From the human T2T-CHM13v2.0 reference genome, Homo sapiens, in NCBI GenBank assembly GCA_009914755.4, contig CP068257.2, positions 25,312,001 through 25,376,000 on the forward strand: a stretch of 64,000 bases of DNA, written 5' to 3'. Positions 1 to 64,000 of the stretch are shown here, one piece after another. Both the position numbers and the translations under genes were made by a program. The notes beneath the pieces are model-generated. The model was not told the origin of the DNA, made no database searches, and saw only the letters and a list, made by a program, of their open reading frames with translations. The first letter of the stretch is position 1, and every line of letters starts with the position of its first letter.

Positions 1-373
1 AGTTTTAATTCCCATTTAAAAGTTATAATTTTAACCTTAAAAATCAAAATCTGTTTAAATCAAAATCTTTTTTGCTATAGATGGCAAAAGGTACCATAAT
101 TATCAAACCATGCTTTGCTCCCAAAAATGTGATGCTGAGTTGATACATACATTTCAAAAGCAAATGAACTATTTAGCTAAAAAGCAAAACATAAGTACAT
201 GTGGATATAAATAACATCTACTATCTAAACTCTACCCAATATATTCCCCAAAATAATTCCCTGAAATAGGCACTATTATCCCTATGTTTCAGATATGAAA
301 ACTGGAGCTCAGAGAGTTTAAATAATTAGACCAGTGTGACATAGGTATAAAGTAATTTAGCAAAAATTGAGCT

Positions 374-456
374 CATTTAGGACTAGATGTTGGAATTAGA
401 CAGAAAAAAGTTAGACACAAAAAATTGTGTCTAATTCCAACATCTAGTCCTAAATG
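374..456. repeat. Perfect 29-bp inverted repeat (374-402 and 428-456) with a 25-nt spacer, i.e. a hairpin-forming palindrome in ADAMTS5 intron 2.
   Basis: catttaggactagatgttggaattagaca at 374-402 and its exact reverse complement tgtctaattccaacatctagtcctaaatg at 428-456. The spacer contains a second nested palindrome, ttagacaca ... tgtgtctaa. Confidence 0.9.
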
Positions 457-1151
457 TACTAAGCCAATTTCTCATACACCTAGTAATCTAGGTCAATAAT
501 TAGGAAGCACATATTCTTTATTTTGGAAATATTTTTTAGCAATCAACTCAGTCCTCTATTTATAGATGTAGGATTTAGATGTGTTTCTTACAACAAACAA
601 ATTAGGTAAGTGACATTTTAAAGCAAACCCTGTTGAGTGTCAGGCTTGGCTTCCTTTCCTTGCTATTAAGAACAAGACAGAAATATTTACCATAAGCCAT
701 TGATGACCTTTGACAGGAGCCTACAATTATCACTGACAATGAAATAAAACATGTTAAATTTCTGTGCAAACTGATTAGCCCTGGATGAGCCAGTACTGTC
801 TCCAGTAACTTCTAAGAAGGACATCTCTGCATACCAAAGTTGCCTGTGACAAATTTCATCCAGGGGTCATTTACGGATGCTTAAAAAGATAGTAAGAAGG
901 CAGTAGCAGTAGCAAATTTCTCTTGAACTTTTAAAGGACACTGTCAGAAGAAAACATCCACCGTGTTGCTGACTTTGCCTTCCCTGTTGCTCGTATTAGT
1001 TAACCTTAAAAGTGCAGATATAAACAAATTTAATCCCCAGTGGTACATCTGAACCAGGAGAAATCTGGAATTAATTGCTAAGTATTTTGGTTCCTGTTGC
1101 AGCTGTTACAAGTGTTTGATTTGGTGAGGGAAAAGAAAAGGCGCTGCATAC

Positions 1152-1284
1152 CGATTTCGTGAGCCACAGTGAAGGCTGCGTGGAGGCCATCGTCTTCAAT
1201 CACAGCACAGCTGCGCTCTGGAGAACATATGGTCCCAACGTCTGCCATTCCCAGGGTGTCACATGAATGATGCCCACATAAATC
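1152..1284 (-). CDS. ADAMTS5: ADAMTS5 coding exon 2 (133 nt, phase 0 start). It encodes [44 protein letters not shown] plus the first nt of a Gly codon, i.e. the first half of the HEIGHxxGxxH zinc-binding motif.
   Basis: Reverse-complement translation of 1152..1284 gives this peptide, which continues the exon-1 ORF in frame at ...ILFTRE|DLCGHH. The acceptor (minus strand) is tttctttctcctgggcag|GAT at 1285-1287. The donor is ATCG|gtatgc at 1151-1150. The junction matches my recalled ADAMTS5 protein sequence. Confidence 0.85.
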
Positions 1285-3744
1285 CTGCCCAGGAGAAAGA
1301 AAGAAATCATTAAAATCAATTTACATCCAGAAGGAGCCGCCACATAGAGCCACTTGCTTACCCCAAATGGCAACAGGGATATGTTTATGGTATCACCTGT
1401 TCCTCTCTGGAAACGTTCCAAAGGCAAACTCAAGGCAGAGACTCTTCTGAACTGCTCTGGGGCCCAGAAACACAGAAGGATAATGGAACTCAATTACATT
1501 TAAAAAGATGTCTTAGGATTGTAACTTGTCTATTACAATAGCACCCGCAGCTTTAACAAAGCCGTAATGCAGATACGTCTCTGATCACTTTCCCATATGG
1601 TCATGCTTAGGAAAGTCCTAAAATTCTGATGGAAATTCATGCTAAATTTATCAAAATCTGGCCTTATAATTTGTTTTCTATTACAGGGGCAAACTGCAGC
1701 CAGACGTCTGCAGCAGAGTATAAATTTATTAGAAATTTGGATAGAAAACTAAATTTTAATTCATAATTTGAGGAAAGGTCATCTTTTACTCCCCAAATGA
1801 GCTGTAATTTCATAGGTTGTGTCTTCTGAAATCTGTACCTTCTTACTCATAACATTTAATGTAGCATTTCTCAACCTGACCAATCTGCAGAAAATATATG
1901 TCATATATTAATTGTGTATACATGAATATATGCATTTTTCTGGTAAAAAGTCATAGTTTTTCATAGATGTCATGTAATCTTTTAAGAGATTCTCAAATAG
2001 GAACATGATTCCACCCCAATAATGGTGAAAAATGATCAATTTAGATGAAAGGGACCTCAACAAGCCTCTTGAGATATGAAACATAAAGAGAAAATATAAG
2101 CCGCAACTTTTTGACATGACAGATTCATAATGATAAACTTTCCCTTTAAATGCTATTTGAGTATTAATGGACATTAGCATTTCTTGTGCTTGACCACAAT
2201 TTTCCATGAAAATTTACTAACAATGTGCTCATTTATATTCCCAAAGAGCAAGATCGTGTTTCTAGTAAGCCATAAGTTAGGAACTCTAAAAGGAAAAGTT
2301 TTAAAAATATACTAATTATTGTAAAGACAACTGTTTATTGGTTAAAATAATAAATGTTTCTATTATACAACAATCATTTTTGTATGCCCAACTTCCATAT
2401 TCTCCAGCTTATATAGTAGGAACTCAGCAAACATTTGTTTCATTGAGTTGTGACCTACAGTCAGATACATTATAGTGCTCCCACATCTTTAATATGCTGT
2501 ATGCCAGCAGGACCTCAGCAGGCTCCAGACAACCAGTACAAGGCAGTGTGACTACATAACCAGTGCTACATACTCAATGGCAACATACTCTTCTAACCCT
2601 TTGCTATTTTGCTGCATAAAAATCCTACCAAGGTGAAGAGTATTTAGAAACTCAGCTGTATTCTCTTCTCTTAACTTCATTCTCAGGTCCTTATTGTGTT
2701 CTGTTTATTATGAGTTCCCAGCTGAGATAAGTTACGGTGTGGCCACCAAGTTACTGTAGCTTTAGACACTGGAAATCTCAGCCAAGTAGCCTTGGTTAAT
2801 CATGTCACAAAACCAACAGCCTTCCAAAGTTTCCTGTATATCCTCCCATGTCATCCCATGGGATGCCAAATTACAGCTGTTGAGTACAAATCAGTAGTTT
2901 TTCAAATTGAAATTGGAACACACTTTTGCATAATAATCAGTCTTTGAGATAATAATGTAGCACAATACATTTTTAAGCCCCTCCCCCACAATCATTTCAC
3001 TATCTCTAGGACCAAAAACCTAGGTCATGCCTTAAGGGAGCTGCTAGACACTCTAGGTTATATCTGCACACATTTTTTTTAAAACAAGATTTATGTTTAT
3101 ATCGCAATTTGGGGTATTTATCTTTAAATAATAAAATCCAAGAATTACATTTTCCCTTCTTACTCTATAAATAAGCTAAGATGAAGAGCCACAGCAAAGG
3201 GAAATGACCCTCCTCTTCTCGATAGAGATTAAACTAGATTCTTAATATCTCTCTGTTTACTGCTAATCAATTGCTCATTAGAGGCCATCAACCCTCCTTG
3301 TCATCCTTGAATTGGATTAAATGCATTTGGCCTTTTGCCACGGAAATGTGACAAAATTATGAACAGAAGCACTTGTTATTTTTTTAACCACACTGATTAA
3401 ACTCCTTGACTACTCAGCCACACTATATATTTCTGTAGCTATAATTATGTAAACTGGCAACCTTTCCATTTCACTCACACAATTTCAAATCTTGGCAAAC
3501 AGTTACAGTTTCAGCCTCAAGGCTTATAATGAACATCTGAATTTCTTTGTGAACAATGTTCATTTCAATGAATTAAAACTAATGTGCGTCAAATTGTTAA
3601 GAATACAGCATCTCGCATTCATGTCTACTTTCTGTTGATGATTTCTAACAACATTTATAGGTGTAAACCTTATTTGAAGTTTATAGAATACTTTCTTAAA
3701 TTCTTAAATTCTGAGCAGGAGTAAAGATATTATTGGGGCAATAG

Positions 3745-3890
3745 TATATGTGTATATGTGTATACATATATACACATTTGCTATTATATATGTGTATGTA
3801 TACACACACATATATGTGATACACGGATATGTGTGTGTGTCTATAGATAGACGGATAGATGATAGATAGATAGATAGATAGATAGATATA
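3745..3890. repeat. Compound microsatellite: a TA/TG-rich tract followed by (GATA)n at about 3845-3888.
   Basis: gatagatgatagatagatagatagatagatagatata. Confidence 0.9.
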
Positions 3891-4757
3891 ATCTAGACCT
3901 GGAAGCAGGAGATACTGGAGAGATGTGAATCACATACAATACCATGTAAGAGGTAAACGAATTAAAAGTTCTGACAAAAGCTTATCTGCTTGTTCAGTGT
4001 AGATCTGAAGGTAAGTGATTATCTTTGTCATATCAAATAAGGCTTGTTTTATGCAAGATCAATATCTTATCACTACTGTGTGGACAGTAATGCAGTGGAA
4101 GATTTAGTAAAATATGAAGGTTGCAAAGGTTGCAGAGATTTATCTAGTGGTTTTGTGGTATGGTGTTGGCCAGGATACAAGACTGAGACATTGTATCTAA
4201 CTCAGAAGTGTATTCATGGTGGTCTGCACCACCAGCAGAGATTCGATAGGAAGGTCATTGACACTGTGACCATTCACCAGGTATGACCTTTTAGGAGACT
4301 ATAAATATGGCCAAGCTTGTGATTTATCACAGAATTTTGAAGCCGTAATAATACCCAAGATCTACTGGGCACTTCTTGGGGATGGGATGGGGGACAGGGA
4401 GCCAGTAAAGGATGCTGCCTTGAGAAGCAGATGCTCAGAAGATAGTGTGAACTCTGAAAATCCCAGTGGGCAGTACTGGGTGGTGAAAATGAACCAGTCA
4501 GACCCAAATGTCCTAAGGTGGACAAATCACAGGAATCATAGGATTTCTTGTCTTGACTGAGAGATTGTTTTCACATGCAGTGCAAATACGCTGAGGGAGG
4601 GAGCCAGAGGCAACACAAATGCTGACACAGGTAGATACCATCACAGCTGCAGCCACAGCAGCTGAAATTAAGGAAGAACACCTTATATCAGAGTTAAATA
4701 ATAGCAACTTCTGTTTCTATAGATCTTACCCCTTGGTAAGGGCAAGCATGGAGCTCA

Positions 4758-4786
4758 AGGGAAGAGCACATACACACACACACACA
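4758..4786. repeat. (CA)n dinucleotide repeat.
   Basis: acatacacacacacacacaaacgcatgc. Confidence 0.8.
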
Positions 4787-7700
4787 AACGCATGCATATT
4801 TGTTCTGTGGATCTGATTCTTGATTCTTGAGGAGTCCTTTGCCTTTCTGGCTACCTATCCAGCAGTCCCCAATAATAGGGGTTTTAATTTTAGATTTCAG
4901 CAGAGACTACATTAATTGGAACTGTTAGGCCAACCTTTACGATGACCCATTTTATACAATCTCTATCCTTGTCTCTTGATACACCTAAGGGATACCAAAC
5001 ACACAGAGCCCAGATGGATTAGGGTCCCAGAGATCCAGACGTGTTTATTCCTAAAACAATTATTGTGTGCCTACAATCTGCCAGACACTGTGGAAGTGCT
5101 GACACTGTGGTAAATAGATGAAATAAGATCTGATCCTGAGCTTTAGGGAACATCAGGCTCTAAGGAGCAAAACAGATATGTCAAGAACAAAGCAAACTGT
5201 GACTTCCATTATGAACAGATTGTTCAGGGAGAACAGAAGAGGCATTGATGAATTCTCCTTGAGGGAATCCATAAAGGTGTCTCCACGGAAGTGAGTGGAT
5301 CTGATAGCCTGGGAGGAAGGATACTCTGGCAAGGAAGGACTAGTGGAAACATAATGGAATGGGAAAAGGCAGAGTCTTTTGGGAATGACAAGAAGTTTGT
5401 TTTGGCTGGAACACAGGATCTGTTGAGCAGAGGGCTAGCAGGGAAGCTGGAAAGAGAGTCTGGGCCCAGAGTTCCAAGTCAGGAAGCTTTCTCTGACAAA
5501 TGTGAGGTAAGAAGGGGAAGAAGAGATGGAGCAAGTTGGAGACAGGGAGCAGGGGAGTAGATGCTTGACGGAGTCATTCTGGTAAAGAGAAATGGAAGCT
5601 GGTTAGAGAGTGAATGGAAGGTAGATTGCTTTTTAATTCAATGCTGTTAGTGAGAAGCACTGTGTAAATCATTTACATGCTTTGAGACAAAGTTCCCTCA
5701 TCATTAACATCAGGAGTTTGGTCCAGGTCATCTCTAGGGTTTGTTCCAGCTACACATGTCCTGATATTAACTAAAAGCATTCCAATTTATAAAGAAATTA
5801 AAGCTCAGGGGCATTAAATGCTCCAAATCTCAAGTTTGTCCATACTGAAGCTGAAATTCAAACCTGTATCTAAACACTCAGAATCCTGAACTTACTTCAC
5901 CATGGTTTTGTTAAGTCATCACATACGTTATTCTTGACATTAATCTTATCTTTTGTATTCATAATCTACACTTGATTAAGCAAATTTCTTTCTTGCAGCA
6001 AATAAAGAATATCCTGGTTTTCTCTCTATGCTGTGTTGGAAAAACTAGATAATTTAGAGGTATACTAAATATATGAAATACACTGTGAAAGATATTCCAG
6101 AAAACAAGAAAATGGAAGCACTGGATAAGAAAACTGGTGACATCATTAACTCGCCTCCTTCTCTCACCTGTCACATCTAATTAGCCACTGTAAGTCACTG
6201 TAGTTGTCCTCTATTTCTCATTTTTTTCTACTATTATTTCCTGCCTGAATTATAACCCGAGACTTCTAACTGGTCCCTTTTCCTCCTGTAACTTCCTTAT
6301 CTATATGCTCAAGTCAGTCACCTTCTTAGAGCACAGATCTTATTAGATTCCTCCAGTCCTTCATGTCAGCCTTAGCCTGGCATTCAAAACCTGGCACACT
6401 ACAGCCTCAGTCTTTCTGTCTGCCTCCACTGTACCTTCCTGCTCCATTCTGTCCACTATTTTGTGCATATCTCATGAATATTTTGGCCTCTGAAGCTCAG
6501 CCCAAGACATTCCTTCTGCTACAAAGAATTTTTACTCACATCCACCTCTTCCTAACATTTCTTGACCCAATCTATGCCTCTCAATTCCTAATGCCACTGC
6601 TTTAGTTTAGACCACCTTGAGCCTCCTCTTGAAGATTTCTGAAACAGCCTGCTCACCCAGGATCCAGTCCACTACTTAGACCAGAAGGTTCATTTCAGAA
6701 CACACCTCTGATCATTGCTGTCTTCCTACTAATGTTCTTTTCAATGATTGCCATTGCACTTAATTTACAATTAAAACTTGTCAGCATGGTGGAGTAGACT
6801 GAATTGTGTCCTCTCCAAACTCATCTATTTGGAGATAGGGCCTACAAGGAGGTAAATGAGGTTAAATGAGGTCATGAGGACAGGACTCTAATCAGATAGG
6901 GTTAGTGTCCTTAGAAGAAGTGATACCCAAGAGTGTTCACTCTGTTTCTACTTGCAGGCAGTGGGAAGGCTTTGTGAGTACACAGTGAGAGGGTGGCCAT
7001 TTATAGGACAGGAAGAGAGCCCTCACTAGAAATCAAATTGGCTGGAGCCTTGGTCTTGGACTTTCTGGACTCCAGAACTGTGAGAAGACATACTTCGGTG
7101 GTTAAATCCACCCATTGTACAATATTCTGTTACGGTGGCCTGAGCAGACTAGCAGACATAGTGTATAGTTTTGTTTTTCCATAGTTGGGTTGTTATTATC
7201 TTCTCCAAACTAATCTATTACCATTTCCCATTGAACATGATGGTTTGCTGATGTCTGCAATGCCTATCTCCTCCTTACGTATCTGGCTAACTCCCACTCT
7301 TTCTTCAAAATTGAACTCAGATGGAGTGAGCAATCTTCTAATGCACTTCCATAATACCTTACAAATACATCTACTGTAAGAGCCATCATGCTGTGCAGCA
7401 ATGACCATTTCCCTGTCTGTTTCCAGGAATAGATTCTTAAGAAAGGGGCTACTTTTTAAATCTCTGAATCCCTCCTTGCCTACGAGGAGCATATTAAAGG
7501 TTTGAATAAATTAGTGATAATGCTTTTAGTTTAGAGAGCACTAGACAGGACTGTCTTCTCTGTCTGCCATTTGTTAGCTGTTAGTCTAAGAAGTTTATCT
7601 TTGTTTCTCTTCACATGAATTCTGTCAAGATAATTACACAATGGTTACAGATTGTTGAAATGATTAATTGTAAAATAGTTTGTGGCCATGGATAGTACAT

Positions 7701-10047
7701 AAGAAATGCTCAATAGCAGCTGGCTGAATCTAAATCCAATCTATCCATCCTTTGAGGACCAATTCAATTCTACATTTGCAATGAGACCTACAGAAAGGTC
7801 CATAGGCAGAATTAACTGTTACCTTCCTTTTCCTTTCACAGACTTTGTTTATATCTCAGTATGGGATTTATCAGAGTTTTCCTAACAGTAGTGTGATTTC
7901 CACGTGTATCTGTTTCCACTCTGCTGGGGATACGCCTAGTGGGCAGGGAGCAGGTATTTCTACCTCGCTGCCTTAAACTGCCTACATGAGTCTCACACAT
8001 AGGAGGTGCATGTAGGCAGATACTGCACAGATTTTAGATTTTTCATAATATCCCTCACAGTTTATTGTAAAAATGTTAATTAGAGCTGCTTAGTCTGCTA
8101 CCAGTCTCCCCACTTCTGAGTTATTTATCCTTTTATTGATTAGGATTGACCTATAGGCTCTGATTCCTTGACAAGGGTTCACTTTTGACTTTAAATGAGA
8201 TTTCAGCTCAAATATGTGACTGAATTAGTCCAGGCAGCAAGCCAATAAGAAAAAGCCCATCCCTCTCCCTCTTCCAAACTTCTGGTCTTCCTCTACTGCC
8301 CCCTGTTGTCAGAATCAAGCCAGGAGCCACGTGGTAAAGGAGAAATGCCGTGTGGGGAGACCCGGTCCCAGCAATCTAAGGCAGAATGTACAGAGTTTTA
8401 GCTGAGACAGTGATCTATCAACTGGCATATTGATAGTTAATGAAAGGGAATTATCTTTTTATATTGCACAATCTCTTAGTTGGTTCGATTTTAATTCAGT
8501 GTTTCAATCTATGAAAGAGTAAGGTTTTTGCTGCTTTCATGAAGGGGTGGAGGGATATTAAACAATTTCCTATTTTGTTATCAAGCAGGTAGGCTTTTGT
8601 TTCTAAAGAGCAAATGGTCTAAAAAAAACGACTGTAAGAGTTTGTCTTTGAAGAAATTATCTTGAAATAAAAGAGGACGTCCAGAACAAGGAAAGGATTC
8701 TGGAAAGCAAAGCTAAATCCTGGGGAGATTGGATTTCTACTGTTTGATGGCAGAAGTGGTGTGAATTCCAGCATTAGTGCCATTTCAGAATGAAAACAGC
8801 TTTTATGCCAGGAAATTGACTGGTGCTAACTCTCTCTAATTAGAATAGTACTGGAGTGCTGGGTACAGTCCTGACAGTGAAGTGTGATCGTTTGATAAAT
8901 GAGTTACTAGCTCTATTCTGCTGACTTCCAGATGCAACTTTCAAGGTGGCCTCAGCTAGTAAACAGAGGTAGAAAACATATCCTCGTACATTCGCTTCAT
9001 GCCTAAAAAACAAGCAATTTAGGAGAAGACATCTGGACCTAAATTTGAGCAGGACTCAGAGCCCATCAAAACATGGATTTCATAGCTTGGCGTCTGGCTG
9101 CTAAGCAACGCACTTCTTACATTCAAAACAGAGTTGTAAAAGTAGAATCTTGGTGCCAACTCTGGGTATTTCTCATTGAAAAGGAAATAGCTCTGAAAGC
9201 TTTTCTTTGGGCCTTAAGATAATCTGATTTTCATGAGATGGAAGACCTCAGATCATCTCTCCTCCAGACTTCTTTTTTTTTTTCATGCTCTGAAGTATTA
9301 GGCAAAGTTCACTTTGCATTGTGAAATACTCTCAAATGAATGCTGCATAAATGCCTTGAAATTTTTTTCAACCCCCTAATTAGTAACACTCTTTTAAATT
9401 GGGCGCATCTATTGAAAATACACATGCATTTCAAATATTTGCTTCTTGTGAAGTTAGATGTGTATACTACAGGGCCAACCACAAATGAAATTTGTTTTCC
9501 TAAAAGTATGCTTCTGCTTGGCAAGGAGACCAGAGAGGGCCCATGTGAAATATCTTCCATGTGTAGACTAGTTTGAAAAATGCATGTCCTTATAATACTG
9601 ACAAAAATTAAGATGGACCATTAATTTATTTGTCCCTTGCTTTGTATCTATTTAAAATATGCTGTTAAGTTTCAGACTTTGGAAAAATAGGGACAGTTAA
9701 CTATCCAAACAAAAAACAAATTCGGAAAAAGTAATCGACAAATCATTGAGAATCACTGAGTAGTTTCCTGTTTTCTGGGAAACAATTAGGAATGTTATGG
9801 GGCAGGAGGTAGGAAGTAACAGACCTTCTATTAATTTTTATTTATTTTAAAATTATGAAATGTGGATTTGTGTTTAAAAATGAAAGTGAACTACTAAAAT
9901 GACCCACTCCTTGGCGCAGTATGCTTACAAAAGTATTTCTTCCTCTTCCTTTAGAGAACCTCCTTCCATAAACTCTCCAAAGCCTCCTTCTTGGCATCCT
10001 CTTGTGATGTAGCAGAGCAAGGAACCCCAGACACGGAAAGTTGCTTA

Positions 10048-10073
10048 CCAAAAAAAAAAAAAAAAAAAAAAAA
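10048..10073. repeat. Poly(A) tract of about 26 nt in intron 1.
   Basis: ttacc(a)26gagc. It is not preceded by a recognisable Alu body. Confidence 0.85.
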
Positions 10074-11674
10074 AGAGCTTGGAAACCTAACAAGAAATGG
10101 ATAGTTTTACAGAACTTCATTTTGCAGAGAAGGCTACAAATGAATGTTCTACCGCTTCAAAGACTAATGTTGTGCAGAGGAATTAAAGGATGGCTTCCAG
10201 AAAATCACTTAATGAGGAAAAAAATGTTTTCCATTGTGCACAGCACTGCGCGCTGCTTGGCTCTCCCTAAACTGCCGCCCTCCAGCATCTTTGTTTACAT
10301 GTGGTTTACATTAATGTCCACCCTATGAACCACAAGTGTTTCTCTACTCCAAATTTATCAACACTTTTCCTTCATACCAGGGGTGCCTTAGTAAAAATAG
10401 AAGAATTAGGTAGCGAAGCTGTGTGATTCTAAAGTCTGCAATCCATCATTTAATTTCCTATCCTTGTTCTGTTTGCTTCATTTCATACCATGATTTTACA
10501 TAATACTTCAAAGTTTGTAATCCTTAATCTATTCTGGATGGGTCTCAAATACTTAAAGAATGAGCTTTAGAAGTCAATTCTTACCAGGCATTTAAGAGGC
10601 ACAACTTAAAACTGCCAATCAGAGTCGAGTTGTGACAACTGAGGCTTAGAACTATGCGCAAGCCAGGCCCCAAACCAACCCAGACTTTTTGTGTAAATGT
10701 CACACTAACGTAGTGGTCAAATACTGTGTAAATAGATACTGCGTTCCTCCCTGAGCCTCTGAGCCTTAAAGATCCATTTCTTTGCTTCCCCATAACCATC
10801 TTTCTTAAAAGGGGGAAATGCTGGGAAAACATTTCTTCCTTCTGTCTTGACTCTTCGCCCAGATCTTCTGCACTGGGGCTTCGGAAACATATTCATCCAA
10901 AACCCAAACACGCAAACGGGATGTGACCCTCCCTAGGCGGCGGAGTTGGCCTGGGCAGTGCTTGCGACGCACTGGTCGACTAAGCAAAGGAGTTGTTAAG
11001 GAACCTCACAAGTTTGTCCTCTCATCTGATTGGGTCTCTGTACCCTGCTGGCCCGCCCACATTCCTTCCTTCCCAGGAACTGAGATTCCAAGGTGGACAT
11101 GTAAGAACTCCATTAGGAATCCAACCTGGAAAAAGAGTCCTTGAGAAAGTTTTCTCATCCTCTGTGTAACAGAAGGGGTTCTAGTAAAAAGGTGTGGACA
11201 CTTACAAAAGAAGGTCATCGGATAACAGTGAGTACCGTGAGTGAACCATCCAGCCCTTTCCATTAGGTGGGACAAGGTTATATTTTATTTTCACTGGAAA
11301 GAAGAAGACCCATGATCCCAAAGGCAACTTTGTTTTCCTTCCTTTTCCCCATTTAACTGTATCATTTCCCCAAGCATCCTTGTGCCTTCTTATGTTTACG
11401 TTCCTATGCCACAACACCTCAGACTAGATGACATGCAGCACTACTGGGTCTTCATCATCACCTAAGCAAGTCTTGGCATTTAAGGCAAAAATTTCTGCGG
11501 GGCTAACGTGAATACAGGAGCAGAGTTGAAGGCTGGTTGGATTTCCTGCAAGAAGCAGTTAAACACATCCACAGCTGCAGGAGGTTTGAGGGAGAAGCAA
11601 AGCCACCAGCAAGATTCCCTTCTACCTACCTCCTGATATCAGCGCTGGGACCCCCGCATCCCGGCTGGACCTAC

Positions 11675-12778
11675 CTCCCGAGTAAACAGGATAGCTGCAT
11701 CGTAGTGCTCCTCATGGTCATCTCCCAGCTGGTTGTGTTGGTGCTGCCACTTGCAAAAGTTCTTGAGTGTGGTGGCAGCGTTCTTGCTCACTTCCAGGCT
11801 CTTGTCCTTGTCGCCTAGCACCACCACCTTCACCACGGCCAGGCGGATGTGGTTCTCGATGCTAGCATGGCTGTACAGCCTATTGGCGATGGAGGCCAGG
11901 GTCAGCAGGTAATGCTGCAGGCCCCGGCCATACAACCGCGCCATGGACGCGTCAGCCACCAGAAGCAGCTCCACCTGGCGGGCCCGGGAGATGGAGCGGC
12001 GCCGCCGCCGCCACCACGTCTGCGGTCCTGAGCCCCCAGCGGGCGAGAGAGCGGACTGGTCCAAGAGCTGCGAGGCCAGTGCTGCGCGTCCGCTCGGGTT
12101 GCTGTGCGCCGGAGCATGCTCGTGGGCCTCCGGTGTGGACGCGGGGGTTTCGCAGCTGGCGCGCGGCGGCAGGGCCTCGAAGCTGAAGCCCTCGCGGGTG
12201 TAGACGTGCAGGATCCGTGCGGACCCATCCCCGTACACGCGCCCCTTTTCTTCCTCCGCCCAGGGTCCGCGCAGCAGTGGCTTTAGGGTGTAGCGCGCGT
12301 GCTTGACCGCGAAGAAGCCGTCGAGACCCCCACAGAGGTCAAAGACAGCCAGAGAGCGGGGACTACCGTCCACTGTGCCCCGATAGAAGCAGTGGCTCCG
12401 GTGGCGCCAGGGCGCACTCGTCCCGCCTCCTGCGGGCACGAAGCCAGCAATGCCCACCGAACCATCTCGCTCCAGGTCCAAGAGGAACCTCCGGCCGCCC
12501 GCGTAGACGAGGTAGCCCACCTTGCCGCCGCCGGAGTAGAGTTGGTCGATGTTCTGCACCAGCCCCTTGCTCCTGCGCCGCTGCGCCAGGGGGTGCGGGT
12601 GGCCGGGAGGCTCGGCTCGCTCCTGCACCTCCTCCCCCTGCCGCCGGCTGGGCTGGGCGGCTGCTGCAGCAGTCGGAGGCTGCCCGGCTTTATCCTGGGC
12701 AGGTGTCGCGGCGGGGCCGACCGCGGCCAGGGGCAGGCGGAACGCGCACAGCAGCAGGGACGCCCACCCGAGCAGCAT
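11675..12778 (-). CDS. ADAMTS5: ADAMTS5 coding part of exon 1 (368 codons). It covers the signal peptide, prodomain, poly-Arg furin site (WWRRRRR|SISRARQVE) and the start of the metalloprotease domain up to ...HYDAAILFTRE.
   Basis: The ORF track 11639..12778(-) starts MLLGWASLLLCAFRLPLAAVGPAATPAQDKAGQPP..., which matches my recalled ADAMTS5/aggrecanase-2 N-terminus including the known mature N-terminus SISRARQVELL. The ATG is at 12776-12778 in context gcgcACTATGc. The exon ends at the consensus donor CGGGAG|GTAGGT (plus-strand acctac at 11669-11674). The ORF tail beyond 11675 (VGPAGMRGSQR) is intronic read-through. Confidence 0.9.
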
Positions 12779-13015
12779 AGTGCGCTGCCCGCGGGGAGGG
12801 GCTGCGCGACTGGGACTTTATGGGTATTTGTTATTTGCTATGAAGTTAACGGGGCGGGGGATGGGGACACACACACACTTGCTTGCAGGATTGAGTCAAG
12901 TGTCGGAGGGAGGGGGGCCCGGCAGCAGCGCCAGCCTGTCCGGGCTGCGGTGCCAGCGTGCGAACTTTTCTTTGTTGCTTGGGAAAATGTTTGGATTCGT
13001 GCTCCAGAAAGAGGT

Positions 13016-13033
13016 GGGGGGGGGGGGGGGGGG
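13016..13033. repeat. (G)18 mononucleotide tract, i.e. (C)18 on the ADAMTS5 sense strand, within the 5' flank/UTR.
   Basis: Read directly: gaggt followed by 18 G, then aagaaaagatt(a)11. Confidence 0.9.
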
Positions 13034-13757
13034 AAGAAAAGATTAAAAAAAAAAAGTCGGATAGTGGAGATTCAGCAAATACGGGAAAAGGAAAAAAACA
13101 AAAACCAAAAAACCACCAAATGCAGGCACGATCGCTGTTTCAAGAAAAGTAAGGAAAGGTACCGCGCACCGGGCTGGCAACTGGTGCGCGCAGCCTCCCG
13201 CCCCCGCGCTGCGCTGGACAAGCCGGCTGTGGAGGTTCCAAGCTCCGGGGCCCACTTCCTTTCTTATTTTGTGGGTTTCCTTGGCTCTGCTGGGACCAGG
13301 AGGAAGGGAAGAAAGAGAGGGGAAAAAGCCGTAAAAATTAAAACAAAAATGCAGGGGGGCAGCCTGAGGCGAGCTGGTGAAGCGGCGTGTCTGTGTCCCT
13401 TCGGCTGCGGTCTCCTCCTGCCCGCCGTCATCCCCAGTCGGCAGCTGCGAGCGCCGAGAGCAGCGCGAGCGCTGTGAAGATGCGAGGAGGTGGAACAATG
13501 AATTTATAGCGGCATGCCATCCTGCAATGGCAATTTCAACAGTTCGTCACTGCACGCTGCCTCTTAAAGGGAGAGCTTCCCCCACCACTCCCACCCTTCC
13601 CAGTCCGCGCCTAATCAGATGGGGGAGGGCAAAAGAGGAGGGTGATCGAGGAAAGGGAGACGAAGTAGGAGGAAGGGACTGGGACCCGGCGAGGTGGTAG
13701 GAGGGGAGAGGGGAAAATAAAAAGTAATGGGGCAAGAAAAACAGATTTCCTTGGCCA

Positions 13758-13808
13758 CTTTTAAAGCCACAGCGGCTCCGGGTCTGCCTGATATTTCACA
13801 ACCAATTG
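13758..13808 (-). promoter_or_regulatory. Candidate core-promoter pair: palindromic CCAAT box (ccaattgg, 13801-13808) about 40 bp upstream (minus-strand sense) of a TATA-like TTTAAAAG (13758-13765).
   Basis: The plus strand reads ttttaaagccacagcggctccgggtctgcctgatatttcacaaccaattgggg. The spacing and order are those of a CCAAT/TATA promoter for minus-strand transcription. This is a motif match only. Confidence 0.25.
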
Positions 13809-16800
13809 GGGTTGGCTAACCTTGGCTTACCTCATCTCCTGAACGGGTGTTTTGGTTAAAGTTATTGAGACGTTTCAAGTCTCTCCCTGCCTCCTTCTTG
13901 CCTGCTTTTCTCGCCCTCGGTGGGAAGTTCCTGCCGCAAGTTTTTCCCCTTTGCACACCCGTGCGCTCTGGCCTCGCAGACCGTGCAACTCCATCCACCA
14001 GCCAGAGCTTTTCAGCTTCCCGTGCGTCCCCTAACCACCGCGTTCCCTTCGCTTCCTCCCCTCCGTCCCGGCACCCGGTTTCCTCCCTCCCCATTCTCCA
14101 GCCTCTTGATGCTTTGACGCTCGCCGGATTCGGGCTCCGGGTGACTAACTTCTCCCGGCCACCAGCAGAGCGGCTGGACAGCCAGAGAGCCCAGGGCGCT
14201 TCCTGGCGCGCTGCGGTACCCCGGGGCGAGAACGCCCGCCGCTTGGGAACTCCGCAGCTTTGTCTGCGAACGGCGGGCTCCCAGCTTTCTCCAGCACGCC
14301 TTTCGTCAGGGTCCACAATCTGTCCCTTACTCCCAGCCCACTGGAACTTCCTTTGCTCTAAAAAGGCAGAGCGAGAAAGAGTTAACTCTTAGAGGGAATT
14401 CCGCTCATTTTTTTTCCCTGAAAGATTTTAAAATTTTGCGCTCATACTTTTATTTTTTGCTTAAATGATACTTTAATAATAAATTCCTATATCTGTTTTT
14501 GTCTCTTCTAAAGCAACCACTTATCGCCATAGGCCTTGACCTACCTTCATTCTCAGAAATTCCTTTTAGAAGAAAAAGAATACTTTTGGCGGAAGGAAGA
14601 TTGGTGCTTATTAGTACGCGGGTGACATTATCACTGCTACTCGTTTCCTCTGACCTCTTTGTTTCCTCTAATTATCATTCTAAGAAGGGAGAAGGAAAAC
14701 CCGACGACTTATGGTTAGAAGGTCTACCTTCTACTGTAGGGGTAAGAGCTCCCTCCATGCCCAAATTATTCTTCAGGCTAATTAACTAATGCACCAGTGA
14801 AAAATGAATGTGGTGTAATTTGTACATTTCCATCTTTTTCTACGTATAACTTTGGCTACGCTGGGGATAGCAGGGCGGGTGCCTTAATGGGGCCCCAAGC
14901 TGATCGCTTTCTCTGGGAGGGAACCATGAGGGTCCAGAGCTTGATGGAGGTTCTTAGAGTGGCAATAATCCTCTGGAAGGAATTTCAGAATTGCCCGGCA
15001 ACAATACCCATTGCCGTGTGCCTGGGAACACCCTCTGGAGTCTTGTGAGGGGCAGATGTATCATCTTGTTTTAACTTATAAATAAAGAAATCACTGGGGC
15101 CTTAGGGACACCCAACAGCCCCTGATAGATTCTGAAATACATCAGGACCAGGGAGGAAGTTACTATTGCTGAAGGCCATTGCTTTATAATTCCACAATGC
15201 CTCAGCCTCTCAGTGGCCAGTTGCCCCAGGCCAATGCTAACAGCTGGATGGGTCAGAATAGGAGGTTCCAGCCATTTTCTCTATCCCACCAAGGCCTTTG
15301 AGCCTTGCATTAGCCGTTCTCTTTTGTGGTCCTTGCTTTGCACCTACAAATAGCAAACTTTTATCTTTTTAACCAGTTACAGTGAAAAGGAGTCCAATAT
15401 TTGGCACTAAACACCATTTCTAATACAACCTTGATTCAATAAATTTAACAATTTTGTCATTGTTCATGCCAAAGAATCATTTTAATAGGCATTTTAGGTG
15501 ACAGTGGTTAAAATTTGTTAATTACAATTATTTTCATTCACAGATAGATTTTGTTATTTAGGATTTCAGGAAATTCCAACAGATTCTCTTTTCTTTGATG
15601 GTCTTGAACTCATAACCTCCAGGGATTCTCCCACCTGATGAGACACAGTGACGGCTTGAATTTTCTTCTTAATGAAGCTTTTCTCCTCTTTCACAAACAC
15701 CGTGCTGAATCCTGAATCTGAATATTATGCCTTTAAGTTTAATTATATAGTGACATTTGTACTCAGTTTATTCAAATATTTAAAAATACATGGGGAGAAC
15801 AGGATAGACACAGATAAAGTTCCAAACATGAATATCAAGCACAGAATATTTACTAGAGGTATATATTCACAAGGAAATAAATACTAAATCTTATGAATAC
15901 AATGAATAAATTCTTACATCTCAGAAAATTTCTACTTCGATATAATTTTTTTTTTAGAAAGTAACTTGGACACTTTAGAAACTTCATTTGGTAGTATTTT
16001 TAAAACATTACACTAGTGGATTAGGATGAGCTGCTACGTTGTGGAAAAAATTACTATCTGTCACTCTAAGGAAGTAATTTGCACTGGATAAAAGTAGCTG
16101 AACTTTTTATTTTTACAGTAGAAAGGAAAAATATATTAGCAATCATGTTTAAGCAGAATAACTGCTACTCATTCAAAGTAACAGTTTTATTTGTGCACAT
16201 TTAATGAGAAATTTCCACTGAATTTATAGAGTATATGATCACAAATACCATGATAGATGATTTTACATTTCCCAAAAGGAAGAAGGACTTACTACTCCAG
16301 AATGTTATAATTTATCTTGGAGATCAGGTAGGGCAACTTTCTCCATCTAACTGTGAAAAGCTGAGACCCAGAGGCCAAAATGGCTTGCCTGTGGATAAAA
16401 AAGTCCACTAGTGGCCGAATGTCCTGAAACCTAAATCTCCCAGCTCCTAATTTGGGCTCATTCTACAACACTTCTTACAATGTATCCAGTTTAACAAATA
16501 TCTATCAAGGTCCTACTGCAAAGTGCTTTATGAGGCTCTCTGGAGGCATGAGAAGATGAACAAGTCATGAGTAATGTCTGGAGGAAACTCACAGTTTAGA
16601 GATGGAGCCGTTTGTATAATAGATGCACAGAATACAAACTGGAAAATACAAATATAGAGGGGGAGAAAGCAAGAGAATTACTCCTGCAGGTGCTCTGAGC
16701 CCTGTATTTCCAATATAGCTCCACTCCATAATTTGTATACTCTTTTAAGTAGCATTTTCTCAAATTTCCATTTGCTAAAGTGTCATTTCCTACCCCCCAC

Positions 16801-19800
16801 CCCAAACTATGATTTTAATGGTAAGAGTGAGGAAATATCTGACAGTAAAATATTCCCTTCCGGCCAAACACCTGCTCCTTACCTCCCATGTAGAAGAATT
16901 ACAGTCTTTCAACTCTGCGTTTTTCTTTCCCACATCAAGATCCCTACCCTAGGCCTGCTGAATTGGAAACCCTTTTAGTATCGGCACCCTTGGTGGTAGC
17001 AGGGTGTGTGGATTCTATGGGTAAGATCTCCACTACTAAGCTCCACTACTGCGTGGGACCATGAATGAATGCCTTAAAGACACTGGGTGAGCTTTTCCCT
17101 TTTGTGACACTCGCTTTGCAAATTCTCGTTTTTAGAGGGCTTTGCTTCAAAACCAAAGGTCACACTTTGGGAGTGATTCTAGCTTTGATATGAACTCTTC
17201 ATTTTTAGAGGGTGAAACTACACTTAAATAGTCCTTCTTCCCTCCTTCCCCAGCTCTTTTTCCCCCCGTCCATCCCCTCTGATATTTACAATGGCAGAAC
17301 ATGGACCCTGATGCACTAATGCATGTGTACCCAATCTCATATGCATTAGTACACACAGCACATGTCAGCATGCATGTGCCACACACGTACTCACTTGAAC
17401 TCATGTTTCCCTCTAGGCTGTACTGATGGCTTGATAGAAATCCTAATTAGAGCTCAGATAATAGAAGAGGGGATTAAACCAACCATCCTCTGCCTTTACG
17501 AAGAAAACTTTCTAGAGACCTGCATTGTAGAGATTCTTTTATTTTGCCCCTCGGGAAACCTTACTGAATGCCTGATAAAACTCGAAACCATCTTCTCTGC
17601 TATCTGATTAGGACATATTACAAAACAATCTATCTATTGTGATGGATAACATATGCTTTAGAATCTGTTTTACTTAATATTATAGAAAATATATTTCTAG
17701 AAAGCCAGATTTTCATTTTTTATACACAGTAATTTTATACTATATAGAAGTCTTCAAATGAATAATGTACATATGTATTATTTAAGACATACAGGTGTTA
17801 TCTGTAAAGTAAAACCGACAAGTCATTTTTTATGCTGACCAGCTGTGAAATGTTGTTTTAGCTTTTCTCACACAATTATGCACATATTACTTGCTTTTAT
17901 GAGTTACTTGAGTTCTATTTTTCCTTATTTTCCAAAAATCATCAAAAATCAAACCTTACTAGAAACACATGGAAAATCAGGAATTTCCAGCAGAAAGTAA
18001 TTTGAAACATTTGAGGTTTTCTTTCCCTTCCTTCATAATGGCAAATTTCAAGCAAAGTTTTCAAATTACTTAATGAGTAGTAGCTGTAATTGTAGTAGGA
18101 GTTGTTTCTCGGTTCTATAATTATGTATATATATTTTTACAGTTAAGATTGTATCTTAACATCACCTTTCTCAAGCTCTAAAATATTATAGTCTTCCTCA
18201 AAACTATTTGGTCTCTCCATGTTAAATACATTCTTCTGGTAAATAAGGTAAGAACTGGAAGTAAGTTCACATAAAGCTGGTAAATATCAGTTGGTTACAG
18301 TCTCACCCCTGGCAAGTAGGGAAATGGAAACTGTAGCTTCTTGATCAATGTAATTATCTCCTACCCATGATGTTGGGGTCATTGCAAGTTGCTTATGTGG
18401 TCAGTGGAAGAAAATATACAGTTTCTTTTTTCAGACTCTCCATACACTATTACATACCTCTCTCATACACACCTTTCCTAGTCAGGGACTAACAGGTGGA
18501 AGAGCAGTTATCTGTGTTACACTCCTAGACCTGGGTTCAAGTAAATACATTACAGGTTTTTCTCACTTTATTTGACTTAGGAGGTGTTGCTCTTCCTACA
18601 TCTCTGCTTCTTACTCTTTTAAATCAAGCTGGAAAGAGGAAGTGACAATGCACTGTCACTTACTGGCTGAATGATGATTTGATTCTAAGTCCCAGGAAGG
18701 AACCCTCTTCCAGGAACTCACCATCAACTCTCCCCCTTTTCTCCTTCCAGCTGGCCCAACCTGGACCTGTCGGAAACTTCTCCTTCACCACTATGCCCCA
18801 GGGTCCCAAATGCCCCAGGATCCCAAAAAGATTGCCACCTCTGACCTTTGAAAATATGAGCATGTGAGCTTGAGGCAGCAGGAGAAGAGGAAGTGGGCTT
18901 TGACTGATTTACAATTCAGGGAACTAACTCTTGCCCATAGCTTCTAGTGTGGTTCTTTCCAAGAGCCAGACTACCACTTTTGCTCCTCTCTTTTTCTCAT
19001 TTCAGGACCCTCTTCCAATCCATCTATACCCTGTCCGGTTTATGTTAGTGACAAAACAAGACTCCCCCATCCTTCAAGGAGGTGGAGCATCAGAATCTTT
19101 TCAGAATAGGGGTGGAGAGGAAAGGATTCAGTTGTGGTGCCCTCATTTGTGAGACTCGAGCCCTTGTTCAAAATCATCTTCTCAGATAAATCCCCACCAG
19201 ATCTGCCCAGAAAGTTTATCAGACCCTCCATGGCCCATGTCATTTTGGTTCCAAATGTTTCAGGTGACTTTTGAATTGCAACTGAAAAAGTTATTCTGAT
19301 TTTTGACATTATAGAGTTCATTATCGACAGCTGGCTATAAATTACTAAATTTATAATTAACTATATAATCCCTGGCTTGTTTTTTTGCACCTCAAACTCA
19401 CACTTATTTCTGATAAGCCTTAATCAAATAGGCAATTATTTCATTCATCTATTAGCTTAGTAGGTGTCTTCCTTTCTTTAGGAAATTCAGATGAGGAAAA
19501 TGGTGCAGATTGAATCTAAGAAAGGTAGAGGTATTAACATAGGGAAACTAGCCAGTATGACACAGAGAAAGCCTCTTACATATGTTGTATAGCTAAATTC
19601 CAGAGACGTTCCGGAGAATCCATAAATAACTTTAACAAATTGCTGGTTTTCAGAGCATTAAAGAGCAAAGTAACCTGATTAGAGTCTCTGCTAGCTTCCA
19701 GCCAACCAGTTTACCTTCCAGAAAATGCAAAACAGTGTCTTGAGATTATGAGATTTTTTTCCCCTCTTTTCTATCATAAGTTTCATTTTTGCTTTTGATT

Positions 19801-22472
19801 GTTGGCAGTAGTCTGATGGTTGGGTCCCTCCTACATGAGTAAACTTTTTGCATGCTAAGGATAATAATGTCTCAGAATTATTTTTGGCTAACGTCTCTTT
19901 CTTCTTTCCACATTCTTTTCTTTTCTTTCTCTTTTTCTTTCTGTCTTCACCATAGAATGTATGTTCTATGAAACCAGGGACCATGCTTGTCTTCCTCACC
20001 ACGGTATCTCCAGTTTCTAGTTCAGTAACTAGCAAATTGGAGGCATACATGGACACATGTAAAATATGCAAAACACATATGTTAACTATTTTTAAAATTA
20101 TGTATGTGGGTGGTTACTGATATTTTCCTGTTGCTCTTCTTTACCATCCTTGTCTCTGGTAATAAAAACACACCTTTCCAAGGAAAGTCAATCCACATGT
20201 TTGAATAAAGCTGATGGCTTTCCTTCAGATCTGGATACTGGATACCGAGCCTGACAAGTCAGAGTGCCCCATACATCTGGCCAGAGCTGATGGTTCTGGG
20301 AAGAACTCTGCCCACTGGACATTTGCTCAAACCATTAGCTGAAAGCACTTTTCCTCTGGGATCAGACAATCTAAGGATCATGTATTAAGAAGGAAAGTTG
20401 AACTGCTGTAACAAATACCTTTAAATTCTCAGTGGTTTCACATAAAGTGTATTCTTTGCTCCTGTCACTGTCCCCTGTGGGTTGATGGCCAGCACAGTAG
20501 TGATCCATGCAGTAGGAGCTCAAGCTTGCTCTATCCTGTAGTCTTTCCCCTCAACTGCCTCCAAGGCTGATGCAGAAAGAGAAGAAAGAGAGAGAGATAG
20601 TAGAGAAGGCACACTCTCCCTTGCTTGCCTCTTCCTAGAAGTAGCATACTTCTGGTCCATTGGCAGAAATATAGTCCATATGGCAGTAATAGCCCTATGG
20701 CCCCACCCAGATGTAAAGATGGTAGTGGGAAGCTGAAAACTACAAACCAGTAGTGAGCCAAGAAGAAGAAAGAGGGGGAAACATCTAGCCAGTCTCTGCT
20801 GATTGCCATTTTATCTCACAGATCCCACCAAATGGGAAAAGTCTAAGAATGAAGTTGAACAGAGATGAGAAAGGGAGAAGGCAGGAGGAAGTAAAAAAGA
20901 GAGGAGAGAAAAAGGGGAGATAAATCATCACAATCCTCGAATCCAATAATGTTAATAAAATTCTTACTTTTGTTTAAGTAAGTGTAATCAGGGATTTTGT
21001 CACCTAAAACAGAAATAACCTGGTTAACATACTACTTTGTCCTGGCCATGTTATGTCTAGCCCCTAGCTCAGTCCTTTGCATATATATTAGATAATCTAA
21101 GTATTTTTGGTATCAACGAGCATAAGAATGAATACTTAATATTAAGACATTGAGTTAAAACTGTGTATAGTTATTGGTGCGATCGATGTTAACTAACAAG
21201 CTTATCTCTTACATTATTCCTAAAAGTTGTAGTCTCAGGTAACTAATAAGTGTGCAACATTTATTCTATTATTGTAGTTCCTGTTTTTCTGTTCTGTCAC
21301 TTACCTATGAATGTCACTTACCTGCTGGTCTATGTAAAAATTGTCAGTGCCTTTTATCTGGGTGGGTATACTAAATATAAAATGTTTACATTCGTAATTA
21401 ATCAAAACCAAGACTTCCATTGTAATTCTATTATTCTAAGCTTGCCTAGTCTTACTAAATACCGTAATTATCTGTAAAATCCTGGAATGTAAGGACATTA
21501 ACCTTCCTCCAGTGTTTATTCTGAAGAAATGTTTGGCTAGCCTTCCTCATCTCACTGCGTGACCTTGCAGTATAGAAAAATACCAATCATCGTGGCTCTT
21601 AAACAGTTAGAACTAACTGCCTAGCTGAACATCATAACAAAATTCTTCTACCAAACGACAAGGCATGGAAGGAGAACACTCCCCGTGTGCTAACTTTCTT
21701 TATGGTCGAGCACACCCTGCCAAAACAAGCAGCCAAAAGGCCTGACTTTATGTCCTAGCCTAGGCACTGTATGGGATCCTGGGGAAGTTATTTAGATACT
21801 TTGTGTACTTTTTTCCTCATCTGCAAAAGAGTGACAATTATAACACATGCCTCATTGGGTTTTTATGAAGGTTAGCAAGGTTAAGAATTTGAATTGGTGT
21901 GCAATACCTAGTACATGGCAAATAAATAATAAATGTATTATTGTTATTTTAAATTACCCACTATAGCAGTTAAGGGTTTTGTTTTAACTCTTTCATTTTC
22001 ACTTAAATTTTGCCTCAGAGATTACCTCTGACTTTGTTCTGATAGAAGCTTTTGGAAGAGAATCACTAAGGCTGCGAGCAATAAAGAAGTTTAAGACATT
22101 TCAGTTACTAAGGCTGGAGAAAAGTCTGATGCAAATAAGTAGAAAATCCAAAAAGGTGTATAAAGATGCACAACTTCTATGTGGACTACATATAGAGAAG
22201 ACTTTTAAGAAACAGTGCATCCTTTCCATTCATGTCCTTTTGTGTTTATAGTCCCTGATAGTGTTAAAGCCATTTGTGTGCTTATTTTTCTGTTGCTCCT
22301 GTCACATGCCAGGCTGCCATCACACAGAGCATGAGGACTCCATCTACACACATGGCACCTCCGGTGCCTAGCACAACATCGGACTTTACAATTTTTTGAC
22401 AAACATTGGCTTAATTGATTTCAATGAAATCAATCTCATATAGTCCCATAGAGTTTAGGTGAGGAGAGAGAA

Positions 22473-22483
<11 letters not shown>

Positions 22484-22528
<45 letters not shown>

Positions 22529-22790
22529 ATATATACATATATACGTGTATATATATATATACGTGTATATATATACATATATACGTGTATATATATATAC
22601 GTGTATATATATACATATATACATATATACGTGTATATATATACATATATACATATATACGTGTATATATATACATATATACATATATACGTGTATATAT
22701 ATACATATATACATATATACGTGTATATATATACATATATACATATATACGTGTATATATATACATATATACATATATGTATATATATAT
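22484..22790. repeat. Compound VNTR: (TA)n(TG)n followed by about 6 tandem copies of a 30-bp unit, tatatatatacatatatacatatatacgtg.
   Basis: Periodic acgtg every 22-30 bp across 22540-22780. All six-frame ORFs here (22455..22814) are repeat artefacts. Confidence 0.9.
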
Positions 22791-22919
22791 AATTTTAAAA
22801 AATCTTTAAGTTAAAGAAAAAGAATTATAGCTTAAGAAAGTAATCATGACTATCTATAACTTAGTTTAATAGAAACTTTTGTGTTCTAGAGCACCACACC
22901 TCAAAGAAAACTCAGGTAT

Positions 22920-23305
22920 TGATATGGTTTGGCTGTGTCCCCATCCAAATCTCATCTTGAATTGTAATCCGAATTGTAATCCCCATGTGTCGAGGGAGGG
23001 ACTTGGGGGGAGGTGATTGGATCATGGGGCCGTTTCCTTCATGGTGTTCTTTTGATAGTGAGTGAGTTCTCAGAAGATCTGATGGTTTAAAAGTGTGTGA
23101 CTTCCTTTGCTGTTCCTCTCTCCTGCTGCCATGAAAGATGGGCCTTGCTTCAACTTGGGCTTCTTGTGATTGCAAACTTGGGATTGCAAATTTCCTGAGG
23201 TCTCCCCAGCCATGCGGAGCTGTGAGTCAATTAAACCTCTTTCCTTCACAAAATACCCAGTCTCAGGTAATATCTTTATAGCAGTGTGAGAACAGACTAA
23301 TACAG
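22920..23305 (+). mobile_element. Solo MaLR LTR, THE1/MST family (diverged).
   Basis: Starts tgatatggtttggctgtgtcccca...tcatcttgaattgtaatcc and ends ...cagtgtgagaacagactaataca, the hallmark ends of THE1/MST LTRs. Confidence 0.75.
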
Positions 23306-25727
23306 GTAGTTACAAATGGTATTGGTTGCTTTTAACTTGAGGGAAGAATCAATGACTCTCATCTTTCCCATCACATAATGTAATATTTGACCCTTAGGAT
23401 TAGTGTATATGGTATTCACATTTTCAATCTCTGAGAGGTTTCCTGAAGAACTTAGATGGATAGTACATAGCAATTCATAATTTGAAATGTGATCAGCCTA
23501 TGCAGTTGCATGGCATTTCTTGTTCTGCGTTTTGTTGGTTTGTTTGTCTTGGTTTGAATACTCATTGTTACATAGCAAGCAGCTAAGGTAAAGAGATTAA
23601 AGCAAAAGCTGAAGCCACAACTCTGTTTCTTTTAGAGAAATGCTCCTCCTAAAAAGGTTAGCTATTATTGTTGGTGGTGGAAGTGATGAGAACATAAATA
23701 AGTGCAAGACAGTTGTGTTTTAAGACAGAAAGTAGAACAGATAGATTTAAAAAGGGAATTCAGTAATGGCTCAAATCTACCAAGGGAATAATCTCAATTA
23801 TGCTGCCCTCAGGTAGAGGAAAAGGTGGTAGATGAGATAGCCCCTTCCAGGCAGTTCATCCGTTGCAGAATTCACTCATCAATAAATGCTTGGGAGAAGT
23901 TGTAAAATGGTCAAATGTGTTATTACACACAAAACAACACATCTGTGAGTTTCCATTAAAATGAGGTTGAAGAAAGGGAGTCAAGAGTGCAAACATTTCA
24001 ACAAAGCTACAGGTGGTGAAGGCAAGTTGTAGGCAGCTAAACTAGGCACACCTGTAGTAAATGTTGCTTTTAAACTTCCAGAAACATTTTATAGTTTTTG
24101 CCACATGTGAGGTCAACAAATGCATTGTTTGACTTACTGCCCCACTTGTGTTCTCTTGACGGGAAGAAACTCCTAGAAGAGAAATAATATGTTTAATAAA
24201 GAAAATACTGGCCTATGTTAGAAGAAAATACTTTCCCAAATATTCATCCATGAGATGGGTAAGAAAACACGATGATTTAAGGAAGCCAAGGATAAATTGA
24301 CTCATCTACTTTTGTGGCAATGCAGCATATTTTGGGATTAAGACTCACTTGTTTTCCTGTTCTGCCATTTCCCAGTATTAAGGAACTTGAATAGGAACTG
24401 GCTGAATGTTTATTGACATTCCATTAAAAAGAGCATAAGACACAGCCAGATTTTTTTTTCCTTCAAAAATGTCCACAAGTACATTGAGCTAAGGTGGTAT
24501 TTTAAAACGTGGGTTCTCAGTATTTTCTTGACATATCTGTAAGAGTAGGAGAGCGTACTTTCTCTTTCTTTGTATGTCTATTGACCAAGGAAAAACAAAC
24601 TTCCATACTCTAGAAAGCGGTGAATCTCAAATATTTTGGGGCCCTTTTATCCCTTTAAAAATTCTCAAAAACCTACAAAACGTTTGTTTATGTAGGTTAT
24701 ATCTACTAATATTTACCACAATAGAAATTACAACTAAAAAAAGAAATATTTGTTAATAACAATACCACAACTATGATATGCTAACGTAGGTAACATTTTT
24801 ATGATAAGGAATCATATTCTCCAAAACAAAAAAAAATAGTGAAACAAATGGTGTTGTTTTATATATTGACAAGTTTCTTTAAAGAAGATAGCTGGATTCT
24901 AATATCTTGTCCTGTATTTAATCATTTTAACATCACATGTACCCTCCAGGAAACTCCACTGTAATATCTCTGTATTATTATAAGAACTTTTTTTTTTTTT
25001 TTAATCTTGGGGCTTTCCTGAAAAAGCTTCACAAATCTTGCTCTAGAAACTCGCTACTCAAAACCAGCATCTGCATGACCTAGAGCTGGTAAGAAATGCA
25101 AAATCTCAGGTTAGACCCCAGACCTACTGGATTTGCAGTTTCACACAACTTCCAGATAATTATCGTATGCATTAGTAAATAGAAGGATGCTGTTACTTTG
25201 TTTTCATTGCTTACTGACTTCTCCCCAGGGAAAAAGTGGATCAACTTTTTCCACTTCGGTGACATGATTGGTGGAATGAAAAGGTAGACAAATGTTGGCC
25301 TACATTTCCCAGTTGAATGTAATTAATTTGGCAAAAATCACTGGGTGTATGTGGCCTTTTTGTGTGTTGAGGTGGTTGGAGGGTGGGATGGATCCTCTGT
25401 GCTTAAAGTTTCATGTAGCAAACCTGCTAAATGTCGTGCTCTTCCCATAGCAGGTCCCAAGGCTAACCAAGGAAGTCAGAAGGATAGAGAATCAAGTTAA
25501 AGCACCATCCTTCAATTAAGCTTTACCAATTATATTTTGATCTGTATCCTGTTTCTAAGCTGGTTCAGAAAGGGAGAAGACTGTGATAATTTACTATTCC
25601 CACATATCTCTAAACCTAGCAAATGTCTTCCGCACAATGCCTAGCCCAGTCAGTGCATGTACCCATTATGTGTTGCTGCTGCTATTGGATGTAGAAAAAT
25701 AGACTAGAACTTAATATTGGTTCAATT

Positions 25728-26030
25728 ATTCTTTTTCTTTTTTTCTGAGACAAGGTCTCACTCTGTTACTCAGGGTGGTGTGTAGTGGTGCAATTACAGT
25801 TCACTGCAGCTTTGACTCCTGGGCTCAAGCGATCCTCCCACCTTAGCCTACAGAATAGCTGGGACTACAAGCACATGCCACCACATCTGCCTATTTTTTT
25901 TTATTTTGTTGTAGAGATGGGGTCTCATTATGTTGCCCCAGGCTGGTTTGGAACTCCTAGGCTCAAGTGATCTTCCTGCCTTGGACTCCCAAAGTGCTGA
26001 GATTTAGGTGCAAGCCACGGTACCCAGACC
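25728..26030 (-). mobile_element. Alu SINE (older AluJ/S-like), antisense.
   Basis: Poly-T head at 25728-25745, then gagacaaggtctcactctgttactcagg ... cctcccaaagtgctgagatttaggtgcaagccacgg. It has the dimeric Alu structure. Confidence 0.85.
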
Positions 26031-26980
26031 AATTATTCTTTTACTTTGAAAAAAATAGACTGTAAATATTTTTACAAGATTAGATATTAACAGCTAGGAT
26101 CCACAAAGCACATAAAGTTTATACTTTTACACCTAAGTTACAATTAAAAATATATAAACTTACATTTTAAATTTATATTTATGCATGTTTACATCCCTCT
26201 ACTCAAGCATGCAGTGAATATGGGTAACATAAAATATGAAAAGAGAAAAATAGAAAAACGCATTCTCTAAAGCCTATCTCTTTAGATCAGAAACAGAAAC
26301 TCAAAGTTTTGAGATGAGAGGCTTTCTGGACTCTGCGATAAGCAGGCAATGGCATCTAAGTGTTTGGCCCCTGTGTGCTAATAGAGGCAAAAAAAAAAAA
26401 AATAATAAAAAATAAAAAAAACCCAACTATATCACAATAAATGGAGACCTAAAGTCTGTCTCATTAGTTAAAGCTCAAACTTAAATCTTACTACTGATCC
26501 CTAGATTATGGTAGCAGGCTTAGGAAAATGGCAACTAACTGTTACCTGCAACAATGTTTTGTAGCAAGCTATGGTCCGGGTCAGTAACAGAACCAAGCTC
26601 GGAAACCATAAACTGAACCAAGAAACCTGGTGGACTAGTGAATACTTCTGTGATATCCCTAGTGTCTCCTCTGGCAGGAGCGCTGAAATCATGAAGTGTT
26701 AGGCTGTTAGAGCTAGTGACTGCTAAACAGAGATGGGTAAGTACAGAGGAAAATTTTAAAAAAATTCCCATCTAAGTGCACAAATGATATTACACAGAAA
26801 TCAAATGCTAAAATTACAGCCAACAAAATCAAAATTCAAAATATAAATATAATTTCAGTGGAGGTTGACAAAAATTTTAAGTGAAGTTTCTGAGGATGTT
26901 TGAAGAGATAAATGAAGAAATAAGTTTGATTAAAAAGAATAGAATATTTGGTAAAATGAAGGTAAAATATAAAGTAAGAG

Positions 26981-27335
<355 letters not shown>

Positions 27336-29778
27336 TTAAAAAACATAAAACTATTTTAATGGATTCCGTAAATGGTGCATACATTTGAAGGGAATTAGTG
27401 ATTTGGAGGAAGGTACCTTCATCTAAAGTTCTTCATAATAGAGACACAAAAGGCCAGGTAAATGGTGTATAGGTTAATAAGGAGGGTAGCAATAGAATAA
27501 GGGAATGAAAGGAATGATAGAAAAGCATATATGAATAGAAAATATTTGATAATTTTCCAGAATTCATTAGATCAAAACTTTACTCTGAATGAAAAATGAA
27601 TAAAAATAATTTTAATTTAGACTCATCGTGTTGAATTTTACTAACAAGAGGGATAATTCATTTATCTTAATGGTTTCTAGATTGAGGAGAAATCCAAATT
27701 AATACATTTTAGGCAAATTTTTTTATCAGCAAAAGTAGATAACAGAAAACAGTATATTCATATCTTTAAAGGACTGAAAATTTAAACTTAAATTTTTATA
27801 CCCAGCTATATTATTTTTCAAAAATGAAGACAAAATATTCTTTAAACATTTTTCAGAACTAAGAAATTTTACTATCAATTAATAGGCCTTTATAAAGGAA
27901 TTGTTAAAAAATAAAATTTAGCAAGAAGGAAGGCCAGCACAGAGGGAAGATGATGAATGCAAAATTGATAAAATATGTTGATAAATATATTGAATTTTGA
28001 TATAGAGGTAAAACAGCCCAGCTTGTGTGCTTTTTCTTATTTTGTTCAAGGTAATAAGATGGGAGAAATTATGAGCTTTAATATAGAAGCTATCCTGAAA
28101 AAGCTTCTAATGGCCAAAGATGGAACAATTTGAAGAGCAAAATAAATGACGTAGTGTAGGATTGTAACTCAAAGCAAAAAATAAATAAACATCTATAAGT
28201 CCATATTGATATGAACACATTATTAAACAAATAAAAGAAAGAAAAGATACAAATCTTCCATACAGAAGAATACTACATAACATGTTAACACTCCCTTTCT
28301 TAAGGAGTTAGTGCTTAGCTCTCTGTCTCTTGAAAATGGGTTACACTTAATAACCTGCTTCCAATGAATACAGTGTGGAAGGGGAGAAAAGTGTCTTCAC
28401 AATAGAAAAATCCTGCCAACACTACCTTGCCAGGGGATCGAGATTAACTACATCACTGATAATTAATGTGGATAGTATGTAACTGTCATATGATATGATG
28501 AAAATGACACTTCATCTCTACTGTCTTCCTTTTTAAAAACTTTAGTCAAATCATGAGAAAACCACACTGAGAAAATGGGGGGAGAGGGGGGCTAATGTTG
28601 CTGGAAATTTAGGAAGGAATAAAAAGAGGGGAGAGTTATGAGGGGCCCAGAAGGCTTTTTAGTGAAATTGAAATGTAAATATACGAAAATAAAATGAGGG
28701 AAAATGAAGGCCAGATTCAGATCCAACTGGACGGACAGAAAGAACTAGTGAGCTTTTAAAGCTTTAACAATGAAAAGAGACAGAAAATTGTCAAGTAATG
28801 TGTGGCAATATCCAGACAGGATTTAACTTTAAAAAGTGAGAACTCCTGGACAAGTTGAAGGGAAAGAGAAACAGATTTTGTGAATGGTGATGCTGTTTTG
28901 GAAAATTTGGTTTTCTAAACCAAGTTTGAGTGCCTATACCATGGGACAGAACTCAGGCTAAGTAGGTAGGATAAGGCTCCCTCGTTTATGATTTATACAT
29001 GACGTTGATGGGAAATGGTTCCCTTTTTTAATTTCTATTTTTTAAGAGCAATCCATCATCTACAATGTTGTATAGAAGGCAAGTCTACATAATCTAAACA
29101 TAGGGTGGCCATAGGAGTCTCAGATTCCAGATCTCAGTTTTCTCCAAAGAGGAGGCTTGGAAGAGAAGATTTTACCAGATACAGGTGTGGTAAGAGGGAA
29201 TTCCTAGAAAGTACTGAAAGCAAGAGTTGAGGACTATGTACTTTGCATCAAAGGGATCACTCTTAAATGAATTTTCTCATGCTCTAGTAAATTCAATGAG
29301 GCACTTGTCTTAACTACAGGTGGTTCCCACTTACGGCAATTTGACTTATAATGAGTCATAGGCTCAGTGCTCTGCCAGTTACTCAGAGCCCTGGCAGAAG
29401 GCCACACACAGCTACATCATTGGCACTGTCTTCTTTCTGACAGGCACCAATATTTAAGACCCTTTTGCCTGGGTCCTTGACTTTAGATGACCTCTTAAAA
29501 GCCTTGCAGCTTCCTCGGTGTGGGTTCTCTATGGTACTTGTTTTCAAACATTCCTGCTAACAATCAATAATAACAATGTAGAATATATTATGTAAAGCTT
29601 TGCTACTTACCCTTGTGGACATATTCTTTCATTCTGTACTAACATCAATAGCCAAGTATCTATTGAGCACTTACTATGTGACAGTCACTATAGCAGTCAC
29701 TTTAAATAGATGAGTGTATTTAATCCCCTAAGAGACCTATGAGGAGGACATTATTAATTGTATTTTGCTTAAAAATGC

Positions 29779-30148
29779 TGATATGGTTTGGCTGTGTCCT
29801 CACCCAAATCTCATTTTGAAATGTAGCTCCTCTAATCCCCACGTGTCGTGGGAGGAACCCAGTTGGTGGTAATTAAATCATGGAGGCAGTTACCCCCATG
29901 CTGTTCTCGCGATAGTGAGTGAGTTCTTATGAGATCTGATGGTTTTATAAGAGGCTTTTCCCGCTTTGCTCGGCGTTTTTCTCTCCTGCCACCGTGTGAA
30001 GAAGGTGTTTCCTTCCGCTCCACCATGATTGTAAGTTTCCTGAGGCCTCCCCAGCCATGAAGAACTGTGAGTGAATGAAACCTCTTTTCTTTATAAATTA
30101 CGCAGTCTTGGGCAGTTCTTTATAGCAGCATGAGAAATGACTAATACA
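29779..30148 (+). mobile_element. Solo MaLR LTR, THE1/MST family.
   Basis: tgatatggtttggctgtgtcctcacccaaatctcattttgaaatgtagctcc ... ctttataaattacgcagtcttgggcagttctttatagcagcatgagaaatgactaataca. Confidence 0.8.
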
Positions 30149-32763
30149 GGGAAATTTAGGTTTGAAAATGATGTCTGACTTGGGTAAAGGCAAAGAGCTG
30201 GTATGTGGGAGAGCTGGGACTAATATCTAAGTTTCCTGATTCCAAATACAGTTCCTTTTTTACTGTACAATTTTGCTCCTCCTCAGGAAGACCCTTTATT
30301 GTTAATTTTCAGCTACAAGTCCTTCTACCAGTTATACTTTCAATCATATTTGTGTGTCTTATTATTGCATTTGTTCAAGTATATTAGCTTCTATGTATGT
30401 AAAAACCTTTATACCATACAGTGTATAAGTTTATGCTTTAATGACAAATAATTTTGATAGGCTGTGATTATTTCATTTACAAATTGAGCACCAGGCTGTT
30501 GATTAGGAAATAATCCCTTATTATGACATTGTACCTGTAAGAAAACTAAAGTCGACTTGAGTCATTTCATTTATAGCTTGAGTAATTAGCTTTACATTCA
30601 AGCACTGTCTTAGAATGATCTAGGAAAAGAATAGAGGGCAAGGTCTGAAAGAGAAATATCATCTTCACTTTTGATTCTTGGGTATAGACAGTATGACATT
30701 AACTTGAAAGAGACTAAGACATCTAGCTATTTTCTTGTACTTTGAAACTGCCCTCATCAAGGACAACTCTTAATTCTGATAGGGTATCATTCTGAGGTGT
30801 GAGTGGGCTGTATTTTGAGTTCAGCTTACTGTTCACCAAAAATTCTCAGAGATTCTTATTACCTTGGTGAATTTTCATGGTCTAAGGTCTGGTCATTAGC
30901 CTTGAAGATAAGAAACTGGGCCTTTCATCTCCCCAGCTCACCCACTGTTTTTCTGCTGACAACCCTCCTTGATATGCACTTTCTTTGGCATATTAAATTT
31001 GCTGATAAAGTCAGCAGCTCCTTTAGTCCTGGAAAACATTTTTGTACCCTCTCATTTTGTGTTGAGTCCAATAACCAGCAGGGGATAACCTTTTATCCTG
31101 GCTAGTAGTAAGATGTAATATATATAAACATAGAAATGTATGTGCTTCTCCCTTTCCCCACCACTGAGTTCTTTCTTTTTAAAAACCCTTAAAATATTTT
31201 CAAAAATAGAATAAATTACAAAAGAAATTGTTTATCTTAAAGAGTCAGTAGTAAATTTTGAGATATGTAACATGGAAAAAAGTTGAGGAAAACATGGTAA
31301 TTACCTATAATAACACTTTAGTTGTTAAGCAATGATAGTTTTTACATATTTTTTCCAGCCTTCAATTTTACAATTTTGTTAATTGTATTTTTTATCACCT
31401 AGAATTTAAAAAAGGCTAAAAGGCTTAAAGTGAACAAATAATGTCCCCAGGCACCTCCAGACCCACTAGTTTTATTCCTCAGAAGTAACATTTCCATTTT
31501 CAAAGTGTTTTAGCTATTTCTTTTGATATTTATTTTCATATTATGAGGTGTATGTTAATAATGTGCTTTCTTTATCAGTTTTAGTCATCACCCAGTTACT
31601 TCTCACAGTAGCCAAAGACTGATCTTATATACCCTTCCCACTCGTTTCTTTTCCCTATATATACCCAATATAGATAAATAAAATGTTTGGGAAAAAACAG
31701 TAGTGTGCAGAAGTCCTGTTTTTTCAATAACAAGGAGCAAGGGTACTAGTTGAGAGTGAAGGAAATTCGAGGTCTGAGGTAAGAGGAGAATAAGAGGAAG
31801 GATGGTCTGGGAGTAAGAGAATAAATTGGTTAATGATTCATTTCAGTATGTTCTTGAGAAAGAAAGACAATTAATACATGTGATCAATCTCATATGCTTA
31901 AAGAACAACAAAAATCACAAAAATTTATTCACAAAACATGCATATAATTAAATGTTATGAGTTTTTATTTAGCTTAAATATGATGGTCAATGGTATACCA
32001 TGGTTAAAAATAAATAAAGGCACTTTGAATTCCAGAGATGTAACATCTCTAGTTGAAGCGTGTATGTATGCCCTTAGCTACCTGCTTTAAACCAATCAAA
32101 GAAAATATCTATAAATATGCTAAGCTTTCATTACAATAGAAAAAATTTTTGCCCAAAGAACTAAATCTTGGTCAAAAGAAACAAAAATGTGTCGATTATT
32201 TAGGGATTTTAAGCAGCATGTTCATGAGGTAGCTTGTTTTGCTAAGAATAGCATGACTTTGGGGTTGAAGAGTCTCGTGTTTGGTTTGAATCTCAATTCT
32301 GCCAGTAAAATCCCTCATCTATTAAAATATCTACAATAATACTTTTGTCATTTATTAAAATGAGGAAATTACCAGTCTTCATATTTATTACAATAACTGT
32401 TCCTTTGCTGCAATGTTGGGTGGAGTAGAAGTCATTTTTACACAGTACCCAGTACATTGTAGGCCTTTAATAATTAGAAATTGCTCTGCCATAGAATTAC
32501 ACCATAGCAATTCTATGGAGCATCCATTGGAGGAAATGCATATGGCATGCTATCTGTATTTAAATCCAAAGCATTTCAAAGTCAATCAATTAAAGGTTAC
32601 ATTTTTCATTTCTGTTCAAGGCAATATTAACATTGGTATTGGTAACTGATTAACAACTTATTTTAACAGTTTCACATTTTTCACTTCCATGTTTACCATC
32701 CTCCTGTGTCCAGACTACAACCTCTTCACCCACCATCTCTCCTTTCCACACTGCCTGCCCAGT

Positions 32764-32790
32764 CAGAAAACAAAACAAAACAAAACACAA
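32764..32790. repeat. (AAAAC)n pentanucleotide repeat.
   Basis: agaaaacaaaacaaaacaaaacacaaaag. Confidence 0.7.
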
Positions 32791-35626
32791 AAGTTCCACA
32801 CTTCCAGAGTGACTTGTTTCTCTCCTCACCCTCCTTGCATTGCTTGACCTCCTTCTGGTCCTGGAATCACTCCAAGCTGAACATCATTAACCCAGAGCTC
32901 GGACAAATTAGGTAGATAGAAATATTTATCAAGTGAATGAATGAATCGTACAAAGAGCCCACAAGTCCCCCTATCATTCTTTTTTCAGTTAATGACATTA
33001 GTATTCATTCATCTGCTGAATTAAGAAGCCTTGGATTCATTCTCATTCCTGACATATATTTGATCAGCAAGTCCTGGCAGTTTGACTTCAGAAATAACTC
33101 TTAAATTCATATTCTTTCCGTCACCTCTGTCTTATAATCTCCCCCGGGATGTTGCCATTGGTTTTTTAACTGGTCTCCTGGTCTCTGCCTGACCCCACAC
33201 TAGTTTCTTCTCTATATGTCTTCTAAGGTGAACACTATAACATATAAACAAAATCATATCTCATGAACCCCTATTGGCTTACTGCATTAAAGATCTTGAG
33301 AGTTCCCCATTTCTTACATATAAGTTCAAATTCCTTAGGACCACACAAAAAGTCATCCACAATAAGGTCCCAGGTTACCTCTTAAACTTCATTACTAGCC
33401 TTCCTTTCGCTTATCCCCTACTCCACTCAAATAGGCCTGTTCCACATTGTGAACACCTGTTACTATTTGATTGCCTCTGCACCTTTGTGCTATCTATCTA
33501 ATCACCTTCTTTCTCTTACTTATCTGGATAAGATGAATTTAATCTGCAAGTACAGCTGAAAAAATTTTTGTGACATGACCTTGACTCAAGGAGAAAGCAG
33601 TCTTTCCTTTTTTGTTAATGATTCATTTCATTAACACCATTAATGTTGTTTTTGTAAAGGATTTTTATTATTTCTGACATGTCTGTGAACCCTACAAGAC
33701 TGTGATCATCTCTGTGAAGGGATTCCTGTCTTTTCTTTGTACCTGTATTAATTTTCCATGTCTTCTTTAACAAATTATCACACACTTGGTGGCTTAAAAA
33801 AAAAAAAAAAAAAAAAGAAGACATTTGTTCTCTTCTAGTACTGGAGGCCAAGGGTTTAAAATTAGTATCTTTAGGCCAACAGCAAGTCATCAGCAGGGCC
33901 ATGCTCCCTCAGGAGGCTTCAGGGGAGAATCTAATAAACATTCCTTCTCTTCCTGGTGGTTACAGGCACCTCTTGACTTGTAGCTGCATCAATCCATTAT
34001 TTCCCTTCGAGGTCACATTGCCTTCTCCTCTCTTGTCAAATCTTTCTCTGTCTCCTTATGAGGATGCATGTGATGGTATTTAGGACCCAAGCAAATAATC
34101 AAGGATAATCTCTTTATCTCAAGACCCTTAAATTAATACCTCTGCAAGTACCTTTCCTCCCCTCCCCCCACAAATAAGGCAACAGTTACAGGTGCTTGAT
34201 TCCTTTGAGGACCACCATTCAATCTACTACAGTTTACCCTCTGGCCTCCAAAGTTTCATGTCCATCTCACATGCAAAATACACTCAAACCATTTCATCAT
34301 TTCTGAAAGTCTCAACCCATTACAGCATCAACTCAAGGCCAAAATTTCATTTAAACATGTCTGATTAAAAGCCCAAACCTCATCACCTTAATCATCTAAA
34401 TCAGGAATAGATGAGACTGTGGGTATAATTCAACCAAAGGCAAAAAACTCACCATCTGTGGACCTGTAAAACTAGAAAACAAGTTATCTACTCACAAAAT
34501 ACAATGGTGAGACAGAAGTATAACAGTTATAGAAATTACTATTCCAAAAAGGAGACAATGGAAGGAAGAAAGGGGTTACTGATTCCAAGCAACTTTGAAA
34601 TCCAGCAGGACAAATTAATTGGGTTTCAAAACCTGGGAATTATTCTCAGTGGCTCAAGGCCCTGGCCTCTGCTTTTGAAGTTGTGCTTGCTTTTTATTGA
34701 AGGGTAGTGCATGCCTGAAACTGAGTAGTTTCATCATCCTGTTACCTGCTTCTAGAGCTTTGGAAGTCTGACAATCTTCTTTCATTTGCCTGTCTCTGTT
34801 ACTTTCAAGACAAGCTCACAGTGTTTTTGCTGCAATAACACTCTCAAAAATGTTGTGGCTCTCCTGTGTATGTTATGGAATTCCTTCAATTAGACCAAAT
34901 GATCCTCCAAAGAGCTTTCCTAGTTAATTCTGTCTCTGTTTTTGTCTTCTGCTGAGATGACCTGGTAGATCCATGAGTCATATGCCAAACCTCTTTAGTA
35001 CCAGCAAAAGGTTGTCCAGCCACACTTTTGATCTTCTCTCCAGAGCACCCTTTCCTAATGAGTGAATCACCAAATTTTAGCATTTTTGTTTCCAATCTGG
35101 ATAGGCTGAGAATTTACCCATAATTAAATGTAGATTCTTTTTTCCTTAATTGTTCTTTTTTTCACTCTACCTCTTTCCACCCTCATTTTACTATCAGCAG
35201 AAAGAAGCAATTGAGCTGCACTTTCAACATTTTGCTTGAAATTTCCTCAGTTATATAGCCAAATTCATTGCTTTACAAGTCTTGCTTTCCACACAACTAT
35301 AGGGCACAATTCAGTTAACAAGCTGCCACTGTATAACAAGAGTTACCATTCCTCCAGTTTCCAATAACATGTTCTTCATTTTTTTCTGAATCTTACCAGA
35401 AGTGTTTTTAAAATCCATATTTCTACAAAAAGTCTATTTAAGGCAATCTAGATCTTTTCTATCCTGTGTCTCAAAATCCATCAAGCCTCTACTCATTACT
35501 CAGTTTCAAAGCCACCTCCACATATTTACTTGTTATATTGGCATCCTATACCCTACCTGCTGGTACCAAAATCTATATTGTTAAATTTCTACCAGAGAAA
35601 CAGAATGAATGGTTTGAATAGGTTCT

Positions 35627-35646
35627 GTTTTCTTTCTTTCTTTCTT

Positions 35647-35713
<67 letters not shown>

Positions 35714-35740
35714 TCTTCTCTTCTTTCTTTCATTATCATC
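35627..35740. repeat. (TTTC)n/(CT)n compound microsatellite.
   Basis: ctttctttctttctttctctctctctctctttctttctttctttc... The ORF 35530..35856 (FLSFFLSFFLS) is an artefact of this repeat. Confidence 0.9.
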
Positions 35741-36050
35741 TAATCTACCTATCTATAGCTATCTATTCAAATATAAATATAGACAAAGATATATATATAG
35801 ATACATTAAGAGATTTGTTGCAAGAAACTGGTGTATGCAATTATGGAAACTGGTGAAGTAGATAGAAAATCCATAGGGCGGGCCATCAGGAAAGCCAGGC
35901 TGTAAGTCTTAAGCACAATCTGAATCTGCAGTCCACAGGCAGGATTTCTTGGTCAAGTATGTCTCAGTTCTGCTCTCAGGCCTTTTAAATGGATGAAAAA
36001 TAATCCATCTGAATTATCTAGGATATCTTCTGTACTTTGTAGACACCTAA

Positions 36051-36353
<303 letters not shown>

Positions 36354-37335
36354 TAATTACAGATGTTAGTCACATCTACAAAATGCCTTTACAACAACAC
36401 CTACATCTGTTTGATTGACTAACTGCAGACTGGGGATTGTAGTCAAGTTGACACATAAAACTGATTGTCACAGTATTCTAGTGGTTAGGACAGGTTCTGG
36501 TACATCGTAGGCCTTCGCTTCATTTATGCAAATAAATAAGTGATGTCCCACTTTATAAGCTATACTTCTGCTATACTTGACTCTCTGTGGAGCTTGAATT
36601 CTATGGTTAGTTTCTTAAATAATGCCATTGTGAACACATTTAGCCATTCCTCAACAAGGGGTCAGCCCCACTGTGCATTTTTACCACTCCTGATCATAGG
36701 TATTAGTCATGATACCAAGAACATTTGCATAGAAAAATCATAGTTAAGAAGGGAAAGAAGTCTATATTGAGTCTCTAGTTTTTAAAAGGTACTTTTCATA
36801 AACGTTTCAAAGGATTTATTGTTTTGAATCCATTATTTAAAAGCTTATTTATTTAAATAATCTTATGAGTGTATTTGAGATTAGTTTTTCCCTCTTATTA
36901 ATTACTATTCTATATACTTACTATATTTGTTCCTTTTTCTCTACCTCCCTTCCAGAATCATGAATATGAGAAGTTATCTAGTGGTAGCAAGTTTCTACAC
37001 ACAGTTTACCAAGCTCTCCTAGAAAATTTCCAAAAAGTCAAACTAAAGTTAAATCCTTAAATTCCCAGAGATGTGAACTCTTCTTAATATACTGAAATAC
37101 TGCAAGTATTCCACATAAGTTTATTACCTCATTAAAGTGGAAATCCCTACTCTACATTTTTAACCACTTTGAAAATCAAAATGATATGTTAGTATTTTGT
37201 AGTTTTCACATTTTCCACGAATTACCAAAGATTACCTATAGAGACTTGGCTCATTCTCTGCAATTTTGTTCAAGTTCCTACAATATAACTCAGCAGGCCC
37301 AGACACTAAAGCATATTAAAAAATTAATATCTGTA

Positions 37336-37612
<277 letters not shown>

Positions 37613-37927
37613 TTATCCTTGCTCTTTTTTCACTAATTTGAGGCTTCAATTTTAACTAAATGATTCATCTGTGTTTGAAAGTTACTCTTTTGACAGAGAA
37701 AATAAAAATAATATATAAGATTGTTGAATCTCAGCTCTTAAACTTATACACATCAACGATGTATCTCCTCTATTTTGTTTGGGTCTTTCTTAGACTTTAA
37801 ACAGTTGCTGAATGAATGATAAATTTTTACTGTTCTTAGCGTTTCTCAAAAGCCTCAGTTTTGTACTGTTTCTTCAGTAGTTTCAATTGTTATTTGTCTC
37901 TAGTAACCACTACTTTTCTTTCTTGTG

Positions 37928-38255
<328 letters not shown>

Positions 38256-41200
38256 TTCTGATTTGCAACTATACATGTACCCAGGAGCTCTTAGCCCAGA
38301 TGTGTAGATTGCCTGAAGCATATGAACATTTTTCTTCTCCATGGGCACAATTTTTAATTACATACTTAGAATTTCACTTGCGATACACCCCAGTGTTGGT
38401 TCGTGGCTGGGATTCTTAATATTCCATCTTAATATTCCCTCCCTTGCAGAATTTTTATTCATGCGATCATCTTTGTGCTTTTTTCTCAATTTCTTGAAAT
38501 CCTGGTTATTAACTCTAGAATTTATGTTTGATAGGGTCAGATGCCAGGCAGTATGGATATACCAAATTGTTAAAATGTATTTCAAGTTGAGTCAACAACC
38601 CAGGGAATTGTTGAGCTTGTTTGGTGTGAAAATTTGAGTCAGGTACATTCTGTGGAATATTTTAATCTGAGTTTCCGTTAAATTGATTGGAAAAATGCCA
38701 AACCATGTGTTATTCGTAATTTGTTTTTCCACCCTGCCTCCTCCACTGTTACCCACATTCACCTGACCGTAAAAGGCCTTTTAACTAGGACGAACCCATC
38801 CATGTTTTGGTTCCTCAAATGTTTCAAGTTAGTTTTTCCAACTGTTGGGGTTTGGCAAACTCTTGTCAGCTTTTTGCCAAGGTGGTTATTTTTTTCTTTT
38901 AAATTTTCAAACCTGAGTGTGTTTTCTGGAAATGTAGTCCATATGTTTCTTATTTTTTTATATATAACTCATAAAAATAGTTTTTAATAATTATTTTATG
39001 TTCACAATATCTGTATGCTATTCCGTATCGGTCTCTTAGTCCATCCAGGAATGTTCCACCTTTTGTCTTTTAACTTAGGTGAAAAATTTTGAACCAAATC
39101 TGAAACTTGATAGGCCAGTACATTGAATGGTTGGCAAAATTTATTTTTCATTTCTCTCATTACCTTTAATAGAAACAAATAGTGTCCCTTTTGCCTAATT
39201 CAACAAAAAGTCAGGTCAGCTCAAATAACTAACAAGGAACACATGCAAATAGTATGTTAGAAATCAATGGGGAATGAGTTATTTATATTGTATCTATAAT
39301 TGCTAGACCCTTTTATTTTGGAAATCTTCTCCTTTCCACTCCCAGACAGACTTTTTTTCCAGAGACAATCATAATACTAATTCTCAAGTAGAACACATTT
39401 GAATTCTTTTCATTTTTTAGCATAAACCAAAAATGTTCAGTTGAATTTAAATCTTGATGTCTAAAGTCACTGGCACTTGTACTAAATTTTGACTTGTTTT
39501 CGTGTTTCATCTTAACTTATCTTACCTCCATCAGCTTACCTACTGTCTGAAGTGTGTTCTCCCTGAGTCTGCCCCAGCACATCACCGCACTAGTGCTGCC
39601 ATTGCCCTCACCATTACCCTACAGATCTCTTTCCTTGCTTCCACCTCTCTCTGCCTCTAATCCAGCCTTCACACTGCTACCTGTGAGGCTGAAGGATTGT
39701 ATTAGGTGCTTTATCTGACTCCCTGAGTTAATTATTTTTAATCCAAAAGATAGGTAAATAGATTTAAATTTCTGCAAGCATAAGAAAATCATTGGTATCC
39801 AGTGATCACTGCTCAATTTCAGTTTGCATATATGTTCAGATTTTTAAGGAACAAAATCAAATCCATTTAATTGCAATAAAATACAAATATAACCCTAGAA
39901 GTCGAGCTCAGGGGTAAATGTTAGCTACTTTTACAATTTCATAGAGAAGCATGGTATTGTCTATCAGTCAGTGAGCCAGGAGGAAACAGGTAATACATTT
40001 AAATGATGATCATTCCAGAAGGCTTTAATGAAGGAACTGTTGGCAAATGTGTGGGCATAGTGTGGGGGAATCAAGGGTTGGTGCAGGGTAATGAGAGATA
40101 ATGACAGTGACAAAAGTTGGGCACAGCAGGAAAAGAGGCTGAATCAGTTTTCAGGACCCTGAAAAGAGTCTGTAGAAAGGGACACATGGAAAGGAGCAAT
40201 GACCTTTGGTTGAAGAATGCAGCCAGCCTGAGGCAACCCCACAAGAAGATGGCTTTGGAGGCAAATAAATTCACTTGCCTCCTCTTTTTTGACCAAATGC
40301 AACAGAAGCCAGAAGACAATGATGTCCGCTAATATACAGATGTTCCTCAAGTTACAATGGGGATACATCCTGATAAACCCACAGTAACTTGAAAATATCA
40401 TAAGTTGAAAATGTATTCAATACACCTAACCTACTGAACATCATAGCTTAGACTAGCCTACCTTAAACATGTTCAGAACACTTACATTAGCTTACAGTTG
40501 GGCATATTCACCTCTATTTTATAATATAGTGTTATCTCATGATTGCTACCCTTGAGAGTACGTGGCTGACTGGCAGCTGCAGCTCCCGGCCACTGCCCAG
40601 CATTGCGGAAGAGTATCTTCCCCAACTTCTCCAGCCCAGGAAAAGATCACAATTCAAAATTCCAACCACATTTCTACTGAGTGTGTATCCTTTTGTGCTA
40701 TTGTAAAATCAAAACATCTTAAGTCAAACTATCATTAGGGCCCCTTCTGTCGTCCACACAGGTCAGCTTTCCAAGAGAGAAGGCAGGGTGGAAAAGGATG
40801 GGAAATGGATTTGGAGGGTCTAACAGAAATTTATCTGGGACATATTGCAAGGGCCACCAAAGACTTGTACAGTGAAGCTACAAAGGAGACACAGTGTTTA
40901 CTATACTCACTTGACTAGATAGTTCTAGGTACCTTCAACAGCTTTATAATTCATTTGCTTTTGATAATTGTCTCTGGTGTTGCTGGTTGACATCTTCTAT
41001 TGCATATGGACAATGATCATCTATAATGTCAGGATAATCGCAGGCCTCTAATTAAAAATGAGGAACATAATATTCTGTGACTATAAGCCTGGGAAGGATT
41101 ATCCTGCTCAAGCACATGGCCTTCAAAGAATATACTGTACAGTCGCCCCTGGTATCCAAGGCAGACTGGTTCCAGGACCTCCATGGATACCAAAATGTGT

Positions 41201-41999
41201 GGATGCTCAAGTCCCTTAGTCAGCCCTGTGGAACCCGTGGATACAAAAAGCTGGTTCTCTGTATTGGGGTTGGGGGATTGTTTCACATCCCCCAAATACT
41301 GAACTGTGTTCTCCATCTGCAGTTGGTTGAATCCCAGGAGGCAGAACCCATGGATACAGAGAGCTGACTGTATTCAATTTTTGCACTAGATTGTATCAAG
41401 TTTCCTTGGACTATTCAGATCCAATTTCTGGGGCCATCACACATGCCCTGATCTTGCCTAACCCTTCAGAGAGCCTCTTCTGATGGAAGGAGCATGGGTG
41501 AAGGAGTTAACAACAGACACGTGAAAATTTTGGTTTTGGTTCTTAGAAAAGCCATTTAACCTTGCTTAAGATTTATTAATGGGTTCCAGCCACAGGCATT
41601 CTGACTTGGTAGGTACAGGATGGTTTCTGGTTGTTCATGTCTTTTTGTAAAGTTCCACAAGTGATTTTCATGTGTGGTAGGACCGTTAATATGCAGAGTT
41701 CGATAAAGTGGAAGTGATTGCTTTGAGGGTTACATAACACTCCCTGCCTCTTAGCCACTGTAGCTTTTTGTTGAAATATTGAGTGGCCTTATTCACATTT
41801 ATGAGTTTTTGTGAGAACCATGCGCTGCTAAAGAGATAAGACAGGCTACTGGCATCAGACAGATTTAAAGGTCTGAATATACTCTCCCTTACATCATTTC
41901 CAGACTGTGTTCCGTAAAACTCTAGGTCTCAACAAAAATGCTTCTGATTTTTTAATAAATGTTTGATTTAAATTTCATTTTTATTTATTATTGACAAAA

Positions 42000-42160
42000 A
42001 TTTATATATTATATATTTACAGTGTACATTGTATGTATGTGTGTATATGTATGTGTGTATATGTGTATATGTATATTTTTATATGTATGGTTATATATAT
42101 ACATAAATATATATAGTGTATATATAAGTACAAATATACATGTTTAATGGTTCAGAGCCC
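42000..42160. repeat. TA/TG-rich low-complexity microsatellite block.
   Basis: tatatattatatatttacagtgtacattgtatgtatgtgtgtatatgtatgtgtgtatatgtgtatatgtatattttt... Confidence 0.8.
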
Positions 42161-42734
42161 TCAATAGACAATGCCATTATGCTCAAATTCAGCTAAATAT
42201 TGACCCATTGGAATAACCAGCACATTAACTTGAACTTTATAGTGTATCTTTTTTGGGGGAGCGGGTGGAAGTGGAGTGGGGGAAGGTCAATCTTAGAAGA
42301 AATATTTTTCTGTAATATTTAAATGTCTAATAAATATATAATTGAAATAAAAGTATTAATTTTGCATTATTTTTAAATTATCCAGTCTAATGCATATCTG
42401 CAAAAGTAAAATAATACTAGAAAATGTACTCTTTCCATACCTGTCATTAGGGTAAAGATTAAGGTCATCTACTCAGTGAAAGATGTTAATTTCACTTGTG
42501 AAGTAACAACTAATGTCATTATATCTCATTGGGATGATTTGTTAGCTATATCAAGCACTTGCTATAGGTAAAGCATGACAGCCTTGTTTTTAAGTAATTC
42601 AACTTTGAAACAAAATTGCTCACTGCAACGTTTTTAAAATATTTGAATTGGCTTAGCCTGTCCTGAGATTGCAAAGAGAGACACTGAATGACTGGTGTCA
42701 TTATAATTGCTTATTTATGTATGTCTGCTTTTCT

Positions 42735-42968
42735 TAGAGAAATAAAATATTTGCAAGGTTGATATGGAAACAGACAAGCATAATGCATACTTAAAAATTT
42801 TTTTAATAAATTTTTAAAAATTAAAAAAATAAATACTTTTTTATTTTAAATTAAATTTTAAAGAATAAATTTAAAAAAATTTAAAAAAGTGTCGGTATTT
42901 TCTTAGAGAAATAAAATATTTACCAAGGTTGATGTGGAAACAAACAAGCATAATCTATACTTAGTTTT
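42735..42968. repeat. About 63-bp direct repeat (42735-42800 and 42905-42968, about 90% identical) separated by an A/T-rich low-complexity spacer.
   Basis: ttttcttagagaaataaaatatttgcaaggttgatatggaaacagacaagcataatgcatactta versus ttttcttagagaaataaaatatttaccaaggttgatgtggaaacaaacaagcataatctatactta. Confidence 0.7.
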
Positions 42969-44094
42969 AAAAAATTATTCAGCAGAGCTTCATTTTCTGA
43001 ATGATTGATTCTGCCATAAATTTTAACTTACCAAACAAACTCATACCAATAAAAGCTGTTCGTATCTGATTGTGGACTGTGATGAGTGTATGAGTGAGAT
43101 TTTATTTAGTAAACAGTTTTCCTTGCTAAAAATTAAAATATCTGATAACCGTGAATCTTATAGGTCTATACCCATTGAAAACCATGTTGTTTAATAGGCC
43201 TAAAAGAATGACTGTATAACATGAGTTGGCTAGTTGAGCCTTAATGACTATAATTGCATCCTTCTCTTTCAAAATAAACTCTATTTTCTCAATTCTGTCT
43301 CAGGGCTGTTTAGCACCTAAGCTATTTCATTTCAGATGTTTCTGGAACAATTTGGCATGCTGGTTTTCCCTCTATTTCTTCAAGTTTTCCTATAGAACAA
43401 GTCAATGTCTGGTTAATTAATTCATTGTTTCATTTAATTTTTATTATGATCTAGGCACTTTTCTAGAAATAGGATACAAAAATGATAAAAAGGACTTTAG
43501 AGATTCTTGTACTCAATTGTTATACCCGGTGGTTAATATCTTTTTCTTCCATGAGCCCATTAAGTTTTTGCTGTTGTCATTATGAATTCATTTGGTTGTT
43601 TTCTTTTCTTTCTCTGTTAATATCCCTTCAAGATATCTAGGCTATATATATTACCTTCCTAAATCACCGTGTGGAGCAGGGTAGACCAGCTTTTTGCTCC
43701 CACAGGTGGACCAGGGAAAGAAGCTAGACACGTATGTTCAGGAGTTTCCCACAGGATATTGTGAAGCTTAAATCATACCAAGAGATTGTCCTGCCCAGAA
43801 GCCAGGGGGATGGACTGTTAGGTCCCTTTTCAGTTAGCCATTGGCTATGAGGCAGCCCAGGAGTGGTGGTGGGGCGGAGTTAACTTGGTATGCATCTCCA
43901 GTTGAGTTAGCTCCTGTCTTGGTATAAGCTGTTAGCAGCCAACTACCGCAGCATCTAAGGGGTGAATACAGTGGTTCAGTGAAAGGAATCTGGGTAGGGC
44001 ACCAAGAAGTTATGTTGCAGATATTTTGAGAAGTGGGTAAATTTCACTGTAATAGAAATGTGATATTTGAGAAAGATGGATAACTGGTAGAGGC

Positions 44095-44624
<530 letters not shown>

Positions 44625-46013
44625 CTGTTTAGTTTCTTTGTAAAAACTTTATCACCTAATAGTGCCAATACTGTGTCTTGAATATGAAATTATACAATTA
44701 CGGCACTAAGATGACTCATTAGTCCAGGGATATGGTTATATTTGATCACACAACCTACAAGTTCTGTCATTATTCCATCCCACATAGTAACAAGGGTATG
44801 TAATCCCTGGATTGCCATTACCAGGTCGCAAATGGACCACCCTCATGACCCCATCATCAGCCATTGGTAATGATAAAAGAATAATGGAGACACCCCGACA
44901 AGGCACACATTGATTCAATTTTCAATGAACACAGACCCTGAAAGTGGCAAGAGTCTTTGGTGTTTTTTCCCCACATTTCAAATACAAGTGCACCTGTGTA
45001 TCCATTCATAGAGATTGAGCATTTAATCTCTATGAACTTTATTAATCTACCTGAAGACCTCCTAAATTCACCAGTCCAGTCTAATCTGGTGATGAAGCTG
45101 AAATGTCAGGAACTATGAGACATAGAATTGAGGCTTCATTATGTATGAGGCCCCACTGGGGCCAGGAACCTACTAGGCATCACTTGTTGGGGAAAAGAGC
45201 TCCTAAATTGAACATTGATTTCAAACTACAGTAAAAACTGGCTAGAATGCTAACTTTGCCCCCAAGATAAATCATAGTGTAGAGTTACTTCTAAATCTTA
45301 CTTATTAACCCAAATCAACATAATGACAACATCTATCACTTCTGGAATAGGACAAGTTTCTATTAGATCCTTACAAGCTTCCACTGTTCCCTGACTAATT
45401 AGTTAAAACTTCATCAAGACCAAATTACAAGGAAAAAACTTACGGTTTCCAAATACTTCTAAGAAATCACCAGCTCTTCCCTCTGGAACAACACACTCAG
45501 TGATGACCCAATAGTTCAGGATGCATCACATTAGGCCAAGATCCACTGTTAGACCAAGATGCCACCAAAACCAAACCACAGCTTTCAGCATCCACCATGT
45601 CGTTCCTATGCCAAAAAGGCCACAGACAGAAGTCAGAGGCCTTGCTAGTCCCTAAAGAACAGCACTAGACTCCATGAATTGTCAACAGTTGCACAAAGGA
45701 ATAAGTAAGTTCCAACCACCAGGCCCAACCCACAAGTTTCACTATTATAAATATCCAAAAGAGAGCTCTTTCACCTTTGCCTGGCAACAGACCTTCACAC
45801 TAAATCAATGCACTTAGCCTTGCAATGGTCTGTGCACTGCCTTCTCCTCAAACCAGACTCAAGTTAAGGTTTGGCAGGTCATCCAAAGCTTTTGACCAAT
45901 TTCTTCTTGCCAAATCCAAGCCCAGGGAAACTCTGCTTGCTCTTCCACTGAAGAGATTTCAGATCCCAGGATCCTCATCTTTCTAATGATAATCGTTTTC
46001 CTTATAAGAACCT

Positions 46014-46407
46014 GTATTCGTCCATTTTCACACTGCTATAAAGAAATACCGGAGACTGGGTAATTTATAAAGGAAAGACGTTTAATTGACTCACAGTTCC
46101 ACATGGCTTGGGAGGCCTTAGAAACTTACAATCATTGCAGAAGGTGAAGGAGAAGTAAGTACCTTGTTCACCGGTGGCAGAAAAGAGAAAGAGAATGAAG
46201 GGGGAAGAACCTATTATAAAACCATCAGATCTCGTGAGAATTAACTCACTATCACGAGAACAGGATTGGGGGAAACAGCTCCCGTGATTCAGTTATCTCC
46301 ACACAGGAAATAAGACACACGCATATGTCCCTCCCGTGACACGTAGGGATTATGGGAACTACAATGCAAGATGAGATTTGCGTGGGGACACAGCCAAACC
46401 ATATTAA
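46014..46407 (-). mobile_element. Solo MaLR LTR, THE1/MST family, antisense.
   Basis: The plus strand reads tgtattcgtccattttcacactgctataaagaaataccggagactgggtaatttataaagg ... cgtggggacacagccaaaccatattaa, i.e. the reverse complement of the THE1 termini. Confidence 0.8.
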
Positions 46408-46739
46408 CACCTAACAGTTTATACAAATTGAAAGCTCACACAGACTTTACTTTCAAGTAGAGATGATCCTAATGAAAATATAAGGGTCAAGTTTTCTTTG
46501 TATTATCCTTTCTATCTGTTGCCACAGCCCCTGATCCTGACAGTACCTTCTTAGTTCAGCCCTTCCTGGTGCTTAAGCATGACACTTAGGTGTAATGATG
46601 TTTTTCAGGATGAAAAGTGTTATTAGTTCTATCCTCTCTTTGGCTTGCAAACTGGTAAACCTGATAAAGAAATGTGCTCCAGAAACATTTTAACTGTGGC
46701 TTTTTTATTTATTAGTTTTTTTGAGGATAATGTCCTTAC

Positions 46740-47420
46740 CTTGTTTGCTAATTTTCTGGTGGTTTTCACACACTAAGCCATGACAGGCTTAAATTACTTC
46801 AGCCACCATGGAAAGCAGTCTGGATATTCCTCAAAAAACTTGAAACTACCATTTGACCCAGCAATCCCATTATTGAATATATACTCAAAGGAGTACAAAT
46901 CATTCTACCAGAAAGACATATGCATATGTACGTTCATTGCACCATTATTTACATTAGCAAAAACATGGAATCAATCTAGGTGCCCATCAATGGTAGACTG
47001 GATAAAGAAAATGTGGTGCATATACACCATGGAACACTATGCAGTCGTAAAAATAATGAGATCATATCCTTTGCAGCAACATGACTGGAGCTTGATGCCA
47101 TTATCCTTAGAAAACTGATGCAGGAACAGAAAATGAAATACTGAATATTTTTACTTGTAAGTGGGAGCTAAACATTGAGTCCATATGGACAAAAAGAAAG
47201 GAACAATAAACACAGGCCTACTTGAAAGGGGATGGTGGGAGGGGAGTGAGGATTGAAAAACTACCTATTAGGTATTATGCTGATTACCTGGGTGACAAAA
47301 TTGTCTGCACACCAAATCCCCGTGACATGCAATTCACCGCTGTAACAAACCTGCACACGTACCCCTTGAGCCTAAAATAAAAAATGAAAATAAAAACATA
47401 AATTATAAAAGAAGAAAGTT
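46740..47420 (+). mobile_element. L1 (LINE-1) 3' terminal fragment: ORF2 C-terminus plus 3'UTR, sense.
   Basis: The ORF 46780..47118 translates to ...LPFDPAIPLLNIYSKEYKS...FIAPLFTLAKTWNQSRCPSMVDWIKKMWCIYTMEHYAVVK, matching the L1 ORF2 C-terminus (IPFDPAIPLLGIYPKDYKS...FIAALFTIAKTWNQPKCPTMIDWIKKMWHIYTMEYYAAIK). It is followed by the L1 3'UTR (tgggagctaaacattgagtccatatggacaaaaag...) and an A-rich tail. Confidence 0.85.
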
Positions 47421-47425
47421 ATTTA

Positions 47426-47729
<304 letters not shown>

Positions 47730-49005
47730 GTTATTTAAAGAACCAAAATGATGAAGATGCAGATCACATTTTTGTGTTTTACTATGAAGATGCAAATACA
47801 GCAAACACTATGACCAATAACTGCCATTTATGAAGCACCTGCTGTCTGCCAGACATTTTAGGTGCAATATAATATTCAGCTGTAACAATAACCCTAAGAA
47901 ACAACTACTATTATCCTCATTATACATTTAACTCAACTGATGTTCAGAAATGTACATCATTTGTCCATAGCCAAGTAGTAATTAACAGAACTGCTGTTAG
48001 ACCCTGATTACTTGAGATGCTAGAATGAGGCCTCTTCTTTCACTGCCCTGTGGCCTCCCAGCTAAGTGAGATGAACTCAGGCTGGGGCATGTTTTCAGAA
48101 TGTGGTTTCTCGGGAGGTTTTTGCTCCAAATATTCTTTCACCAATGATTATGATGCTTGAAATTTCTCCAAAGGACATTTATTTCTCTGAGTCAGAAGGG
48201 ATTTTAGTTCATGTAGACTCTTAAACTAAAATACAAATGCACTTGAGGTTAAAATGAAGTTTAATTAGGTAACAACTTAACAATTACTGATGAATGGCTG
48301 GCCAGAGCTTCTGTGACATAGGAGAAAAAAGTCCACTGAAGGGATAAATGAGAGCAATCATAAAATTTGCCACTTTTACTTCTTAGAAATCTTGCCATTT
48401 TGGTTGCTTCTGACCTTGCTATGCAGTTTTCAAAACATCGGACTCGAAGAACAAAACATTTTGCTGAAGTGGAGTGATTTGTAACATTTGCATTTTAGAA
48501 GAGCAGTTGGGTATTCCCTTTGATGGAGTCTCTTAGAAGTGGTGGAAAGTAGGCCTTAGGAAATGGTCAATGGTTATCAGATGGCACTGGCTTATAAAAC
48601 CACAGGGCTCTGGGAATCTGCTCTATCTCTAACTCCAACTTATGGACAAGCACGTTAGTGGTCTGGGAGTTCTAGCAAAGGCCATGATTATTTTAAAAGG
48701 AATAGACTTGTTACAGTTTTTGGGGTCATGGATACATATGATTCTATGTGTCTGTGTGTATACTCTGTGTGTTTGAAATTTGAACTGAATGGTTTTCTTT
48801 ACAACATTTCTGAATACACCGACAAAATAGAAAAGGAATGAAAATATTAATTACTTTTTTGAATAATTGCATCTAAAGTGATAATCTTACCTCAAACATA
48901 GTTATTTCAAAGAGGCAGTTTCCTTAATATCAAATTCTTCTATATGTAGATATTCACTATACATGAGACTCAATAAATTGTTTTTCAAGTGAATTATTAG
49001 CCTTG

Positions 49006-49370
49006 CATTAGTTTGTTCTCATGCTGCTAATAAAGACATACTTGAGACTGGGTAATTTATAAAGAAAAAGAGGCTTAATGGACTCCCTGTTCCACATGGC
49101 TGGGGAGACCTCACAATCATTGTGGAAGGTGAAGGGGACGCAAGACATGTCTTACATGGCAGCAAGCAAGAGAGCTTGTGCAGGGGAACTCCCATTTATA
49201 AAACCATCAGATCAAGGTGAGACTTATTCACTACCAGGAGAACAGTATGGGGGAAACCACCCCCCTGATTCAATTATCTCTACCTGGCCCTGCCCTTGAC
49301 ATGTGAGGATTATTACAATTCAAGGTGTGGTTTGGGTGGGGACACAGCCAAACCTTATCAAGCCTCCATG
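49006..49370 (-). mobile_element. Solo MaLR LTR, THE1 family, antisense, full length. This is the source copy for the inverted duplication below.
   Basis: cattagtttgttctcatgctgctaataaagacatacttgagactgggtaatttataaag ... ggggacacagccaaaccttatca. The ORF 49078..49299 lies inside it and is an artefact. Confidence 0.8.
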
Positions 49371-49552
49371 ATAGATGGTGACATATGCTTTCACCAGTAG
49401 CAAAACACATTAGAAAAGAATCAGATTATAGAACTAAACTTCTTTAATAACAGCGACTTTTTAGTTTGAATTGAGAGAATTCTCAACTGATGGACTTTAA
49501 TTAAAATATTCAGAAATATGACTTTTGGAAATATCTCGATTAGGGTAAAATC
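49033..49552. repeat. Left arm of an inverted duplication (about 520 bp, about 98% identical to the reverse complement of 54181..54702).
   Basis: A manual reverse-complement alignment spans most of the THE1 LTR plus about 185 bp of unique flank. I counted only a few substitutions, including two CpG to TpG changes, and one 2-bp indel. The coordinate sum is constant (about 103735) across the arm. Confidence 0.85.
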
Positions 49553-52194
49553 ATAACTTTTAAAAAATATTTTGGAATACTTCCAAACTTACAGAAAAGT
49601 TACAAAAATAGGACAATATTTTTACCCTTAACCGTTTTTCAGGAAATAATTGTTTGATGCCCTTCACCTCTGAATACTCTAGTGTATAATTTCAACAAAG
49701 AAATTACCCAACATAACCATGATATAACCGTCCAAATCAGAAAATTAACACTGATAACATGACTGCCACCTTCTCCTCAGATCTCATTGAGGGTTTTCCA
49801 GTTGTCTTCAGAAAATGTCCTTGATAGCAAAAGAAACCATTCCAGGATTATGTATTATATTAATTTCATGTCTCTTTAATCTTCTTCAATCTGAGAGTTT
49901 CTCAGTCTTTCCTTCACTTTCATGACCTTGATGCATTGAAGATTATGGAACATATATTTTGTTCTGTCACTGCCTCTCCACCCGCCAAGTTTGGGTTTGC
50001 CTAACGTTTTCTTCCTGATTAGATTCGGATTTTGTGTATTAGCAGAAATATCATAGAAAGGGTACTTTGTTTTTGTTAGTGCATTCTATCAGAAGTTATG
50101 TGGTTTCAATTTGTCTCATTACTGGTGATGTTAACTTTGATCACTTGATTAACATGATTTCTGTCAAGTTTCTTCACTATAAAATTACACTTTTTTTGTA
50201 ATTAATACTTTTTCTGTAGGGAGGTACTTTAAAACTAGGTAACTATTCTATTCTTCATCAGTTTCTGCTGTGACTATTTCTCCCACTACATTAAAAATTT
50301 ATTATGACTGGCTTATTGGAAAGCTATTGATTTTATGTGTTTACCTTGTACTTAAGTGTGTTTCTAAACATTTATAAGTTCCAATAGATTTTTAAAAAAC
50401 AATTCCCATGAATTTTCTGTAGTAAATTATTTGCCAGTATAGTATGTAAGTCTTTTTATTTCCTTCCCTTATTTTATTGTCATGCCCAAGAATTCTAGTA
50501 AAATGTTAAATTTCTGGCTTAAATGAAAGTGCTTCTGAATTTTCTCCATTAATTACTGTTTTTAAGATGAACTTTTTACAGATGTATAATCAAATAGGTC
50601 TAGATTTCTAAGAAGACCGTTTTGTTTTATAAATCAAGAATGGCTATGTAAATTAGTAAATAATTTTTGGCAACTGTTGAATTGATAATATCTTTTTCCT
50701 TCAAATTTTAATATAGTAACTTAAATTGACATATTTTCTAAAATAAAAAGGACCTTATTCTTGGAACAAACTCTAGATAGTTATAATATATTTTTAATGT
50801 ACAGCTGGATTAAATCTGCTAATATTGTCATAGGATTTTCAAAACTTTATTCACAGGTGGTAGAGTCCTGTACTTGATTGTGTGTGTATGAGTGTGTCTA
50901 TGTGAGTGAGTATGCACTTTATTCTTATTTGCTTGTATGATCTTTCTTTGTTATAATTCTTATTAATTATAAGAATTCTTATTAATTATAACTAATTTCA
51001 GGGCTACCCTTGCATTAACCTCTTTCAAGTCCTGTTATCTAATTTTGTATTCGTAAGTGTGTATTCTCTTCTCTAAAAAAGATATTCCATGATTATGTAA
51101 ACAATGGATTCCAAAAGCTTGGATCACTCTTTGAGTTGAGCATATTAATGTTTGTCAACACAAGGAAATTCTAACCATAGAAATAGCCATATTGGTTTCA
51201 ACTCTGGGGACATGGAAGATGCAATCATCATGCTTCAGTGGAGCTTCTCAGCTCTAACTTCCAGTACCTACCTACTCAATAGGCGGATATGGGACAGGAA
51301 TTAGCCATGAGATAGCAGTTTATATGGTAGAAGGTGGATTGCTATGAGATTCTTGCATCTTATTTTGATAGATCTTTCTTGTTAAATCGTTGTTGATTAT
51401 ATCACAATAAATTAAATTATAGAACTGATTGTACTGCATGAACTCAAAATTTTGTCGATCCTAGAAAATGGGTTATAGATTTGATGAGTTTCCTTCCTTT
51501 TGCTATAAGCTCCATGATGGGCTCTCCATGATGGCAAGGACTGTATCTTGTTCGCTGTCTCTATTAGAATGTGAAACACATACTAAATAATCAGTGATTA
51601 TTTGAATGATTCTTGAATAAGGTTTTCCCAGAACAAATAACATTGTTTGTTTGGAATACATTACAAACTCAATACACGGTAAAGTGTGGACAAGCGTCAG
51701 GAAGAGTTTATGTCTTGTAAAGCTGCTTAATGACTGCTAAAGATAAGTTTTGCTTGGAATTTCTGGATTAATATGTTTAGATAATAAAATATTTTTATTT
51801 ATTTTAAAAATTATTAGGTCTGTCTTACAATGATAAAGTCATCGCATCTTAGCAGCTTTGATTCAGAGATAGGAAGCAACCAGGCAAAAAAGTTTTGACA
51901 TAATATAAGAACAAGAAACTTAAAAAGGAAAAAGAAATATTAAAAAATATAAGAACTCTAATTCAATTTATATTTAAATTTTGTAATCTAAAATATAAAA
52001 ATTAAGAATATATAATCCATGGCTCAAATAATACCCATCTGGGCTTCAATATATTCCACGAATCAAATTTAGATATTGTTTGTCTTGAGCAGAGCGTTTT
52101 TTCACCAGAATACCTTTTTTAGTTGAAAAAGCAAAGGCAAATGAAAACTATAGAAGTTCTAATTGCTAATAAAGAAATGCCATCTGAAAATTAC

Positions 52195-52530
52195 AGATAA
52201 TTTTATTTTAAAATTTTATTTCAATAGTTTTGGGGGTACAGGTGGTGTTTGGGTACATGGATACATTCTTTAATGGTGATTTCTAAGATTTTGGTGTACC
52301 CGTCACCGGAGCAGGGTCCACTGTACCCAATATGTAGGTTTTCATCCCTCACCCCCCTCCCACTCCTCCTCAGTGAGTCCCCAGAGTCCATTATATCATT
52401 CTTATGCCGTTGCATCCTCATAGCTTAGCTCCCCCTTATAAGTGAGAACATGCAATATTTGGTTTTCCATTCCTGAGTTACTTAAAATAATGGTGTCTAG
52501 CTCCACCCAAGTTGCCACAAAAGATATTAT
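52195..52530 (-). mobile_element. L1 3'UTR terminal fragment, antisense.
   Basis: ttttatttcaatagttttgggggtacaggtggtgtttgg...ccctcacccccctcccactcctcc...cttataagtgagaacatgcaatatttggttttccattcctgagttac is the reverse complement of the L1 3'UTR terminal region. A T-rich head (reverse-complemented poly-A) lies at the low-coordinate end. Confidence 0.75.
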
Positions 52531-54180
52531 TTTTAGATGTGTTGGAATGATTTGATTATTACTCTATAAAACAATGACCTGTCCCTTTGGTACAAGTCTT
52601 TAGCATACTTGCAGCCTTATAAAATATAATCAGATGATAGTAAGCCTTTTCTTTAATGAATTTGTCCTCACTCTACCCTTTTTCTCTTAGAGTATTTAAC
52701 ATAAAATAAAACTGATTATTTTTTCTCATACAATATTTAGCATAAAATAAAACATTATTAAACCATGTTTATGGCAGCCTTGTTTGATATCTCATTTTTT
52801 CTTAATTAAAAATTTTATGGCTCTCTGAATCACTTAGAATGAATTTTCTGAAGAGAAACATCAAGAACTTACATCTCATTTCTGTTGCTTTTTCAGGAAA
52901 TCTCATTTTTAGAATCTGTTTTATTACCACTGTTGTTTACCAGACCACAGAAATATCTCCTTTGACTGTCTAAAATCCATCTGCACAAATTATTTACCAA
53001 TCATCCTTTTAATGTGTCTGTGTGTTTCTTGAAGCTAGAGATAATGCTTTTTAGTCCTTTAAGCCATACCCTAATAGAGTAAGGCTTAAAGCAATGCATA
53101 AGAAATAGCAATACACAAGTAATATTAGTCTCTTTATTCACTCCCCACTATCATCTACTTCCTGAAAGCAGACTTTTGCTTCAATATATTCTAGCTGTCA
53201 AACATTATGGCACATTTTTCTGTTTCTGCCTCATTAGAATCACTAGGAGAGATTCTTTGCAGTAATTATCACACAAACTTCTCATCTTTATTAGGTGTTA
53301 TCTTCTGGCTCATTTGGCAGGAAGATTTGAGGAGCAAATACCCATAAACTTCACGATCACCTACAGGCTATAAGGAATGAGATTGCATATACAGGCTGGA
53401 TTTTAAGTTGATAATGTTTCATACTTTACTTGGAAACATAGTCCTGAAGCGTTGCATATTGGAAAGGATATTAATGTTATATTAATATTAGAGATGTCAT
53501 GAATTTAACTCGTATATCTGCTATTTACTGGTTTTCTTTGATTCTGGGATAGTTACCTTAATTTTCTCATTTGTAAAAGTCTACAACATAGGATAGCAAG
53601 GCATAATATTTTGGGGTGATGAAATGAGGTGCTCTATTTAAAAGAATATTTCTTACACAGACTTATAAAGAAAGATATATTGTATCATCAGTGATATTAA
53701 TTCATGGGACTCCAGTTTGGTGGCCCATGCCATATGATTGTAGACAGTATTACACAAAATGTTAACAACTAAACATCGCTTACCCTAGGAGAAAGATTTT
53801 TTAAGAACTCTATTACATTTTGTTCCATTTTAAGTTTTTTTTATGACTAAGAATGGTGTGTATCTTCTTTTATTATCTTTCAAATAAAAGATCCTAGAGA
53901 AGAATTTTAAAACGTACCATCAACCCAAGGGAAAAAGTACAGGTAGAAAACAGCCAAAACTGTCTAATGTGATCTATTTTGCAAACAGTATGGTAGTGGA
54001 TCCAAAATAGAATATTAAACCACACCACATAATCAGGATGGCAGTATGCTGCCTTATCTTATACTTTTAAAGAAAAAACAGTAAATGATGGTGGCTAAGC
54101 AGTAGAGTGGGGAAAATAGGATTCCAAAAAAACACGGTAGCATCTGGCATTGTGTTTAAACTAAAAAAATCAAAAACTAA

Positions 54181-54702
54181 GGTTTTACCCTAATCAAGAT
54201 ATTTCCAAAACAGTCATATTTCTGAATATTTTAATTAAAGTCCATCAGTTGAGAATTCTCTCAATTCAAACTAAAAAGTCACTGTTATTAAAGAAGTTTA
54301 GTTCTATAATCTGATTCTTTTCTAATGTGTTTTGCTACTGGTGAAAGCATATGTCACCATCTATCATGGAGGCTTGATAAGGTTTGGCTGTGTCCCCACC
54401 CAAACCACACCTTGAATTGTAATAATCCTCACATGTCAAGGGCAGGGCCAGGTAGAGATAATTGAATCATGGGGGTGGTTTCCCCCATACTGTTCTCCTG
54501 GTAGTGAATAAGTCTCACCTTGATCTGATGGTTTTATAAATGGGAGTTCCCCTGCACAAGCTCTCTTGCTTGCTGCCATGTAAGACATGTCTTGCTTCCC
54601 CTTCACCGTCCACAATGATTGTGAGGCCTCCCCAGCCATGTGGAACAGGGAGTCCATTAAGCCTCTTTTTCTTTATAAATTACCCAGTCTTATGTATGTC
54701 TT
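54181..54702. repeat. Right arm of the inverted duplication. It contains a 3'-truncated THE1 LTR copy (54375..54700, sense) plus the duplicated flank.
   Basis: The reverse complement of 54181..54374 matches 49370..49552 almost base for base. The LTR copy diverges from the source about 30 bp before the LTR end (gtatgtctt|catatgggagatt versus ...gtctttattagcagcatgagaac), which marks the duplication breakpoint inside the LTR. The ORF 54436..54657(-) mirrors ORF 49078..49299(+). Confidence 0.85.
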
Positions 54703-57700
54703 CATATGGGAGATTTTAAGGACAGCTTGTGGTAAATATTCTCTCAGGTAAGAACTTTGCAATACTTGTACATTGTGAGTAACGTGAGAAAATAAGAAAG
54801 GAGAACATTAAATATGAGGTATACTTACTGCTTGGATTATGTTTCCTGTTTGTGTTACTACATTTCAACCATAACATAATTCAACATTTAGATTTCACAT
54901 CTTATTTGTTTCTCTTGCTTTGTAAAAACAAAACATTTAAATTATTGTCATATATATGTCATACATATACATATTCAGACCATTTTGCAAATAAAATGGA
55001 AAATCAAGACAAATAATAAAACATTTATGTCAAAAAGTCTCAATCTCACAGTGACCTGAATTCCTAAAAGAATTAGCAAACCCAAAACCTGGTTCTGAAA
55101 TTTTGGTAAATTTCTCCAACCTCTCTTATGCCTTAGTGTTCCCATATTTAAATAGGAATATTAATATGAATATTATTATTCTGTAGGATTTTTGTGATTA
55201 TTTCAAAGGGTCCATTTATTAATTAAACTTGAGAAGCACTGGTCAAAGGTCCTCTGTTTCTATTAAATAGGGCCATTCAGTAATAATCTGTGTTCACTGT
55301 GGGGAGCAATTGCTGTTGATGTCCCCTGGTTCCCATCATACTTGTCTCCCCAGTCCCGCTCATGTCCCTGTATACCAAATGGCCAGAACCTGCATACCAA
55401 TGCCCAAGAGCTTTGCCCTGATGCTGGAGCCCCTTTAATGGCCACTGAAGACCAGGACTGTGGCTTTCAAAAAATGCTTTTGTTTGTAAATACCATAGCC
55501 CTCTTACCCTCATGTATGATAACTATAGAACTTGTGTTCTACATTGAATCCCAGAGTTTCTCTAATGGAGTTAGTCTGTAGTCTCTAGTGCCACTAGTAG
55601 TAGACACCTTTTATTAGCTGCCTTCTTTTTTTTAAATCTCACTCCCAACCTCCCTACCTGGCCTCTTTAACTTCCAAAATAAATGATTTGTATGGTATAC
55701 AAATTCTTGTCTCAGGGTCTGCTTTTGGGAAGCCCAAACCAAAACACCCTATTCTCAGGGTACTTTAACTTTACCATTTCCCAAAATAGTATACAAGATT
55801 TATGTAATTTTGATGTCCCTTTTATCTATTTAATCTGCTATGGAGAGGTATCAAAAATGTTCTTGGTCACACAATGATAGATGTCTTTGTGTCAATCTGC
55901 ATAGCACTGAATTCTTGTGGGTGGGCACCACCAGTCACAAAATATGAAAACCATAGGAAGGAGATGCTCTTGCCAAATGAGATCCCTAAGGGAAAATATT
56001 TTAAAAATTTGAGCCAATGATCACATTGTAAATATATGAGGACTTGGTATACCAGAAAGCTGGCTCTATAAATCAATAGTTTAAAAAGCAGATTGTTTAA
56101 TACATGCTATTGAGGAAACTACTTCCTCTATGGAAGAAAATAAAACTTTAGATGGATTAAAGAACTAAATATGAAAAGTACAAAACTATAAAATTGTTAG
56201 ATAAAAGTATAAGAAATTATCTTTTTGACATAAAGTTAAAAACAAGTTGCCAGAATAGGAAAAATATTGAGATAGCTAAAATTGAGAAGAGGGGAACAAA
56301 ACCTAAATAAAGTGCATGAAAATCAATAATTAAACGTAGAAAATGGGTAGTATCTAGGAATAGGAAAGTTAAAGAAGAGGAAACTTTAAAATCTTAGAAT
56401 CATATAATAAAATACATTGAATATTTAATGCCAGGGAAATGCAAATTAAAATGACGTATACATTTGTATATCTAAGACTGAAAAAAATTTACAAATCCAG
56501 CTAATGTCAAATGTTGGTGTGATCATAAAGTCTATCTGTTTGGATGGGCAAGCATTAGCTATGAAGACGAATAACACAAAAACCTTGGTGGCTAAATACA
56601 CTGAAGGTTTATTTATTGTTCATCCCACATGTAAATTACAGTGTTATAGTCCCCCACTCATGCACGCAGAAACCCAGGCTCATATATCACAACCAATTGA
56701 ACATTGTTGATCATCATGCAGGTGGGAAAAGGAAAGCTCTCTGAGCTGAAAATGGGGGGAGTTAGTTGTGGGGAACTGGGGCTTTGTATAAGCAAATAAA
56801 TGATGCGTGTAACTTCTGCCCACAATTCACTGGTCAGAAGTATCCATAGGTTTCCAACTACATGGAATGAAAGGAACCCTCAAGCATTTCTGGTAGAAGT
56901 GAAGGCTGCTTTGACCCATTTTTGCAGGGCAATATAGCAATACTTAGTCAAGTTAAGAATATTTGTACACTGTGTTCCATTTTCTTCTTAGTGACTTTAA
57001 AACATCTCTCTGTTAGACTGCTCTCAGCTAAAGGTGCTGCAAGACTCTCAGTTTTGTGTCCTAGAGTATCCTTCATTGCATTAGACTCTCTTAGCATTTG
57101 GAAAGATATCAATATATTGGAACTATCAATACCACTGAAGCAAGATACTTACGCCCTCCTCGGTCTTTCTTACAGATCAAAACTTGTTTCTGTCACAGTT
57201 AACTTTTTTAAAGATGCCAGATTTTTAACTTGTAAACAAAAATTCAAAGCTAAGCATATTTTTCATATAGATGTTTCCCAATAATACATGATGAGCAGTG
57301 ATGTCAAGCTACCTATTTTTAGTTTAATAATTGGATTTTCTTGCTCACCTGGAAGGACAGTCTTCACGGGGACAGAGAACTCGCTGTCACCCAGCCTGTC
57401 TGTGTCCTTGTTGCTATTTTTGAGACTTAATGGATTTCTCCCCTTTCTCTTCATCTGCATGATGCTCATCCACTCCGGTCCATTTGAATCTCAACCTAGT
57501 GTGCCTCTTGAAGAATGGTTTGCTTAAATTGCTATGGCAAAAAACAAAGCATAAGGGGGAAACTGTTTCTAGAATGAATCTTCTCCATTCATATTTCTGA
57601 GCAGTATTTGTTCAAAGCCTTAAGGATATAATCCAAGCCAAAAATAATGCATCTGAGGCCGCTGGCCCACAGATGCTCAGCAAGCCCTTGAAATGCACTT

Positions 57701-58703
57701 TTGTGGAGTCTTTTCCTCTTGTTAGAACTAATCCTTTTGGAATGTCAGATTGTCCCCAAGACTGATAATTAAACATGAAAAATTAGGCTTTGGGGAAGTC
57801 ATGAAAATTAGAGCCAACAAGCCTTGACTTCTTTCTTACTGTTCTGTACCTAGAAGAAGAATAGTTTATTCCCTTTAATATCTAAAATGTCCTGATTATG
57901 AACGTTTCTTTTCTGACTGTTTCCAATTTACCTGTCAGTTCACCAGAACTGGAGACACTTAAAGCTTGTTTTACAGTGTGTTGCTAGCACCCAGAAGAGT
58001 CCCTAACATATAATATAAGCTCAATAAATACATGTTTATTGAACGAGTAAATAAATTACAGGTCTGGTTTCATGGAAAAAAATGAAAATGCATTGGAGAT
58101 GTGTCTTCAAAACATAAATAAGTAACGTAAATGGAGAAACTTGCAATTTAAGAGACTAGAAGCAATATCAAATGATGAATCAAGTATTTGTTACCCACAA
58201 GAAACTATTGGTCAGTTTTATGGGTTGAATTTTGTCCCTCAATAAAATTCGTATGTTGAAGTTTTAACCTCCAGTGTCCCTGAATGTGACCTTATGTGGA
58301 AATAAGGTTATTGCAGATGTAATTAGTTAAGATGGGGTTATACCAGACTAAGGTGGTCCTCCAATCCAATTTGACTAATGTCCTTAAAAAAAAGGGAAAT
58401 TTGGATACAGACAGGCACAAAGTGAGAATGCCATTTGAAAACTGGAGATATGCTGCCATAGTCAAGGGAGGTCAGAGATTGCCAGCAAACCACAAGACCT
58501 TACAGAAAAGACCTCAGCCATTTTCCATGGTAAGCAGAAGAAACCAACTCTGCCAACATCCTGATTTTGGGCTTCTAGCCTCTAAAACTGTGGGGCAACA
58601 TATTTCTCTTCTTTAAGGTACCCAGTTTGTGGTTCTTTTTATGGCAGCCCTGGCAAACCAATACAGTTAGTAATGGTGATATTGTTTTAAAAAGTTAATA
58701 GAG

Positions 58704-58994
58704 GGTTGGGCACATGGTTCAGTCCTGTAATCCCAGCACTTTGGGAGACTGAGGTGGGCAGATTGCTTGAGTGCAGGAGTTCAAGACCAGCCTGGTCAAC
58801 ATGGTGAAACCCCATCTCTACAAAAAATATAAAAATTAGCCGGGCATGGTGACACATGCCTCTAGTCCCCGCTACTTGGGAGGCAGAGATGAGAGGATCG
58901 CTTGAGCCTGGGAGTGAGCTAAGATCACACCACCACACTCTAGCCTGGGTGACAGGGCGAGACTCTGTCTCAAAAAAAAAAAAAAAAAAAAAAG
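58704..58994 (+). mobile_element. Alu SINE (AluS-like), sense, with a 22-nt poly(A) tail.
   Basis: gggttgggcacatggttcagtcctgtaatcccagcactttgggagactgaggtgggcagattgcttgag...ctagcctgggtgacagggcgagactctgtctc(a)22. The flanks aaaagttaata and aaaagtaaata are an approximate target-site duplication. Confidence 0.9.
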
Positions 58995-59517
58995 TAAATA
59001 AAAAAACTAAGGTTGATACAGGTGCTTGTGACAAAGCCAATAGCTCAGACAACATTTCCCCTGCAAACTCAGATTCCATTAATTCACGGAAAAGTTTCTC
59101 TTTTTGACATGTGCAATTAGAAAAATTAGAACAGTGGCTGGACTCTATGTTACTGAAATGCAAGGGTGTGTACAAATGAAGGTTATGGAAGAGGATGTGC
59201 TCCAATAATAAATGAGAAAGCTGGGCAAGTTCATGAAATATTTCAATTTGAGAAGGTACCAGTTTGCCAGAGACTAACAGGTCCTACTCAAAGTCTTCTA
59301 GTGTTTTATCTACTTCCCTAATTTTAAATTAAGAATCTCAGTACATCCAATGGGGACCCTGGGATATTCAGACGTAGTTTAAGAATTGAGAACCATCCAG
59401 CTGCTGAATCTTGAGTAAGAAGGCAAAGACTACAGTAAGCTGATAGGAACACATGTTCTCTTATCTTTATGCCTTTCTGCAGGGAGGCAATCATAAAACA
59501 GGATGAGGAAAACACTC

Positions 59518-59901
59518 TGATTTGGTTTGGCTGTGTCTCTACCCAAATCTCATCTTGAATTATAGCTTCTATAATTCCCATGCATTGTAGGAGCGACCTG
59601 TTGGGAGGTAATTGAATCACAGGGACAGGCCTTACCCATGCTGTTCTCATGATAGTGAATAAGTCTCAGGAGATCTGATGGTTTTATAAAGGTGAATTCC
59701 CCTGCACAAGCTCCTCTTGCCTGCCTCCATGTAAAACATCTCTTTGCTCTTCCTTTGTCTTCCACCATGATTGTGAGGCATCTGGAACAACTCCTGAACT
59801 AGGATTACATGTGGAACTGTGAGTCCATTAAACTTATTTCCTTTATAAATTACCCAGTCTCAGCTATGTCTTTATTAGCAACATGAGAACAGACTAATAC
59901 A
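59518..59901 (+). mobile_element. Solo MaLR LTR, THE1 family, sense.
   Basis: tgatttggtttggctgtgtctctacccaaatctcatcttgaattatagcttctataattcccatgcattgtaggagcgacctgttgggaggtaattgaatca ... ctttataaattacccagtctcagctatgtctttattagcaacatgagaacagactaataca. Confidence 0.85.
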
Positions 59902-61706
59902 TCCTCCTGGAAACTTTTCAGCTGACTTAGTCCAGCAGAAACACCATCACAACACCTAAGTGAAGGATGAAGGGTGAAGCCTGTGACAATGGCTTTCATA
60001 GTGGATTTCTCGAACAGGATTTATTTTCTGTGACAGAGATGTGTCTCTGATGCCATATCTATAAAATATCAATAAAGCTGATAAAGAAAATGCCAAATCG
60101 GAAGTGGCTGAGGGGAGAATTTTCCCACAATACTTTGAAAGAACCCCATTGATAATTTTTCTTCTCTTCATCAAAGATTGGGAAAACAGTGAATCAAAGT
60201 TGGGCACTTCAAATTAGATGGAGTAGAGTTGTTTATATGATTTTTTTTTAGTAATGTTGCTTTCCCACATCCTATTCTGACTCTTTTTAAACTTCATGTT
60301 GGCCATTCAAAGCAAGGGGACATTTTTAGAGGCATGTTAACTTGCTATGGAGACAGTGACCCTAGCATTTGGGGCTTCTGTGGGAAGGAAGGCCTTAGCC
60401 ACAGGCAATTCCTGTTGACGTTCACAGTGAGGCAGCATCTGAGACGATCCTTCTACTCTTCAAAGTGTAATAAAAGACATATTTTTAAAAGTGAGTACTC
60501 ATTTAGTGAATGCTTCCAAGTAATCTTCCACCTAACAACTTAGGGCAGAGAGTTTGTACTTCGGAATATATCGGGAAGATACATGTATTTGTTATCACCT
60601 ATTTTTACATTTATTTTTATTGAAATAGATATTTAGGCCACTACCCTAGTTTTGTAGCTACATACTGGCAGAAAATTCTTAAGTTATTAGCAAGATTCAT
60701 GAAAATAACAAAGATAGAACAAATATAGTTCGTGTGAAATGAAGAGTTAACGACAATGTCAAAGGGGAAGTCATAGGAAGATGCAGATTTACTCACTTCA
60801 GCTCTGTACTGGAAACTCTTATTTTTTCTCCTTTACAAAAATCTACGAACTATATTTTGCTTTGTTAATTTGAACAACTTAGGTTTCTTCTTTGTTATTT
60901 TTCACTCATGTAGGTGCAGAGATATAAAATCAGTGATTTTGAAGAGTAACTAAAAATGAATTAATAGCCATACATTTATGCAGACAGAACTTTATTTTTA
61001 TCATCTGTTTGTCTAAATAAATAAAAAAGAAGTAACCAAACCAATTTTTCCTTTGCTGTTTGTTATTAGTCATTCAAATATTTGCCTTCTCATTGAGTTA
61101 GCGTTTTAGTCAAAATAGCTTTCAATATGCTAAAATAAGTAAACTATTAAGTTCTGGTGGAGTTTTTAAATTAAAAATAATTTATTATGCAGTGATGTAT
61201 ATTAAATGGATAGTTTAATATATGTATATGTAAATAATGTTTTTAAATAGCATTATATTTAATATAATATTTAAATAAATGTTGCCCACATTTAAAAATT
61301 TCTTATTTGTTTTTAGTTTAGTAGCTCTAAAAATTCTTTAAAATATAATACAAAATAAAACACAGTAGATTCTGTCAATTACTGAAGAGTGTATGCATAT
61401 ATAACATACCTATATGTTACACATATATAACATGCACATGTATAACAACATATAATGCTTTTCTTTGTTGTTTTTCCAAGGGCCATTATTATAAAATCAG
61501 AGATATGTTCTTCCAGAAAATGTTTGACTTGAAACATAATGGAAAATTTTAAATTAAATAACATTTAATTTTAAGTAAAAACATCTTCTGACATGATATA
61601 AATTCTCAACCTATTATTGTAATGAATTTTACCCTAATATATTAACTGGTAAAAAATATGAAAAAATACCTAAGGTTGAAATTTCTTCTTAAAATATACG
61701 TGCTAA

Positions 61707-62020
<314 letters not shown>

Positions 62021-64000
62021 ATATAGGTGCTAACTTTAAATAATAAAGTGCCATTTACCTCCATTAAAATAAAAAATGTTTAAATTATAATAGAGCAATT
62101 AAGGAAGATTTGGAAGAAATTGATATGCTCATGTGAAGAAAAACAATTCATTCAGAGAGACCACTGATTATTTTTTCTTGCAATTTATCCCGAGAGACTT
62201 AGCATGAGGGAAAATAAGAACAATAGAAGAAAGCTATTTCCCAAACTGTTCTTTTCTTGTATACAATAATTCAATATTTGCTAAATAGGGGAGTAGTTAA
62301 TTAAATCAAGGCCTATTTACTTAATCAAAATATGTGCCATTAAAAGAAAATTTATAAATATTTTGTAAGAATATGGATATAGTGTTAAGTTGGAAAAAAT
62401 AAAAATTGTTCTTGTTGTAATAGTGTTAACAACACATTAGAAGTACGTGTATATATTTGATAGTAGTCATTGCAGTGGTTAGGATAGTGAGATTATAGGT
62501 AAAATTTCTCTATTTTTCGTAATTTTATGATATCACGATATCACCTGTATAATGCAAAATAAACTTAAAGGTATTATAATACATTTGGAATTCTAAACCC
62601 CAGTGAAAGCTCTTTATTATTTCCTATGTACCAGACAGTTAAACCCAATGATACTTAGAAAGTAAAGGCAAAAAAGCAAGTGAGAATCTTCCTGAAGCTG
62701 GAAGCCATTACCTTCAGCAGACTAACACTCAGGAACAGGAAACCAAACACTGCACGCTCTGACTTATAAGTGAGAGCTGAACACTGAGAACGCATAGACA
62801 CAGGGGAGGAGAACAACACACACTAGGGCCTGTCAGGGGGCGGCGGGAGGGAGTGCATCAAGATAAACAGCAAACAGGGCTTCATACCTAGGTGATGTGG
62901 GTTGATAGGTGCCCCAACCCACCATGGCACACGTTTACCTGTACACAAACCTGCATGTCCTGCGCATGTATCCTGGAACTTTAAAAAATGTATTTTCTAT
63001 ATCCACTCTCATTATTCTGTGTTGTGCATTATTCACAATAGTCCAGGATAAGCTGTGATAAGAAACATGCCCGGCCTGTCAGAGTCAGAACATATCAACA
63101 GTTTATTTCTCAATTGCATGGTGCCTGGTGACTCTGTGCTGACTCTTCTGCTAGTAGCTACACTTGGCTTGTAAATTCTCTACCATCAGGGGAAGAGAAA
63201 GAGGAGGCACACAAGCTTTTAACTGACTTGTTCCAGAAGATACACACAACACTTCCACACACAGAACATCTACTGAAAGTCTGTTGATCAGCAGGAGACA
63301 CAGTCCTGACGGTTAACTTCAAAGAGGTCTGGGGAATGTTGCAGAAGGCCATGGCCTATTAGATAATCTCTGTCACATTCAGAAAGCAATAAAGTTCTTT
63401 GTTCAAACGACTAAGACCTCCACAAACAATGATTCAAATTCACTTTCTATCACTCACCAGCAAATAATCAGACATGTGGAAATGACCATTACGGAATTCA
63501 AAGCTAGAAGTGATGCAGAAAGCTCCTCTCCTTAGAGGGGCAGCTTGAGACTTTATTTTCCTCAATTTGATGTATTCTGATTCATCAGGTGATAGCTGGA
63601 AGCTTCGAGTCTTATACCTCAGCCTGTCTAACCCTTGTTTGGGATAGTGATGTACTCTCTTTCGGGTATCCTCTGTTCTGTTTAGTTTCTCTCTTCCTTG
63701 GCATATGGCTTTCACTTAGATTTACAATTACTATTTTTCTCAACAGGAATGTCCTTCTCTGACATCATTTCTCCTTCTTTTACTATTCTCCAGCATTGTT
63801 TTAGGTGCCAGGAATTCTTATGTGATTAAGACCGGAAACAATGTGACCCTCTTGGAGATTACTTCCTGTTGGTGGAGGGGCCATACATGAGAAAAAAAAG
63901 AGGGCCTTCAGGCCTTCTGGAGAGGACTGCCCAGCTGCTATCCTCCACAGCTCTGTCCATCATTATTTGCCTTGTGACTAAAAGGACCAATCTCATCATG

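What the first reader, a model, noticed from the sequence alone, without database searches (positions are those of the whole stretch)
49033..54702. Recent inverted duplication: two roughly 520-bp arms (about 98% identical) containing a THE1 LTR plus unique flank, bracketing a 4.6-kb spacer
Region 54181..54702 is the reverse complement of 49033..49552. The match covers the THE1 LTR and about 185 bp of adjacent non-repeat sequence across the same LTR/flank junction. Two independent LTR insertions cannot explain that, so this is a segmental inverted duplication. The breakpoint lies inside the LTR, because the right copy loses the last 30 bp or so of the LTR. The ORF pairs 49078..49299(+) and 54436..54657(-) are mirror images of each other. 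Inverted repeats of this size and identity can mediate non-allelic homologous recombination, so the 4.6-kb interval between them is a candidate polymorphic inversion. The pair could also form a cruciform or fold-back structure, or a long hairpin RNA if transcribed. It lies about 36-41 kb upstream of ADAMTS5.
Basis: seen in the sequence. Interest (0 to 1): 0.55.

Follow-up and report, generated by a model that had tools for sequence, protein, structure and literature searches.

The report
Small inverted duplication upstream of ADAMTS5
A 521-base piece of human chromosome 21, made of most of an old retroviral LTR plus its neighbouring unique DNA, was copied backwards 4.6 kb away some millions of years ago; this is a real but ordinary by-product of DNA repair with no sign of function.

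Summary
Window 49030-49550 is the reverse complement of 54183-54705, with 9 substitutions and one 2-nt indel in about 521 nt (98%). It is the only high-identity inverted repeat in the 64-kb window apart from Alu pairs.

The left arm is the parent. Its THE1-type solo LTR (49004-49360, minus strand) is complete, has TG..CA ends and sits between identical 5-bp target-site duplications (AGCCT). The right arm carries one TSD and 185 nt of host flank, but lacks the last 26 nt of the LTR and the outer TSD. Two independent LTR insertions, a composite repeat, a retrocopy and a transposon with inverted ends are therefore rejected.

Divergence of 1.06-1.73% suggests one non-homologous event roughly 7-18 million years ago. 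This was most likely a replicative template switch. Substitutions cluster at the outer edge of the copy.

I could not decide whether the 4.6-kb spacer was inverted in the same event, because no ape sequence was reachable. I found no evidence of function. The arm ORFs are LTR-derived chance ORFs, and Rfam and Pfam gave nothing.

NAHR inversion of the spacer is possible but untested. The arms are shorter than the shortest inverted repeats in a curated human set (654 bp), and the longest perfect tract is 188 bp. A cruciform is unlikely. Interest is low.

The parts
49030..49550 (+). Left arm, the parental copy of the duplicated segment (521 nt): LTR positions 49030-49360, the TSD, and unique flank up to 49550.
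   Evidence: The LTR continues 26 nt beyond the arm to 49004, and the outer TSD is present, so this copy sits in its original context.
49004..49360 (-). Complete THE1-type (ERVL-MaLR) solo LTR, 357 nt, with TG...CA termini.
   Evidence: Read directly. It is 86% identical to a THE1B consensus recalled from memory, not taken from a database. It is 72-80% identical to four other LTR copies in the window.
48999..49003 (.). Outer target-site duplication AGCCT of the LTR insertion. It is present only at the left copy.
   Evidence: One search prints AGCCT|TGCATTAGT...CCTTATCA|AGCCT. The chance of a 5-nt match at fixed positions is about 0.001.
49361..49365 (.). Inner target-site duplication AGCCT. 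It lies inside the duplicated segment and is copied at 54370-54374.
49366..49550 (+). Unique host flank included in the duplication (185 nt).
   Evidence: No other copy in the window, even with word size 7 and E<=1.
49551..54182 (.). Spacer of 4632 nt. It is AT-rich (GC 0.30-0.37), made of old repeat fragments and unique DNA, with no gene-like content found.
   Evidence: no Rfam hit; no Pfam hit for the 6 of the 7 listed ORFs >=55 aa that were scanned. Its orientation relative to the ancestral state is unknown.
54183..54705 (-). Right arm, the derived inverted copy (523 nt): flank copy 54183-54369, TSD copy 54370-54374, truncated LTR copy 54375-54705.
   Evidence: It lacks the last 26 nt of the LTR and the outer TSD. 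Three substitutions lie in the 15 nt next to the outer junction.
54705..54706 (.). Novel junction (breakpoint) inside the LTR: ...GTATGTCTTCAT|ATGGGAGATTTT.
   Evidence: The LTR sequence stops abruptly. There is no poly(A) and no TSD around the copy.
49078..49299 (+). 73-aa ORF inside the LTR, mirrored by 54436-54657(-). The two differ at 4 residues. These are chance ORFs of LTR origin.
   Evidence: No Pfam family. Not on record as a called gene.

Best explanation
This is a real, non-functional small inverted duplication in human chromosome 21, 36-42 kb upstream of the ADAMTS5 start codon.

Shown: a THE1-type solo LTR inserted long ago at 49004-49360 and made a 5-bp TSD. Much later, a 521-nt stretch was copied and placed 4.6 kb downstream in reverse orientation, at 54183-54705. 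That stretch consists of 331 nt of the LTR, the inner TSD and 185 nt of unique flank.

Inferred: the copy arose in one non-homologous, replication-based repair event of the FoSTeS/MMBIR type. A broken or stalled 3' end at about 54706 switched to the opposite-strand template at the left arm, copied about 520 nt with low fidelity near the switch point, and switched back. I put this at about 0.5. The main alternative is that the same kind of event also inverted the spacer (a 'dupINV' class rearrangement), at about 0.35.

Divergence of 1.06-1.73% between the arms dates the event to roughly 7-18 My ago, provided gene conversion has not erased differences. That is similar to human-chimpanzee or human-gorilla divergence.

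Today the pair is a passive structural feature. It is a possible but weak substrate for gene conversion and for NAHR inversion of the spacer.
For: - Arms are 98% identical across the LTR/flank junction. Other LTR copies of the family in the window are only 72-80% similar, and the flank is otherwise unique.
- An intact AGCCT TSD sits on both sides of the left LTR only. The right LTR copy is cut 26 nt short and has no outer TSD.
- The left LTR is about 14% diverged from the remembered THE1B consensus, against 1.7% between arms. The duplication is therefore far younger than the insertion.
- LTR-core differences polarised with that consensus fall in both arms: 3 derived on the left and 1 on the right. 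This is expected for independent decay after copying.
- Three of the 9 substitutions lie in the first 15 nt at the outer junction (P=0.002 under uniformity). At least two of these are derived in the copy. This fits error-prone replicative repair (PMC4352052).
- There is imperfect homology (8 of 13 nt) just beyond the inner junction.
- Duplication-flanked inversions and interspersed duplications made by MMBIR/FoSTeS or multi-break repair are a common class of human structural variant (PMC5338099; PMC6748972).
- Neither the arms nor the spacer hit any RNA family, and the arm ORFs and the spacer ORFs scanned hit no protein family.
Against: - No outgroup or second human haplotype could be obtained. 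The date, the ancestral orientation of the spacer and fixation in humans are all untested.
- The THE1 assignment and the polarisation rest on a consensus recalled from memory.
- The edge cluster of substitutions could partly reflect limited reach of gene conversion rather than error-prone synthesis.
- The pre-insertion target sequence is unknown, so microhomology at the junctions cannot be measured.
Confidence: 0.85

Rival explanations
1. Inversion with breakpoint duplication (dupINV/INVdup class). The ancestral order was A-X-B-C. One event, either staggered breaks or two template switches, inverted X+B while retaining X, giving A-X-B'-X'-C. Under this model the spacer is inverted relative to the ancestor, the right inner junction (54182/54183) is ancestral, and the left inner junction (49550/49551) is novel.
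For: - Duplication-flanked inversions are the largest group of complex structural variants in humans (77% of complex SVs in PMC5338099).
- Many human non-homologous inversions carry small duplications or deletions at breakpoints (PMC6748972).
- The structure seen here is exactly what this class leaves behind.
Against: - No second inverted pair (a duplicated 'Y' segment) was found at the other breakpoint.
- Differences lie near both ends of the right arm: 3 substitutions in the outer 15 nt, and an indel plus 1 substitution in the inner 40 nt. That is slightly more natural if only the right arm was newly synthesised.
- Neither point is decisive.
Confidence: 0.35
2. An older and possibly once longer inverted duplication whose arms are kept about 98% alike by ongoing gene conversion. 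Under this model the low divergence underestimates its age.
For: Divergence is lower in the core (1.06%) than at the edges. Gene conversion between inverted repeats is well established (general knowledge).
Against: - Similarity drops abruptly to background at both ends. There is no weaker extended homology beyond about 11 nt, even in a permissive alignment.
- The outer-edge divergence (3 of 15) would exceed the LTR's own divergence from its consensus (about 14%), so it cannot simply reflect age.
- Derived changes in the core are present in both arms.
Confidence: 0.1
3. Two independent THE1 insertions, or both arms being copies of one catalogued composite repeat: LTR plus internal or neighbouring repeat sequence.
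For: THE1/MST-type LTRs are abundant. Four other copies lie in this window.
Against: - The identity continues 190 nt past the LTR end, through the TSD, into sequence with no other copy in the window.
- The TSD directly abuts both LTR ends at the left copy, so the flank is host DNA and not THE1 internal sequence.
- The arms are 98% alike, against 72-80% for other family members.
- The right LTR is truncated and has no TSD of its own.
Confidence: 0.02
4. An artefact of the reference assembly or of the sequenced clone.
For: None specific. Inverted repeats can rearrange in bacterial clones (general knowledge).
Against: - The arms differ at 9 substitutions plus an indel, including CpG transitions at 49454 and 49537. 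These look like evolutionary decay, not a cloning duplication.
- The copy has clean junctions with unique DNA on both sides.
Confidence: 0.02

Closest known systems
Inverted repeats flanking NAHR-mediated human polymorphic inversions (the InvFEST 'HsInv' set; Aguado 2014 PMC3961182, Giner-Delgado 2019 PMC6748972)
   Same: Two inverted, more than 90% identical low-copy repeats bracket a few kb of unique DNA. In principle they could toggle the spacer by homologous recombination.
   Different: The arms are 521 nt, shorter than the smallest IR of the 24 NAHR inversions in that set (654 bp to 24.2 kb). The longest perfect tract is 188 nt. No second orientation has been observed. The locus was not found in the inversion tables I could search. 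The only chr21 inversion in that set, HsInv0045, is a different locus.
Duplication-flanked inversions and interspersed (dispersed) duplications among complex structural variants: dupINV, INVdup, iDUP (Collins 2017, PMC5338099)
   Same: A short duplicated segment in inverted orientation lies a few kb from its source. The junctions are non-homologous. Such events are attributed to MMBIR/FoSTeS or multi-break repair.
   Different: Those are polymorphic or de novo variants called against the reference. Here the derived state is the reference itself and appears old (about 1-2% decay). Whether the intervening segment is inverted is unknown.
MMBIR/FoSTeS templated insertions with error-prone synthesis near junctions (Carvalho 2013, as cited in PMC4352052)
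   Same: An inverted copy of nearby sequence, with abrupt junctions and a cluster of point changes in the copy next to a junction.
   Different: At 523 nt it is long for a simple templated insertion. The event is millions of years old, so junction microhomology and de novo status cannot be verified.
Segmental duplications as catalogued for the human genome (>=1 kb, >=90% identity)
   Same: An intrachromosomal low-copy duplication that includes both repeat and unique DNA.
   Different: It fails the 1-kb length criterion, so it would not be in the standard segmental duplication catalogue.
THE1 (ERVL-MaLR) solo LTR
   Same: The left copy has the length (357 nt), TG..CA termini, a 5-bp TSD and the sequence of a THE1-type LTR.
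   Different: The right copy is not an insertion of the element. It is a secondary copy of part of the left one plus host DNA.

Membership tests
THE1 / ERVL-MaLR solo LTR (left copy) | LTR of about 350-370 nt with TG...CA termini | tested here: met
   49004-49360 is 357 nt. In LTR sense it starts TGATAAGG and ends ...CTAATGCA.
THE1 / ERVL-MaLR solo LTR (left copy) | 5-bp target-site duplication directly flanking the LTR | tested here: met
   AGCCT at 48999-49003 and 49361-49365.
THE1 / ERVL-MaLR solo LTR (left copy) | Sequence match to the curated family consensus (Dfam/Repbase) | tested here: inconclusive
   86% identity to a THE1B consensus written from memory. No repeat library is available in these tools. 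Subfamily not assigned.
Independent THE1 insertion (right copy) | Own complete LTR ends and own TSD | tested here: not met
   The LTR is cut 26 nt short at 54705. Its flanks are ...CTAAGG and ATGGGAG..., with no TSD.
Segmental duplication (standard catalogue definition) | >=90% identity | tested here: met
   98%.
Segmental duplication (standard catalogue definition) | >=1 kb aligned length | tested here: not met
   521-523 nt. A permissive alignment extends it only to 534 columns.
NAHR-mediated polymorphic inversion | Inverted repeats of high identity at both breakpoints | tested here: met
   The arms are shorter than any IR in the curated NAHR set (654 bp minimum).
NAHR-mediated polymorphic inversion | Both orientations of the spacer observed among haplotypes or species | not testable with these tools
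   No human or ape sequence was found in the searchable collections. No entry was found in the inversion tables searched.
dupINV / INVdup complex rearrangement | Inverted duplication adjoining the rearranged segment | tested here: met
dupINV / INVdup complex rearrangement | Intervening segment inverted relative to the ancestral state | not testable with these tools
   This needs an outgroup, or a repeat annotation spanning the junctions. Neither was available (searches found no internal clue).
Transposon with terminal inverted repeats / foldback element | Arms are the element termini, and the whole unit is flanked by a TSD | tested here: not met
   The LTR continues 26 nt outside the left arm. 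The unit flanks are CATGCTGCTA and ATGGGAGATT, with no TSD.
Retrocopy (L1-mediated) of a transcript through the LTR | Poly(A) tail and a TSD around the copy | tested here: not met
   No A-tail at either end of 54183-54705 in the appropriate orientation, and no TSD.

The most novel reading that the evidence does not exclude
The 521-nt arms may actively mediate a recurrent ('toggling') 4.6-kb inversion polymorphism in humans and apes. That would make this one of the shortest inverted-repeat pairs known to drive NAHR inversion. The flipped segment lies 37-41 kb upstream of ADAMTS5 (aggrecanase-2), where it could reorient a regulatory element.
Probability: 0.08. Interest if true: 0.4.

Novelty: new member of a known kind. 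Interest (0 to 1): 0.15.

Why it matters
It matters little on its own. It is a clean, datable example of how repair-associated template switching scatters short inverted copies of DNA, here carrying part of a retroelement and its target-site duplication. It is also a reminder that duplications below 1 kb are missed by segmental duplication catalogues yet still create potential inversion and gene-conversion substrates.

If the spacer proved to be polymorphic in orientation, the locus would extend the lower size limit of inverted repeats that mediate human inversions. It would also add a structural variant near ADAMTS5, a gene of interest in cartilage degradation. Nothing found here indicates that this is the case.

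Tried and rejected
1. External DNA for an outgroup or a second haplotype. Exact-pattern scans from the unique flank found nothing in metagenome contigs, prokaryotic genome contigs or viral contigs. Exact look-ups of three arm ORFs in the assembly index found nothing on record.

2. Literature. No paper combines polymorphic inversions, inverted repeats and ADAMTS5. HsInv0045 on chr21 is a different locus, about 350 kb away (distance from my remembered ADAMTS5 coordinates), Alu-flanked and 940 bp long. No inversion ID with chr21-2700x or chr21-2837x appears in full texts. No matching coordinates appear in the supplements of PMC12229492, bioRxiv 2025.11.28.691176 or PMC9675761. No supplements are held for the HGSVC inversion preprint or the 2026 ultralong-read paper. 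The genome coordinates I used for these searches come from my memory of the ADAMTS5 position.

3. Internal clues to the ancestral spacer orientation. A sensitive self-comparison found no second duplicated segment and no repeat copy that would let me trace continuity across junctions.

4. Function. There is no Rfam family in the arms or spacer; the only hits are sub-threshold SRP and mir-3135 matches in an Alu at 47427-47708. No Pfam family matches the arm ORFs or the spacer ORFs scanned (6 of the 7 ORFs >=55 aa). A single arm has no unusual fold (z=-1.5).

5. Rejected readings: two independent LTR insertions, a composite repeat, a retrocopy, a TIR or foldback transposon, and a cloning artefact. 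See the membership tests and rival explanations.


Full report
**1. The observation**

An inverted-repeat search of 47-57 kb returns a single pair, 49030-49526 / 54209-54705, 98% complementary and 4682 nt apart. blastn of the whole window against itself gives 49033-49550 vs 54702-54183: 98.08% over 520 columns, 8 mismatches, 1 gap, E=0. A global alignment with flanks and a difference list put the arms at 49030-49550 (521 nt) and 54183-54705 (523 nt).

There are nine substitutions, at left-arm positions 49032, 49042, 49044, 49108, 49127, 49139, 49265, 49454 and 49537. The right arm also has a 2-nt insertion at 54211-54212. The spacer is 49551-54182 (4632 nt). Across the whole window, every other inverted pair of at least 150 nt is an Alu pair of at most 90% identity or the TA-rich array at 22.5 kb.

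**2. What the arms are made of**

Read in LTR sense, 49360 down to 49004 begins TGATAAGGTTTGGCTGTGTCCCCACCCAAA and ends ...GAGAACAAACTAATGCA. It is 357 nt long. It is 86% identical to a THE1B consensus that I wrote from memory; this is a lead, not a database result. Four other THE1/MST-like LTRs in the window (about 22914-23307, 29778-30151, 46010-46412 and 59517-59901) match it at only 72-80%.

The LTR is directly flanked by the same pentamer, AGCCT, at 48999-49003 and 49361-49365. A 5-bp target-site duplication is what this element class produces (established knowledge of ERVL-MaLR). Chance for a fixed-position 5-mer match is about 0.001. The left copy is therefore a solo LTR sitting in its original insertion site, and the sequence from 49361 onwards is host DNA, not THE1 internal sequence.

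The shared segment runs from 26 nt inside the LTR's end (49030), through the rest of the LTR and the inner TSD, and 185 nt into host DNA (49366-49550). That host DNA has no other copy in the window, even at word size 7. The right arm holds the flank copy (54183-54369), the TSD copy (54370-54374) and the LTR copy (54375-54705). The LTR copy stops abruptly at ...GTATGTCTTCAT|ATGGGAGATTTT, without the last 26 nt of the LTR and without an outer TSD.

Left is the parent and right is the derived copy. This excludes four readings:
- Two independent insertions.
- A composite repeat.
- A TIR or foldback element. The LTR continues outside the left arm, and there is no TSD around the 5.7-kb unit.
- An L1-mediated retrocopy. 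There is no A-tail and no TSD.

**3. Context**

The ORF at 11639-12778 (minus strand) begins MLLGWASLLLCAFRLPLAAV. Its C-terminal 107 residues match the PDB chains of ADAMTS-5 over their full length (E about 5e-66; ADAMTS-1 only 4e-35). A GC-rich block (0.62) covers 12-14 kb. The spacer is AT-rich (GC 0.30-0.37). It contains low-complexity stretches and an L1-like fragment at 52201-52530, which is 64% similar in inverted orientation to 47061-47395.

Nothing in the arms or spacer reaches any Rfam family. The only weak hits are SRP and mir-3135 matches in an Alu at 47427-47708. The two mirrored 73-aa ORFs (49078-49299 plus strand, 54436-54657 minus strand) differ at four residues. Neither they nor the other arm and spacer ORFs scanned (6 of the 7 ORFs >=55 aa) hit a Pfam family. 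Neither is recorded as a called gene. They are LTR-derived chance ORFs, mirrored only because the DNA is.

**4. Age**

Raw divergence is 9/520 = 1.73% (JC 1.75%). It is 1.06% if the 20 and 32 nt at the two edges are left out. With 0.5-1.2e-9 substitutions per site per year, this gives 7-18 My for the whole arm. That is similar to human-chimpanzee or human-gorilla sequence divergence (values from general knowledge).

The LTR itself is about 14% from the remembered consensus, so the duplication is much younger than the insertion. Polarising the LTR-core differences with that consensus gives three derived states in the left arm and one in the right. This is what independent decay of both copies predicts. 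The two substitutions in the flank (49454, 49537) are C/T differences at CpG sites.

**5. How it arose**

Similarity ends abruptly at both ends. A permissive alignment adds only about 11 noisy columns at the inner end, where 8 of 13 positions match. No second inverted pair exists at the other side of the spacer. Three of the nine substitutions lie within the 15 nt next to the outer junction (P=0.0018 under a uniform model). At least two of them are derived in the copy. The indel and one further substitution lie within 40 nt of the inner junction.

These features are abrupt non-homologous junctions, an inverted copy of nearby sequence, and extra mutations in the copy beside the junction. Together they are the signature attributed to replicative template-switch repair (FoSTeS/MMBIR). 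That repair is described as error-prone (PMC4352052, citing Carvalho 2013). It is invoked for the small duplications and deletions at the breakpoints of non-homologous human inversions (PMC6748972) and for duplication-flanked inversions, which make up 77% of complex structural variants in PMC5338099.

Two versions fit:
- (a) Only the 523-nt copy was synthesised and inserted (a templated inverted insertion, or inverted interspersed duplication).
- (b) The spacer plus arm was inverted while the arm was retained (dupINV).

I lean to (a), at about 0.5 against 0.35, because changes sit near both ends of the right arm. The sequence alone cannot decide. An ape outgroup or a repeat annotation across the junctions would.

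An older duplication homogenised by gene conversion is a minor rival. The edge divergence (3 of 15) would exceed the LTR's own age, and the homology boundaries are sharp.

**6. What it does now**

I found no evidence of function, and I regard the pair as a passive by-product.

- Recombination: the arms are shorter than the shortest inverted repeats of the 24 NAHR inversions in the curated human set (654 bp to 24.2 kb, more than 90% identity). Their longest perfect tracts are 188, 125, 68 and 63 nt. Those lengths are below commonly quoted meiotic NAHR processing-segment estimates (general knowledge). Inversion of the spacer by NAHR is therefore possible but not favoured. Short gene-conversion tracts are more plausible.
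- Cruciform: extrusion across a 4.6-kb spacer is unlikely. Work in yeast shows that the destabilising effect of inverted repeats is lost once spacers exceed about 100 bp (general knowledge, not tested here).
- RNA: if one transcript covered both arms, they would pair (duplex energy -967 kcal/mol). A single arm folds no better than shuffles (z=-1.5), and I have no expression data.

**7. What I could not do**

No human or ape DNA for this locus is reachable. Two metagenome scans, one prokaryote-genome scan and one viral scan with unique-flank patterns returned nothing. Exact ORF look-ups also returned nothing. The inversion literature I could search does not list the locus. Key call-set supplements are not held. 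The GRCh38 position used for those searches (about chr21:27.002-27.009 Mb) is from memory.

**8. Verdict**

It is sharpened by the parent and copy direction, the exact breakpoints, the TSD proof and a likely replicative origin. This is a new instance of a well-known kind of feature and has low intrinsic interest. The only route to higher interest is a demonstrated orientation polymorphism of the spacer.

Noticed in passing
window 11639-12778 (-), 12001-14400: ADAMTS5 exon 1: start codon at 12778, with the open frame running to 11639 just past the end of the exon. It matches PDB ADAMTS-5 chains. A GC-rich (0.62) CpG-island-like block covers the promoter and 5' end, with long antisense ORFs that are probably GC-composition artefacts.
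   Followed up: partly
window 22476-22791: A 316-nt TA-rich array, seen as (TA)n or as a 30-nt unit ATATATACGTGTATATATATACATATATAC x10.7. It is also self-complementary (inverted-repeat hits with 0-10 nt between arms). This is a classic hairpin-prone AT-rich microsatellite, immediately next to an LTR copy at 22914-23307.
   Followed up: no
window 26976-27286 and 44319-44629; also 61703-62020, 37337-37607, 37960-38259, 36050-36359, 47420-47729, 58700-58998, 25726-26004: Many Alu-like elements. The pair 26976-27286 / 44319-44629 is inverted and 90% complementary, 17 kb apart. It is the next-best inverted repeat in the window after the feature studied.
   Followed up: no
window 22914-23307, 29778-30151, 46010-46412, 59517-59901: Four further THE1/MST-like LTR copies, 72-80% similar to the LTR in the arms. 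They served as a within-window baseline for family-level similarity.
   Followed up: partly
window 47061-47395 and 52201-52530: Two L1-like fragments (assignment from memory of the L1 3' region) in opposite orientation and 64% similar. One lies left of the feature and one inside the spacer. They probably come from different L1 subfamilies and are unrelated to the duplication.
   Followed up: no
window 50955-50991: A perfect 19-nt tandem duplication (AATTCTTATTAATTATAAG x1.9) that is also nearly palindromic (self-inverted hit at 50947-50995), inside the spacer.
   Followed up: no
window 35629-35731: A (TTTC)n microsatellite, 26 copies, 90% matches.
   Followed up: no
window 47427-47708: Sub-threshold Rfam hits to Metazoa_SRP (32.6 and 25.9 bits against a gathering score of 70) and mir-3135 (35.9 against 80). 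All lie within an Alu element and are not genuine RNA genes.
   Followed up: partly
window 49551-50280: The sequence immediately after the left arm resembles, from memory, the long 3' UTR of an ancient L1 family (motif CAGAAAAGTTACAAAAATAGGACAA...). If a repeat library showed that this element continues into 49366-49550, that would prove the left inner junction is ancestral.
   Followed up: partly
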